Shown: in pieces, positions 1-64,000 of the stretch
Layout of the letters: every line of letters starts with the position of its first letter
Position numbering within the stretch: position 1 is the stretch's first letter
Assembly: GCA_951406725.2 (NCBI GenBank)
Contig: OX597823.1
Location: forward strand, 38,440,001 to 38,504,000
Reading direction: 5' to 3'
Source of the DNA: Octopus vulgaris
Taxonomy: Eukaryota
DNA length: 64,000 nt
The notes under the pieces: model-generated
What the model saw: only the letters and a program-made list of their open reading frames with translations
The model's database searches: none
What the model was told of the DNA's origin: nothing
Position numbers and translations under genes: made by a program

Positions 1-2560
1 GAGCAACTGATAGTTCAGTATAACTTGACCAGCTCATCAAAGTTGATGTTGTGTAATCATGATTATATTGTTTGAGATATTGTGTGTTATGCCATTGAAT
101 CTGGTATGATTTTTCTTGGCTACCTCTGGTGTTATATTTCCAGCTTGCAGATGTATTGCTTATAATTTGTTTCAGAGCTAATTAAGACATTGGGTACAAT
201 TGCCTTAGACACCCTAAGTGTGCTTGTTTGTTTCAGATCAATGATTTTCATATACTCCTCTTCTCAGACAACCAAAGAATGCACAGGCACATTTTATCCA
301 GTGGCATGAGTAAAACTGTTAGCAGAGGTTCATAATTTACAGAATTAACTGACTTAGTGAAAGAAAGCACTTCTCAAATGATCATGCTAATATGAAGGTT
401 GATAGTGGAATGATTCAGCTGAGCAGTATCCTTGTTAGAATTTTTCCAGCAGTTGGAAAAAGTGAAACTCTTCTGTAGTTATAATCTCATTTGTCTTTGT
501 CTTCCTCCTTGAAGATGGTAATAATCGTCATATCTCTGAAATCAAAAGGTATCTCTTCTTGCATTTAGATTAGCAGAAACAGTGCATGTTTTTTTTTTTT
601 AGTGTTTCATACTCAAGTTTATATATTTCACCCAGAACCCTGTCAGACATGGGCTTCCTGTTTTTTTAATCTCTTTTTATTTCTATGGAATATGGATGGT
701 GTTGATTTTTTGCTGTGATGTTATGGGTGCAGAAAAGCTGTTTATCATCAGTCTTTATAGCAGACCAGAGACATTTTCCTGACTGAACAGTCACAATTAA
801 CCAAGTTGAAAATTATTTCCGTCAATTGCTGAGAGATGCTTTTACCTTTATAAGTTTTTTAAGTCTTTAAATGTGTGGATTGTCGGCCCTACTGATATGC
901 AAGTATCATAGAGTGTTTTAATAATACTGAAGAAATCTCCCAGAAACTTTCTGGATTTTGAGATCTCTGACCTGCCACGAGTTGAGCTTCATTGCATAAG
1001 TTTGTTTCTGGACTGAAATCTTAGCTGGTAGGTTTTCCTTTTGCAGTATTCTTATAATTTTGGTAGGTATAAAAATCACTCTCTTTTTCTCCTTGATCAG
1101 TTATTTGATTTGGATATTATTTTCATGAAAACATTTTTTCTATTTTTGCTGTGAAGTCTATGGAGATACTTATCTTCAGGGTGCCTCATGTACTTTCAAC
1201 ATTATTACAATGTTCCAAGCTGATAGACAACAGTTTATCATGTAGGTGCTTCTGAAATTGCACTACTTTTGCTGTGTGAGAAAGATTTAAGTCTTGATTT
1301 TCTGATGGCATAATTTCTGCTACTTATGTCACTCTGGAGTGAGTTAAATTGCCATGTTAGATTGTATTAGGTGGTGATCTGTCCAGAATTGTCAATGCCT
1401 GTCATGACAAATGTTAGATGCACATCCTTGTAATCATAGGTCCATGCAATGACATAGTTAATCATATGCTAAGTACTTTGATCTTGGATACTGTTAGAAA
1501 CACTTGTGTATATTTGTTGAAAAAAGTGTGTAATAACTAAGTTGTACTCCTCACATCTACTTAGAAGCAGTATATTTGATAGCTTTCCTGTGGCTTCCTT
1601 TCCACTTATGTCATTCTAGAGGTTTAAATCTTTGTTGCTGAAGTCATTCACTATGATAATTTAGATTGTATCATGATATTCTGTACAGAATACTCTGTGT
1701 TACTATAAAATTCTTCTTTATCTTCTGTGTTTGCATCAAGTGTGAAGCACATTTCTACTGGTGACTGTTGCATTTGTGTTAGAGCCACCAAGCTTTAGGC
1801 AGAGAATCAGCAGTCTTTCACTGATGCCAATAGGTTGTTCATATAACCTTCCAGTCAGATCATTGTGGATTGCACAGTCTGTTCCACATGAAGTGAACAG
1901 CTATTTGAAGAGAGAACTTAAGAAGGAACAAACAGCTGTCAACCAAGAACTGATGCCATGGCCATTTCAAAGACTTGGTTAATTATAATTAAGCAACCAA
2001 AGAAAGATCTTTGGACAACATTGCATAATGACCAATGACCAATGATGTACTACCTGGCATTGTAGAAATCTCCACCCCAAAATACAATCCATTCCATAAA
2101 AGAATAAGGCACTCAAGTCTGTCTGGATTTTGGCTGAAATATATAAACTTATGCATCATCAGCTAACCTTGTCTTAGTAAGGAGCATAGTGTCAATGTTG
2201 AAGCATGCCAATTCTCTTGAAATAAGTATTACCCATCATTCTGGTTGAAAGCTGTTTGGCTTCTCAATAAAGATTTAAATGTTCTTAGATCCAACTCATA
2301 TTATCTATCATTTCTTTTATCTACATAAAGATGACTCTTCTGGATGTAGAAGTCCTTTTGGACAACTAGGACAGGCTGTGCTTCAGAAATTTTTTGTAAC
2401 CTCTTCCCAGTGCAAGATTAGTGGGGCAGATCACAGGAAGAAGTGTTAAGACAGTTTCAGCTGCCAAATGATAATTCTATCTTTATTTAAATGTCTGATA
2501 AACATCATTTGATTGCTACTTCCCTATTTTTTATGTTTAGGGTCTTCCACATGGTGTAAT
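1..2560 (-). mobile_element. Highly decayed RTE-clade LINE (EN + RT remnants, internally deleted)
   Basis: Minus-strand translation gives the EN N-terminal motif SRELACFNIDTMLLTKTRLADD (~2155-2220) and the RT motif DFRDMTIITIFK..NYRRVSLFPTAGKILTRILL (~420-545). Many stops and frameshifts; boundaries approximate. Confidence 0.7.
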
Positions 2561-3078
2561 CTGTGAGCTAGTGGTTGTCATTAACAAATGACAGCTCACA
2601 GGTACACTATAGCTTCTCACTATGTTTTCTATTATATAATAGCTTCTACAGTTCTGTATACCACTACCATTGTCACCCAACTCACCTCTCTTCTTTTTGC
2701 CATCCCTCACTGTTTCAACTAGAATCCTTTGATCAATTATCTGTTTGACTGGGGCAACCCTGGGTCTAAACAACTACTTTACAATGAGTTCTGTCTGGAA
2801 AGCAAAAAGGAAACTACTTTAAGACTTGCAATAAAATAGTTCTTAAAAGTCTGAACATTGATATTTTTTATAGAAGTGGGAGACAGTAGTTGAAAACCAT
2901 ACTCTTTATTATTTTTGACTGAAGCCAAAGCTACTTAACAAATAGAGTTATATGAAAATGTAACTGCAGCAAGCTGCTTTTAAGGAGGATCACCAATACC
3001 GCCATACTTGACTTGGGAAGAAGTAGTTTCATTGCAATCATTGTCTAGACATGTTTTTGTTATTTACATCAGAATTAT

Positions 3079-3108
3079 TGAGAGAGAGATTGAGAGAGAG
3101 AGAGAGAG

Positions 3109-3167
<59 letters not shown>
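3079..3167. repeat. (AG)n microsatellite
   Basis: Directly visible; explains the ERERER ORF. Confidence 0.95.
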
Positions 3168-3173
<6 letters not shown>

Positions 3174-4439
3174 ATCACACAGTTATTCAATTTCAAATTT
3201 TTATTTATTTATTTTTCTTGTAACGTATAATTTTCAGACCTGAAACATTTCCACAGTTGAGTAAGTAGATAAAAAATGTACAAAAACAAAGCAAGAAATA
3301 ATAGCCCTTTTTTATGATTATAGCTACATGTTGTATCAACAGGGCTGAAAAGAAATGAGGTTAAATTTCATAAACTAAAAATGTACTGTAAATATAAACC
3401 CGCCATCTGATTTTAAAATTTTTTCAAATATTTAGTTGTAATTTATAGATTATTATATATATGTGAGCATGTGTGTGTGTGTATGATTAACATCCACTTT
3501 CCAAGTTAGTATGGCTTTAACTTATATGTGGCAGGATGTTATGGTTGAATACTCTTCCTTTACATGTTTTTCAAGTAAGGGATTTTTTCCTTTATTCCAT
3601 AAGCATTGAGTGGCCAGTCATAATGTCAAGAAGGAATGTAGATATCACAGTTTCACTCAGTCAGTGACTAATAAACCATGGAATATTAACATTCATGTAT
3701 GTGCTTGCACACACACACACAACACAACACATGCCATATGACTTATTTCTTATGATTTCCCATTGACTTGGGGCATTCTTGTAGTTTCCATTAGTTGCTT
3801 TGGGGTAATATTAGATGTCATTTGATCAAAGTGCTACACAGTGCAACAGAGCCTAAAACAATGTTGTCATGAAGTGAATTTGTTAACCCCCCCCTCCCAC
3901 ACACACACACATACTGAGAGAGAGGGGGAGATTGCTAAAAATATCATCTTTATTGTCTTTAGTTTCAGTGACTTTGATTTTATGCTATTTCATTGCATGA
4001 AATCACTAAATAATGTATTTTAATGTAAAATATTTATGTAGAATATTGGTTGCCATTTACGGAAAGTAAGAAAACTGCAAAAGAATGAAACAGTAGATTT
4101 TAGAAACTTCTTACTAATTAAATCATTATTACTATTCTGTGCTGTTTCTATTTTTAAATTTGAACCATTGCAAGTGACTTTATGACCCAATCAACTAGTT
4201 TTTCATTAAATTAAAAAAGGCATGTTATTATATTTTGCATGTAAAGCTGGTACTCCATGTAAAATTGGTGGAAATAAGATATTTTTTATAAGAATATGTG
4301 ACAGGATTTAATGAAAGAGGTATCAAGAGTTGATTATTGATAATAATTGATAGAGAAGATGAAAAAAGACTGAGAAATGTTCAGTTATATGTGGTTTAAA
4401 AGATTTCAGTATTTCTTTAAAACTGAGAACAAATAGTAA

Positions 4440-4750
4440 CCTGTCTAAAATCACGAGGTAGTGAGTTTAATTCTTGGAGCAGGCTGTGTGTTGTGTTCTT
4501 GAGCAAGACACTTTATTTTATGTTGCTCCAGTTCACTCAGCTGTAGAAATGAGTTGTGACATCACTAGTGCCAAGCTGTATTGGCCTTTGCCTTTCCCTT
4601 AGATAACATCAGTAGCATGGAAAGAGGAGACTGGTATGCATGAGCGACTGCTGGTCTTCCATAAACAACCTTACCCAGACGTGTACCTTTGTAGTAGCTT
4701 TTTAGGTGCAGTCCCATGGTCATTCATGACTGAAAGATGTCTACCCTTTA
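4440..4750 (+). mobile_element. Degenerate SINE, probably tRNA-derived
   Basis: B-box-like GAGTTTAATTC followed by a SINE-type central segment gttgtgttcttgagcaagacactttatt..gctccagttcactcagctg. Confidence 0.55.
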
Positions 4751-5254
4751 TCCATGCCACCATAGAGAAATAGGCATAAAAACCATTCGTGTATTGATCT
4801 TATTTAAGAGCAATTGATTTGGGTATTGAAAAATACCAAACTCTTTGTCAGTTGGATCTCCTACTTGTGTGCTACTCTCTTTTCTGGATAAGTTAAGAGA
4901 TATAAACTTACAACTGTTTACCTATTTTTTTGTCATGACATATCAAACTTTTGATATTAATAAATATTTAGTGTCTCTGCAACATCTTTGTTAAATATTT
5001 CCCCAACCCTAATATTGTTGTTATCCTCAAATATCATTTATTTGCACAAGCCAATCAAAATTGTACATTGTAAGTTTACGGAGAAATGTGTAGATTAAAC
5101 ATATATTGTATTGTTTTATAAGTACTCACTGAAATGTGTCATTTTATTCCACATCTTCACCAATTTCTCTGACTCCACCTGAGCTAGCCACATTACTCCT
5201 ATTCTGCCAGACACCTTTTTCTGTCTCTCAGTACAACTCCCCCATTAATTGAGG

Positions 5255-5475
5255 CATCATGTCTTGCAAGTTACTTGGTGACGTCACTGCTATTGGTACA
5301 ACATAAAAAGCACCCAGTACACTTTTTTAAGATGTTGGCATTAGGAAGGGCATTTAGCCATAGAAATCATGCTAAAGCAAACAGCAGCGCTTGGTGCTGT
5401 CTTTTGACTTGCCAGTTCTGTCAAACTGTCCAACCCATGTCAGCATGGAATGCAAACATTAAATGATGATGATAT
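5255..5475 (+). mobile_element. SINE-like repeat with (TGA)n tail (family also at 20.8, 24.9, 38.4, 41.4 and 60.4 kb)
   Basis: Shared motifs aaaagcacc..gttggcattaggaagggcat..gtccaacccatg..agcatggaa..ttaaatgatgatga. Confidence 0.75.
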
Positions 5476-5750
5476 GAAGTTGCTTGTCTTTCATTAATTG
5501 TTCAGTGTTTCCTGCTGTAGTTGAACAATTCAATAAATTCTTGTTTGGTTGAATGTCAACCCAGCAGAATCTTGGAAAATAAATTGTATAGAGTAGTTAG
5601 AATTTAACATTCTGCCCTAAGTAATGTATGAATAGTGATATTTTATACAGTTGAGTAACAAAATATAAACTCCTCAAGTCAGTGTTGTCAAGGTGTTGTT
5701 CTTAGTCAACACCACTGAAGAGCAGTGACATAGATGTTAAGCCTCTAGTT

Positions 5751-6082
5751 CAGTAGATCACAACCATTTTTTATCTATGGACTCCTTTGATTCCTATTTT
5801 ATTCTGGTGTATCTCCATAGCCATTTAATGTTTAAAAACTAGTTTTACAGATACTTCTTTCAAAATTCCTATTTTGCTGTCCACTCATTAACTTGTGTAG
5901 GTTGAACTATGTAAAATGTTTGAGAAAGAAATTTAGCTATTTATTGCAATAAATACATCTAAATCAAAATGTTTTCATGGTCTCTTAATATACTACTGTG
6001 GGTCCCCAATTTTGCCTGTGAGGACCCCCAAAAGTCTTATATGGACCCCTAGGGTCATATGGACTGTGGTTAAGAACCACTG
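5751..6082. mobile_element. hAT (Charlie-like) MITE
   Basis: Ends CAGTAGATCACAACC and GGTTAAGAACCACTG form imperfect TIRs. 8-bp TSD ctctagtt (5743-5750) / ctttagtt (6083-6090) with a Charlie-type central TA. Confidence 0.8.
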
Positions 6083-8717
6083 CTTTAGTTGGCTTTACTG
6101 GTACTAACCAGCTCATCTTTTGTGTACATACTAACTTTAGATTTGGGATTTTAAATGGATGAAAAATAACTGAGTTTGAGGTGGAAGATTAGGTTACTAA
6201 ATCAAATTACATAGAATTCCTCCTTGCTTGTTTGTGATTATGTAGATTATATTGGTGGTGACTTTACAGTTTTTTTGAGGTTTTGTGTTTGTTGTGTGTT
6301 TGATTTTATTATTTTGCATAATGAAATTTTTGTTAGTCATTTTAAAATTGTTTTCCAATATCTTATATTTGATTTATTTCGATGTCTTTAATAGCAGCCC
6401 AAAGATTATGATGTAACCTTTAATAGTAACCACCAGGTCATGATGTATCTTTTAGTGGCAACCATATCAGATCTACACTTATTTAAATAAAAGTAACTTA
6501 TCTTATCTATCAACTTCATTTGCAAATAAGGTGTTTACCTTTATTTCTTAATAAAATTCCATTTTTTTAGAATTTGACAAAATATGGGAAGTTTGCTTAG
6601 AAAATTTTTCTTTAATCCAAATTAGACTAATACCTTTATTTTTATCACTTTAATTGCAATTTTATTTTAGCATTTAATTCATTGAATAATATAAAGAAAA
6701 TTGTTTAGTATTAAACCACATTTTGTGACAATGGAATAAAAATATAGAAAATTGAAAGTAATTACTGATTGTTTTACTTCAGTTAAAAATACTAAAACTC
6801 ATTGACTTCTCACTATTTCTCTCTCTCTTTCTCTCTCTCTCTACATCCTGTAACTAATCAATAAAATTGTAATCAGTAATTTTGAACAGCAAATATGAAA
6901 TTGTAAACATCAAGGAGAAAAACAAAACAAAACAGCCATCTACAAAATTGCTGCTTTTTTCATTTCATAAATGTAATATACACATTGTCTTATAGCTTTC
7001 CAAAAAGTTTTTATCATTATATTAGCAAATAATACAATATTTGTAAAACATTTCAAGATATCCGAGTATCAGTTTCTATTACCATTAATAATTAATACAT
7101 GGATGTTTTAGCTTGAATAAATTTGATAGATCTGTTTGGAAATATTTGATTTTTTTTATCAACATATACTCACAACTGCTCTATTGTTAAAATATGTACT
7201 AATCTAGATAACAGTGACAGGTCAATTAAATTCAAAATATTATTCAGTGAAAATTATGCCATTTATGAAACTTTTCGATGTACCAGTGAATGTTTTATAA
7301 TACTATAGAAATGTAGATAAAAAATATGGCTGCTTATGTTAAAGAAATATTTTGTATATTATTTTGAAAATAACTCTTCTTTTTTGTTTTATTAATTAAA
7401 TTATTTAAATATATTATTTGTCAATTAGCATTAAATTATAAACAAATAAACTGGTCATTTTTATAAAATAAAGCAATATCATATATTAATTTTATAAATG
7501 TTTATCTTAATATTTAAAAATTAATCTTAATCATTTAGTCTCACTGAATATAAATAAGGTTTTAAGAATTTTTTTCTAAAAAAATAATCACAAATAGAAT
7601 AGCAATACTTTTGTGAGATTAGTACAGTTGATGGTTGTTACTAAACTTCTGGAGGTTAATGTCCGAGAGAAACTCATGTCCAGAGAAAGAATTTCAGAGA
7701 TTTGCCAGTCTGGGAAGGAATAATTATAAAATTGTTCAGTAGATGGTTTGAGCAATGAGACAGTATAGAGGTGGGAGTCTTGGGTGAGACTTAATGGAGT
7801 TATTTGTACACTATACTACTTTAGAGGAATTAATAAAAAAAAGAAAAACTAGATTTTAATTGAAGATAATTTCCTATTGTAATGATTATTTATGTGTTTT
7901 TCTTAAATCATAAAAGAACCACTGATAAATTACCAGTTAACTCAATATTGATATGTATGTTTACTTTCTCTTCTCACTATAAATTTAATAGTTGTTTCTT
8001 ATAAGGTGTTTGTATATTTAAAAACTAACTATAAACTTAAAGAGGGCACAGTGTGAAAGAAAAAATGCAGGTCAAATGTCTTGATAAAAAGTCTTTTATA
8101 AAATCTAGAATTTTGCTTCAGTTTCCAGTTAGGACTGCTTAATTTTGGCTTGGTAAGCTCGGAGGAGAGTATCAAAACTGTAACTTCACAAATATTTCAT
8201 ACCTCTTTAAAATGAATTATTTATTTACATTGTTGTTGTTTGTTCCTTCTTGAGCCATGCCTGGCTCATAAGGGTCAGTTTCTCGGTTTCATTGGTGTAT
8301 AGGTTCCCCAACTGGACAGGATACTGATCTATCACAGGTGAGCTGGTAGATGCAGGAGGAAAGATTCTATGGCTGGATGCCCTTCCTAACACCAAGCACT
8401 CTGAGAGTGTAATGGGTGCTCTTACGTGCTGCCAGCATGGGTGCCAGCTGTGTGACACTAGTATCTGCCATGGCTACAATTTCACGTGGCTTGATGGATC
8501 TTCCTTCTCAAGTACAGCATATTGCCAAAGGTCTCAGTCATTTGTCATTGCCTCTGTTTTTAATTTCTTTAGGTCATCAGTCCAAATTAAAAATTAATTT
8601 TTGTAGGATTTAATCAGTGTATTACCATTCATAAATCATTGACAACGACATAAAAATGCCAAATTGCAGAAATGCGATGGGTTGATATACTAAAAATCAC
8701 TATCATTGTGGTCTCTT

Positions 8718-8935
8718 AAGGTGGTGATTTGACAGAGTCATTAGCACACCAGACAAAATGCTTAGTGGAATTTTATCCATCCTTACATTCTGAGTTCAAA
8801 TTCTATTGAGGTCAGCTTTGCCTTTCATCTTTTCAATTTTGATAAAATAAGTACCATTTGAGCACTGGGGTTGATGTAGTCAACTTATCCCCTCCCTCAA
8901 AATTGTTGGCCTTGTGCCAAAATTTGAAACCAGTA
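8718..8935 (+). mobile_element. tRNA-derived SINE (family also at 18.5, 31.5, 56.6 and 56.8 kb)
   Basis: B box GAGTTCAAATTC followed by gaggtc..ctttgcctttcatc..gataaaataagtacca..gcactggggttgatgta. Confidence 0.8.
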
Positions 8936-9082
8936 TTATTGTGGTCTGTACCTAATTCCATAAATTTTAAAGTAAATGTGCAGAATTAATAGAAAAGTCA
9001 TAATTTTAATCACGAAAGCAACTGAAGGTATCAAATTGGTCGATAATATTGTTTTAGGGAAAGTTATTAAGGATGAATATTA

Positions 9083-12000
9083 TGATTGATTGATTGATTG
9101 ATTGATTCTAGTTTCAGCTTATGAGCTGTGGCCATGCTGGGGCACCGCCATTTGGTGTTGCTACTTGGTTTCACTTCATGGAGGCTTTCTAGCAACTGCT
9201 ATTTGGTGCATGAGAGAGTTCGATGCAGCTGCCCTCATCTGCCCCTCCTGCCGTGAAGTTGGTTCATCTGGGACACCTGACAGGAAGAGATCCAGCTCCA
9301 TTTTAAAGACATTTGTATCCACCCCATGCAGGTCTCTCAGGTTCTTCGGGAGGATATTGAAGAGCTGTGGGCCTCGGAAGCCCAGGCTATCACAGAATCT
9401 TGTCCTACATCTTGATGGCAGGTTTGGAGTCCTAGGCACCACGCAGTGGCGCCCAGTTCTGGCATTTGCGTAACTCTCGATGCCAAAGTTCAGGACACTT
9501 CCCTCCAGGATCTTCCAGATGTATATTATGGCATATCTTTCCCGCCTACGCTCCAGGGAATATAATTTTAATCTCTGAGTCTTTCCCAGTAGCTTACATT
9601 CTGCATAGAGGCTATCTTCTTTGTGTAGCTTCGTTGGATCGCCTCAAGTTCTGTGATCAACTTGACACTGGATGGTGACCATAGCTGAGAGCAATAGTCA
9701 AAGTGGCTTAGGACAAGTGTCTTCCAGAGGACCATCATGGTTTCTTGTTCTCTTGTTCTAAAGGTTCTAAGAATCCATCCAGCCAGCCGTCTACATTTCA
9801 TTGTCAGTTTAGCAACATGTACATGAAAGGTCGCGTCATCACTCATGTGAATACCAAGGTCACGCACTGATTGTGCCTCTGGGATTGCAATCCCTCCGGG
9901 TCCAGTGTATTCATTGGGTATTGCATTCAGTTTTGCATGCTGATAGTATAAAGCTTGAAACTTTCCAGCATTGAACTGCATGCTATTCTTTTCAGCCCAC
10001 TTGTATATTTCGTCCAGCTCACATTGCAGGTGTTTAGTGTCCTCAGGGTTCTGTATTGCCTGTGAGACTTTTGTATCATCTGCATAACTTGTGATCGTGG
10101 CTCTCTGCGTGGCTGAGGGCATGTCTGAGAGGGCCATTATGAACAGTAGTGGTCCCAGAACAGTGCCCTGCGGAACACCGCTCACTATTTGTGTGTTAAT
10201 GGAGGTGGCCCCATTGGCTACTACCACCTGACTTCTATCCTTCAGAAAGTCATGAAGCCATTCTCCCAGTTTTCCAACTATGTTGAGATCACGCAGTTTG
10301 TGACATATCATTCCATGATCGACTTTATCAAAGGCCTTTGCAAAGTCGAGATATATCACTTCCACATTTGAGTGGTTGAGCAGCCGTTTCAGCACCCAGT
10401 CATAGTGTTGTAGGAGCTGAGTTAAACAGCTTCTCCCTGGTCGGAAACCATGTTGGGTGTCGGGCAGCAGGTCATTCTCTTCAAGGAAGGTGATCAGCTT
10501 CCTTCTGACTATTCGTTCCATGACCTTGCTGATGTGTGAGGTCAGAGAGATAGGTCTATAGTTCTTGGCTTCCGCTCTGCTACCTCCTTTATGAATGGGG
10601 CATATTTTACCTTCCTTCAGTTTTCCTGGAAGTTTGCCAGCTGCAAGGAAGCTCTGAAAGAGGAACTGCAGTGGTCTTGCTAGGACTCTCTTACATGCTT
10701 TTAGGAGGATTGCCGGGAATCCATCGGGGCCAGAAGCTGAGTCTGTTTTCATTTCATCTATAGCCTTGGTTACATCGTCTTCCTTTATATCGATGTAATC
10801 TATCGTCGCCGCCTCTGATTTTATATCTGCAGTGGTAAAAAAGTCAGTTGGATTGGTGATTTGGAGATGCCCAAGGGGTGGAGTGAAAACACTCTTGAAT
10901 TGCTCATTCAGTATTTCACTTACCCTCATTGGTTTTCCTGTAAGTGTGCCATCCTTTTCAAGGAGTGGCCCTATTCTACAGTGCACTGTAGCTGTTTCTT
11001 TGGCATACCTGTAGAAAGCTCTGGGGTTAGATTTTATGTTTTCTATAGCCCAGGCTTCTTTGTCTGCTCTTTCTTTTTCATGGGAGAGTTGCAGACATTT
11101 TTCGATTTCCAACAGTTTTATTTTTAGGCGGGACTTTTCACTACTTTCAATCTGTTTGTTTAGGCGATTTGAAAATTTCGTACACCGTCTCATTAAAATT
11201 TTCCTCTCTCTGGGGATTTTGTTGTTGTGTACAGTGGCCTTTCTCTCTGGGACACATTTGTAGCATATGGCTTGCATTACAGACATGAATTGTTGAAGTT
11301 TCACATCGATGTCTGGCGAGGAGAGACATTCAGGCCAGTTTTGTTTGAGGATCTCTTTTCAATTTGTTTCCAGTTTGCCTTATGGTAGTTCAAGCTGGAA
11401 AGATTTTGAGGGTTTCTTGTAGGCTGCATGTCCGTGCTCTCTTTTGGCCCGTACATGGTCAGCTCTATCATGTTGTGATCCGAGAGTAGTGTCGGTGTCA
11501 CTTTCACATTATGGATGAGATCCATGTCATTTGTGAAGCAGAGATCCAGTGTGTTACCTGCCCTGGTTGGTTGGAGTATTACCTGCTCCATGTACAGGGT
11601 GTTGATGAGGTTCAGGAGGGACCTCGCCTGTCCTCGTTCACATCTTGTCATTCCTGGGAGAGAAAGGCCCTCGGGCCATCTGACATTGGGCAGATTGAAG
11701 TCTCCCATAAGAAGCACACCTATGTGTTGTTCTAATGTGGTTAGAATTTCTTCTATTTTTATAAGGCAGTCTTCGAACTTGCCCACATGGCTTGGGGCAT
11801 CTGGAGGGCGATATGTAGCACACACAACTACATCAAGTTGCCTAATATGTACAATTAGTGTGTCACACACCGAGTTTGAGTATGACAAGAGGACCTGGGG
11901 TGTGAGGTCCTCACGGATGTACATAGCAACACCTCCATGACTCCTTTCTTTCCTGTCGGTCCGTAGTACAGCATACTGTGGTATGTGTAACTCCGCATCT

Positions 12001-12191
12001 GCTATGTCCGGTTTCAGGTGCGTTTCTGTAAGTGCTATGCATAAGGCTTGATTGCATGCAACAAAGTCTCTCAGGAACGGGATCTTTGTCCTGTTACTGA
12101 GTGTTTGCAGTCCTCTGATGTTCAGTAGGAGTATCGAGGTGAGGTGTACGTTGTTGCCGGCGGTGTCCATGAGTTGCATAAGAATCAGCAA
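9083..12191 (-). mobile_element. CR1/L2-group LINE, 5'-truncated near the ORF2 start; ORF2 (APE endonuclease + RT) split by two 1-nt frameshifts; (AATC)n 3' tail
   Basis: ORF 11301-12191 has LLLNIRGL, ALTETHL, GDFN, LDL and SDH (APE). ORF 9568-11304 has NYRPISLTS, QHGFRPGRSC, YLDFAKAFDKV, GVPQGTVLGPLLF and YADD. ORF 9176-9442 continues the C-terminus. (GATT)n at 9083-9107 is the tail. Confidence 0.95.
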
Positions 12192-12972
12192 CCTTAAATG
12201 TTAAACTGACACAAGAAAATGCTCATGAGACTCAGTAACCAGACTACTAGTAGTGAATCCTGAGACTCAGTAACTATGTTAAACTGACTGACTACTAACA
12301 AATGAGTCCATAACTTGTTATATCTGTATGTTATTGAGTAACATCAGGCTCAAATTACTTCAACAATCATAAGGGAAAGTCATAACTCTACCTAGCCATG
12401 TCAGCATTAAAAAACAAATCAGTGTGTCTGTTTATGCACACAAATAATATTTGATATAATTTTATAGATTGAATTATAAGACAAGTCCTGCCTTAGGGTT
12501 AACTTATCATATGAACTATGTTTAAATGTCGAGAAGATTATAGAATATTGATATTTCATTATTTAATCCAACTTTTATCTATTAAGCCATCCTTAATTCT
12601 CTTTCTTAATCAGTTTTCATTGATTATTATTTTTGTTGTTGTTATTATTTGGATTGTTAGAATTATTAGAACATTTGACAAAATATCTTGCAATATTGCT
12701 TCCTGAGTTTACATCTCATTGAGACCAACTTCCATGATTGATAAAATTTTGTACCAGTCAAATACTAATCCATTAACTCAGCCAACTCCATTTCCACAAA
12801 ATTTCAGGCCTTGAATCTATGTTTGAAAAAATTGTTATTGTTGTTGGTAAGGTAGTAAGCTAGCAGAATTGTTAATGTGCTTCACAAAATGTTTAGTGGG
12901 ATTTCTTCCAGTTCTAGCAGAAGTACCAACCTTCAAGCAGTTTCTTGCTACTCATTATGTATTAAGGAGGTA

Positions 12973-14252
12973 TTGGGTCTTCCCATAAATAATGTGTTTT
13001 TTTTTCAATTGCACGAACTAAAATTCGGAAGCTGATAGGATAAACTACCTGCATCAACTTGCTATAAAAGCAGATAGTAATTTTACTTTGTCCTTATTCT
13101 TAGTGTAAGTTTTGAAGAGTGCAGTTCAATTTTAACAGTTATTTTTTCAAAGCTATAATGGAAGTGACAAAGAATATATTCAGCATATTTTGCTTTATGA
13201 GTTCAGTAAAAACGACAACACAATGGAAAGTGCGAGGAATATTAATGCAGTATATTGGGATTGAACAATAAGTGTTAAGCCATTGTCAATGATGGTTCCA
13301 GAAATTCTGAGCTGGAAACTACAGCCTAGAAGACGAACCCCACCCTGGTAGATCTATAGAGCTTGATGAGGACGTTCTCCAAACCCTGGTGGAGCAAAAT
13401 CCCATTGTAACTGTTGAGGAACTAGCAGAGAAGCTTGGATGGATTTGGTTATTCAACCATTCACCAACACCTGCGTGCCATCAGAAAAGTTAGCAAATTG
13501 GGTCAATGAGTTCCTCACAATTTTTCCGAGTCTAATCACATGCAGAGAGTGAATGTGTGCTTTTCTTTGTCATGTCTCATAGTTGAACCTTTCTTGGACT
13601 GAATAGTGACTGGTGATGAGAAATGGGTTCTCTATAAAAATGTCAAGTGCCAAAGACTGGGTAAGGAAAGGAGAAACACCGGCACTCCAGGCTAAAGAAG
13701 GTCTTCACCCACATAAGAGGTGTTGTTATCTGTTTGGTGGGATATGAAAGGTTTAGTTCACTTTGAACTTTTAAACCCAAACCAAATTATAACAAAGGAG
13801 ATCTACTGTAAGTAGCTTGAATGACTTAAGTCAGCACTACAAGAAAAATGACCATCTTTAGTTTCAAGACAAAAAGTGTTTTTCCATCAGGATAATGCTC
13901 ATTCACATACAGTGAGGACGACATTCCAAAAGCTGGAGCACTTTGAGTGGGAAACAATGCCTCACCCACCATATTCACTGGACATTGCCCAATCGGATTA
14001 TCATTTATTCTGCAGTCTTTAAAATCATTTGGATGGAAAATATATGAATTCTGTAGATGAGATCACAACAGTACTGAAGGAGCATTTTTCGTCATGGAGA
14101 AGTGAATTTTGGAAGAGAGGCCTTGCAAGCCTACCACATAGATGTAAGAGCATTGTAGAAAATGGAGAGGATATTTTAGATTAAAAAGAACTTTATCTTA
14201 ATTTTGAAAAATAAAAGTATAAAAAAACTGCATTATTTATGGGATGACCCAA
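12973..14252 (+). mobile_element. Full-length defective mariner transposon (DD34D)
   Basis: TIRs ttgggtcttcccataaataatg / cattatttatgggatgacccaa with TA on the left flank. Pseudo-ORF ~13158-14184 has IVTGDEKW, HQDNA and HPPYSLDIAQSDYHLF; 34 residues counted between the last two Asp. Multiple stops. Confidence 0.93.
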
Positions 14253-14267
14253 TTCATTATATACACG

Positions 14268-14268
14268 T

Positions 14269-14316
<48 letters not shown>

Positions 14317-14402
14317 TCATATATATACATGTACATAAATACATACTGTCATATATATAAATAAAGCCATATATATAATATATACACACACACATTATAC
14401 AC

Positions 14403-14443
<41 letters not shown>

Positions 14444-14511
14444 GTCCCAGGATGGGACGAATGTTACTCTATATATATATATATATATATATATAAATAT
14501 ATATATATATA
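14268..14511. repeat. Compound (CT)n(CA)n(TA)n microsatellite cluster
   Basis: Directly visible. Confidence 0.9.
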
Positions 14512-15489
14512 AGACTCATTTTAGAAGTTGCTCTTGGTGTGCTCTCCATAGTATGTAAGAGTGGCAGATACCACACACATACACATAACAATAGAAACTT
14601 GGACATGATTATGAATCAATTCCTTTTGGGGTTGATAAAATAAGTGCCAGTACTGGGGTTGATGTAATCGCTGGCCTTTTTTTTTTTTTTTTTAAGTTTG
14701 TTCCTTATTGACTCTTTGGTACCTCAGAACCTTAATTCTTGACAGATGGCTGTTTAGCTAAAAAATAGAAAGCTATGTTCATAATAAGTTAATGGTACAA
14801 ACATGTAATGATATATATGATTTTATCAACATTTATTCCTGACTATATTATTGTCATTTCAATGACAGTAAAGCAAATTTTAAGGTCATTTGTTGGTAGT
14901 AGAAACACTGAAGATCCAAAGATCTCTGGTCCAATTCCAAGTTTTGTCATATTAGCGAGGTTGAAATTATTACTATCATAATTATTCATATATACTATGT
15001 ACCACTATTTTGGGGCAAAGAAAGCTTGTAAAATATACTTTGTGTATAATATACACAAGACTTTATCTTTGAGGAAATCAGCAATAGTGGGGAATGTTAA
15101 AAAATAACTTGGCCTTTTAGAATTACCATAATGAATCTATACTTCAAAATAGGTGAACCATGCTCCATCCTCTAATTTTTTTTGTGTTTGATTTTTTTTC
15201 TATATTTTTTTTCTAAACAATCTCTGGATTTTTGAGTTTTGAATGTTGGACATTCTGTGTTTATGTTAAAATTGCATCATTTAATATATATTTGATCTTT
15301 TTTGTGTGTGTGTGTGTGTGTTTTGATCATGTTTGATTCTTATTGTAAGACAGACGGTTAGATTTCTCCATTCATAAATTTCTTTCCCAATGACTTTCAT
15401 ATAAAAAAAACCCTCATTTTGTTTATTTTCATGAGGATTAAATTTTTTTTAATTAGGAAGGTTTCATTTTCAAAATTGCTTACTTTGTC

Positions 15490-15690
15490 GTCATCATCAT
15501 TTTTACATCCAAAGGTTGGACAAAACCTTTTCAACATAGCATTCTGCCATTTGTTGCATTTCTTCTCATCTCTTTTGTGAGGTTTGGCTTCTTGATATTA
15601 GCCTTCATTTCCGCTCATGTCTCTTTTAGTCTTCCTTTTCTTACCAGCTGTCATCATCCACATATATTACATGCCCATACCAGTGCAGCC
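15490..15690 (-). mobile_element. Short 3' fragment of an RTE-like LINE
   Basis: Minus strand reads LHWYGHVIYVDDDS (RTE C-terminal WxGHV motif) and ends in a (TGA)n-type tail near 15490-15500. Confidence 0.55.
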
Positions 15691-15989
15691 ATTGCTGGTA
15701 TGGACATGTAATGTTTCATAAGTTAACTAAGAGTCTTTGAGAAATGAAAATGGTACTATATAATTTCTTTCAAATAATTTGTTTCAGTTAATCTATTGTT
15801 ACAGGAAAATAAATACTTTTTTTCTTGAAATATGCTTTAGATTTCTAAATTTTGAATTCTCACATCACATGTCATTACATCAAGTAATATTATATATATA
15901 TATATTAGTATACTAATACAGCGTTATAGTAATACATCTGTTCGTTGTCTACACCACTTGTCTTCGTCTTTTGTTTTTTTGTGAATTCT

Positions 15990-16046
15990 CCCTGTATATA
16001 AATATTATATTATATATATATATATATACATACACACATATATATA

Positions 16047-16117
<71 letters not shown>

Positions 16118-16118
16118 A
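15990..16118. repeat. (TA)n/(TATC)n microsatellite
   Basis: Directly visible. Confidence 0.9.
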
Positions 16119-18459
16119 GTTATTTTGATTGCGTTTAGCTTGAGTCATGGAACAGATCGATCTTTTACAAATTTCTTTTTTCCTTGAAATCTGTCAAATA
16201 AGTATTTGCATTTTGGTTATATTTCATAAAAAAGTACCCTTTGATCTTTACTAGTGTTGGCTGTAAAACTGCATCTATTATCTACAGACAGTTATAATTT
16301 GTTTGTTGTTTTCCTAGAGACTCAATTTACTTTTAATAATGATATACTCAGTTTTAATACATGTTGCTACAGCTGAACAAACATTTCTGTAAAGATTTTA
16401 AAGATTTTAAATCTCCTCAGAACTTTCTTTTATGCAGTTTTCTTTTTCTAAATGTTCTTTGGATTTAGTTGTATTGAACATTAGACATTTAGGATCTGGT
16501 AATTTTTTTTAAATAAAAAAAAAATTTTGCAATATATATAATTTAATATAATGTTAAAATCATTGAATAAAATAGAAAATATTTTTATATATATTATGTA
16601 TATACTAAATGATTTAAACATCTCAACAATATATATTGATGGGATGGTCATGACTGGAACACATTTGAATTGATACTACGGAAGGTTATTGGAATAAAAT
16701 TTTTGGGAGTGTAGAAGTAAATAAACAGAGATTAAAGTGAATAAACAGAAACTAAGTACCTTCTATCCTTTTGTACTGTTTCTATTTTGGTTTTACATTT
16801 TATTTCTGAATTGTTTCAATGTGTGAATGAGATATTAGTAAGATAGTTAACAACCTTGAGTAATAATGGTCTGAAGGAGATATTTATGAAATATAAGGAA
16901 CATTTAATATATTTTCACTGTCATGATAAAATGTATTATAGTAATTCATAATCTGACACACCAGGTAATAGATATGTTAGGCCATTCCAAATATGGCTAC
17001 AGAGAATGAGTGACATTTAGCTTTACCTTTTATATAATGGGTAAAATACACATCCATAAATTTTAGATTTAGAAATTTGTGGAAAAAAATGTTTATTATT
17101 ATATGGTAATCAAAATTTGTGTAGTTTGACTTAGTGAGAGTATTAGAAGGGAGAGCTTTTGGGGTTATATATATACATATTGATGTTTAATCATTGTTAT
17201 AATAAGACTAACCAAAATATGATAGAAGAATTGTTCCAAATTTCTTTCAGCCAGCTTATATATGCTATAGGATACAGATTGGAAAAGTTTAAGAAATGTA
17301 AAAAAAAATGTATAAAACAAGAAAATCAAGAAATGTTTCTAACATTTTTCTATTTTTTTTTTTTAAGATATCATTATGAAAACTTTACCCTATGTTGGAA
17401 AAAATCCATTATAATTGCTAAATTTTGTTTATTTTGAAAAACTGTGTGCAATTTTCTGTGATAATCTTTGATGCTAAGGAATTATTAGGGAAACTCTGGA
17501 AGTTTATTTTGTCTTATCTAATGAAAGTTGGAATATTTGAAAATAATTTTTAGTTTTGGAGAATAATTTTTGTGAATTGTCCTTAATTGTTCTTTGTCTC
17601 TGTACAAATTTCTGTTGAATTGGTTAAGCTAGTGGACCAAATGAAAGAAGTTAATTAAGATAACAAATGTTTAATAAATATGATCACATTGAACAATTCA
17701 AATATAATTATTCAAGAATTTGATTGTATTTGTATGTTAAAATGTATTTCGATCAGCACAATGTTTTTCCCAATCTTTGATCCTGTTCTTAGAATTAGCA
17801 TTAGTCTTTAATTGCTTATTTCAACTGCTTTGTACTCATCTTGCTGTCAATTGACATTGACAAACTTAGTTGTGATGATTTTAGTTTCTTTATTGCTAAT
17901 GAGGATTTAGTTAGATATTTGCTTACAGCACTCAGATGTTTGCATACTGCCTTGCCACATGCATACTCCTATCACCAGCACTACATCCTATCACAAGCAA
18001 TGGCACCACTGTTAAAAATGGTATTTAAGTACTCCTTTTGCTCCAAATTCAGGCCCACTCTACTCTTATCGAGGCTGTTGGATTTTAACCTACCTCAGAA
18101 TCATCATCCATGACTAGGCAAGCAGAACTTAGTGCCAACAGATATCCAGGGACATGATGTCCATTTCTCATTCGTTTTCTTCACCTTCTGCATTTCGGTC
18201 TTCATACCGGAATCTTATGCGAACTTTGGGATCTCCTATTCGATCTAATTCTGTTGAGGTCAGTTTTTGCCATCTAGTCTTTTCTTTAAATTGCCTTTGT
18301 TTTTTAATTTATGAATTTGTGATTTATATGTTAATATGTTAGTAGAAAAAGAAATTATCTTTGATAGATGTAACAGTGTTGTTGGATGCTAAGAGAATTT
18401 GCTGTTGATTTTGTTATCAATGTTGATGTTCTTTTGCAGATTATTTTACACTATAATCA

Positions 18460-18678
18460 AAGTGGTAAGCTGGAAGAATTTTTACATTGTCGGACAAAAT
18501 GCTTAGCAGAATTTCATTTGGCTCTTTACATTCTGAGTCCAAATTCCACTGAGGTCGTCTTTACCTTTCATCCTTTTGGGGGTCGATAAAAAAAGTACCA
18601 GTTGACCACTGGAGTTGATGTAATCAACTTAGCTCACTCACCTCAAATTGTTGGCCATGTCCCAAAATTTGAAACCAT
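18460..18678 (+). mobile_element. tRNA-derived SINE (same family as 8718-8935)
   Basis: Colinear similarity to the 8.7 kb copy. Confidence 0.8.
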
Positions 18679-19628
18679 TATTTTTATACTGAAATAGCAT
18701 TCTGATTTCTAACAACTTAAAAATATTTAATATTTACTGACTTCTTTTTCTTTATTTTGCTGGTTTTTTTTATTTATAATTACAGAAGTAATGTTCAGCT
18801 CACTCATGGATTTGGGTGGTTGAGGATTGTTTCATCAAAATTGTTTTCAATAAAATACAGAGAATGATGAGAAGAAAATTCAATAGTTGATATTTCTTAT
18901 TTTGAAAGTGAGAAAATGGAATATTATTTAAGATTGATAATGGCTAATGAGTTTCCAGTTATTTTAAATCTTAAAAAGAACATTTTTATCAATTTTGTTA
19001 CAGGATGGAATTAGAAATAATTTGTAAAATGTATTTATTGAAATGCTTTCTATATTCTGAAATTAGTTACATTTTTATTTAAGTAGATAGTGACATTGAT
19101 GAATTACTTGCATAAAGTTAAATACCAATTGTCTTTGGAATTATGTTACATTGTTTTGCTAAGGAGGCAGATGTAGCTGAGTTGATAAGGGGATAGTTGC
19201 AACTGAGTTTTTAAGGAGACAGGGTTTTAATCAAAGCCTTGACTATTTATCTCTGCTGCATTTGCACCTAACAAAATGACACAGTTTACTTATCAGCTAC
19301 TAGGTATTGACTTAAGGTATAGTTCACTACTATAAACAGAACTGTATGACTGACAATGTTTGTAAATTAAAAGTGGTGAGTTGAAATTCTCCTGAGAACT
19401 AAAACAACATAGGAAGCCACTCCAGTATTTTACTTTGATGTTAACAATGCCAACATGTATTTTACAGACAAGAAAATAAATTTTGAATACAATAAAGCTG
19501 TACTGCATTCCAAATTTACTTGTCTGTAAAATACCAATCACATTCGATGCTTCCAAAGTTTGTTTGAAAAATGTCGTCACATTTCAAAAGCTATAATTTA
19601 GCTTTAAAATTGACGGTAAGTATCAGTA

Positions 19629-19714
19629 GGCCATTTAGCATAATGATAGAGTACTTAGCCAGTATCTGAGGGGTACAGGTTCAACTCCCATAGCTGTCTG
19701 CCGGCAACTTTTTT
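19629..19714 (+). other. tRNA-like Pol III cassette (pseudo-tRNA or SINE head) between ~90-bp direct repeats
   Basis: A box TAGCATAATGA, B box GGTTCAACTCC, possible AGT anticodon loop and a T7 run at 19708-19714. The acceptor stem is poor. Confidence 0.5.
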
Positions 19715-20821
19715 CCATCTTATAAGAATAAAATACCGTCTTTCTGCTGTTTTCACCGCTATACTGCATTCGAAATTTACTTTCTAGTCTGTAAAATCCA
19801 AAAACACATACAATGCTTACAAAGTTTGTTTATAAAATGTTATCGAATACTAATATGCATTTTTCCATCGGTGTCTCTGCTACCAAATTCATTACAGGTT
19901 GTTAGTTTTACTTTATGAAAGTGAAGTTATTGATTGAAAATTGACCTTTGTTAAATTGGAGGGAAAAATACTTCCTTTTCCTGATAAGTGATATTAATGT
20001 AAAAAAGGGAAAAAATAAATTTAACTGTCTAAAAATAATTTTCCTTTTTTTTTTGCAAATTAAACTTTATAAATACCTGAAATAGAAGACTTTGGCAATG
20101 TGACAATGTTTATATTAATTACACTAGTTTTATCTGAAAATTAAAAGAAATCATTAAATCACCTCTTTGTTTCTATTCATCTGTTTAAACAAAAATTCCA
20201 CCTGTATTTTACTATTCAAAAATTTTATTTTGTAGATTAACATATTACAACTAATAATCTCGCAACGTAAAAAAATTATTAAAGATAACTAGTTATTTGT
20301 TCTCTTTGGACTAAAATCTCAAGAAAACAGCTAAAGGTTATTTCAACTTAACACTTTATTTGTAGACTATTAAAATAAGTAATCATAAAACATCAGATCA
20401 GAATATTTGTTCAGCTCACTGTTTAAAATGTTATGTTTATGAAATAGTTTGTTTCTGTTCTGATTTCAATCATGTTAAACAATGCTTATTTCAAAACAGA
20501 TAGTATTGATTGTGTAATTATAGAGTTTTGGCATACTACCAGGAGTATTTCAGCAGGTATAAAACAGTTTTCTGTCTTCATTTGAGTTACTATAGTCACA
20601 TCCTGCTATAAAAAGAAAATATTATTGGGAGATGTCTGCAAATAGAAATGATCTGATAACAAATAACCTGTTTCATGAACTGTTGTCATTACAAATTTAT
20701 ATTCTTCCATACAGCATTTCATTTTAAATAATTGGAAACAACAAAACATTTCCAAGTGTTTGAAATGTGGCAACCATTGCAGAATTGTTGAACTTTACAC
20801 TTATTACATACTATAATATTA

Positions 20822-21147
20822 TCTGGCCTCCATGCCGGTGGCATGTAAAAAGCACCATCCAATCGTGGCTGTTGCCAGCCTCGCCTGGCCTCCGTGCCGG
20901 TGGCACATAAAAAGCACCTTCCGATTGTGGCCGTTTGCCAGCCTTGTCTGGCACCTGTGCCGGTGGCACGTAAAAAGCTCCCCCTACACTCACGGAGTGG
21001 TTGGCGTTAGGAAGGGCATCCAGCCGTAGAAACATTGCTAGATCAGACTGGGCCTGGTGCAGCCTTCTGGCTTCCCAGACCCCAGTTGAACCGTCCAACC
21101 CATGCTAGCATGGAAAGCAGACGCTAAATGATGATGATGATGATGAT
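20822..21147 (+). mobile_element. Young SINE-like repeat with (TGA)n tail and internal ~63-bp tandem subunits
   Basis: CpG-rich copy. The subunit gccggtggcac.taaaaagcacc occurs three times. Ends ggaaagcagacgctaaatgatgatgat. Confidence 0.85.
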
Positions 21148-21189
21148 TGTTTTGAACTATACCATTTAAACTATTATTATTATTATTGA

Positions 21190-21731
21190 ATGAGAGAGCT
21201 TGCCATCAAAGTGATACTGCGATAAAATATACGAAGCCCAGTATACCCATCATGACTACTCGTCTGATAAGGGTACACCAAGTACATGCATCACAACCAT
21301 ATGTGCACGACATGGTGATCTCTTATCGAGATAAACAGTGCATGACTTTGCAGGTGGGGCCCAGTTAGAATTTTCTTCAAGTTGAGTAGCTCATCCCACT
21401 AAAATGATCCTTGAATAAGGGTTGTTTAAGGATGTTGAGTGAAACAGCCATGTTTCCAGAGGTGAATAATTCAAACTCCAAAGAATTCCTCTCAACTCAT
21501 GGCTGTGATGCTTCCCCACTACTTCTGTTCATGATCAAAGATGCACATATTGTTTGCCAACAAAGAACATGCTCAACTGGTTAAGGTCAAAAAACTGACA
21601 AGCAAGTCTGTGGTATTGAATATTTGCTGTAGCCCATTTGTTATACCAAGACAAAACAATGTACATGACAACACTTCTAATCAGTTAAGATCAGAAGCTA
21701 TGAGAGCCACTGCCTGGTACTGCACCAGGGC

Positions 21732-21777
<46 letters not shown>

Positions 21778-21780
21778 TAT
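21190..21780. mobile_element. ~550-bp interspersed repeat abutting (ATT)n (copies at 57645-58075 and 58785-58925)
   Basis: Colinear match to the 57.6-58.1 kb copy (gcaggtggggccc..ttagaattttcttca..cactgcctggtactgca). (ATT)n on both sides. Confidence 0.8.
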
Positions 21781-22921
21781 TACATATATTTAACTTTTAG
21801 AGAACATTGTTTTTAGATCTATTACTTTTGTTGAAGCATTAATTTCATGAAAGAAGAATTATACCTGATAATTGTAATTGATAATGCTTCATTCTTTTCC
21901 TTTATTTTCTCTCACATATTTCTCTAAGTAATAATGAAAATAAGAAAACTGAGATGTTAGATACTGAACAAGGAATGTAGGTTAAATAGAAAGTGAGCCA
22001 GTGGAGCTGACAAGGGTGCCAAGTGTATAGATTCTATCTGAGACAAATGGGACAACTTTTAAAGATAGTAACTAAGGTGTTAATCATTAAGAGGGTGTGG
22101 CAGATGTTACATACATTCTTAGTTGACTGATTAGAAGGTGTATGAATGTGTATGACTGGTAAGACAACAGTGTTGTCAATTGTTGAAATTGTTAGAAGAT
22201 ATAAAATTTCAGTAACAGAAATTTAAGTAACGATAGTAATAGAAACAACCACAGTGAAATTAATAATAGATACACATTTGGGGCTTAAAATATGCATTAT
22301 TTCAGTCACAAAATATCATTATTGGATTCACATATTCTGTAGTTTTATTCAACACTCTACTGATTATACAATATGCTTTTAATAATTTCTAACATTTATT
22401 TAGTGGTCCAATAAGAAAGCCTCTGTTGTTGCTTGACATGCTAGAGGCGACAACAAAGTATCTTTCAAATTACACCCCTACAACTTTAAAAAGGAAGGAC
22501 ACATTACACAATGTGGTCTTGGATGCATTATATCTGGATAGAAGAAGGAATGCTCATGACTGGAACACTTTTGATTGTAAGCTTCCCTACCAGTTTGATA
22601 CCAATATACATCACTAATGACATATTTTATTGACCCTCTAGAATGATGGAAGGTAAATTTAGTCATAGTAGAATGTGATATCAAAATGTAACAGGTTGGA
22701 AGTCGCTATTACAAAACAATTTGTCCAGTACCATCAACATTACTACCATTAGTGATGTACAAAAGCAGAATTGCAGTTGGTGTGGGTTTTGACCAAGTTG
22801 TATGCTACATTGGTCACAACAAATTTAAGTAATCATGTGATGACCCATAATAAAACCTCTTACAAGAATATGTTTGCAATGAGAAAACATGATCATGTTT
22901 GAAATCAAATTATTTTGAAAA

Positions 22922-22964
<43 letters not shown>

Positions 22965-24464
22965 CATGGAAAGCGGACGTTAAACGATATATATATATAT
23001 ATATATTATTTACTAATCCTTGACCTATCATAACATTGAGAATGTGACAGCTGACAGTTGAAATGGTTGCACTAGCACTAGGTTGGTAGTTGTTTTCAGC
23101 TGAGTAAACTGAAAGGAAGTGCCTTGCTCAAGGACAAAATGTACCACCTGGTTCAAGAATTGAACCAATGATGTCATGATCATGAACCTAAGAAATGTAA
23201 TAAGAACTTTCTACAAGTATCATTTTGATTGGTCCATCTATTTTACTTTAATGAGGTGGAGAAAATATACTGCATGTCCAGTAACTTTGTAGCAATAATA
23301 ATTAAAATTCAGCTTAAAATCATTTAATCTGTTTTATATTGATGTTGTAGTTAATAAAATCACAAATTTCCAGTCTAAACTGCATCTTTTCAGTGTGAGG
23401 AAATTTAAGATTGGCAGAATCAAGATAGTTTTTGAAATAAGGAAGATATTGAATATAATACTGGTAAAATCTCTGCAAAAGGCATTGATTTTGATTTTGA
23501 TTTTTCCAGTTTCAGCTAATGAGCTGTGGCCATGCTGGGGCACCGCATATTTGTTTTTATTTTAGAAAAATTGAATTGACAAAATACTTTGATGTTGCTT
23601 TTGCTGGGAGAATGTGCCAAGAAAGGAATAGCAATCTGATTGGATTGATGAAATATTTAAATAATCCTCGTTTAATTTGGGATGAACTCGACTCATTTCT
23701 TACTTTGCAATCAGAAACTTGGTTGCCAAATATGGCAAAGAAATGGTTTGGAAGAATGTCAACCACTTCATAAGACTTCCCTTCTTATTCTGAGTTAGAA
23801 CTCATGATAACTAAATCACTCACTCCATCTCCATTTAATATTTACTTTTCTATGCTTGCATGGAGTAGATGGAATTCAGTGAGACAGGTATTTTTTTATA
23901 GCTCAAAGCCTTTCTTGTCACCAACCCTCAATTGTTTCTATGTAAGGTAGTATTTTCTCTTGGCTGCTTGTTTGATGGTGACAGTTGTGCAATGTTAACA
24001 CAAGGAAAGAGAGAGAGAGACACACACTCACACACACACACATGCACATACACAGATGAGGAGCATCTTTCAGTTTCAGTCTACCAAATCTGTTCATAAG
24101 GCTTTGGTCAGACTAGAAATATAGAAAACACTTACTTAAGGTACCATCAAAAGAAAAATCCCTGCCACAGAGATTAAATGTTACCATTAATAAAACTGTT
24201 GACAACAATGCTATGATTTAAAAATTAAATATTGTCAGAGAGTTAGACTGCAGAAACTCTACCTTGCCCACTGTCCTATTCCTCCAACTTACATCAGTGT
24301 GGAGAGAGAGAAAGAGTCAGATAACAACTTTTCTGTAGTAAAACTCTTTGTTACAGAATTATTATCAAGCTCAAGTGACAACACCATCAACATTGCTTCT
24401 GGAGACTATATTATCAATTTGATTGAAATATCTTTTAATAGTCAGGAAAATTTACATTTTCTTT

Positions 24465-24845
24465 CATTTTGGGATTTGGTTTGCAAGGTTCTTTATTTGA
24501 GTTTGTGCTTTGAAGCATATTTTGTTGTGTCTGGGGAGAGTCATTCTCTTTTAGTGCCTTATTATTTAACACACTCATTGGTAAAATTTCTTCTCATTTA
24601 CTTATTTTTCCTAAAATTTTCATTGTGTTTTGCAACCTCTGCAATAGTCATTGACTCTGTCCAGCATCCGAGCTGCATTCTTTTTTTTTGTTTGTGTGCA
24701 TGTGTGTGGGTTAGTGTGTGTGTGTGTGCATATGCTTGTATGTATGTATGTATGTATGTATGTATGCTTGTATGTATGTATGTATGTATGTATGTATGTA
24801 TGTGTATACGTTTGTAAGGTTGTGTATGCATGTATGTGTGTACAC
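24465..24845 (-). mobile_element. Terminal segment of the Penelope-like family seen at 31.8-33.7 kb
   Basis: Shares ctggggagagtcattctcttttagtgcc..ggtaaa..ttgcaacc and the (TATG)n tract with the arms of the 31.8-33.7 kb palindrome. Confidence 0.7.
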
Positions 24846-24939
24846 AACAATACATTTTCTTTAATTTTTGTAAATTTTAAAAAGTTTTCTGTATAAGTAT
24901 ACATATGTTTTAAATGGAATAAATGTTTTGAGGTTCATG

Positions 24940-25175
24940 AAAAACACCATTTGAGTGTGGCCATTGCCAGTACTGCCTGACTGGCCCTCATGCCAGTGAC
25001 ACATAAAGCACCCTCTACACACTCGGAGTGGTTGGCATTAGGAAGGGTATCCAGCTGTAGAAACTCTGCCAGATCAGCTTGGAGTCTCGTGTAGCCATCT
25101 GGCTCGCCAGTACTCAGTCGAACCATCCAACCCATGCCAGCCTGGAAAGCAGACGTTAAACGATGATGATGATGA
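24940..25175 (+). mobile_element. SINE-like repeat with (TGA)n tail
   Basis: Same family as 20822-21147. Confidence 0.8.
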
Positions 25176-25944
25176 GGATTGCTCCTTTCTAATGTTTGAA
25201 ACCCTGAATTACTAAATAAGTGATTTAAAAAGGGAAAATAAAAAATATGAGGTCTCTTGTGAAATTCCTGGAAATCTGCTTTTTTGTTTCTTTTTTTTTT
25301 TGTTTCATACACTTGATTTCTCAGGAATAAGTTCTGGGAAACTGAGAAGCCCTAGTACATAGTACAGGGTTATGGCTGCATCATCATAATCATCATCACA
25401 ACCTTGTACTAAAAGAAAAAATGGCTCCAATGAAGGAGAATTTTTTTTTAACTTTAGAATTTGTGAATTGTGGAAAGAAAATTTTTTAAAATTTACCTTT
25501 CTTTTGTATATGAACAGAAATTTTGACTCTTATAAAGAGCATCCATTTTTAATAGAAGTATTAATGCTACATAATATTAGTTTAACACAAATAAACATTT
25601 GTGTATTGAATTAAAAAATTTATTTTGTATATTGTTTATATTATTAATTGTAATTTTGAATATTTTTATTAAAATTTTAGTTTGCTTTTCTTATTGAAAG
25701 ATTAAGATGGGTTAAAAGCTAAATTTATGAAGAGCTATATTATGAAGTTGAATGTTTTATTTATTAATTTAAAGTTTTATGAGAGGAAGAAAGAAAGATA
25801 ATATAAGCTCTATATTAACTGTATACTATTAAATGTTATCTAATCATCAAATAGATGAGGCTGCATCTCTCTCTTTCTCTCTCATGCACATACATACACA
25901 TGTACACACATGAATGAATTTTGATGGGCAGATTGTTTCTTTTA

Positions 25945-26305
25945 TCTTTTACTTGATTTATTAATTGGACTACAGCCATGTGTGTGTCATATCTTAAAGG
26001 GTTTAGTTGAACAAATCAACCACAGTACTTGTTTTTTATTAAGTCAGGCACTTATTCTCTGTGTCTTTTTTGTTAAACTACTAAGTTACAGTGATGTAAA
26101 CAAACAAGTTGCCAAGTGTTGAGGGGACAAACACACACACATCATGAGTTTCCATATAGTTTCCATCTCCCAAATTTACACACAAAGCAAAGTATTGGTC
26201 AGCCCTGAGCTATAGCAGACACTTGCCCAAGATGTCATTTAGTGGGATTTAACCCAAAATCATGTGGTTGCAAAGTGAGCTTCTTAACCACACAGCCATG
26301 CTTGC
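25945..26305 (-). mobile_element. tRNA-derived SINE (head tggctgtgtggttaagaag; related copies at 29718-29890 and 43705-43850 on +)
   Basis: Minus strand has A box TGGCTGTGTGGTTAAG, B-box-like GGGTTAAATCCC, an internal (TG)n and an AT-rich tail. Confidence 0.7.
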
Positions 26306-28380
26306 ACTTATGTTTACATGTTCTTTTTTTTCTTTTTTAAAGTTAGTTTCATCGATTTATGGCTATATAAGTAAATATTAGCTCTATTTCAGTTTCATCT
26401 CAATGATTTTGTATGTCAAAAAAGATCTCATACCAGATCTTTATATAGGTTTCTCACAGCATTAAACCAGGACCTAAATAAGCTATTGAGTATCATTTGA
26501 TATTAAAGGAGAGACTTGGGCACCATATTTATCTTTCATTATTTACCAAAGCAATGTATATAGGTGTTTACTTATATTCTAGTGCAATGAAAGGCTACAA
26601 TTTGACTATTGAATTATCAAACATAAATTGTTTCATACTTGTTATTACTGATAATAATAAATAAAGGAGTTAAGTTTATGGAAATTGATTGATTGTCTTT
26701 TTATCCCTTCCTAAAAGATAGGCAATCAATAATCATGGCTTGTATTCTTTTGCAATTTATGGTACTTTCATGTTATTGATTCACTCCTTAATTAAATCAG
26801 TCTCAGTATGGTAGAGCCATGTAGTTGAAGCTGGTAAACAATTTCCTTGAGAAACAAATAAGATATTATTTTAAAGGAAAATAATAACAAAAACTAATGA
26901 AGATAAAATGTTGGATTAAAATCACCAGTTCAGTACACTGAGTATTTACTTTTTATCAATGTATTTTATTTTCTTCTACATAAAAATTATAGCTTTGTGG
27001 TTAAGATGTTAATTTTGCTATCATATGATGTGATTGGGCTTACTTGGACAAGTGTGTTTTTTTTTATTGTCCTGCATGTGCCATATCCTTGCAAGTGCTG
27101 AAGCCCATGGGAGGTATATATTGTGTGTGTGTATGTGTGTGTGTGTGTGTCTGAGTGAGTGTGTGTGTGCGTGTGTGTGTGCATGCATGCACATGCACAC
27201 ATTAACAGTTCATGGTACCACCAATAAAAGGATTGAGCAAAAACATCTTGTGATATTACCCCTTACCTTCATGTTGTGTTCCTTTACACCTATTGCACCC
27301 TTGTCTTTCATTTCTTGGGGTTGATACCAGAAAAGTGGTAGATATAAATGCTAAAAGCCTTAAAAGTGCTACAACTCCTGTAGTGAAATGATAAAATACT
27401 ACTATTGTAAAAAGAGACAATAGTCATGTGCAAAAGATACTTTTAGACACTTAAAATCTGTTGCAGATTGATTCTTTGTGTATCTAGACAAGGCTCTTCA
27501 TTCTATATAACACAGTTGATATAACTTTAAAAAATAGGTAGTAAATCATCTAGGAGTGTTACATAGTCTAACATTTTATCCAGGAGACTTTCCTACTTTG
27601 TACTTGAATTTGGTGTAAAAAATTGGAGCCTCTTTTATACTTGATAGACATCTTACTATTCACTTTTAATGTAGCTACTTCATAGTATTAAAACAAACAT
27701 AAATTCCAAAAATTTATATAAAATTTTCTAAATTTGCATTAATCATCCCACCTATGTTGGAGAACACAGATGTTACAAATGAAAATGTGTCAATAATCTT
27801 TTTCTAAGCTGCATCACCAACTTTTACTTGGGTTGGATACTAATTGGCTAACTTTTATATATTAACTCTTATTTTCTTATATATTACTGTTATTTATTTT
27901 ATCAACCACAAAAAAAAAAAAAGGAAAAGCAGAATTGACCTTGGCAGGATTTGAACTTAGAATCCTGGCAGGATTCAAACTCAGAAAGTATTTGGTTTGG
28001 TATTCTACAGTTTCTGCTCCATCTCACCACTATTTTTTTTGAAGATGAGAATAAACACTGCTTGTTAGCAGTGTTTATTCTCATGAATTTTGGCTTTAGT
28101 AGCCCATGCTCTTAACCACTATGCCATATGCCCATTCTTCGAAGAAAGGTGTGGTTATAATGACAATTATGATGATGACAGTGATGATAGACAATAAAAC
28201 AATGATACCTACAATAAGAATGCTTTAAATTGTTAATTATTATAATGAAAAACATGAGCATAAATTCTTTAATATTCTTAAAATTTCTTTCCCTTGCTAA
28301 TAAAAGCTGTTTTCTGTTTATTCTGTCATTAATAATTGTTACTGTATCCTCTGCTTATGTAATCTAACAACTTCAGTTCT

Positions 28381-28534
28381 TATTTACATTATTTACAATT
28401 GATGGATATTTGTCCTCAGCTTGTTTGTTGTTAACACGTTTCGACTGATATACCCTCCAGCTTTCATCAGGTTTGTTGGGGAAATTTCGAACCTGGGTTC
28501 TCATTCCTAAGGTTATTTTTTGATGTTGTTGTTA

Positions 28535-28576
<42 letters not shown>

Positions 28577-28660
28577 TCACTGCCTGAACGGGCATATGGC
28601 ATAGTAGTTAAGAGCGTGGGCTACTAACCCCAAGATTCAGAGTTCGATTCCAGGCAGTGA

Positions 28661-28705
<45 letters not shown>

Positions 28706-28782
28706 CAACATCGAAAAATACCTTAGAACTTGGAATCTTGGGGTTAGTAGCCCATGCTCTTAACCACTATGCCATATACCCG
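28381..28782 (-). mobile_element. tRNA-headed short element with (AAT)n spacer, hammerhead-like core and a nested inverted self-copy (28588-28726, +)
   Basis: The + copy shows A box TGGCATAGTAGTTAAG, CT-ACT-AA loop and B box GAGTTCGATTCC. The minus host continues to CTGATGA..GAAAC (28470-28438) and a gtaaataatgtaaataa tail. Confidence 0.7.
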
Positions 28783-31474
28783 TTCTTCCAAGAAAGGTGT
28801 GGTTATAATGACAATTATGATGATGACAGTGATGATAGGCAATAAAACACATTGTTTCTTGAAATCACTGCCTAAACAATCCTTCAAGGTTTTACTATTT
28901 CCAGTAGCTTCTGGAAGTCTCTATAAGGTTGCTTGATCTGAGAGCATTGTTTCAAAAATGGAATTGTATATTATGTAATCATAGTTAAGTATCTCTTGAG
29001 AAAATGAGAGGAAATGGTCATAGTGTGAGTACTGTTGATCATAGGTTTACTGACCTAGGACTTACAAAAAAAAAAACAACTTACATTCTCAACATTGCCT
29101 AAACTTGTATAAGGTGGCTTGGGATTTATTAGAATAAAGTATTTCAGTCCTCAACAGTTGACTATTTCCAGAGCCCAGAGTATTTCACTGTGAAACTTGT
29201 TTCTCTCTTTGGGGAAACTGCACTTCCTTTGATCACTGGCATCCTGATCGATAAACCAGATCAATAAACTGTTTTATATTGAAACTCTTCATCCTCTCTT
29301 TCATTGTGTTTCTGTTCTATTTCTGCCTCTTCTGCTGTTGCTGTAATGGACTTTGACCTTCACAACATTGCAACCTCTACATAATCCACAAATAAGTTAC
29401 CTGTTGTATACAACACTCTTCTCATCTATACCATACAAATTTTCCTTTGGTTCAAAACTGTTTTAATGGATCTCTTTCCTTCTTCACAGTTTGTACAGTA
29501 GACAAATCACCAAATCTTTCATCAAAACAATAACTGTCAAAATCTTACCTATATCTTCTAATTTGGCAACCCCACCAACTGATTATGGTAATGTTCATCA
29601 TTTGATGGGTTTGTTAAAAAAGATCCAAGACAGTATATATTAATCTTAATTCTGTTGTTTAGTTTTGTTTATATATTTATATATACTCTTACAATACTGT
29701 AAGTTATTTAAAATAAAATGGCTGTGTGGTTAAGAAGTTTGATTCTCAACCACATGATTTCAGGTTCAGTCCTGCATGATACCCTGTATAAATCTCTTCT
29801 GTTATAGGTCTGGGCTAACGAAAGTCTCCTAAGTAGATTTGGTCTTTGCTAACCAAAATCTTCTAAGTAGAAACAGAAAAGAAACTTGTTATCTGCCCGT
29901 CCGTCCGTCTGTCTGTCTGTCCATCCATCTTTCTACTGATTGATGTATCTGTGTGTGTGTGTGTGTGTGTGTGCACATGTGTGTGTCTGTATTTGTTTTT
30001 ATTTGCACTCACTTATTTGTAAGATATGACATTTGAATAGTATTGCTGGCACTTCTGTCAATAACTTATTGGCTTGTTTCATACCTTAAAAACCATGTGG
30101 AATACGACCCCTTACTTGAAAAATAGATAAGGGTTGGCTTCAGAAAGGTCATCCAGCTGTAAAAAATGTTTTTATAGGCTATTTTTCTAACCCATGCTAG
30201 CAATAAACATAAGCAATAAAACCAAGTGAACTCATATGCCTATATAAGAAATATCATTGGGAGATAAAAGAAAATAGAGATATATGCATGAAGATAACTA
30301 AAAGACAAAAAGACTCTTTCAAAAATCTCGTGTCACAATTTCAAAAATGTTTAATCAATTAATTTTGTTATCTAATAATTAAGATGATAAACACAATCTA
30401 TTGCTTATGGCAAATTTGATGCTATATTAGTACACTCATGATTGCTTTGTTGAATAATGGCACTTTTGTTTGATGACTGGTAAACTACTAATAAAATGAT
30501 CATTTTTTTTATGCTGTTGAAAATGATGTAAACATATGCTTGTTATTTATTCAAGTATACATGAATTTGTGTAATATTACATATCAGTGCAATATATTAA
30601 AACAGTAAAATTAAAATTAGAAAACTCTGGGTGGTACATGGTGAAAAGTTTTGGAACAGTAGTTTTGTTGTAGGCTGGATTATCATTATCATCATCATCA
30701 CGTCCATATTCCATGTTAGCAAGGATTAGATAGATTGACAAGATTTGATTGGTCGGAGGGCTGCATCATATTCCACTGTCTGCTTTGGCATGGTTTCTAT
30801 GGCTGGATACTCTTTCTAACATCAATCACTTTGCAATGCATACTGGGTGCTTTTTTTATGGCATCAATACCAGTGAGGTTGCCATACAGCGTGCAAGAAA
30901 ATTCCCTCTGAGTGAATGAGTCTACAGTAGAGAGGGAAGCAGTTTTATGCTTGGAGAAAAGGGGTTTATTAATGAGAGAAAGAACTGTAACAGGACAGGT
31001 TTCTTGCTGTAGAGAAGCAACATGGTTACTCACATTATGGAAGAAAGGGTGGAGCGACAGGGCTAGAACTGAAGAAAAATGAAATAGTGGTGATGAAGTG
31101 TCAGGATGGAGCTTCAAAGTACAAAATGAGAAGGAGTGGGTGCAGAAGAATTGAGAATATGTAGGGAAGTGGTTGTGTATATGAGAGAGAGAGAGAGAGA
31201 GAAATGGGCAAGGTAGGGATGAGTAGGTGACAACTGCAAAAACTGCGTAAGATTGAGGAGTTGATGTAGTGAATGGTGGATAAGGGGTAGGAAGAAAAGA
31301 AAAATCATCTTTATGATTTTGATGCTCATAACCACAATGTCCACAGACAAGCAATATAAGTTACACTGTAAGCCATGTTACAAATATGTCATATATATTG
31401 CACTACTTGCCCATAGTAGAGTGGATAAGTGTCAAATTCCTGCATGGAAAGCAGGAAGGTTCGAAAGTCTAGGC

Positions 31475-31707
31475 CTAGCCCTAGTATATATTTCTTTACT
31501 ACCCACAAACACAGAGGGGACAAACGAGGACAGACAAAGGGAATAAGTCGATTACATAGACTCCAGTGTGTAACTGGTACTTAATTTATCGACCCCGAAA
31601 GGATGAAAGGTAAAGTCGACCTCAGCGGAATTTGAACTTGGAACGTAACGACAGATGAAATATGGCTACGCATTTTGCCTGGCATGCTAACGTTTCTGCC
31701 AGCTCGC
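31475..31707 (-). mobile_element. Young tRNA-derived SINE with probable TSD
   Basis: Same family as 8718-8935, CpG-intact. cctagccctagtatat occurs on both sides (~31474-31489 and ~31706-31721). Confidence 0.85.
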
Positions 31708-31841
31708 CTAGCCCTAGTATATGTGCCCACACATACGCGCATATGCATACACACATGTAGTACATTTACAAGGAAAAGGTTGGCAGTTAAGTTGAAGTTC
31801 TACTTAGATGGAAACAAAACCATTTAAAACATTATTTTATG

Positions 31842-33665
31842 ACTGGGGAGAGTCATTCTCTTTTAGTACCTTATTATTTAACACACTCACTGGTAAAGTT
31901 TCCACTCATTTATTTATTTTTCCTAAAATTTTCATTTCATCTTGCAACCTTTTCAATAATCATTGCCTCTGTCCGTTATCTGAGCTACATTCTTTTTGTT
32001 TGTTTGTGCATGTGTGTGAGTCAGTGTATGTGCACATACACATGTATGTATGTATTATGTATGCATGCATTTAAGTGTGTGTATGTATGTGTGTGTGTGT
32101 GCATATATATGTATGTATGTGTGTACATTTGTATGTATGTATTCTGCATATTCATGTTTGTGTTTGTGTGTTTTTATGTGTATGTGTGTGTTTTCATGTG
32201 TGTGTACCTCTGTCTCCTTGTGTGTGCATGTCTGTGTGTGTATAGATTTTTGTGACTATGTACTGTCTGTATGTATGGATGTGTATCTCCATATGTGTGG
32301 ATGTGTGTCTCCGTATGTGCCCTTGTGTCAAGTGAAGTGAGTGTGTATATGGTCATGTGTTTCAGTCTTCATTTGCATTTGTGTGTGTAAATGTGCTTGT
32401 CTGTTCATATTACCTATGTACCTATGTCTATCTGTTTACATTCATATCTATTTGTATACATACATGTGCATATACATACATGTACACACACACACATATC
32501 TACATAACAGCCCACTAACTATTCTATCTGTATATAGATATAAACTGCAGGTATGGGGGGTATGATCATGTACTACGTATATTTCCTATTTAGTACTGGG
32601 GAGGTTTCATTTATGAGGACGTACACATGTGCATATACAAAAAAGTAAACACACACACATCTACATGTGGATGTCAGGTTGACCCAGGTTGCCCCCATGT
32701 TGGCCCTTGGTATGTTGATAGAGAATGGAGAACTGTTTTTTGTCATCTTATTTTCTCAAATGTTCATGTAGTCTTTCTGCAATGCTCCTAGACTAAATGA
32801 ACATTTAAGACAATATGACAACAAAAAATAGTCCTCCATACTCTATCAACATACCAAGGGCCAACATGGAGGCAACCTGGGTCAACTTGACATCCGCATT
32901 TTATCCAAGCACCCAAAGGACAAAAACCTCAGACAAATACAGGATCACATCCTCATAAATGAAACATACCCTGTACTACATAGAAAATATACATAGTAGG
33001 TAATCATACCTCCATACCCACAGTTTATATTTATATACAGGTAGAATAGTTAGTGGGCTGTTATGTAGATATGAGTGTGTTTACTTTTTTGTATATGCAC
33101 ATGTGTAGGCAAATGAATATGAATGTAATCAGATAGATTTTCAGATGGATAGGTACATAGGTTAATATGAACAGACAAGCACACATACACACACACTTCA
33201 CTTCACACAAGGACACATATGGAGACACACATCTATACATATGGAGACACACATCCATACATACAGACACAGTACATTGTCACATACAAACACATACAAA
33301 CACACACACACACAAACACACAAACACAATTGCATGAATATACAGAATACATACATACAAACACACACACACACATACATATTTACATATGCACACACAC
33401 ATACATGCATACACACACTTGCGTACATACATACATACATACATGCGCATGCACACACACTGACCCACACACACGCGCACAAACAAACAAAAAGTACACA
33501 GCTCAGATAACAGACAGAGTCAATGACTATTGAAAAGGTTGCAAGATGCAATGAAAATTTGAGGAAAAATAAATAATTGAGAGGAAACTTTACCAGTGAG
33601 GCACTAAAAGAGAATGACTCTCCCCAGACAACAAAATATGCTTCAACACACGAACTCAATCCAAA
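31842..33665. mobile_element. Head-to-head inverted pair of Penelope-like element 3' ends (palindrome, ~15-nt spacer at 32775-32789)
   Basis: Arms are reverse-complementary block by block. 32790-32996 (+) translates RLNEHLRQYDNKK*SSILYQHTKGQHGGNLGQLDIRILSKHPKDKNLRQIQDHILINETYPVLHRKYT*, resembling the C-terminal half of a Penelope GIY-YIG endonuclease. The left arm encodes the mirror ERLHEHLRK*..SILYQH. Confidence 0.75.
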
Positions 33666-34205
33666 AACGAAATTATTTTACGAGTTTTTTTTTAAACCAC
33701 AAGGTGAACAATACCCCCAAATTGTTCATCTCCCCAATTTAGGGAAGGTAATATGCCAAGGATACACTAAATCTTTGTGTTAATACTTTCTTTTCAGAGT
33801 ATGAAGAAGCAAAGCTGGAAGTGAATTTACTAAAAATTTTGAAAAACAATCGTAACTTTAAATGACAAAAGACCAATAAATGCTACAGTATATCAAATCA
33901 TTAATTCTGTTTGGTTAGAATATTTTCTTCACATTTCAGATTTAAGTAGTAGTTTTTTTATAATCAATTTAGTGTTAATTGACTTTTGATGAAAGGAGAT
34001 ATATTTATTTCAGAGGTGCACTGGCTAGACAAGTGATTTGATCTGAGACAGTGTGTTGAAACTAAAACAATTACACGATGAAAGACACATATTAACTATT
34101 CAAAAACACATAAAGACTTAATTTCACTTAAACATTTATTATTTATATATTTAATATATTGTATATTTAGTAAGTGATTAAAAATTATCTGTTTATATTT
34201 ATCAG

Positions 34206-34442
34206 GATGACAGTGATGAAAGTAACTCCTTGTCTGGATCCCATATTGAAGTTAATACAGTCTCAGGAAACCTTATCCAACATCCTAAACCAAGTCCAAA
34301 AAACCTTAAAAAAATCAAAGCAATTCAAGAATGGGAGATAATTAATGGATTGAAAGAGGGAGAGAAATGTGAAGAAAAACCAGAAAAATATCAGGGATAT
34401 TTACTTAAAAAACGAAAATGGCCCCTAAAAGGTTGGCATAAG
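34206..34442 (+). CDS. OSBPL6: Exon of oxysterol-binding protein-related protein (OSBPL3/6/7 group), start of PH domain
   Basis: Acceptor tttatcag, donor AAG|gtaggt, 237 nt, phase 0/0. Translates DDSDESNSLSGS..QEWEIINGLKEGEKCEEKPEKYQGYLLKKRKWPLKGWHK. WEI..GL and LKKRKWPLKGWHK are diagnostic of ORP3/6/7. The symbol is the nearest vertebrate name; one-to-one orthology is not established. Confidence 0.93.
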
Positions 34443-35981
34443 GTAGGTTAACTCTCTTTTATATCATTAGTTCTTTTGTTTAATTTATTTTCTTAAACCA
34501 TTCTTTCTTACATTTGGTATGAAGCCAAATTGGAAAATATAAATCTGTTTTCTCAAAAATCAGCTTTAATGTAATAAAGGCCAGTAAGGTAGCCTTTATG
34601 CAGTCACTTAATCTGCTAGAAATAACAGTCAAATCACTCAAACTACACTGCTATGTTTAAAAGAGGCTGTGTAATTCTACGTACACTATCAGAGTAAAAT
34701 GGGTTAATCATGGTTAAAAGAGTTTTGATCATTTGTCTGTTCAATCAAGGATGACCTGAACCAAATAAAAAACAGCTTTGTGATATATATGAGAATGTTC
34801 TAATGAAAAAATAATTAATGGATTTGTTTCTCAAAAACAACTTAGATAACATTAAGATTGTGCAGCCATAAATCTCACAATTATTTTAAAAGTAAAAAAT
34901 TATGTTTGTCATATACAAAATAAATACTTTAAAAATGAAAGAATTAATTTTTTTCTTATCTTTATCAAATCATTCTATGGTTATAATATTTTTTTAAATC
35001 ATACAAACATCTAAAACTGTCATATTTACAGTTATTTGATCATCAGGAAATACACATTAATTTTGAGTGCAAACTGGATAAACAATATCTGACAGTGGTT
35101 ATGTGTTAATGAGGTGAGAGAAAAATGTTGAAATTAAAAAAATAATTATATTTGTATTCTTAATGTAACACTGGTTCATAGTGTGAGTTTTTGGTAGCAA
35201 TAATGTGAAGAGAATTTCTCAAAACTGATTAAAGAATCTTTTTTTACTGATTTGTATTCATTGAAAATATTTTGACCAAATATGTATGGAATTAGCTGTA
35301 GAGTTAAATGATACTAAGAAGAAGAAAAAGAAGAAAACATCTTTATAGGCTATATGAAATAGTTACCTGCCATTTTTGAAGAATAACTTCAAACTTTCAA
35401 CTGTTATTATATGTGGTATTGTGAGATTAACTCAGTCTCACTTGCACACTTTTAAATATCTTAATTTATCTATATTTCTGAGAGAATTTTTTTTTTGTTA
35501 TATGAATAAAAATAAAATAACTTGTAGTTCACCAGTCATTATCATGTACTTACTATTCTCTAGTTTCTATGCCAATTTTCAATTACTGTGGATTTTTTAA
35601 CAATGAGTGGTAGCTTCTGATAGTTCATTCTAAAAATGAAGATGAACAATTACTTTTTTCCTTTATTGCACAAAAAGTTTTACTTTCGGTAAACTAAAAA
35701 TGCAGTTTCAATAAAAGAAAAAAAATTCAAAACTTCAAGAAAACAAAAACATTTTCAATAGAATATTAGGTGTTGCTTCTTCTAAAAGAGGACAGATGGA
35801 TAAAAATCAGCAATTGATTCTGTAATCAGAACAGGTACAATTTTAGGAAAATCAAAGCAAAAAACTTTGATTAACTGATTTACTGTAGAAAAGAACTAAC
35901 ATCCTTCTAGTTTGGAGTTGATATAGACCTTGAATGTTCTTCACTTATTAAGAAGGTAATCTGGTTGACTGAAGATATATA

Positions 35982-37100
35982 CAGGATGTCTCAAAATTAA
36001 GGCAACCAACTTTTTTTCAATTTTGCCAAAGCAAAATATTGTTATATTTTGGGCCCCAGAATTGCAATTATGACACTACCACATTTTTTTCAATATGACC
36101 ACCTCTGTTTCAAATCACAGCCTTAAATCTGGGTGCAAACGCTTCACATGTGGCATGCAGCTATTCTTGCAGAATCAAAGCCAATTCCTAGTGCAGTTTT
36201 GCCTTCAGAGCATCAAATGATGCATGAGGAGTGCTCAAGACACTTGTCTCCAAAATGGACCAAACAGAAAAATCCAACAGGTTGATATTGGGGCTTCTTG
36301 AGGGCCATAACATCCTTGCCTATGAACAATGTAATGTTTTTCTGAATTCAGTGTTATATCTGTTTGAAACTGTGGGATGGTGCCAAGTCCTGTTGGAGGC
36401 TCCATGATGCACTTTGAAAGGGCTTATTCACCCTTGGAAGCAGTTCAGCTTCCAGAATATCACTAATGTATTGTTGGGTATTAATTCTAATACATGAGGC
36501 ACAAAAGCGAGGGGAGACTTTCCAGTGTCTGTCACAGCTGCCTAAACCATAACTAACTGTGGATTTTGACGTCAATTTATGAGTCTACCCTCAGTGGAGC
36601 CAGATACACTCCGAAGTTGGTCATTCTGGTGGTTTACTGTCTGTTGAATGTCAGTTTTCTTTTAATCAATGAACACCAGGTTGGGCAGCATGCCCTCAGC
36701 CATCTGATACAGGATAAGAAGACTTCTCCAGTCTCATGGCCTTATAAACTTCCATGATCTCATGATGGTGAATCATCTTGTAGTGGTGGGTCCTGAGATC
36801 CACCTTCAGCACTCTATACATCGATGTTCAGCTAATTTTTGCTGTGGCAGCCAGTATTCTGATGGAATGACAAGGATTTCACCATATCTTTTCTTCGGTA
36901 CTTTTGATAAGCTGATGGGTCTGCACATTTCTTTTTTGGCCACGTCCTGTTTGATCAGCAGTGGAGCTAGTCATTTGAAATTTCTGCAATTTTCCAGACT
37001 GTTGTTCAGTTAATTTTAAGCTTTTTTGTTAGAGCTGTATTACTTTTGCCTCCTTTGTGGAGGGCTATGATTGTATTTCAGTCTATAGCTGTTATCTAAT
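35982..37100 (-). mobile_element. Decayed maT/Tc1-like transposon
   Basis: TA-CAGGATGTCTCAAAA terminus. Minus strand has QYISDILEAELLP, LQQDLAPSH, WPSRSPNINLLDFSVWSILE and NRGGHIE. The other TIR was not found. Confidence 0.8.
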
Positions 37101-37186
37101 TTTTAAATCTGAATTAATTTAGTCTGAAATCAAAAGAAGACACTAAGCTTTTATAATAATGTATAATTTTTTATATCTTATTACAT

Positions 37187-37468
37187 CTGGGTCAAGAGGG
37201 TGGCTTCTGGAAGACTCTATGTCTGGCAACAGGATTCTGCATCATGCCACACTAATAGGAGAACCTAGTCATGGCTGTCAGACAATTTCTGCAACCTCAT
37301 CACTCCCCAAACTGCAACCACATAACTCCCCAGACTGCAACCCCCTTGATTATTATGTGTGGGGCGCACTTGACCAACAAAACTACTTGTAGCACCAAAG
37401 ATGAAGTGAAGGCAAGGATTATGGCAGCATTCACCAACTTAAACAAGGGGACTGTCCAGAAGAATTGC
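37187..37468 (+). mobile_element. Fragment of a second maT-like (DD37D) transposase
   Basis: WQQDSASCH..NSPDCNPLDYYVWG..TKDEVKARIMAAFTNLNK; inverse homolog of 37680-37965. Confidence 0.8.
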
Positions 37469-37496
37469 AGTATATATATATATACACACACACACA

Positions 37497-38185
37497 AGTT
37501 GCAGTGAATAAACTGTCGTCTAAATTATGCAAAAATGAATGTAACACTGACATCTCATTTTAACAGATATATTTACCAAATTCACATAAAAATATCTTGA
37601 AATACTAAAGAGTAAATTTATTCAACAAAATCCCTATTGGGTTCAACCACAGCCACCAGATGACTTCAGAATCTCCTGCACTTCTTCTGGATGGTCTCCT
37701 TGTCTAAGTTGGTGAATGCTGCCATAATCCTTGCCTTCAGTTCATCTTTGGTGTTACAAGGAGCTTTGTTGGTCTTTCATTCAGCTGTGCCTCACACATG
37801 ACAATCAAGGGGGTTGCAGTCTGGTGAGTTAGGTGGTCAGATGTTAGAGGTGTTGTGGTTGCAAAAATTGTCTGACAGCTGTGATTGGGTTCTCCTGCTT
37901 GTGAGGCATGGTGCAGACTTCTATTGCCAGACATAGGGTTTTCCAACAGCCACCCTCTTGACTCAAGGCAGTACTGCCTTCTCCAGGCTCTTGATGTAGG
38001 CCTTTGTGTTGAGTCTGAGACTGTGTGGAAAGACAAATAGAGGCATAACATCACCATCACTAGTGATCACTCCAAACACCATGATGTTGACTGGATGTTT
38101 GATTTTCATCACTCTCGGTACATGTTTGGGGACATGGCAAGCCTCAGATTGACACCCAAACACTCTGAAATCTTCATATTGGAGC
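37497..38185 (-). mobile_element. 3' part of a maT-like (DD37D) transposon
   Basis: [32 protein letters not shown]. In WQ*(K)SAPC..NSPDCNPLD I count 37 residues between the catalytic positions. Confidence 0.8.
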
Positions 38186-38219
38186 TTATATATGTGTATA
38201 TATATATATATATATACAT

Positions 38220-38294
<75 letters not shown>

Positions 38295-38835
38295 TATATA
38301 TATATATATACACATATATATATACACACACATATATATATATACACACACATATATATATATATACACACATATATATATCATCATCATTTAGCGTCCG
38401 TTTTCCATGCTAGCATGGGTTGGACGGTTCAACTGGGATCTGTGAAGCCAGAAGGCTGCATCAGGCCCAGTCTGATCTGGCAGTGTTCCTACGGCTGGAT
38501 GCCCTTCCTAACGCCAACCACTCCGTGAGTGTAGTGGGTGCTTTTTACATGCCACCAGCACAGGTGCCAGACGGAGCTAGCACACGGCCATGAACGGATG
38601 GTGCTTTTACATGCCTCATCATTTAGCGTCCGTTTTCCATGCAAGCATGGGTTGGACGGTTCAACTGGGGTCTGTGAAGCCAGAAGGCTGCATCAGGCCC
38701 AGTCTGATCTGGCAGTGTTTCTACGGCTGGATGCCCTTCCTAACGCCAACCACTCCGTGAGTGTAGTAGGTGCTTTTTACATGCCACCCGCACAGGTGCC
38801 AGACGGAGCTGGCACACGGCCACGAACGGATGGTG

Positions 38836-38904
<69 letters not shown>

Positions 38905-38951
38905 TATATGTATATATATATATATATATACACACACACATATATATATAT
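38186..38951. repeat. Two tandem ~233-bp SINE-like copies (38381-38613, 38616-38838; minus strand) embedded in (TA)/(CA) microsatellite
   Basis: Near-identical units starting tcatcatttagcgtccgttttccatgc, with microsatellite on both sides. Confidence 0.9.
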
Positions 38952-39690
38952 GGTGAAAAGAAATATGGTGAGAAAAGGGTTAAGAGAACAGTATCTCTGA
39001 ATATGGTCTGGTTCAACTGTGACTACTCTTCCAATCCGTGCCTTTGAAAGTGGATGTAAAATGATAACGATGACAACAACAATGATGATGATGATGATGA
39101 TGTAATTTTATTTTAACTATACAGAAATTTTGCATGTAACATTTACATTTTAAAGAAATATTATTATTACTGCTCTTACCTCATATATACTCTCTGACCA
39201 ACCAATCAATAAAATAACAAACTGTGGTCTATATATTAAAATTTCTAATCAATAAAGATGTTAAAAATAATTGTGGTGAAACACCCAAGCACACCACTTA
39301 TTGTTGATATGGGAATCATTAAAAATAGTAATAAAAGAGTTGCACCAGACTTTAATTGTTTTTCAAAAATTGCTGGCAAGATTAAGAAAACCAAAGAGAG
39401 AAAAAAAAATGAAGTTTTATTCATTATACAGCAATGATATATTTGATAAATACTGTTTTTTGTATAAAAATATCTCCATTGACTAATGATTTACAGAACT
39501 AAAACTTAAAATAGTTAATGCTACAAACTATTTTGAATGGCCCTAATACTTATGTTTTACCTTGTATTTTTGTGCAAGACAACATTCTATTGATAGGCTC
39601 ATACAGTTTAGCTCTTCCTTTATAAGACATATGGAAGTGGTATTGAAGTGCATATTACCAAAGCAGATAGAATCTTTAGAAGGCTATATA

Positions 39691-40829
39691 CAGTACTGTG
39701 CAAGATTCTTCAGGCACTTTAAACTATTGTAAATTTCTACTAAATACCAACATGTAAGTGGATGTTTTGCATTGCATTTTTTACAGATGAAACATTGGCT
39801 CTGTTGGAGTCATTTCCATACCTAATCATTATATTTTGTAGTAGAAGTTCTGAATAAGAGGGGATGATGCAAGACATAAACAAATGCACCTCACATAAAC
39901 AAATCAAGATACAGTGTTTTAAAGTGTTTTAAAGCAGAAAAATGTTTATAATGGAAATTTATCACATAAATTCAGTTGCAGAAGGACAATTTGATATCAG
40001 ACTTAGATGAAGGTGAGATTTTTCAGCATGATGGAGCTCCATGTCACAGATCACATGCAACACAACAGAATCTGGCTGACGAAGGTGTAACTGCATTGAA
40101 AGATTTGCCAGCTCAGAGCCCTGACTTGAATATCATTGAGAAAATGTGGACAGAACTAAAGAGGAGTTCGTCAGAAGAATCCACACAATTTTGAAGAGTT
40201 GTGGAAGCTTGGGTACAGACAAGAAGTTAGTGTACATTGTTAATATTTCATGTGGCTTCCTTTAGCTTGAATAATTGCTTCATTGCACCTGGGAAGAGAT
40301 GCATACAAATCCTTCACCAATTTCACAGGTATGAGATGCCGTTGTCTGTAGCCGAGCTTCCAAAACTCTTCAAGATTGTGCAGATTCTTCTGACAAACTC
40401 TTCTCTTTAGTTCTGTCTATATTTGTTTGGTGATATTCAAGTCAGGGCTCTAAGCTGGCCAGTCTTTCAATATGGTAACACCTTCATCAGCCAGACTGTT
40501 GTGTTGCATGCGATCTGTGGCATGGATCTCTGTCATGCTGAAAAATCTCACCTTTTGTACAGTAACTTCTTGAAATGAACATTGTGTAATAAATTTTCAT
40601 TATAGACGTTTTTCTCTTTTAAAATACTGTATCTTGATGTGTTTATGTGAGGTGGTAGAAACTTTTGCACAGCTATTTTTTGTGGTCGTCTCACATTTTC
40701 CCCTCTCATTCAGAACCCCTACTACAAAATATAATGATTAGGTATGAAAATGACTCCAACAGGGCCAATGTTTCAATTAGTAGAAATTTACAATAGTTTA
40801 AAGTAGCCAAAGACTTTTGCATGGTACTG
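39691..40829. mobile_element. Palindromic (fold-back) Tc1-like element with D35E catalytic fragment in both arms
   Basis: Termini TA-CAGTACTGTGCAAGA and TTTTGCATGGTACTG. Arms 39691-40221 and 40341-40829 are reverse-complementary. The left arm encodes FQHDGAPCH..PAQSPDLNIIEKMW. Confidence 0.85.
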
Positions 40830-41353
40830 CACTTACAATCAGAACAATAACATTTCTACTGAATTCAAATCTAAGTTTGAACTCATTGAACATACCCCTC
40901 CTTTAGAGAACTTCCAAAAATTGTTTTCTATGAAATGTTATATGACAGAGTGCAACAGATCTGTGATGAGTGAAGTGGAATGTATTGTTGAATATGTTGG
41001 ATTTGTCATGTTAGCATCTGAGTGATACTGAACTTAAAGGAATTCGAAAAGTAAATGAGCAACAGAAGTGAGGTTGAGAACTAGCAGCTGTAGTTTTGAC
41101 ATATCAGTGAAATAGAATATATATAAGCTGCAGGAAAAGTGATGGACATTGACGGTGTGAGGGTCTCATGAAAAAGACAGATTTCAGTAAATTTAGGAAG
41201 AAGTACATAAAATAGATATGGAAAACATTATTATGGAATAACAGATGTAAAATTAAAATTTGTGAAAACATGCTTGAATCCTCCTGATTCCATCAGTGTG
41301 GGAATAATAAAGAGATTTTAAAAAATTGATTTTATATATATGCGTAAATATTT

Positions 41354-41545
41354 CATCATTACCATTTAACATCTGTTTTCCATGCTGCATGGGCTGGACA
41401 GTTTGACGGGAGCCGGCAAGCTGGAGAGCTGCACCAGGCTCCAATTTCTACACATGAATGCCCTTCCTAATGCCAACCGCTTAGAGTGTACTGGGTGCTT
41501 TTTATGTGGCACCAGCACCTGTGGGGTCACCAAGTAGCTTGCAAG
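41354..41545 (-). mobile_element. SINE-like repeat, (TGA)n-tail family
   Basis: Reverse complement of the 5255-5475 family motifs. Confidence 0.75.
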
Positions 41546-41999
41546 ACAAAGACTTCTCAGCTGAGGGAAGGAGTGACTGTGTAGCAGGCAAAAGATTTGA
41601 GTGTGACAATGGATGAGAGATAGTTGTCTTACTAATGGGAGATACTTGGCTATCTCAGTTGGATTAGAAAAGCAGGGAAGGTTGGAAAGATTTGGAGAGA
41701 AAGATAGAGACTGAAGACCTATCCACAGGGAACAGTGAGGGGGAATGTATGTTGTAGGATGGAGGGGAGGAGGATGTTCCATAAGAGTGTGAGAGAAGAT
41801 GTTTAGAGATAGCAAGTGATGGTGAGAGGAATTGAAATAGCTGGGAAGTGGGGTATTGTAGATATGTAAGGGCATGGAGAGTGTGCAATAGGCATGTGAG
41901 GGAGAGTGGAGGGGCTTGCAGCAGGTGGTGGAGTGACAGGAAGATAGGTTGTTAGAGAGTATATGTATGGGGGGCAGGGGGATGACCATAAGTGACATG

Positions 42000-42840
42000 C
42001 CTGTATGTATGGATGGCCACAATTTTACTTACCTTGATGTATCTTCTCAAGTGCAGCGTATTGCCAGAAGTCTCAGTTCCTTGTCATCTCCACTGTACAT
42101 CATTTCTTACCACTTTGTTCCACATGTATCTTCTCAAGTGCAGCAAATTGCCAGAAGTCTCAGTTCCTTGTCATCTCCTCTGAAGATCATTTCTCACCAC
42201 TTTGTCCCACATTTTCCTTGGGCTGTCCCTTCCATAGGTTCTCTCCAAAATTAGAGATTGGCATATCTTTATGTAGCTGTCCTCATCCATATGCATCACA
42301 TGACCATACTAGTGCAGTCTTCTCTTTTGCATATTATATTTGATGCCTTTTATACCCAATATTTCTCTTATATCATTTACACTCTGACATTACCCATTCA
42401 GTGGAACATGCTGGTTTCATTTCTTTCAAACCTTCACTTGTTCTCTGTAGTCACAGCTGTGTTTCACTGCCATGTAGCATAGTTGTTCATATACAGACAT
42501 CATACAATCTGCCTTTCACTCTGAGGGAGAGGCCCTTTGTTACCAACAAAGATAGTAGTTCTCTGAACTTTGCCTGGCCCATTCTTATTCTAGCAGCTAT
42601 ACTTTCACTGCTAACTTGGGTGTCTAGGTAACGGAAGCTATTTACCTCCACTGCCAACTTGGTCACCCAGGTAATGGAAACTATCTACTTCTAAGAATAC
42701 CCCCAGACATTTGAGAAAATCTATTTCATGTACATTCTTAGTGTTTATTGTGCCTACCACCAACAACTTTTCTACATACCAAGCAGAGCCATCTCCCTAA
42801 AGAGATTAGTGATTTGTCTGTTTTCCTACTTACTAGGATA
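42000..42840 (-). mobile_element. Decayed RTE-like LINE 3' region with an 87-bp tandem duplication (42037-42210)
   Basis: Minus strand reads RRLH*YGHVMHMDEDSYIK and VNSFRYLDTQVS (RT thumb region). Confidence 0.65.
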
Positions 42841-44999
42841 GCAATTTGCATATTCTTGTTTGAATCTGTTGGAATGTATTAAGAATAAATGTATTTCTCT
42901 TTGTTTTGATTCTCACTTTCTGTATGCACATGGTAATTTATTAGAGTTAAATGTTTCCTCTTAAAATAATTATTGAAGTGGAAACATCACTTGACTTAGA
43001 TTAACAAACTGAAGATTCTTGAGAATATGGGATGCAAATCAACTGAGAAAGTGACTGGAGTTGAAAGGCTTTAAGAAATATGTGCTGAAAATTCAGCTGT
43101 ATTAATATAGAGAATATGCAATGCAAATGACATTAGCTAAATATGGGTATGTGCTGATTTTGGAAAGTAGTTTCAGAAAGATGAAGGAAAACATGGATAC
43201 TGGCCCTCACAAGCCTAATGAAATGGCAATATATCATATTAAAAACATAGTCAACATATACTGGCAGAGAAAACACAATGGTGATAAATTTTAATATCAG
43301 ATTTTGTGAAGGCTAGGCTGAATGTTAAACTTATTATTATAAACTTATGTTTATAAAATTTTTGAATCTAAAGTTGAATTAGCTCATTTCAAAATTTTTA
43401 GATATTGGCAGGTTTAAAATTTTTTTGTGTATTGAATGATAGGCCATAAAATTCCCTGCATGTAGTACTTTAAGAAGAATTTCTGATAGATATGGTAGCT
43501 CATTGTGACATTAGTTCTTTGATAGTGAAAGCAAGTATTTAAAGGATATCTGTTGTATATAAATACAATACATATTTTAGTTTTCTTATACTGATTATTG
43601 CATATTAAAAATTTTTGCAAAGTAAACAATTCTTCAACTGGCATGTTTTGAATTTGCCAATAATAAAAATAATAATTTTTTATATAAATATGTGGACAAA
43701 TGTATGGATGTGTGGTTATGAAGTTTGTTTTGCAACCACATGGTTTTGGATTCATTCCACTGCAGAGGACATTGGTATACACCACCTGTCATAGTTTAGA
43801 TTGACCGAATCATATGAGTGAAATCTGGTAGATGGAACTGTGTAGAATAGAATGGTGTGTGTGTGTGTGTGTGTGTGTGTGTGCATGCATGTGTATACAT
43901 ATATATATATATATATACAGGAGATGGCAAAATCAGTAGAATGTCAAGCAGATATACTTTCTGTTATTTAGTTACGGCCTCAGTATTCCTGTTGAATAAT
44001 AATTCCATTTTTCCTTTCGTCTTCTCAAGGACCATAAAATAAGTATCAAAATACTTGGTCAATATAATTGATCCAAAGTTTTGAAGGTGATGCCCCAGCA
44101 TGGCCACAATTCAGTGGCTGAATCTAGTAAGTTTGGGTTTAAAGTTGGAGGAGAGAAAATTGAAAGTTTTAATTCATAGACAGTATGATACCAGCTTTAG
44201 AACCATAACACATAGTTGGTGAGTTTGGTATTTCGATAATTTCTTTTGATTGGATACAAAAGTAATTTTGTAGAGAAAGCAATATATTTCATCGAAACAA
44301 GAGAAACGAAATTGAAACCATAAGTAATCCAATTAAGCTTCTAACTTTATTCTTACTGTTCTCATGGATTAACTTAGCCTCTCTGAAATTGGAAAACACA
44401 AGACATATTTGCATGCTAAAACCTTGTATTCACTCATTGAAACTTAGCTCTGTATATTTGTGGTTGGGATGTTGAAAATATAACCCTTGAGCATTTAAAC
44501 CATCCATATCTGGCGAATATGTCCTACTTGTTTTATGCTCAGACTGACCAGATCCAACTTCTCGCATCTACACTACAATATAATTCTAAAATTATACAAT
44601 CAGATTATCAGTTTCAAAGCTATGAGATAATGTGTGATTAATTCAAAACAATGTGAATCTGAATGCTAAAGTGTTAAAATGGTTTAATAGTTTCTTATTG
44701 CTATATCTCACTCTAAACTAACATTAAACATGTTACTAAGCTCACATTGTGTAAAATTTATACTTTAATATGGAACACAAGAAAATTTTAAACTGTTTTA
44801 CTTCAGTTTACTTTTGTACACTCAAAATATTTGGGCTTTACGAAATGTACAAGTTAGAGAAGTTGATTCTTCAATTTCAAAATCCATTTTATATGCATTG
44901 AATTTTACCTTTTTTGATTATAGAATACAGGAACATATTGTCAGTTTTTGTATATAATATTTAATATATACTAGAAGTTATAGTGGAAGTGAGTTGATG

Positions 45000-45750
45000 T
45001 GCACTGTGTACAAGTAGTAAGTAGGGAGCTTCAGCCAGATTCCTCACAAACAAGGAACAAATTCTGGGTAGGCAACACTGCTGAAGTTTGTGAAGCAGGC
45101 AGATTGTTAACCAAGAACTGGATAGACAAAGTAATTGAAATAGTCAGAATATAATGACAGAATAAATAAGGTTAGATTAATCATAGACATCACCACAGCA
45201 AAAATGATCTCTGCTTATGCAGCATAATTTGGATTGATTGATGAACAAAAAGATTATTTTTATAAGGGTCTTTTGCAGAATATAGATAGCAGTGACCTTG
45301 TTATTTTGGCTGATGACTTTAATACATTAAGATGACTATTCTGATGTGCAAGAAAGCTAAGGTTATGAATGGAATGAAGAAGAATAAATTGACTTAACTG
45401 TTTGCAACATTAACTTTAGGAAACTGGCAGCTACATGTTTACCTACCATACAGGCAGTGGTACAGACTTCGTACTCAATGGGAAATAGGCTAGATAGATG
45501 GTTGGTGAATACTAAGACTTTCTCCAGTGAAGAATGTACCACTCAGCATAGACTAGAGATTAGTGACATCAGGGTAAGAAATCAATGGACCAAGAGACAC
45601 AAAACAACCTGGAGAATGAAGGAAGCTGAAAAATCACTCAGCCAGACATAAGTTCAAAACAACACACTAGACGATACTTATGTCAAGAGACAGGAGACAA
45701 AGATCTATAACTCAGAAGACAGTTGCAAGTTTCTATGACACAAGCTGTTG
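45000..45750 (+). mobile_element. Decayed RTE-like endonuclease fragment
   Basis: Remnants ISAYAA, LVILADDFN and TFSSEECTTQHRLEISD match APE-domain motifs of RTE elements; heavily disrupted. Confidence 0.5.
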
Positions 45751-46737
45751 TGGGTCACAGACTATAATCTTACAACCAGTCTTATAATGGTTTTAAGGGG
45801 TTAAAATGGTTATATTAAAACAATTAAGAATGTAAAATTGTGTATTTATTAGATATTCCTGATTAAATTAACAAGCCACAATTTGCTGCATTATTTTGAT
45901 ATTTATTGATTACAATGCAGTGTTTCTACAATTGACTCTCTTTTCTAATACTTACATATTTACATCATTGGCAAAGAGCCTAGGAATGGTCATATTTGCT
46001 GTGTTACTTTCAAACATTCACAAAATATTGAGTTTGTTTACTTAGAGTTTTAGCTGTGTTTATAATGTTCATGTCTGTATAGGTTCGTATGTGTGTGTAT
46101 ATGCTTATATGTTTACGTGTAGATGTGTGCACGTTAATGTAAAGGTACATGACCTTGTAAGCAAGGCCATTTGTTTCACATTTCTACCGAGCTGAAAAGG
46201 AGTATATCAACCAAGTGCTGTTACAGCCCTCTCTCCTTCCAGCTACATCCTCAATGTTTTATTAATTAGAGGGTGTCAGCTTGCAACTACGTAGACACTT
46301 ATGACAACTAGCAAAAGTGTGGTACAAACTACAGGAGGTCATCCTTGTTTGCAAATAACCAAGTATGTGGATGAATGTTCACTTTCCTTGGCTTCACTTG
46401 TCACGGTCTGTATGATATTATGACTTGTCACTATACTTTCAAAGACCAGTGGAATAAAGAATCATTTCTCAAAAAACAAGTTGGCAACAGGGAAAGTATT
46501 CAGCTGCTGTAAATTCGTGCCTCAGGATAGGTCTCTATCCAAACAGTCAAGAAGTTCACTTTGCAGTCATGAGGTCCTGGATTTATCCCACTGTTTGGAA
46601 ACTTGGGCAAATGAGATTTTCTATAGCTTTGTATTGACTCATACTTTATGAATAAAGTTGAGTATGTGAAAATTGTATAGAAACCTATCTAGTGGATTGT
46701 ATCTGTAATTTAAATAGTACAACCTTGTCATGTGCAT

Positions 46738-46771
<34 letters not shown>

Positions 46772-47149
46772 TGATTCACTCTGAGAATTAAGTCAGTGAT
46801 ATATGGGTCTGGGTTACTCAGTCTCTTACATGTTATTTCAATGAGCGGGTAGTTTACTTGATTGAATAACTGGACCCGCATCATCAAACTGATGGAGAAT
46901 AATCTGTGTGTGTGTGTGTGTGTGGATCTATCCGTCTGTCTGTCTATCTATCTATCTGCCTGCCTGCCTGCATGTGTGTGTATATATCTTAGGTCCTGGT
47001 AGGGTATTTCCAGAGGAGCATTCGACCCAAGCTCTTGGCTATCAGCACTGTTGGATTCCAGACTAATACTGAAATTCTTCAAGTGTAGAAACTCCTGGTT
47101 TCATGGTGGTAAAACAATTGTGTGTGTGGCGAAGAGTAAATTATAATCC

Positions 47150-47565
47150 AAATAATAAGACCAAGAAATCCTTTAATGATTTGTTACAATTGTTTCTGTA
47201 TCAACTCTGCTTGCAATGCCAGAACACACAAAAATTCAAAGTGAAAATTTTCATAATGTTTGCAGTTTTAGACATTAGAGTGGCACTTCATCAGACTTGC
47301 ATCAAAGGTGCACCCTCACATTGGCATAGCTTCTGTTGCCTAAGTGGCCAAGTTAGCAGTGGAGAAGGAAACTCTGAAACACAATGTGTGGGTGCACCTT
47401 CGATGCAAGTCTGATGAAGTGCAACTTTAATGTCTAAAACTGCAAACATTATATAAATTTTCACTTCGAGTTCTTGCATAAACTGGTGTTCTAAGCAGAG
47501 CTGGTACAGAAACATTTGTAACAAATCATTAAAGATGTGTTTAAAGATTTCTTTGTCTTATTATT
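47150..47565. repeat. Inverted repeat, ~175-185-bp arms with ~57-bp spacer
   Basis: 47150-47323 is the reverse complement of 47381-47565. The ORF track shows near-identical peptides on opposite strands. Confidence 0.9.
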
Positions 47566-49304
47566 TGAACTACCAACTACTAGTTGAAGGTGTCACTGCT
47601 CACAGTTTGTCATTAGTGCTATAAACACCATGGCATAGTTATTTGATTCTCAACCACAGGGCCAGTACCAGTATATTCAGTGCCTTAGGCCTGCCCTAGA
47701 ATGTATTCCCCCTAATAGTATGTGTACTCTTTCAATGCACTCTAGTTCTGTAGTGTATTCTCCTTCTCCCAGTTCTACAATGTGTCCTCCTTTCTTCCAC
47801 CCCTATAATTTTTTCCCACTTCTCCACATCTTGCAATATTTATACCCTTTAACTAGTTTTTTTAACAAAGTCTTCATTCAGATCTTTTCCATCTCAAGCA
47901 CAGATTTTTTAATTACCTTTTTTTAACTAAAGACTTTGAAATTTTTGAAACTGGTTGAATGTGTCATGCAGAACCGGGTTTACTCTTTATGTTTTAGAAG
48001 TTATTTCGTATTAAAGCTGTTGTATTTGGGTAATTTTAACCAATCAATGATGTGTACTCAGCTGAAGAAAGTTACTGCTGCTGTTTGCGAAGAACAACTT
48101 CCGGCTCATTATTTTTATCAAATTATTACTGAGACAGACCAACGACAGAGCCTGTATGTGGTTGCATGACCTGCTAGAAAAAGTAGCCAAATCTTTTTCT
48201 ATTCAGAATAGAAAAAAACCTCTGACACATTCAACCAGTATCCAAAGTTTCAAACTGTTTAGTTAAAAAAAGTTAATTAAAACGTCTGTGACTGAGATTG
48301 ACAAGATCCGTGAAACTACCCTCATGCAACACTGGATATTAACCATAATATGTACTAAGTTCCCATAACATTTTCTATTTCTTTCATTTGAAAATCTGAA
48401 TAAATTACACTAGTCAAGGGAATCACAATATTTGGAATATGGATACTTGCTATCTTTTATTCTTTCAACTTTTCTTTAACTTTAGCTGCTTCATCATTCA
48501 GTGGAGAATATTGTTTTAACCACAGGATAACTCTGATTGCAATAGATCTGTTAGAAAAGGCGTTCCAGCCATGACCATTTTGTCTTGTTCTGTTCTAGAA
48601 GTAATGAATTCCTAAGTGAACATTATAAAATAATATGAACTTGCTTTATTTTTTTCTTGAAGACAGAAATTTCACTTTCCTTTTTGTCAGTAAGATTTGG
48701 TTGCTCTTTCTAGCAACTCGAGCAACCAAATAAAGGCTTTCTTGTTGCCTCATCTTGTTCCCTTCATCCCTTGTTGTTTAGTCCTGAGTTGGATCTGATT
48801 GAACAGATATGATCAAAGACATCCCAACTTTGACCATTCCGTCTTTCTTCCCAGACATAGTGGACTTTATGTGTCTATCACAGGATAGAGGTTTTTCTAT
48901 TCTGTATATAAAAAAGTTTGGCTACTTTTTCTAGCAGGTCATGCAATCACATACAGGTTCTGTTGTTGGTCTGTATCAGTAATAATTTTGTTGTTATTTA
49001 GCCTCAAATCAACCCTAATACAGCAAATCTATCATCAAAGACATTCCAGCCTTCAGCAAACCATCTTTTTAGGGATATTCTAGGACATTACATACAATGG
49101 GCATGTGATTTAGAAAGGGGGATACATTGGTTGCTACTTTTAGCGTGTTGAGTGACCATGTAGAGGCTCTTTCATTGGTTCAATTACATAATAAGATTTT
49201 TTTACACATATATGTATATATATATATATCATTAGCAGAAGTTAAAGAGTAAGTCAAAAGCTGAGAGTTTCATGTATTGGCACTTATCAAACAACTGTAA
49301 AGCT

Positions 49305-50510
49305 CATAGGATAGACCATCCAAACCTGGTGATTTGTCCCTCAAGTATTCTGCTATCACGTCCTGCACTTCTGCTGTCATGATGGCACCTTCACAGCACT
49401 CTGCCTCTCTTGTCAAGAGTCATGGCAGGCTGCACAGGTAGGCACTGAAGTCCACCCTGTGTTCTCGCTTGCCACTCATCCTGAACAGCCGGGCAAAATG
49501 CTTTTGAAAGGCCTCACACATTTTACTTGGCTCAAGTAATTTGTGCCCCTGTTCTTCTACCAGAGACCGAACGGTGGCTTTGTTTCCCTGTTGCACCTCT
49601 GCCACCCGGGCCTCTTGTGTGGCTCCAATTCCTTCATTCCTTAGAGCATGCATCCTAGTCCTGACAACACACCCTTTGTGTTTGGTGTTGAAGTGTTGGT
49701 TGAGGGTCAACCTTGCCATCAAAACGTCGGATGCGATGCCACTTCTAATCACCTCTTCTAGCTTCTTAACTAGGTCACCCTCTTCTCTGTTTCTATCTAT
49801 AGCTAGTGCTTCACTATACCTAATCACTTCTACTTTTATTGCTCTCTTGAGGGCAAACCACCATTTGTTGTTGATGATGGCTCCCATCAAAGCCCTCTTT
49901 ACTAGCGTGCTAATCTGGTCTCTGAAAACCTGTCTTGATGGGAAAGACGCGTTTAGTTTCCAGTAACCAGGACCCTGCCTATGTGTCTTATCTAAGTCTA
50001 GCGTACACATCACAAGTTTGTGATCTGTGTAGCTGACTATGTGGAATTGTGGACACTCTACTCTATTTCTATCTACTGTCCTACACAGTATCCTATCTAG
50101 ATATGATCTTGTCGACCCAATGTTGCTCCATGTCCACATTGGCGCATTCGGGTGGTCGAGTCGGTACCTGTCAGACAGTTGAAAGTATCTGAGCAGGTCT
50201 CTGAAGCATTTGCATCCCTGTCTATTCCTATCTCTGCCCACATAGTCTAGATGCGTGTCCAAGGTAGCATTCCAATCCCCCACCAGGAGTAAAGGACGAG
50301 ATGTTCCTAGGAATACTTCTAGACGTCGAAAGAAATCCAGCTGACCTGTTAAAGGCAGTATGTAGACTGATATGAGTCAAAAAGTGCACCCATTGCTGTC
50401 GTCGACATCCAAGACAACCAGTTTACCCTCCGGGTCTACGAATATTGTCTTTATTTTGAGATCCAGACCCTTCCGAAAAAGTACCACCATGCCACTACCG
50501 CCCATTCTCA
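49305..50510 (-). mobile_element. L1/Tx1-clade LINE ORF2 fragment (endonuclease and linker)
   Basis: ORF 49420-50283 has GDWNATLD, SYLDRI, YTDHKLV and GPGYWKLN, typical of L1/Tx1 APE domains. Truncated before the RT. Confidence 0.85.
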
Positions 50511-51399
50511 GAATATAAAGAGCCAGAACAAATACAGCAAGGAATTTATTCTGATAATAAAGTATAATAATAATAAAAATTAGTCCTCTGTTGAAATGTT
50601 TAGGATGCAGTTTCAGAAATAGATGGATTCTTGATATCTAAATGAACACATGTGATGTTTGTGTAAGGCTTTTTATAAAACAATTGAAAACCATAGAATG
50701 AGCATTAGCAATGAAGAGGAAAAAAAATGATCCTAAATTGATTGATAAATAATTCAATTTCCTTTGAAGCAAATATCACTAACCATAACAATAGGGAAAT
50801 GTTTCTAGAACAGAAATTAAAATGTTTGTTAAGAAATAAGTAGTCATGTTTTTCATAGGAAATATTTCCACTTTGTTTGTAGACAATTGTCATGGTTATC
50901 TATTTGTTCATTTTATTTTCATTGATTTGATGGGTTACCAGTTGTGAAGACTAACATTTTAAGATATCATTCTTACCTCATATAGATGTCCATCATCATC
51001 ATCCTCATTTTAGTGTCCATTTTTCTTTCCTTGCATGGGTATGATAAATTCATTGGTTGGATGCCCTTTCTGTAACCAACCCTCACCTGTTTCCAAGTAA
51101 TATAATGTTTTCCCATGGCCAGACATGTTTTACTAAACCAAGCAGTTTCTATGCTTGTTTACAACCATTACTGATATCAAGACAAAGGTGCGTGCACAGA
51201 CATACTCTGTCTCTCTCTCTCTCTCTCTCTCTCATGCGCATGTAATGAGCTTCTTTCAGTTCCATACTATCAAATCTTCTCACAAGTGTGTCAGTGTAGT
51301 AGAAGACACCTGCCCAACATACAACACAGTGGGACTAAACCTGAAAATATATGCTCAGGAAGCATACCTGTACCTATTTATGTAAAAAGCATAATTTCT

Positions 51400-53810
51400 T
51401 TATGTACAAAGGAGTTAACATGGTTGTAAGGTTAAGGTGCTTGCTGGACCAACACATAGAGTTTATTGTATCTTCAAATGTGCTCCTCTGTATGTTTTGG
51501 CGAGAGTACAACACCCTCTGACGAGAATAGATGAGACCGCTACATATACTTCAGAAAAGAGTATCTGTTTAAAAACTGAACATGCTATAGTTGTCAGAAA
51601 CTTGATCACAAGAGCTCACACTGCAAGACAAGATTATGAGGATTGAATGCCATAAGTTCTAAGGTGTTTCAGCAGAAAGTGAATGCAACACAAAAACAAA
51701 AAATTTGTACATGTAGAAATAAATGGTGTAAATATTAAACTACAGTTGGATATGAATAGTGATATTTCAGTCATAAATGTGGATACATGGAGAAAAATCG
51801 GGAAACTGAGGTTATGTAAACAGCAAAAATTGTGTGTGGTGTGATGGACAATAAATTACATTTGATGGGTGAAATGTGAACAGACATCACAGTTTGAGGG
51901 GAAACATGTGAAGCAAAAGTATTCATTGTGGAGAATACAATGAATCTGTTTGGTACAGATTGGTTGGAGTTATTTGACTTATGCCACCTCCCTATAAGTC
52001 TCTACTGCAAAAACATAAATGGTTGTCCCATTAAAAATAATTTGAGGAATTGTAAAAAAAAATTGAAAAAGATGTTTCCTTCTTGGAGGACTTAGATCTA
52101 TGTAAAAAGACTGAAGCCTGCTTTCAAGTAAGTGAAATCACTGTGCCTGTATTTAAATCGAACAGAAAAATACCGTTCATGACAATTGAAATCATAAATG
52201 AAGAGTTGGACAAACTGGAAAAGTGTGAAATCATTAAAGAAGTGGATTATGCTAAGTGGGCGGTGCCCACAATGTGCATTAAAAAGAAAAGTAAAAGATT
52301 AGGCAGTGTACCAGTTTCTCTACAGGATTAAATGACTGCTTAAAGACATGCCACTGTCCACTACCAGCTCCAGAGGACATTTTCACAAAAATTAAATGGT
52401 GGAAAAATTTTCTCCAAATTGGATCTGTTTGACACTTATTTACAGATTAAAGTAAATGACAAATGCTCAAAGTATCTGACAATAAATACACATTGAGGAT
52501 TGTACAGATATACCTAGTTACCATTTGGATTAATGGTTGCACTGGCAATATTTCAGCAAATCATGTACGCCGTGTTACCTGATTGTGAATTTGCAATCCC
52601 TTATTTGGTCGATATATTAATAGTAATTTGTGTGAACCCCATGTGGAGCATATAAAAGCTGTGTTCAAGAAAATTGAAGAGTATGGGTTCATATTGAGTG
52701 AAGAAGACAAATTCTTTTTGCCTCAAATTAGGTACTTATGGCAAATAATTGATAAAGATGGTAGATGGCCTGACCCGTCAAGGGCAGACACAATAAAGAA
52801 TATACCTACTTCGACAAATATACCAACATTACAAGTGTTTCTTGGGTTGGCAAACAACTACCAAAACTACATTCCTAACATGCACAAATTAAGAGCTCCA
52901 TTGAATAACTTATTAAAAAAGGAAGTAAAGTGGAATTGGTTGATTAAATGTCAAAATGCATTTGAAGAAATTAAAAAAAAAATTCTAATCATAGATTTGT
53001 TGTGTCTAACACATTTTGATCCTGAAATGGACATTGTTGTAGTGTCTGATGCTTCGGAGTAAGGAATAGGAGCAGTTTTGCTACACAAGTATAAAGATGG
53101 AAGTACGAAACCAGTTATTCATGTTTCATGCTCGCTGATAGTGGCAGCGAAAATATACAGTCAGATAGAAAAAGAAGCCCTATCAATTATCTTTGCTGTA
53201 AAAAAATTTCACAAGTTTCTACATGGTAGAAGTTTTCTGTTACAAACAGCTCATCAATCATTGCTATCAATTTATGGGTCAAAGAAAGTGTTACCTACCC
53301 ATACAGCAAACTGACTACAATGTTGGGGTATAATATTACTAATTTACAATTTCAAAATGTTGCATATTCCATCGGAAAAAATTGGTCATGCGGACTTTCT
53401 ATCGAGACTAATTCCCAAAAATATGGAACCGCTAGAAGATACTGTGATAGCTGCACTGCAGGCAGGAAATAAAATAAAAAGTATTATGACTAATGTTATC
53501 TAAGAACTGCCAGTGACTGCACAGGATATAAGAATGAAATCTGTCGGCAATGAGTATATTACAAAAATAAAGGAAGCTTTAAAAAACAAGCAGAATAAAA
53601 ATACAAATGCAAGTAGTTTCTCAATACGTGATGATATTCTGATGTATGCACAAAGAGTTGTAGTACCAACTACATTACAAAATTGTGTATTGCAGCAATT
53701 CCACAGTGGACACCCTGGAATGTTGAGGATGAAAGCTCAGATGAGGAGCTACGTCTACTGACTGACTATGGACTGGAATATTGAAAATTTGGTGAGAACA
53801 ATATGCAAAT
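51400..53810 (+). mobile_element. Decayed Ty3/Gypsy pol (protease, RT, RNase H, integrase zinc finger); no LTRs seen
   Basis: LQLDMNSDISVIN (protease), FSKLDL, LPFGL..AIFQQIM, YLVDIL, DASE*GIGAVL, YSQIEKEALSIIFAVKKFH and HSGHPGMLRMK occur in Gypsy domain order. Confidence 0.9.
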
Positions 53811-56584
53811 AATCATACCTACAAAGTCTACCCAACACTTGCAGGTCTTGGAAAAATATTTGTAAAACAACAATAAAAAGAAAATATCTAATACTTGCAT
53901 ATAAAATATAAAAGGCATTCATAAAATGTTTGTGATGAAAGAAGTTAATATAGTTTCTAAACATTTGAGAAGCAGGAAAATAATATCCTTTAAGCATTAA
54001 TCTCAATTATGAAAGCTAAAAATGTATCAATGATACTACTTTTAGTACAATTTCTTTTGTGCTTTTACCTCACAACAAGCATTTTATTTCCTGTTATAGT
54101 TTTTGCAGTAAATATTTGTCAGATGATAATCTTGCTGTTTAAAGCTATATCCTGACACACTTCATTTGACTTTACACAAGTTACTATTATATCACGATAT
54201 TTTTATATTTTCTAAGCTGGCGCATCATGTGCTATAAGATGTTATTGATATGTATTGATTTTAAAAAAATCTAGGCAATATCTTCCTGGATTGCTGTTCT
54301 GTCTTGGCTATTTTAGTTCTGGAGGAATTTATTAGACATCATTTCAATATGTAATCTGACAAAACAGACACACTGTCTTTTAGGAGTTGGATCTGCATTA
54401 AGAACTCCTCCTGTAGCTTTAGAAAAGTAATTTTTTAAAATATTTTTTTCCTTGCAACTACAACATGTTTGAAAATAATGAAGAATTTAATAAAATAACT
54501 TTGTCACTATTAAGCTGGTGTTTGGGACATTAATTTACATGAAATTTGATGAAATGTTTTAATTTTAGATAATTTTAAAACAGAAAATTTGTATTGTAGA
54601 GCCTAAGGGTTAACCAATAATATTTAAATTTAGATATGATTTTTAATTTAAGCACAGCTTCTCATATCTATATGAGAGGGAATGAGGTAATGATTTCTGA
54701 GTTTCTGAGTTTGGCACAAAGGGGAGTTATAGGTGCCAGTACTTGATTCCTACGTGTTTTGTTTTTCATTTCTTGTGTTGATAAGTTGACTTCAACAGGA
54801 GTTGGCTTGCAGGAAAGTCTCCACTGATCTACATTCTCTAACCAATGTCACCCCTCTCTGTTCTTTCAATTCCACAATGATGTTTTCTCCTTTGATGTTG
54901 CCAACGTTAACTAACCCCTTCCATAATTTGATGCAATCTTACAATCTTATTTCCTTCTACCACCACAACTATATCTTTCATACCAGATCCCATACAAAAA
55001 ACTTCATCAAATTCCCTCTCTCTGGAACTTACTCCTTAGTCAAATTTTTTATTGGACTACTACTACTCTGCAAGAAGTCAAACTAGTAACTTTAGTAATT
55101 ATGGTAATTAATCCAGTAGTGTCTAACTGATTTGATGAAATTACTGAATCTGTTATTTCATAATAAGCAGCTTCTACAAATTCTTATTTTCCTTTGAAGT
55201 ATTTCTTTCAGCTGAAAGGAAATGATTACATTTGAGAATTTTTGATGAAATCTAAAATAAGTGTCTAAGCAGCTAATTAGATAAATTAAAGGTTGTCAGG
55301 AATTGAATAAAAAACTAGAGAAACTTGGAAGTGGTTACAAGTGAAATTATGTATTTGGAATTAGATCAAGAAGTGAAACCGATTAAGTGTTATATTAAAG
55401 AAGAAAAGATAAATTGTTAAATTACAAATTAGGAATTTAAGAAGAATATTTATTTTTATTTCTATGATATTAGTGTGGTAGAGATGCCTTATACAATGGC
55501 ATCATACTGCTTCCAATAGAAAAATGTTCTTGGGAAAGTTCTTTAAAGATAACATAGCACTTCATATGAATGTGATGCACTATATTAACTAAACACGCTT
55601 AAATGACATTTCTTATGAAAGAAGTCTTTGTTGTTTTAGAGACTGACCTAAAAGAAAATAAGTTCATGCAGTCTGTAATATTTATTCATTTTCATAGAGA
55701 TAAGAGTTTGGGATTGATTTCATTTGAGGGATGATTTTTGTGATGGAAAAGCATCAACTGCAAATATAAACAGAATTTTTGTAAATCTGAAATTATGTTG
55801 GGATTAAATCACTTGCATACTAGTTAAATTGCTAAAACCATTAAAACACACAAGACACTTGTGTTCAATTTTACTTCATCATCATCATCATCATCTGTCC
55901 ATGTTCCATGCTGGCATAAGTTGAAAAGTTTGCATCATTTCCATTGTCTACTCCACATGGTTTTTATGGTTGTATACCCTTCCTAATGTCACTCACTTTA
56001 CAGCATGTACCAGGTGGTGTTTCCATGTCTCCAGCACTAGTGAGGTCACCATGCAGCTTTGAATAACTACAAACCTTGAGAGAGGTAGCTTTATGCTAGG
56101 AGATATGGAAATATGGGGTTGAGAGAAGGGACCAAAGCAGAGCAGGTTTCTTGCTGTAGAGGAGATACATGACTACTCATATTTTAGAAGAGAAGGTGGG
56201 AATAATTAAGGTGGAGCTGGGATGAAATAAAAATAGAGGTGGTGCGGTATCTGTGTGAGGATCCTTAAGGTATATGGTAAATAGAAGTGAATAGGGTCAA
56301 AAGAACTGGTAATGAGGGTGGTTAGAGGATTATAAGATTGTGAGAGAGATGGGTGAGGGAGTGAGGTTGTGTGTGAATATATAGAAAGAACAAGTGTTGA
56401 GAGGTTGATGAAGTGAATGGTGGATAAGGCAGGATGTCCAGTGATGTATGGATGTGAAGAGCAGCAGAATGGCAATGTTAATACCATAGACAGGTGAAGG
56501 ATGAGAAAGAGAGAGAGAGAGAGAGAGAGAGTTGATGTGTGGTTGGGCAAGTTGCCTGTGTGTGGAAGAGTATAATAATAATAA

Positions 56585-57155
56585 TGATTTCAAATTTTAG
56601 CACCATTCCAGCAATTCTGGGGAAGGCAGTAAATTGATTACATCGACCCCAGTACTTAATTGGTACTTATTTTATCAACCTCAAAAAGATGGAAGGCAAA
56701 GTCAGCTTCTGGAATTTGAACTCAGAGCATAAAGATGGACGAAATGCCGCTAAATATTTTGCCCAGTGTGCTAACGATTCTGCTAGTTTGTCACTTTATG
56801 TAATAATAGTAATAATAATCCTTTCTGCTATAGGCACAAGGCCTAAAATTTTGGGAGAGGGGGGCTAGTCAATTAAATCAACCCCAGTGCTCAACTGGTA
56901 CTTATTTCATTGTCCCCAAAAGGATGAAGGGCAAAGTTGGCCTCAGTGCACAAGGCGTAAAATTTTGGGAGAGGGGGCTAGTCAATTAAATCAGGCCCAG
57001 TGCTCAACTGGTACTTACTTCATTGTCCCCAAAAGGATGAAAGGCAAAGTTGGCCTCAGCAGAATTTCAACTCAGAACATGGTGATAGACAAAATTCCAC
57101 TGAAGTCGACTTTGCATTTTGTCTGGCATACTAACAACTCTGCCAGCTTGCCACC
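56585..57155 (-). mobile_element. Two adjacent tRNA-derived SINEs; the second has a ~113-bp internal tandem duplication
   Basis: Same family as 8718-8935. The unit gcacaaggc..aaagttggcctcag occurs at 56834-56946 and 56948-57059. Confidence 0.85.
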
Positions 57156-57644
57156 TTATAATGTTCGTCCATCATTGTCAAAGATGACCAAGGACATCAC
57201 ATGGGAGAAGATGGAGCACTGTGTGTCCGGCTCTGACCAATCAGGCTGATGCACGTCACAGGCCAGGCATCAGTGGTCAGCTGGAAATGAAAGCAAGGAG
57301 TTGGCTCTGGACTTGCACAGCTCATGTTTTCTTTGTGCTCTTGCAACTCTGTCTTGCAGGGAGAAAGACAAGTATAGTGTATGGGGAAAGTGAGTGATGT
57401 ATTGTTGAAATAATTTTATAGGGTGTGAGGTCCCTTTAGTCCCATTTGGCCAAGATCTATTCAACCTATCTAGAGTTAATGCTATGAAATATGCACTCAG
57501 TATGCTCTTGATAGTGGCTGGAGATAGAAAATGCATCCAACTGTAGAAGTTTGGCCAAATGAGACAGACAAGCACCAGTCTGTAAGATCAGTGACTCTCA
57601 ATATGAAATGATTCAAACTGTAATACATCAGGCGCAGGTATTGC

Positions 57645-58105
57645 AACCAAATGTGTGCAACATGGTGATCTTATATCAAGATAAAAAGCACATGACCTTG
57701 CAGGTGGGGCCCTGTTAGAATTTTCTTCAGGTTGAGTAGCCCATCCTGCTCAAAGGTTTGTTTAAGGATGATGAACAAAACACCCATGTTTCCACAGGTG
57801 AATTATTCAAACCCCAAAGAATTCTTCACAGCACATGGCTATGATGCTCCCCCACTACTTCTGCTCATGATCAGAGATGCACATATCATCAGCCACCAAG
57901 AGACATGCTCAACTGGTTACGGTCAAACAACTGACAAGCAAATCTGTGGTATTGAGTAGAATATTTACTGTAGCCCATCTGTTATACCAAGGCAAAACAA
58001 TATGCATGATAACACTTCCAGTCAGTCAAGATGAGAAACCATGAAAGCCACTGTCTGGTATTTCATCAGGGCATACTACAACAACAACTACTACTACTAC
58101 TACTT
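57645..58105. mobile_element. Copy of the 21.2-kb repeat family ending at an (ACA)/(ACT)n tract
   Basis: Colinear with 21295-21735. Confidence 0.8.
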
Positions 58106-58109
58106 GATG

Positions 58110-58775
58110 AATACTCTCAGTTTATTTTGCTGAGTGTGATGTAAAGTATTGGATGTCCACAGCCAGCAGACTAAGGTGACTCTTGTTTAGTGGTTATGCT
58201 TTAAGAACCTTGTGAAGAATTCTTGCAGTGCCACACAATGCTGATTTTTGTAGGTGTTGGTGGTTGAGTGTTGATACTTCTAAGTGTGTCAATTACTATT
58301 GGTATCATGTCTACTCTCCTCGTTGACCACAACCTTTGTATTTCCCTCTTCAAATCATTGTAGTTGTTAAGTTTTTCTTCTTTCTCTTTGATCCTGTTGT
58401 CACCAAGACATGCTATGTCAATTATCATGCATGTCTTTTTATTTTTTCACCACCCCAACGTTTGGTTTTTGATGTCTGGTCAAGTGATTGCACTGAATCA
58501 TTGAATCCCACAGAAATTTGCAGTTTTCATTCTTGGTGACTCCATCTACAGTTTGCTCAAACCATGTCTTTACTCTTGTAGGCTGTGATTTCCTCAGAGC
58601 TCCCAATAACTCATTCTTGCCACATTGTCATGTATTTTGTATTCGTGTTGTGCCAATTTGAGGCATTTGCTAATGCTGTGCTTTACCATTTCACCCCTCT
58701 CACCACACATCCCACATTTGTTGCTCTCAGTAGTGTTGTTGATTCTGCACTTCACATAGTTACTCCTTTATACTT
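58110..58775 (-). mobile_element. 3' fragment of an RLE-type non-LTR retrotransposon (R4/Dong-like)
   Basis: Minus strand has the CCHC knuckle KCGMCGERGEMVKHSISKC..HDNVA, then CKFLWD and IIDIACLGDNRIKEKEEKLNNYNDLKREIQRLW..IPIVID. The 3' end abuts a trinucleotide microsatellite. Confidence 0.8.
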
Positions 58776-58949
58776 GTTCCTGTTTAAATTATTCAAACCC
58801 CAAAGAATTCCTCTCAACACTTGGCTAAGATGCTTCCCTGCTACAAAATATGTACATGGTAATACTTCTAATCAGTTAAGATTAAAAGCCATGAGAGTCA
58901 TGGCCTGGTACTGCTTCTGGGCACTCATTTATTTATTCATTCTTTTTAT

Positions 58950-59280
58950 CTCAGGTTTTGTTGTAACTCCTGGAGTCTTGCATACGTAGTGGATTTGATG
59001 CCTGCAGCATATGGTACCATGCTATCTTTTCTTTTCAACTATTTAGTACTTTCCTGATTATTCTGGCTATGCCAAACTTTTTGTAACAGTTATACTAGAC
59101 AGTCTATTCTGATTTCTTTTATATTCCTCTTGATGCCTTCTGATATTGTCCCTAAGAAAGCAACAATAATTGGCACTATCATCATTTTCCATAGCTGGGC
59201 TATTTTGTATTTATGATGGGGATTGCATATATCTATTTTTACACCTTTCTTCCTGACTATTCATGGGTCAAAGGGGCATT
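58950..59280 (-). mobile_element. Second, more decayed RLE-type 3' fragment
   Basis: Minus strand AQLWKMMIVPIIVAFLGTISE resembles the RLE C-terminus. Confidence 0.45.
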
Positions 59281-59357
59281 TAACATCAACTATATAGCAC
59301 ATGTGGTGCATCTTGTCCACCACCACTATTTCAGGCCTTGTGCCTATAGTAGAAAGG

Positions 59358-59404
<47 letters not shown>
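59358..59404. repeat. (TAT)n microsatellite
   Basis: Directly visible; explains the poly-Y ORF. Confidence 0.95.
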
Positions 59405-59405
<1 letters not shown>

Positions 59406-60049
59406 ATACTCTAATATGATAAAAATGTAACAATGTCTCTGTGTTTTTAATGGTTAATGACTCTGCAATAGTTCTATTGTTTCTATATTTAATTTTTCAA
59501 CTTGTTTAATATCATCACTTGCTCTTTGGGTGCTGTTGATGGAGTCCCCTCTGATGAAAGCATTTGAGACAGTCTCCAGTTTGCGATTAATTTCCTCCCA
59601 CTAATTTTGTGTTTTCTGAGAAGGGTCAGGAGTGCTGTCCTCCCCTTTTAAAAATAATTTTTTATCTATTTTTTGTAAATTTTAAATATGGTAAAATTCT
59701 TATCTAGTTTATTGAATTTGTTTTTTTTTAAATTTATATTTTAAGAACTCATTATTTTCCTTTCCATAAGATGTAACAGAATAAGAAGCACAATAAAATT
59801 ATATTTTTCATTTCTTTCTTTATTTTCATTTTTTTTTCTGAATAAAATTCTGTTGCAAATCATTTATTTTTTTTTAATTGGTGAAATGTTCCTGTTTGTA
59901 GAACATTAACAAATGGGTTTTTCTAAGCTTTTAAGTTTACACATACTTTTGTCATTATTATTATATGCTATTATTATATTTTCAAAGTTATTATAAACAA
60001 TATCTTTAATTCATTCTTTTTAACATGAAAATTTCTTCTCTATTTTCAG

Positions 60050-60103
60050 AGATATTTCTTTTTAGATAAAGGAATTTTAGTTTATGCTAAATCTCCAAAT
60101 GAA
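60050..60103 (+). CDS. OSBPL6: OSBPL3/6/7-like exon, PH domain (54 nt, absent from the ORF track)
   Basis: Acceptor tattttcag, donor GAA|gtaagt, phase 0/0. RYFFLDKGILVYAKSPNE directly continues ..KGWHK. Confidence 0.92.
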
Positions 60104-60446
60104 GTAAGTACCTTCTCTTATTTCATCACTTACATTATTAGATATAGTAAAAACATTTACATGTTCTAATGTAACTTTTATTAAAAATATCTGCAGTTTC
60201 TCATTTAATTGTTGTAATTGTTTAGTGTTATGATTTTACATAAAAACACTCATTTGAAAATTCTAATAATTATTATTATATTGTATATTGAAACTGGTTA
60301 GAACATACTAAACCATAACATTTAGAATTTTGATTTGATTTTGATTTTTCCAGTTTCAGCTAATGAGCTGTGGCCATGCTGGGGCACTGCCATTTATTCC
60401 ATTTATTCCATTTTATTAGCAAACTAATTATTAAACTAGCCCTAAA

Positions 60447-61055
60447 TCATCATCATCATCATTTAATGTCTGTTTTCTGCACTAGCATGGGTTGGACAGT
60501 TTGACTGATAACTGGTAAGCCAGGGAGCTGCTCCAGGTTCTGATCTGATTTGGCAAGGCTTCTATGGTTGGATGCCATTTCTAATGCCAACCACTCCGTG
60601 AGTGTAGTGGGTGTTTTTTACATGTCACTGGCACAAGTGCCATTGATCTGACACCAGCATTGGCCATGACTATGGTCTCACATGATTTGATAGGTCTATA
60701 CAAGCACTGTATATCACCAGAGGGCTTGGTTACCTGTCACTGCCTCCATGAGGCCCACCACTTGAATGGTGCTTTTTACATGCTACTGGCATGGGTGCCA
60801 GTCAGACAGCACTGGCATTGACCACATTTCACTTGACCCAACAGGTCTTTAGAAGCGCAGCATATTACCCAATGTTTGAAGGGTGCTTTTAATAGGTCAG
60901 TTATGCAACACTGGCATCAGCCATGGCTACAATCTCACTTGACTTGATGAGTCTTCTCAAGCACAGCATATCGCCAAAGGTCTCAGTCACTTGCCATTGT
61001 CTCCATGAGGCCCAACAGCTGGAGATTGTACTTCACCACCTTGTCCCATGATGAT
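60447..61055 (-). mobile_element. Longer member of the (TGA)n-tail family with duplicated internal modules (RTE-associated)
   Basis: Starts with (tca)n tttaatgtctgttttc. The module ggcat..gccat.gctac..tctcacttgacttg..aagcacagcata recurs and is shared with 8460-8550 and 42010-42100. Confidence 0.7.
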
Positions 61056-62159
61056 GATATTCACAATTATCTTCATTCTGAGCTCTATTAATTAAACACC
61101 TACTTCATTTATTACTATTCACTTTAGTTTGCTACTCCATTCATATTCTGTTTATATTTTACACAAATTTTGATAACAACTATAGAAAAAAAATGAGTGA
61201 AATGACTTCAGATGGTGTAGGATAATTTTTAATCTATGAGATTTAATATGCGATATAATGTTCACTTCATCAGAGTAATTATGTTTTTATATCTACTTCT
61301 GCAATTATATCAGTATCCTTGTTGTCAAACTAATGAGTTTTCTTGTTTGACACATATTCTGCAATACAACAAAACTATTTTATTATGCTAAACTGTTAAA
61401 CAATTTGTCTGTTGCATCAACTGTAACTCAGAACTACATTTCAATTCAGTCTTTTTTTTTTTTGTTACTGCATGGAAATTTAGTTGAAGTTTAAGAGAAA
61501 TTGAACTAAGCTCATTTGATTTCTTTAAAATTCATGTGAATGCTGTTTATGTTTTCCAAAACATTGTTGTGTTGAATAATATATCTACTTTTGGGTCTCT
61601 TGCCTATTACATTATATTGCTGTTAACTCTCCATCTACTACCCCCTTCCTCTCTTATCTATCATTCTCTCTTCTATTCACTATATCACACTGCCTTTGTA
61701 ATAAGCAATAATATTAGAACTGTCCATATTAATTCACTCCCACTTTTACCTTTTATCACACTACTTCTTTTCCATCACAACACACCTCTGTAATGAGGAG
61801 TAGCATTGTAACTGCCTGCATCCAATACCCACTAGCATCTACTTTCTTCACTGCAAGCCATCATACCACCCCATATCACCCTTCATCCACCTCTTACCTA
61901 TTTCTAAGGCTATACATCTCTCTCTCTCTCTCACTTCCTCTCTCTTTCCCCTCTCTTCCTCTCTCTTTCTCTCTCTCTTCTTCTCTCTTTTCCTCTCCAT
62001 CTGTCTGTCTCTCTCTCCTCCCTCTCTCTACATTGCTTGTCTTTATTGCCACTCTTCATTTACTCCACTAAATGGAACCGAGATCACCAAACCAACTCAT
62101 ATCAAAATGAAAGTAAACATATTATGATGATGATGGTGATGGTATTTTCTTCTAACACT

Positions 62160-62440
62160 TAGATTCAAAACAATATATCACCACACACACATGCGCACAA
62201 ACAAACCAAAAGGAATGCAGTGTAAATAACGGACAGAGTCAAGACTATTGAAAAGGTTGCAAGACACAATGAAAATTTTAGGAAAATAAAAATAAGAAAT
62301 AAGTGGAAATTTTACCGGTGAGTGTGTTCAATTATAAGGCACAAAAAGAAAATGACTCTCCCCAGACACAACAGAATATGCTTTAACATACGAACTCATA
62401 TAAAGAATCCTGCAAACCAAATCCAAAAACAAAATATATC
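62160..62440 (+). mobile_element. Terminal segment of the Penelope-like family (matches 33470-33660)
   Basis: gacagagtcaa.gactattgaaaaggttgcaaga..aatgactctccccagaca shared with the right arm of the palindrome. Confidence 0.75.
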
Positions 62441-63170
62441 ACCAGTTATTGAAGTCCATTATGCTCTTGTAACATTGTCCTCTCTTGCTATTTATCTCTC
62501 ACCCTCTCTTACAATAACCCATCTTCATAGCCATCTTTCCACCTTTCTCTATCCAGTCTCCTCCTAGCATGCAACTTCTATCACTATCTTTCTTCCATTA
62601 CTCCCACCCCTAATACCACCTCATTCCCAATATTCTGCTGCCTTCTCATTCTCACACTTATACTGTCTCTTCCATTCACCTTCTTCCTGTTGCTCTGTCT
62701 CTCCCATCTTAGTCTTCTATTCACCCTCTTGGTCATGTTGCTTTGAATGAACAGAATAATAAGAACTATTTAGTCTTACACAGGACAAAGCAATTTCACT
62801 TATGTTAATTCCGCAATAAAATGCATTCAATATACTCTATAAAGTGCTTGGTAAATGAATGGAGACAACATAAAGTTGAGGACTTTTTAATCTTGCTGAG
62901 GACATGACATCTTTTAGTGCTGCTGTCACAAGAAACTACACTCTCTGCCCTCTGTATAGTAGTTGGTGTTAGGAAGGACATTCAGATATAGCAGCCCTGC
63001 CAAAATGGAATTTACAAGAAAGGTGACCCATTTAGGAGAGCAATAACTCTAAATATAATTTGACTTGGATCATGATTACCTGTCCATCCCATGTCAACTA
63101 GAAAATGGACAAGGGGTGGTAGCATTTTAACTATCATTGTTGTTATTTTTGTTTTGTACTCCACTTTCAG

Positions 63171-63284
63171 ATTCAAAAAGGTAAATATCATGGCGTTATC
63201 GACATTGGGTTATCAGTCCTTTGTTTTAAGAGATGCCAACGCAGGATAGATATAGATGCTGAAGAGCTGGTGCATCATGTGAAA
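63171..63284 (+). CDS. OSBPL6: OSBPL3/6/7-like exon, PH domain (114 nt, absent from the ORF track)
   Basis: Acceptor ccactttcag, donor AAA|gtaagt, phase 0/0. IQKGKYHGVIDIGLSVLCFKRCQRRIDIDAEELVHHVK matches the ORP3/6/7 PH consensus IxKGKxHGxIDxGLSV..RIDxD. Confidence 0.95.
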
Positions 63285-63751
63285 GTAAGTATTATCTGAG
63301 ATGTTTACTATTTACATAAAGGTTAGAAGTAGTGCTAAATTTCCACCATCCCCACAGACTTCAAGTTGTAATTATAACTATGTTGTGGAACTTATCTACT
63401 ACTCTACATTTACTGTACTATTCATTCAATTCTTCACCTCATGGTTACATTTATTGCACTTATGTTCTAATAGTTTTTGTTCCTCAAAATACATTGCAAT
63501 AATCTAAAAGAAAAGTATTCAAGATATCATCACTCTGTACTCTGTCAATATGTTGTTTCTATTTCTTTTAGCCATTTATAACCCTTGTAATTACTTGTCC
63601 CACCAACCACAAACATCTTGTGACATAAACAGAACAATTCAACACCACTTGAAGAACACTATCTCTCCCTTCCACCACCATGTACTAATATACAAATCTC
63701 TCTCTCTCACACATACACAGATGATCAAAATACCTGTTATATTAATAACTA

Positions 63752-64000
63752 TTGGGTTGACAAGAAAATAATTTCAGTTTTTTAGTGTGAAATAAAAGTC
63801 TTTTTTCTTCATACAAAGAATGAATTTTAATCAATTGTAGATTTTTCATTTTGTTCAATAACCTTTTGCCATCTTTCTGGCAACTTCATAATCCCATGCT
63901 CATAGAACTTCTGGTCCTTATCAGCCAAAAGTTGAAGCAAGTGCAATTTTAGGTCATCATTATTATTGAATGTTTTAACCATTCAAAGAATTTTGCAAAC
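63752..64000 (-). mobile_element. 3' end of a second mariner element (runs off the window)
   Basis: TA-TTGGGTTG terminus. Minus strand reads LQNSLNG..DLKLHL..KDQKFYEHGIMKLPERWQKVIEQNE. Confidence 0.85.

Follow-up and report, generated by a model that had tools for sequence, protein, structure and literature searches.

A tRNA-headed repeat with a Penelope-type minimal hammerhead in Octopus vulgaris, likely copied by a Penelope-like protein

The stretch at 28380-28787 of a 64-kb window of Octopus vulgaris DNA (the window being the whole stretch analysed, 64,000 nucleotides, from whose first letter all coordinates are counted) is a copy, rearranged and decayed, of an octopus repeat of high copy number whose tRNA-like head is joined via an (AAT)n linker to a hammerhead part. 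Jointly with this assignment, we consider the repeat likely to be a Pol III-transcribed, non-autonomous element that is copied by a Penelope-like RT/GIY-YIG protein. The more specific claim, that these repeats form a Penelope-dependent SINE family in which a Pol III promoter is fused to a hammerhead pseudo-LTR, with thousands of copies or more and heavily A-to-I-edited head-to-head inverted pairs, is put forward with greater reserve, though we still lean towards it.

Layout and setting of a decayed copy

Read along the minus strand, the insertion opens with a tRNA-like head at 28727-28781, delimited by sequence and alignment, with an A box at 28774-28764. The original prediction had described a minus-strand head with both A and B boxes; the A box is in place, but the head breaks off within the B box at 28727. 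The continuous unit of head, (AAT)n and core that had been proposed is in fact interrupted by a 141-bp inverted duplicate at 28586-28726 (plus strand; self-BLAST and alignment), which had been missed and which comprises head, B box and (AAT)n linker. The minus-strand order is broken here: the head stops at 28727, the inverted block follows, and the element resumes at 28585 in the linker. The only intact A plus B box pattern of the window, at 28597-28650 (+), lies within this block, and none was found in 100 shuffles. The block is most likely a later local template switch.

The linker proper (28514-28585, minus strand) consists of a short post-tRNA stretch, (AAT)n at about 28573-28531 and an AAC-rich stretch, and was delimited by sequence and by the loose ends of reads arriving from the head and the hammerhead sides. 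It is followed on the same strand by a spacer at 28476-28513, conserved in the family as judged from sequence and high family depth, in which a second B-box-like motif can be seen by eye at 28493-28485 (-). The next segment, 28433-28475 (-), was assigned as a type I minimal hammerhead, decayed here, using family majority letters, a 3-nt insertion, hand pairing and a chance control. Its pieces, all on the minus strand, are the 5' strand of helix I (28475-28471), CUGAUGA (28470-28464), an extra A (28463), helix II (28462-28457 with 28448-28443), GAAA (28442-28439) and a palindromic ACGU from 28439. The 3' body past the hammerhead (28380-28432, -) ends in two 9-nt tandem repeats at 28397-28380, where contig ends place the main 3' end of the family; these tail repeats and the (AAT)n run are present as predicted. 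The word AAGAAC, the longest common to both junctions, occurs on the minus strand at 28376-28381 and 28782-28787 and possibly represents the 3' and 5' copies of a 6-bp target duplication, although 28379-28374 may instead be the closing 6 nt of the family's optional tail. The sense strand of this copy has no run of four T.

A local duplicate of the 5' flank and the first half of the head (a copy of about 28850-28733; BLAST 94% over the 98 nt compared, and alignment) lies at 28084-28201 (-), and the partial second head at 28137-28084 belongs to this duplication. The depth of mapped family reads and contigs on the duplicate head drops past 28133, which corresponds to 28781 of the main head. Directly after this truncated head there is a near-perfect hairpin at 28046-28083 without family-read coverage; an Rfam match to Thr_leader (E 0.00075, 31.9 of 55 bits) fell on the hairpin and was rejected.

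An exon at 34203-34442 (+) encodes 80 amino acids with 100% identity to OSBPL6 (oxysterol-binding protein-related protein 6) of Octopus bimaculoides and O. sinensis, and more OSBPL6 matches lie at 60041-60124 and 63168-63287. Residues 1-73 of OSBPL6 have no match anywhere in the 64-kb window, which makes it likely that the element sits in an upstream OSBPL6 intron, antisense to the gene. A single-depth contig of the set X8 spans 28204-28430 with differences of 9 letters and 3 gaps; X8 carries a different organism label, so this insertion is present under both labels and is old.

The window also holds other repeats. A nearly intact LINE occupies 9170-12200 (-), with an APE endonuclease at 11304-12200 and a 596-aa RT frame at 9571-11358 (RVT_1, E 8.7e-31), and the sole RT domain among the 13 ORFs scanned is that of this APE-type LINE (9571-12200). 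A second LINE remnant with an endonuclease domain (Exo_endo_phos, E 8.4e-5) is found at 49423-50637 (-), and decayed LTR-retrotransposon pol fragments with weak RT_RNaseH_2 and Integrase_H2C2 matches at 52056-53761 (+). Fold-back pairs lie at 32665-32899 (arms of 110 nt, 89%, 15 nt apart) and 47171-47534 (153 nt, 86%, 58 nt apart). A further short repeat, abundant and dispersed (D16, D19), occurs at 8365, 20910, 30795, 38384, 38616, 41446 and 60560 and includes a 224-nt tandem pair of 97% identity.

The hammerhead in this copy and in the family

CUGAUGA, stem II and GAAA are present on the minus strand in the order announced by the original prediction, at 28470-28464, 28461-28457/28448-28444 and 28442-28439. 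The five pairs of stem II, two of them G-U, were also recovered, but the closing pair 10.1-11.1 of helix II (28462/28443) is an A-C mismatch. Helices I and III had been called unconvincing in this copy, and rightly so: two pairs of helix I are mismatched, and the predicted cut site near 28436/28435 lacks 3 nt. This copy fails both the loose and the strict hammerhead descriptor and does not fold as a hammerhead (z = 0.76, with 154 of 200 shuffles folding equally well). Among 100 shuffled windows, 9 contained a core combined with a stem of five pairs or more, and the window itself has such matches at 40076 (+) and 40490 (-), in an inverted pair of an unrelated repeat that may represent remnants of a Tc1-type transposase. 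Rfam gave no match over the whole window at the gathering threshold, and at E <= 10 the 11 matches in 28000-29000 all stayed under the gathering score and included neither a hammerhead nor a tRNA. The motif of this copy alone is no better than chance, and it exceeds chance only at the level of the family.

The family was assessed in sequencing runs carrying several organism labels. Parts of the stretch are contained in 20 of the 24 runs listed, and four contain at least half of its words. Four runs were mapped to 28040-28528 at 80% likeness, namely two raw RNA runs of one study (X23 and X24) and two contig sets (X1 and X8), the small-share runs X15-X20 being left out. The two RNA runs yielded 7,260 reads from 12.9 million records and 5,678 from 12.0 million, a share (about 0.05% of reads) that may be read-through, and the contig sets yielded 18,585 and 13,151 contigs. 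At 28380, 387 contigs of X1 and 335 of X8 stop matching and run into unrelated sequence (median 255 nt), which implies at least hundreds of loci. The depth ratio to the single-copy flank was about 1.2e5, or about 4e3 when every overlapping word was counted separately, suggesting between about 4,000 and 120,000 copies, to be read as a rough range from depth ratios and not as a copy number. Exact-pattern scans of metagenome, genome and viral collections found no copies of the element. Pieced together from overlapping blocks, the element measures about 270-300 nt and is short, non-coding, dispersed and of high copy.

The majority letter of the family differs from this copy at 28462 (2045 of 2174 and 1621 of 1741 RNA reads, with G in 93-94%), 28444 (2190 of 2266 and 1741 of 1839), 28473 (2034 of 2167 and 1622 of 1700) and 28475 (2062 of 2167 and 1617 of 1699). 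These four changes stand at 93-97% of RNA reads, the contig sets agree, and all four majority substitutions listed between 28430 and 28476 (among 40 of 84 rows) restore a pair. Family reads also carry 3 extra nt at 28435-28437 (489 gapped and 1580 clipped reads in X23). A representative protein search gave nine matches, seven of which were kept as spurious ORFs of other family copies, and five of these seven carry an extra codon in agreement with the 3-nt insertion; P0039 and P0042 were dropped as unrelated repetitive proteins.

With these changes, one majority sequence paired by hand gives a helix I of five pairs (GACAC with GUGUU), a CUGAUGA core, one extra A after A9, a helix II of six pairs closed by G10.1-C11.1 with an 8-nt loop, GAAA, a palindromic ACGU without a loop (helix III) and a GUU triplet. 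Extra nucleotide 9/10.1, G10.1-C11.1 and a palindrome, along with a long helix II and a helix I of 4-5 bp, are given by Cervera and de la Pena (PMC4209133) as distinguishing Penelope minimal hammerheads, and the octopus motif shares with these pseudo-LTR ribozymes the extra nucleotide after A9, the G10.1-C11.1 pair, the long helix II, the 5-bp helix I and the loopless palindromic helix III. Judged by its letters, the family majority has all the parts of a type I minimal hammerhead as known from Penelope-like elements. The strict full descriptor, against which the majority sequence was checked by hand, had 0 matches in 2e8 random bases of window composition. Decay has reached many copies, with changes of the CpG type at 28438 in 43% of covering RNA reads and at 28442 and 28443 in 17-21%.

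The mate strands of the RNA runs were equal and showed no end pile-ups, the runs being fragmented and apparently unstranded. Places with A>G or T>C within 28040-28528 numbered 36 and 39 in the RNA runs versus 10 and 13 in the contig sets; for C>T plus G>A there was little difference (20 and 18 versus 12 and 14). The A>G/T>C excess in RNA suggests A-to-I editing of the repeat, a comparison in which contigs drop rare variants and individuals differ.

Insertion marks, joined parts and a possible route of mobilisation

Penelope-like insertions are described as adjoined on the 5' side by an inverted 5'-truncated copy and as bearing a 30-40-bp tail on just one of their ends (Craig et al., PMC8557442). 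In the octopus family, 232 of 1015 and 173 of 753 RNA reads covering the position (23% in both runs) carry a head-to-head joint at 28133/28135. This count comes from only two RNA runs of a single study, and cDNA folding back on itself or a small number of expressed loci could account for part of it. Support from contigs is sparser: the head is joined to inverted truncated copies at 28133/28472 (two contigs) and 28130/28422 (one contig), and the consensus of 59 X1 loose ends at 28133 opens with an inverted head (agreement 0.49). Two 3' ends were observed, at 28380 or about 26 nt beyond, the latter slightly under the published 30-40 nt; the tail of about 26 nt is the consensus of 1374 and 1217 RNA loose ends at 28380 (agreement 0.57-0.61), and one of the seven spurious ORFs continues through it while six do not. 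An optional tail has been attributed to two internal reverse-transcription start sites downstream of the hammerhead (Frangieh et al., PMC11167929). As far as joints and loose ends can tell, the family bears two Penelope insertion marks, inverted 5' partners and an optional 3' tail, and with a hammerhead near the 3' end it resembles endonuclease-bearing Penelope-like elements (PMC8557442; PMC11167929).

Penelope-like DNA is reported to make up 6.83% of the O. vulgaris genome, with 31 recently active families (PMC13282606). Penelope mobilisation, as originally predicted, is supported by these insertion marks of the family and not by nearby remnants of a Penelope element. RT/GIY-YIG remnants had been placed about 4 kb away; Pfam searches in six frames of 22001-34002 gave no family at E <= 0.1, hence no Penelope domain near the locus, and 24203-24679 had no meaningful Atlas match (best score 0.76). 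Three copies of another repeat, two of them inverted to the third, lie at 24200-24700, 31870-32055 and 33430-33720, their class without a Pfam or Atlas match, and are probably what had been taken for Penelope remnants. Protein searches with two frames of the 3' part matched no Penelope protein (a weak test), and the supplement of Craig et al. contained none of three motifs taken from the 3' part (likewise a weak test). A partner ORF starting inside the hammerhead, as in the anole element, was considered and received no support from the protein searches in two frames.

The short 9-nt tandem end at 28397-28380 and the possible 6-bp target duplication also fit a LINE-type insertion, and we consider it unlikely, though the best surviving of the alternatives, that the family is an ordinary LINE-mobilised tRNA-SINE whose body took up a Penelope end piece at some point, with the hammerhead riding along as a passenger. 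RTE, CR1 and R4 LINEs have been recently active in O. vulgaris (PMC13282606), and SINEs are known to swap tails (PMC4824008). However, the hammerhead occupies the region in which the tail of a LINE should lie, only about 55 nt away from the 3' end, the inverted 5' partners and the optional tail are features of Penelope-like insertions (PMC8557442), and the 3' part has no match to any LINE within the window, a very small sample.

We give a little less credence to a retrozyme of the Sm-alpha kind, in which tandem arrays would be transcribed by Pol III, dimeric hammerheads would release circularising monomers, the dispersed copies would be offspring of these, and cleavage would be central. Schistosome elements work in this way (PMC6765202), animal retrozymes are argued to be Penelope derivatives (10.64898/2026.07.22.740005), and the majority sequence does contain a complete dimer-type hammerhead; moreover, a go-back joint 28506->28380 in one X8 contig could be a tandem unit or a partial head-to-tail tandem. 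The copies, however, begin at the tRNA head and end at least 55 nt past the predicted cut site instead of at it, and hundreds of contigs enter unique flanks, as against a single tandem-type joint among the 15 of 61 joints listed. Hammerheads of this minimal type are reported to cut poorly even as dimers or trimers (PMC4209133). No hammerhead tandem units were found at this locus, arrays elsewhere being beyond the reach of short contigs, and a joint of unit-length circular RNA was absent among those listed for X23 and X24, libraries ill suited to this purpose.

The tRNA head and the hammerhead had been predicted to form one element, and this holds at the family level in the majority sequence and in the joints. 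Direct joints 28513->28096 were found in 61 and 53 RNA reads and in one X8 contig, and the linker is common to the 1104 and 723 loose ends of RNA reads that lie behind 28513 (agreement 0.75 and 0.74; 0.71-0.75 overall). From the other side, head loose ends run on into the B box, the post-tRNA stretch and (AAT)n (agreement 0.75-0.87), and the two blocks of the window overlap in the linker in the same order. Depth over the head is about one quarter (RNA) to one seventh (contigs) of that over the 3' part. Copies truncated at the 5' end, the shortness of the head target or a surplus of pieces without a head would each fit this difference, and a head may have been absent from many 3' pieces from the outset. 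It is improbable, given junctions fixed on both sides (the linker behind 28513 and the post-tRNA stretch after the head), the reads spanning both parts and the shared order of the overlapping blocks, that abundant Penelope end pieces often land in the (AAT)n of an unrelated tRNA-SINE and leave head-bearing copies as chance or minor chimeras, in spite of the 4-7 times deeper cover of the 3' part, the ATT preference of the anole Penelope-like endonuclease (PMC11167929) and the fact that most of the link evidence runs through a simple repeat. By these junctions, the family as a whole links the head to the hammerhead part through the (AAT)n linker. The tRNA origin of the head is suggested only by its A and B boxes, neither ARAGORN nor Rfam having matched a tRNA.

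For the Penelope-dependent reading, we propose the following route. A Penelope-like end piece (pseudo-LTR) would have inserted into the (AAT)n tail of a tRNA-SINE, giving a fused element that then served as a master copy. Pol III would start at the head and, with no run of four T, read through to give a monomer RNA. A Penelope protein would then bind the region around and after the hammerhead and nick AT-rich DNA, and the choice between two start sites of reverse transcription would decide whether a copy carries the tail. The inverted, often 5'-truncated partner could come from a second round at that insertion site. The anole Penelope-like protein prefers and nicks ATT, and hammerhead cleavage in that system is protein-assisted (PMC11167929).

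Since the hammerhead lacks a helix III of its own, it would cut only as a dimer or with the help of a protein, and it is probably silent in the monomer RNA. A cut would separate the promoter from the priming end, so a silent hammerhead would suit the need of the element. Single minimal hammerheads did not cleave in published assays and dimers did so weakly (PMC4209133), hammerhead mutants did not impair insertion by the anole Penelope-like protein in vitro, and RNA-seq is reported to show no ends at the cut site of the anole element (PMC11167929). Cleavage is probably not part of monomer mobilisation, as the uncut single hammerheads and the unimpaired mutants suggest. That the motif is nevertheless intact in the master copy, though a cut would sever the promoter, suggests a protein-binding structure or a dimer-only switch.

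Relation to known elements and significance

Compared with Penelope-like elements, the octopus family is distinguished by having no ORF and by the tRNA-like A/B-box head and (AAT)n linker in front. Its closest parallels in composition include Sm-alpha and Sj-alpha of Schistosoma, short, high-copy, non-coding retroelements that likewise unite a tRNA-derived Pol III promoter with a type I hammerhead (PMC6765202, PMC2770079, PMC4918200), and the designation 'undescribed system' in the original prediction was too strong in view of these published accounts (PMC6765202, PMC2770079). The schistosome elements differ, as described there, in forming tandem units whose cutting into monomers puts the promoter at the 3' end of each piece, and the canonical hammerheads of S. 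mansoni differ from its Penelope minimal hammerheads (PMC4209133). In contrast to Sm-alpha, the octopus copies are dispersed, start at the head, end after the hammerhead, and carry the minimal motif and Penelope insertion marks. According to the published descriptions, the pairing of a tRNA promoter with a hammerhead is already known, and what appears to be new is its combination with the Penelope minimal motif and insertion marks in dispersed SINE-like copies.

Non-LTR retrozymes are likewise short and non-coding, have a type I hammerhead and are thought to use Penelope machinery (PMC7229834; 10.64898/2026.07.22.740005). They differ in being defined by tandem units and circular RNA, and the accounts cited describe no tRNA head outside the schistosomes; in the text searched of 10.64898/2026.07.22.740005, 'tRNA' and 'octopus' have 0 occurrences. 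Chlamys MRC1 is a further short non-autonomous element thought to use Penelope machinery, and the passages cited describe no tRNA head for it (PMC8557442). Cassandra, Helenus and Ajax offer a parallel of another kind, a non-autonomous element that has captured a Pol III-type small-RNA sequence and has a partner other than a LINE; they differ in that their partners are LTR retrotransposons, in having LTRs, PBS and PPT, and in that the excerpt cited reports no hammerhead (PMC10886601).

With tRNA-derived SINEs, including octopus OR1 and OR2 (PMC4824008, PMC4758252), the family shares a head, a body, a tandem-repeat end and a very high copy number. SINEs are held to borrow the 3' tail of a LINE (PMC4824008), and the octopus family is set apart from them here by description, not by sequence. 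Octopus SINEs are named in PMC3531059, PMC4758252, PMC4824008 and PMC8967140, and the octopus and mollusc repeat literature, in the portions searched, does not report a ribozyme in an octopus SINE. Among the matches listed, by titles and the starts of abstracts, there was no octopus-SINE hammerhead and no Penelope-mobilised tRNA-SINE, the octopus genome paper, Ohshima and Okada 1994, Repbase and Dfam standing outside this scope. OK and 'Twin' are reportedly further octopus SINE families of Ohshima and Okada 1994, alongside OR1 and OR2. The family described here is probably already in repeat libraries under some name.

Octopus is an animal with heavy RNA editing, and inverted pairs of the element would form double-stranded RNA. 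If the Penelope-dependent reading is true, the family would provide a short natural cargo RNA for Penelope proteins and a short cis-acting RNA end for Penelope-type insertion, and its thousands of copies would allow a comparative test of what Penelope hammerheads are for. In O. vulgaris, SINEs are reported to make up 11.6% of the genome, with 893 of 900 recently active SINE families unclassified, and a Penelope-dependent SINE would reclassify part of this share (PMC13282606). The use of Penelope by a high-copy tRNA-SINE would widen the rule that SINEs depend on LINEs, and Penelope would then stand beside LINEs and LTR elements as a third partner class for Pol III-headed parasites.
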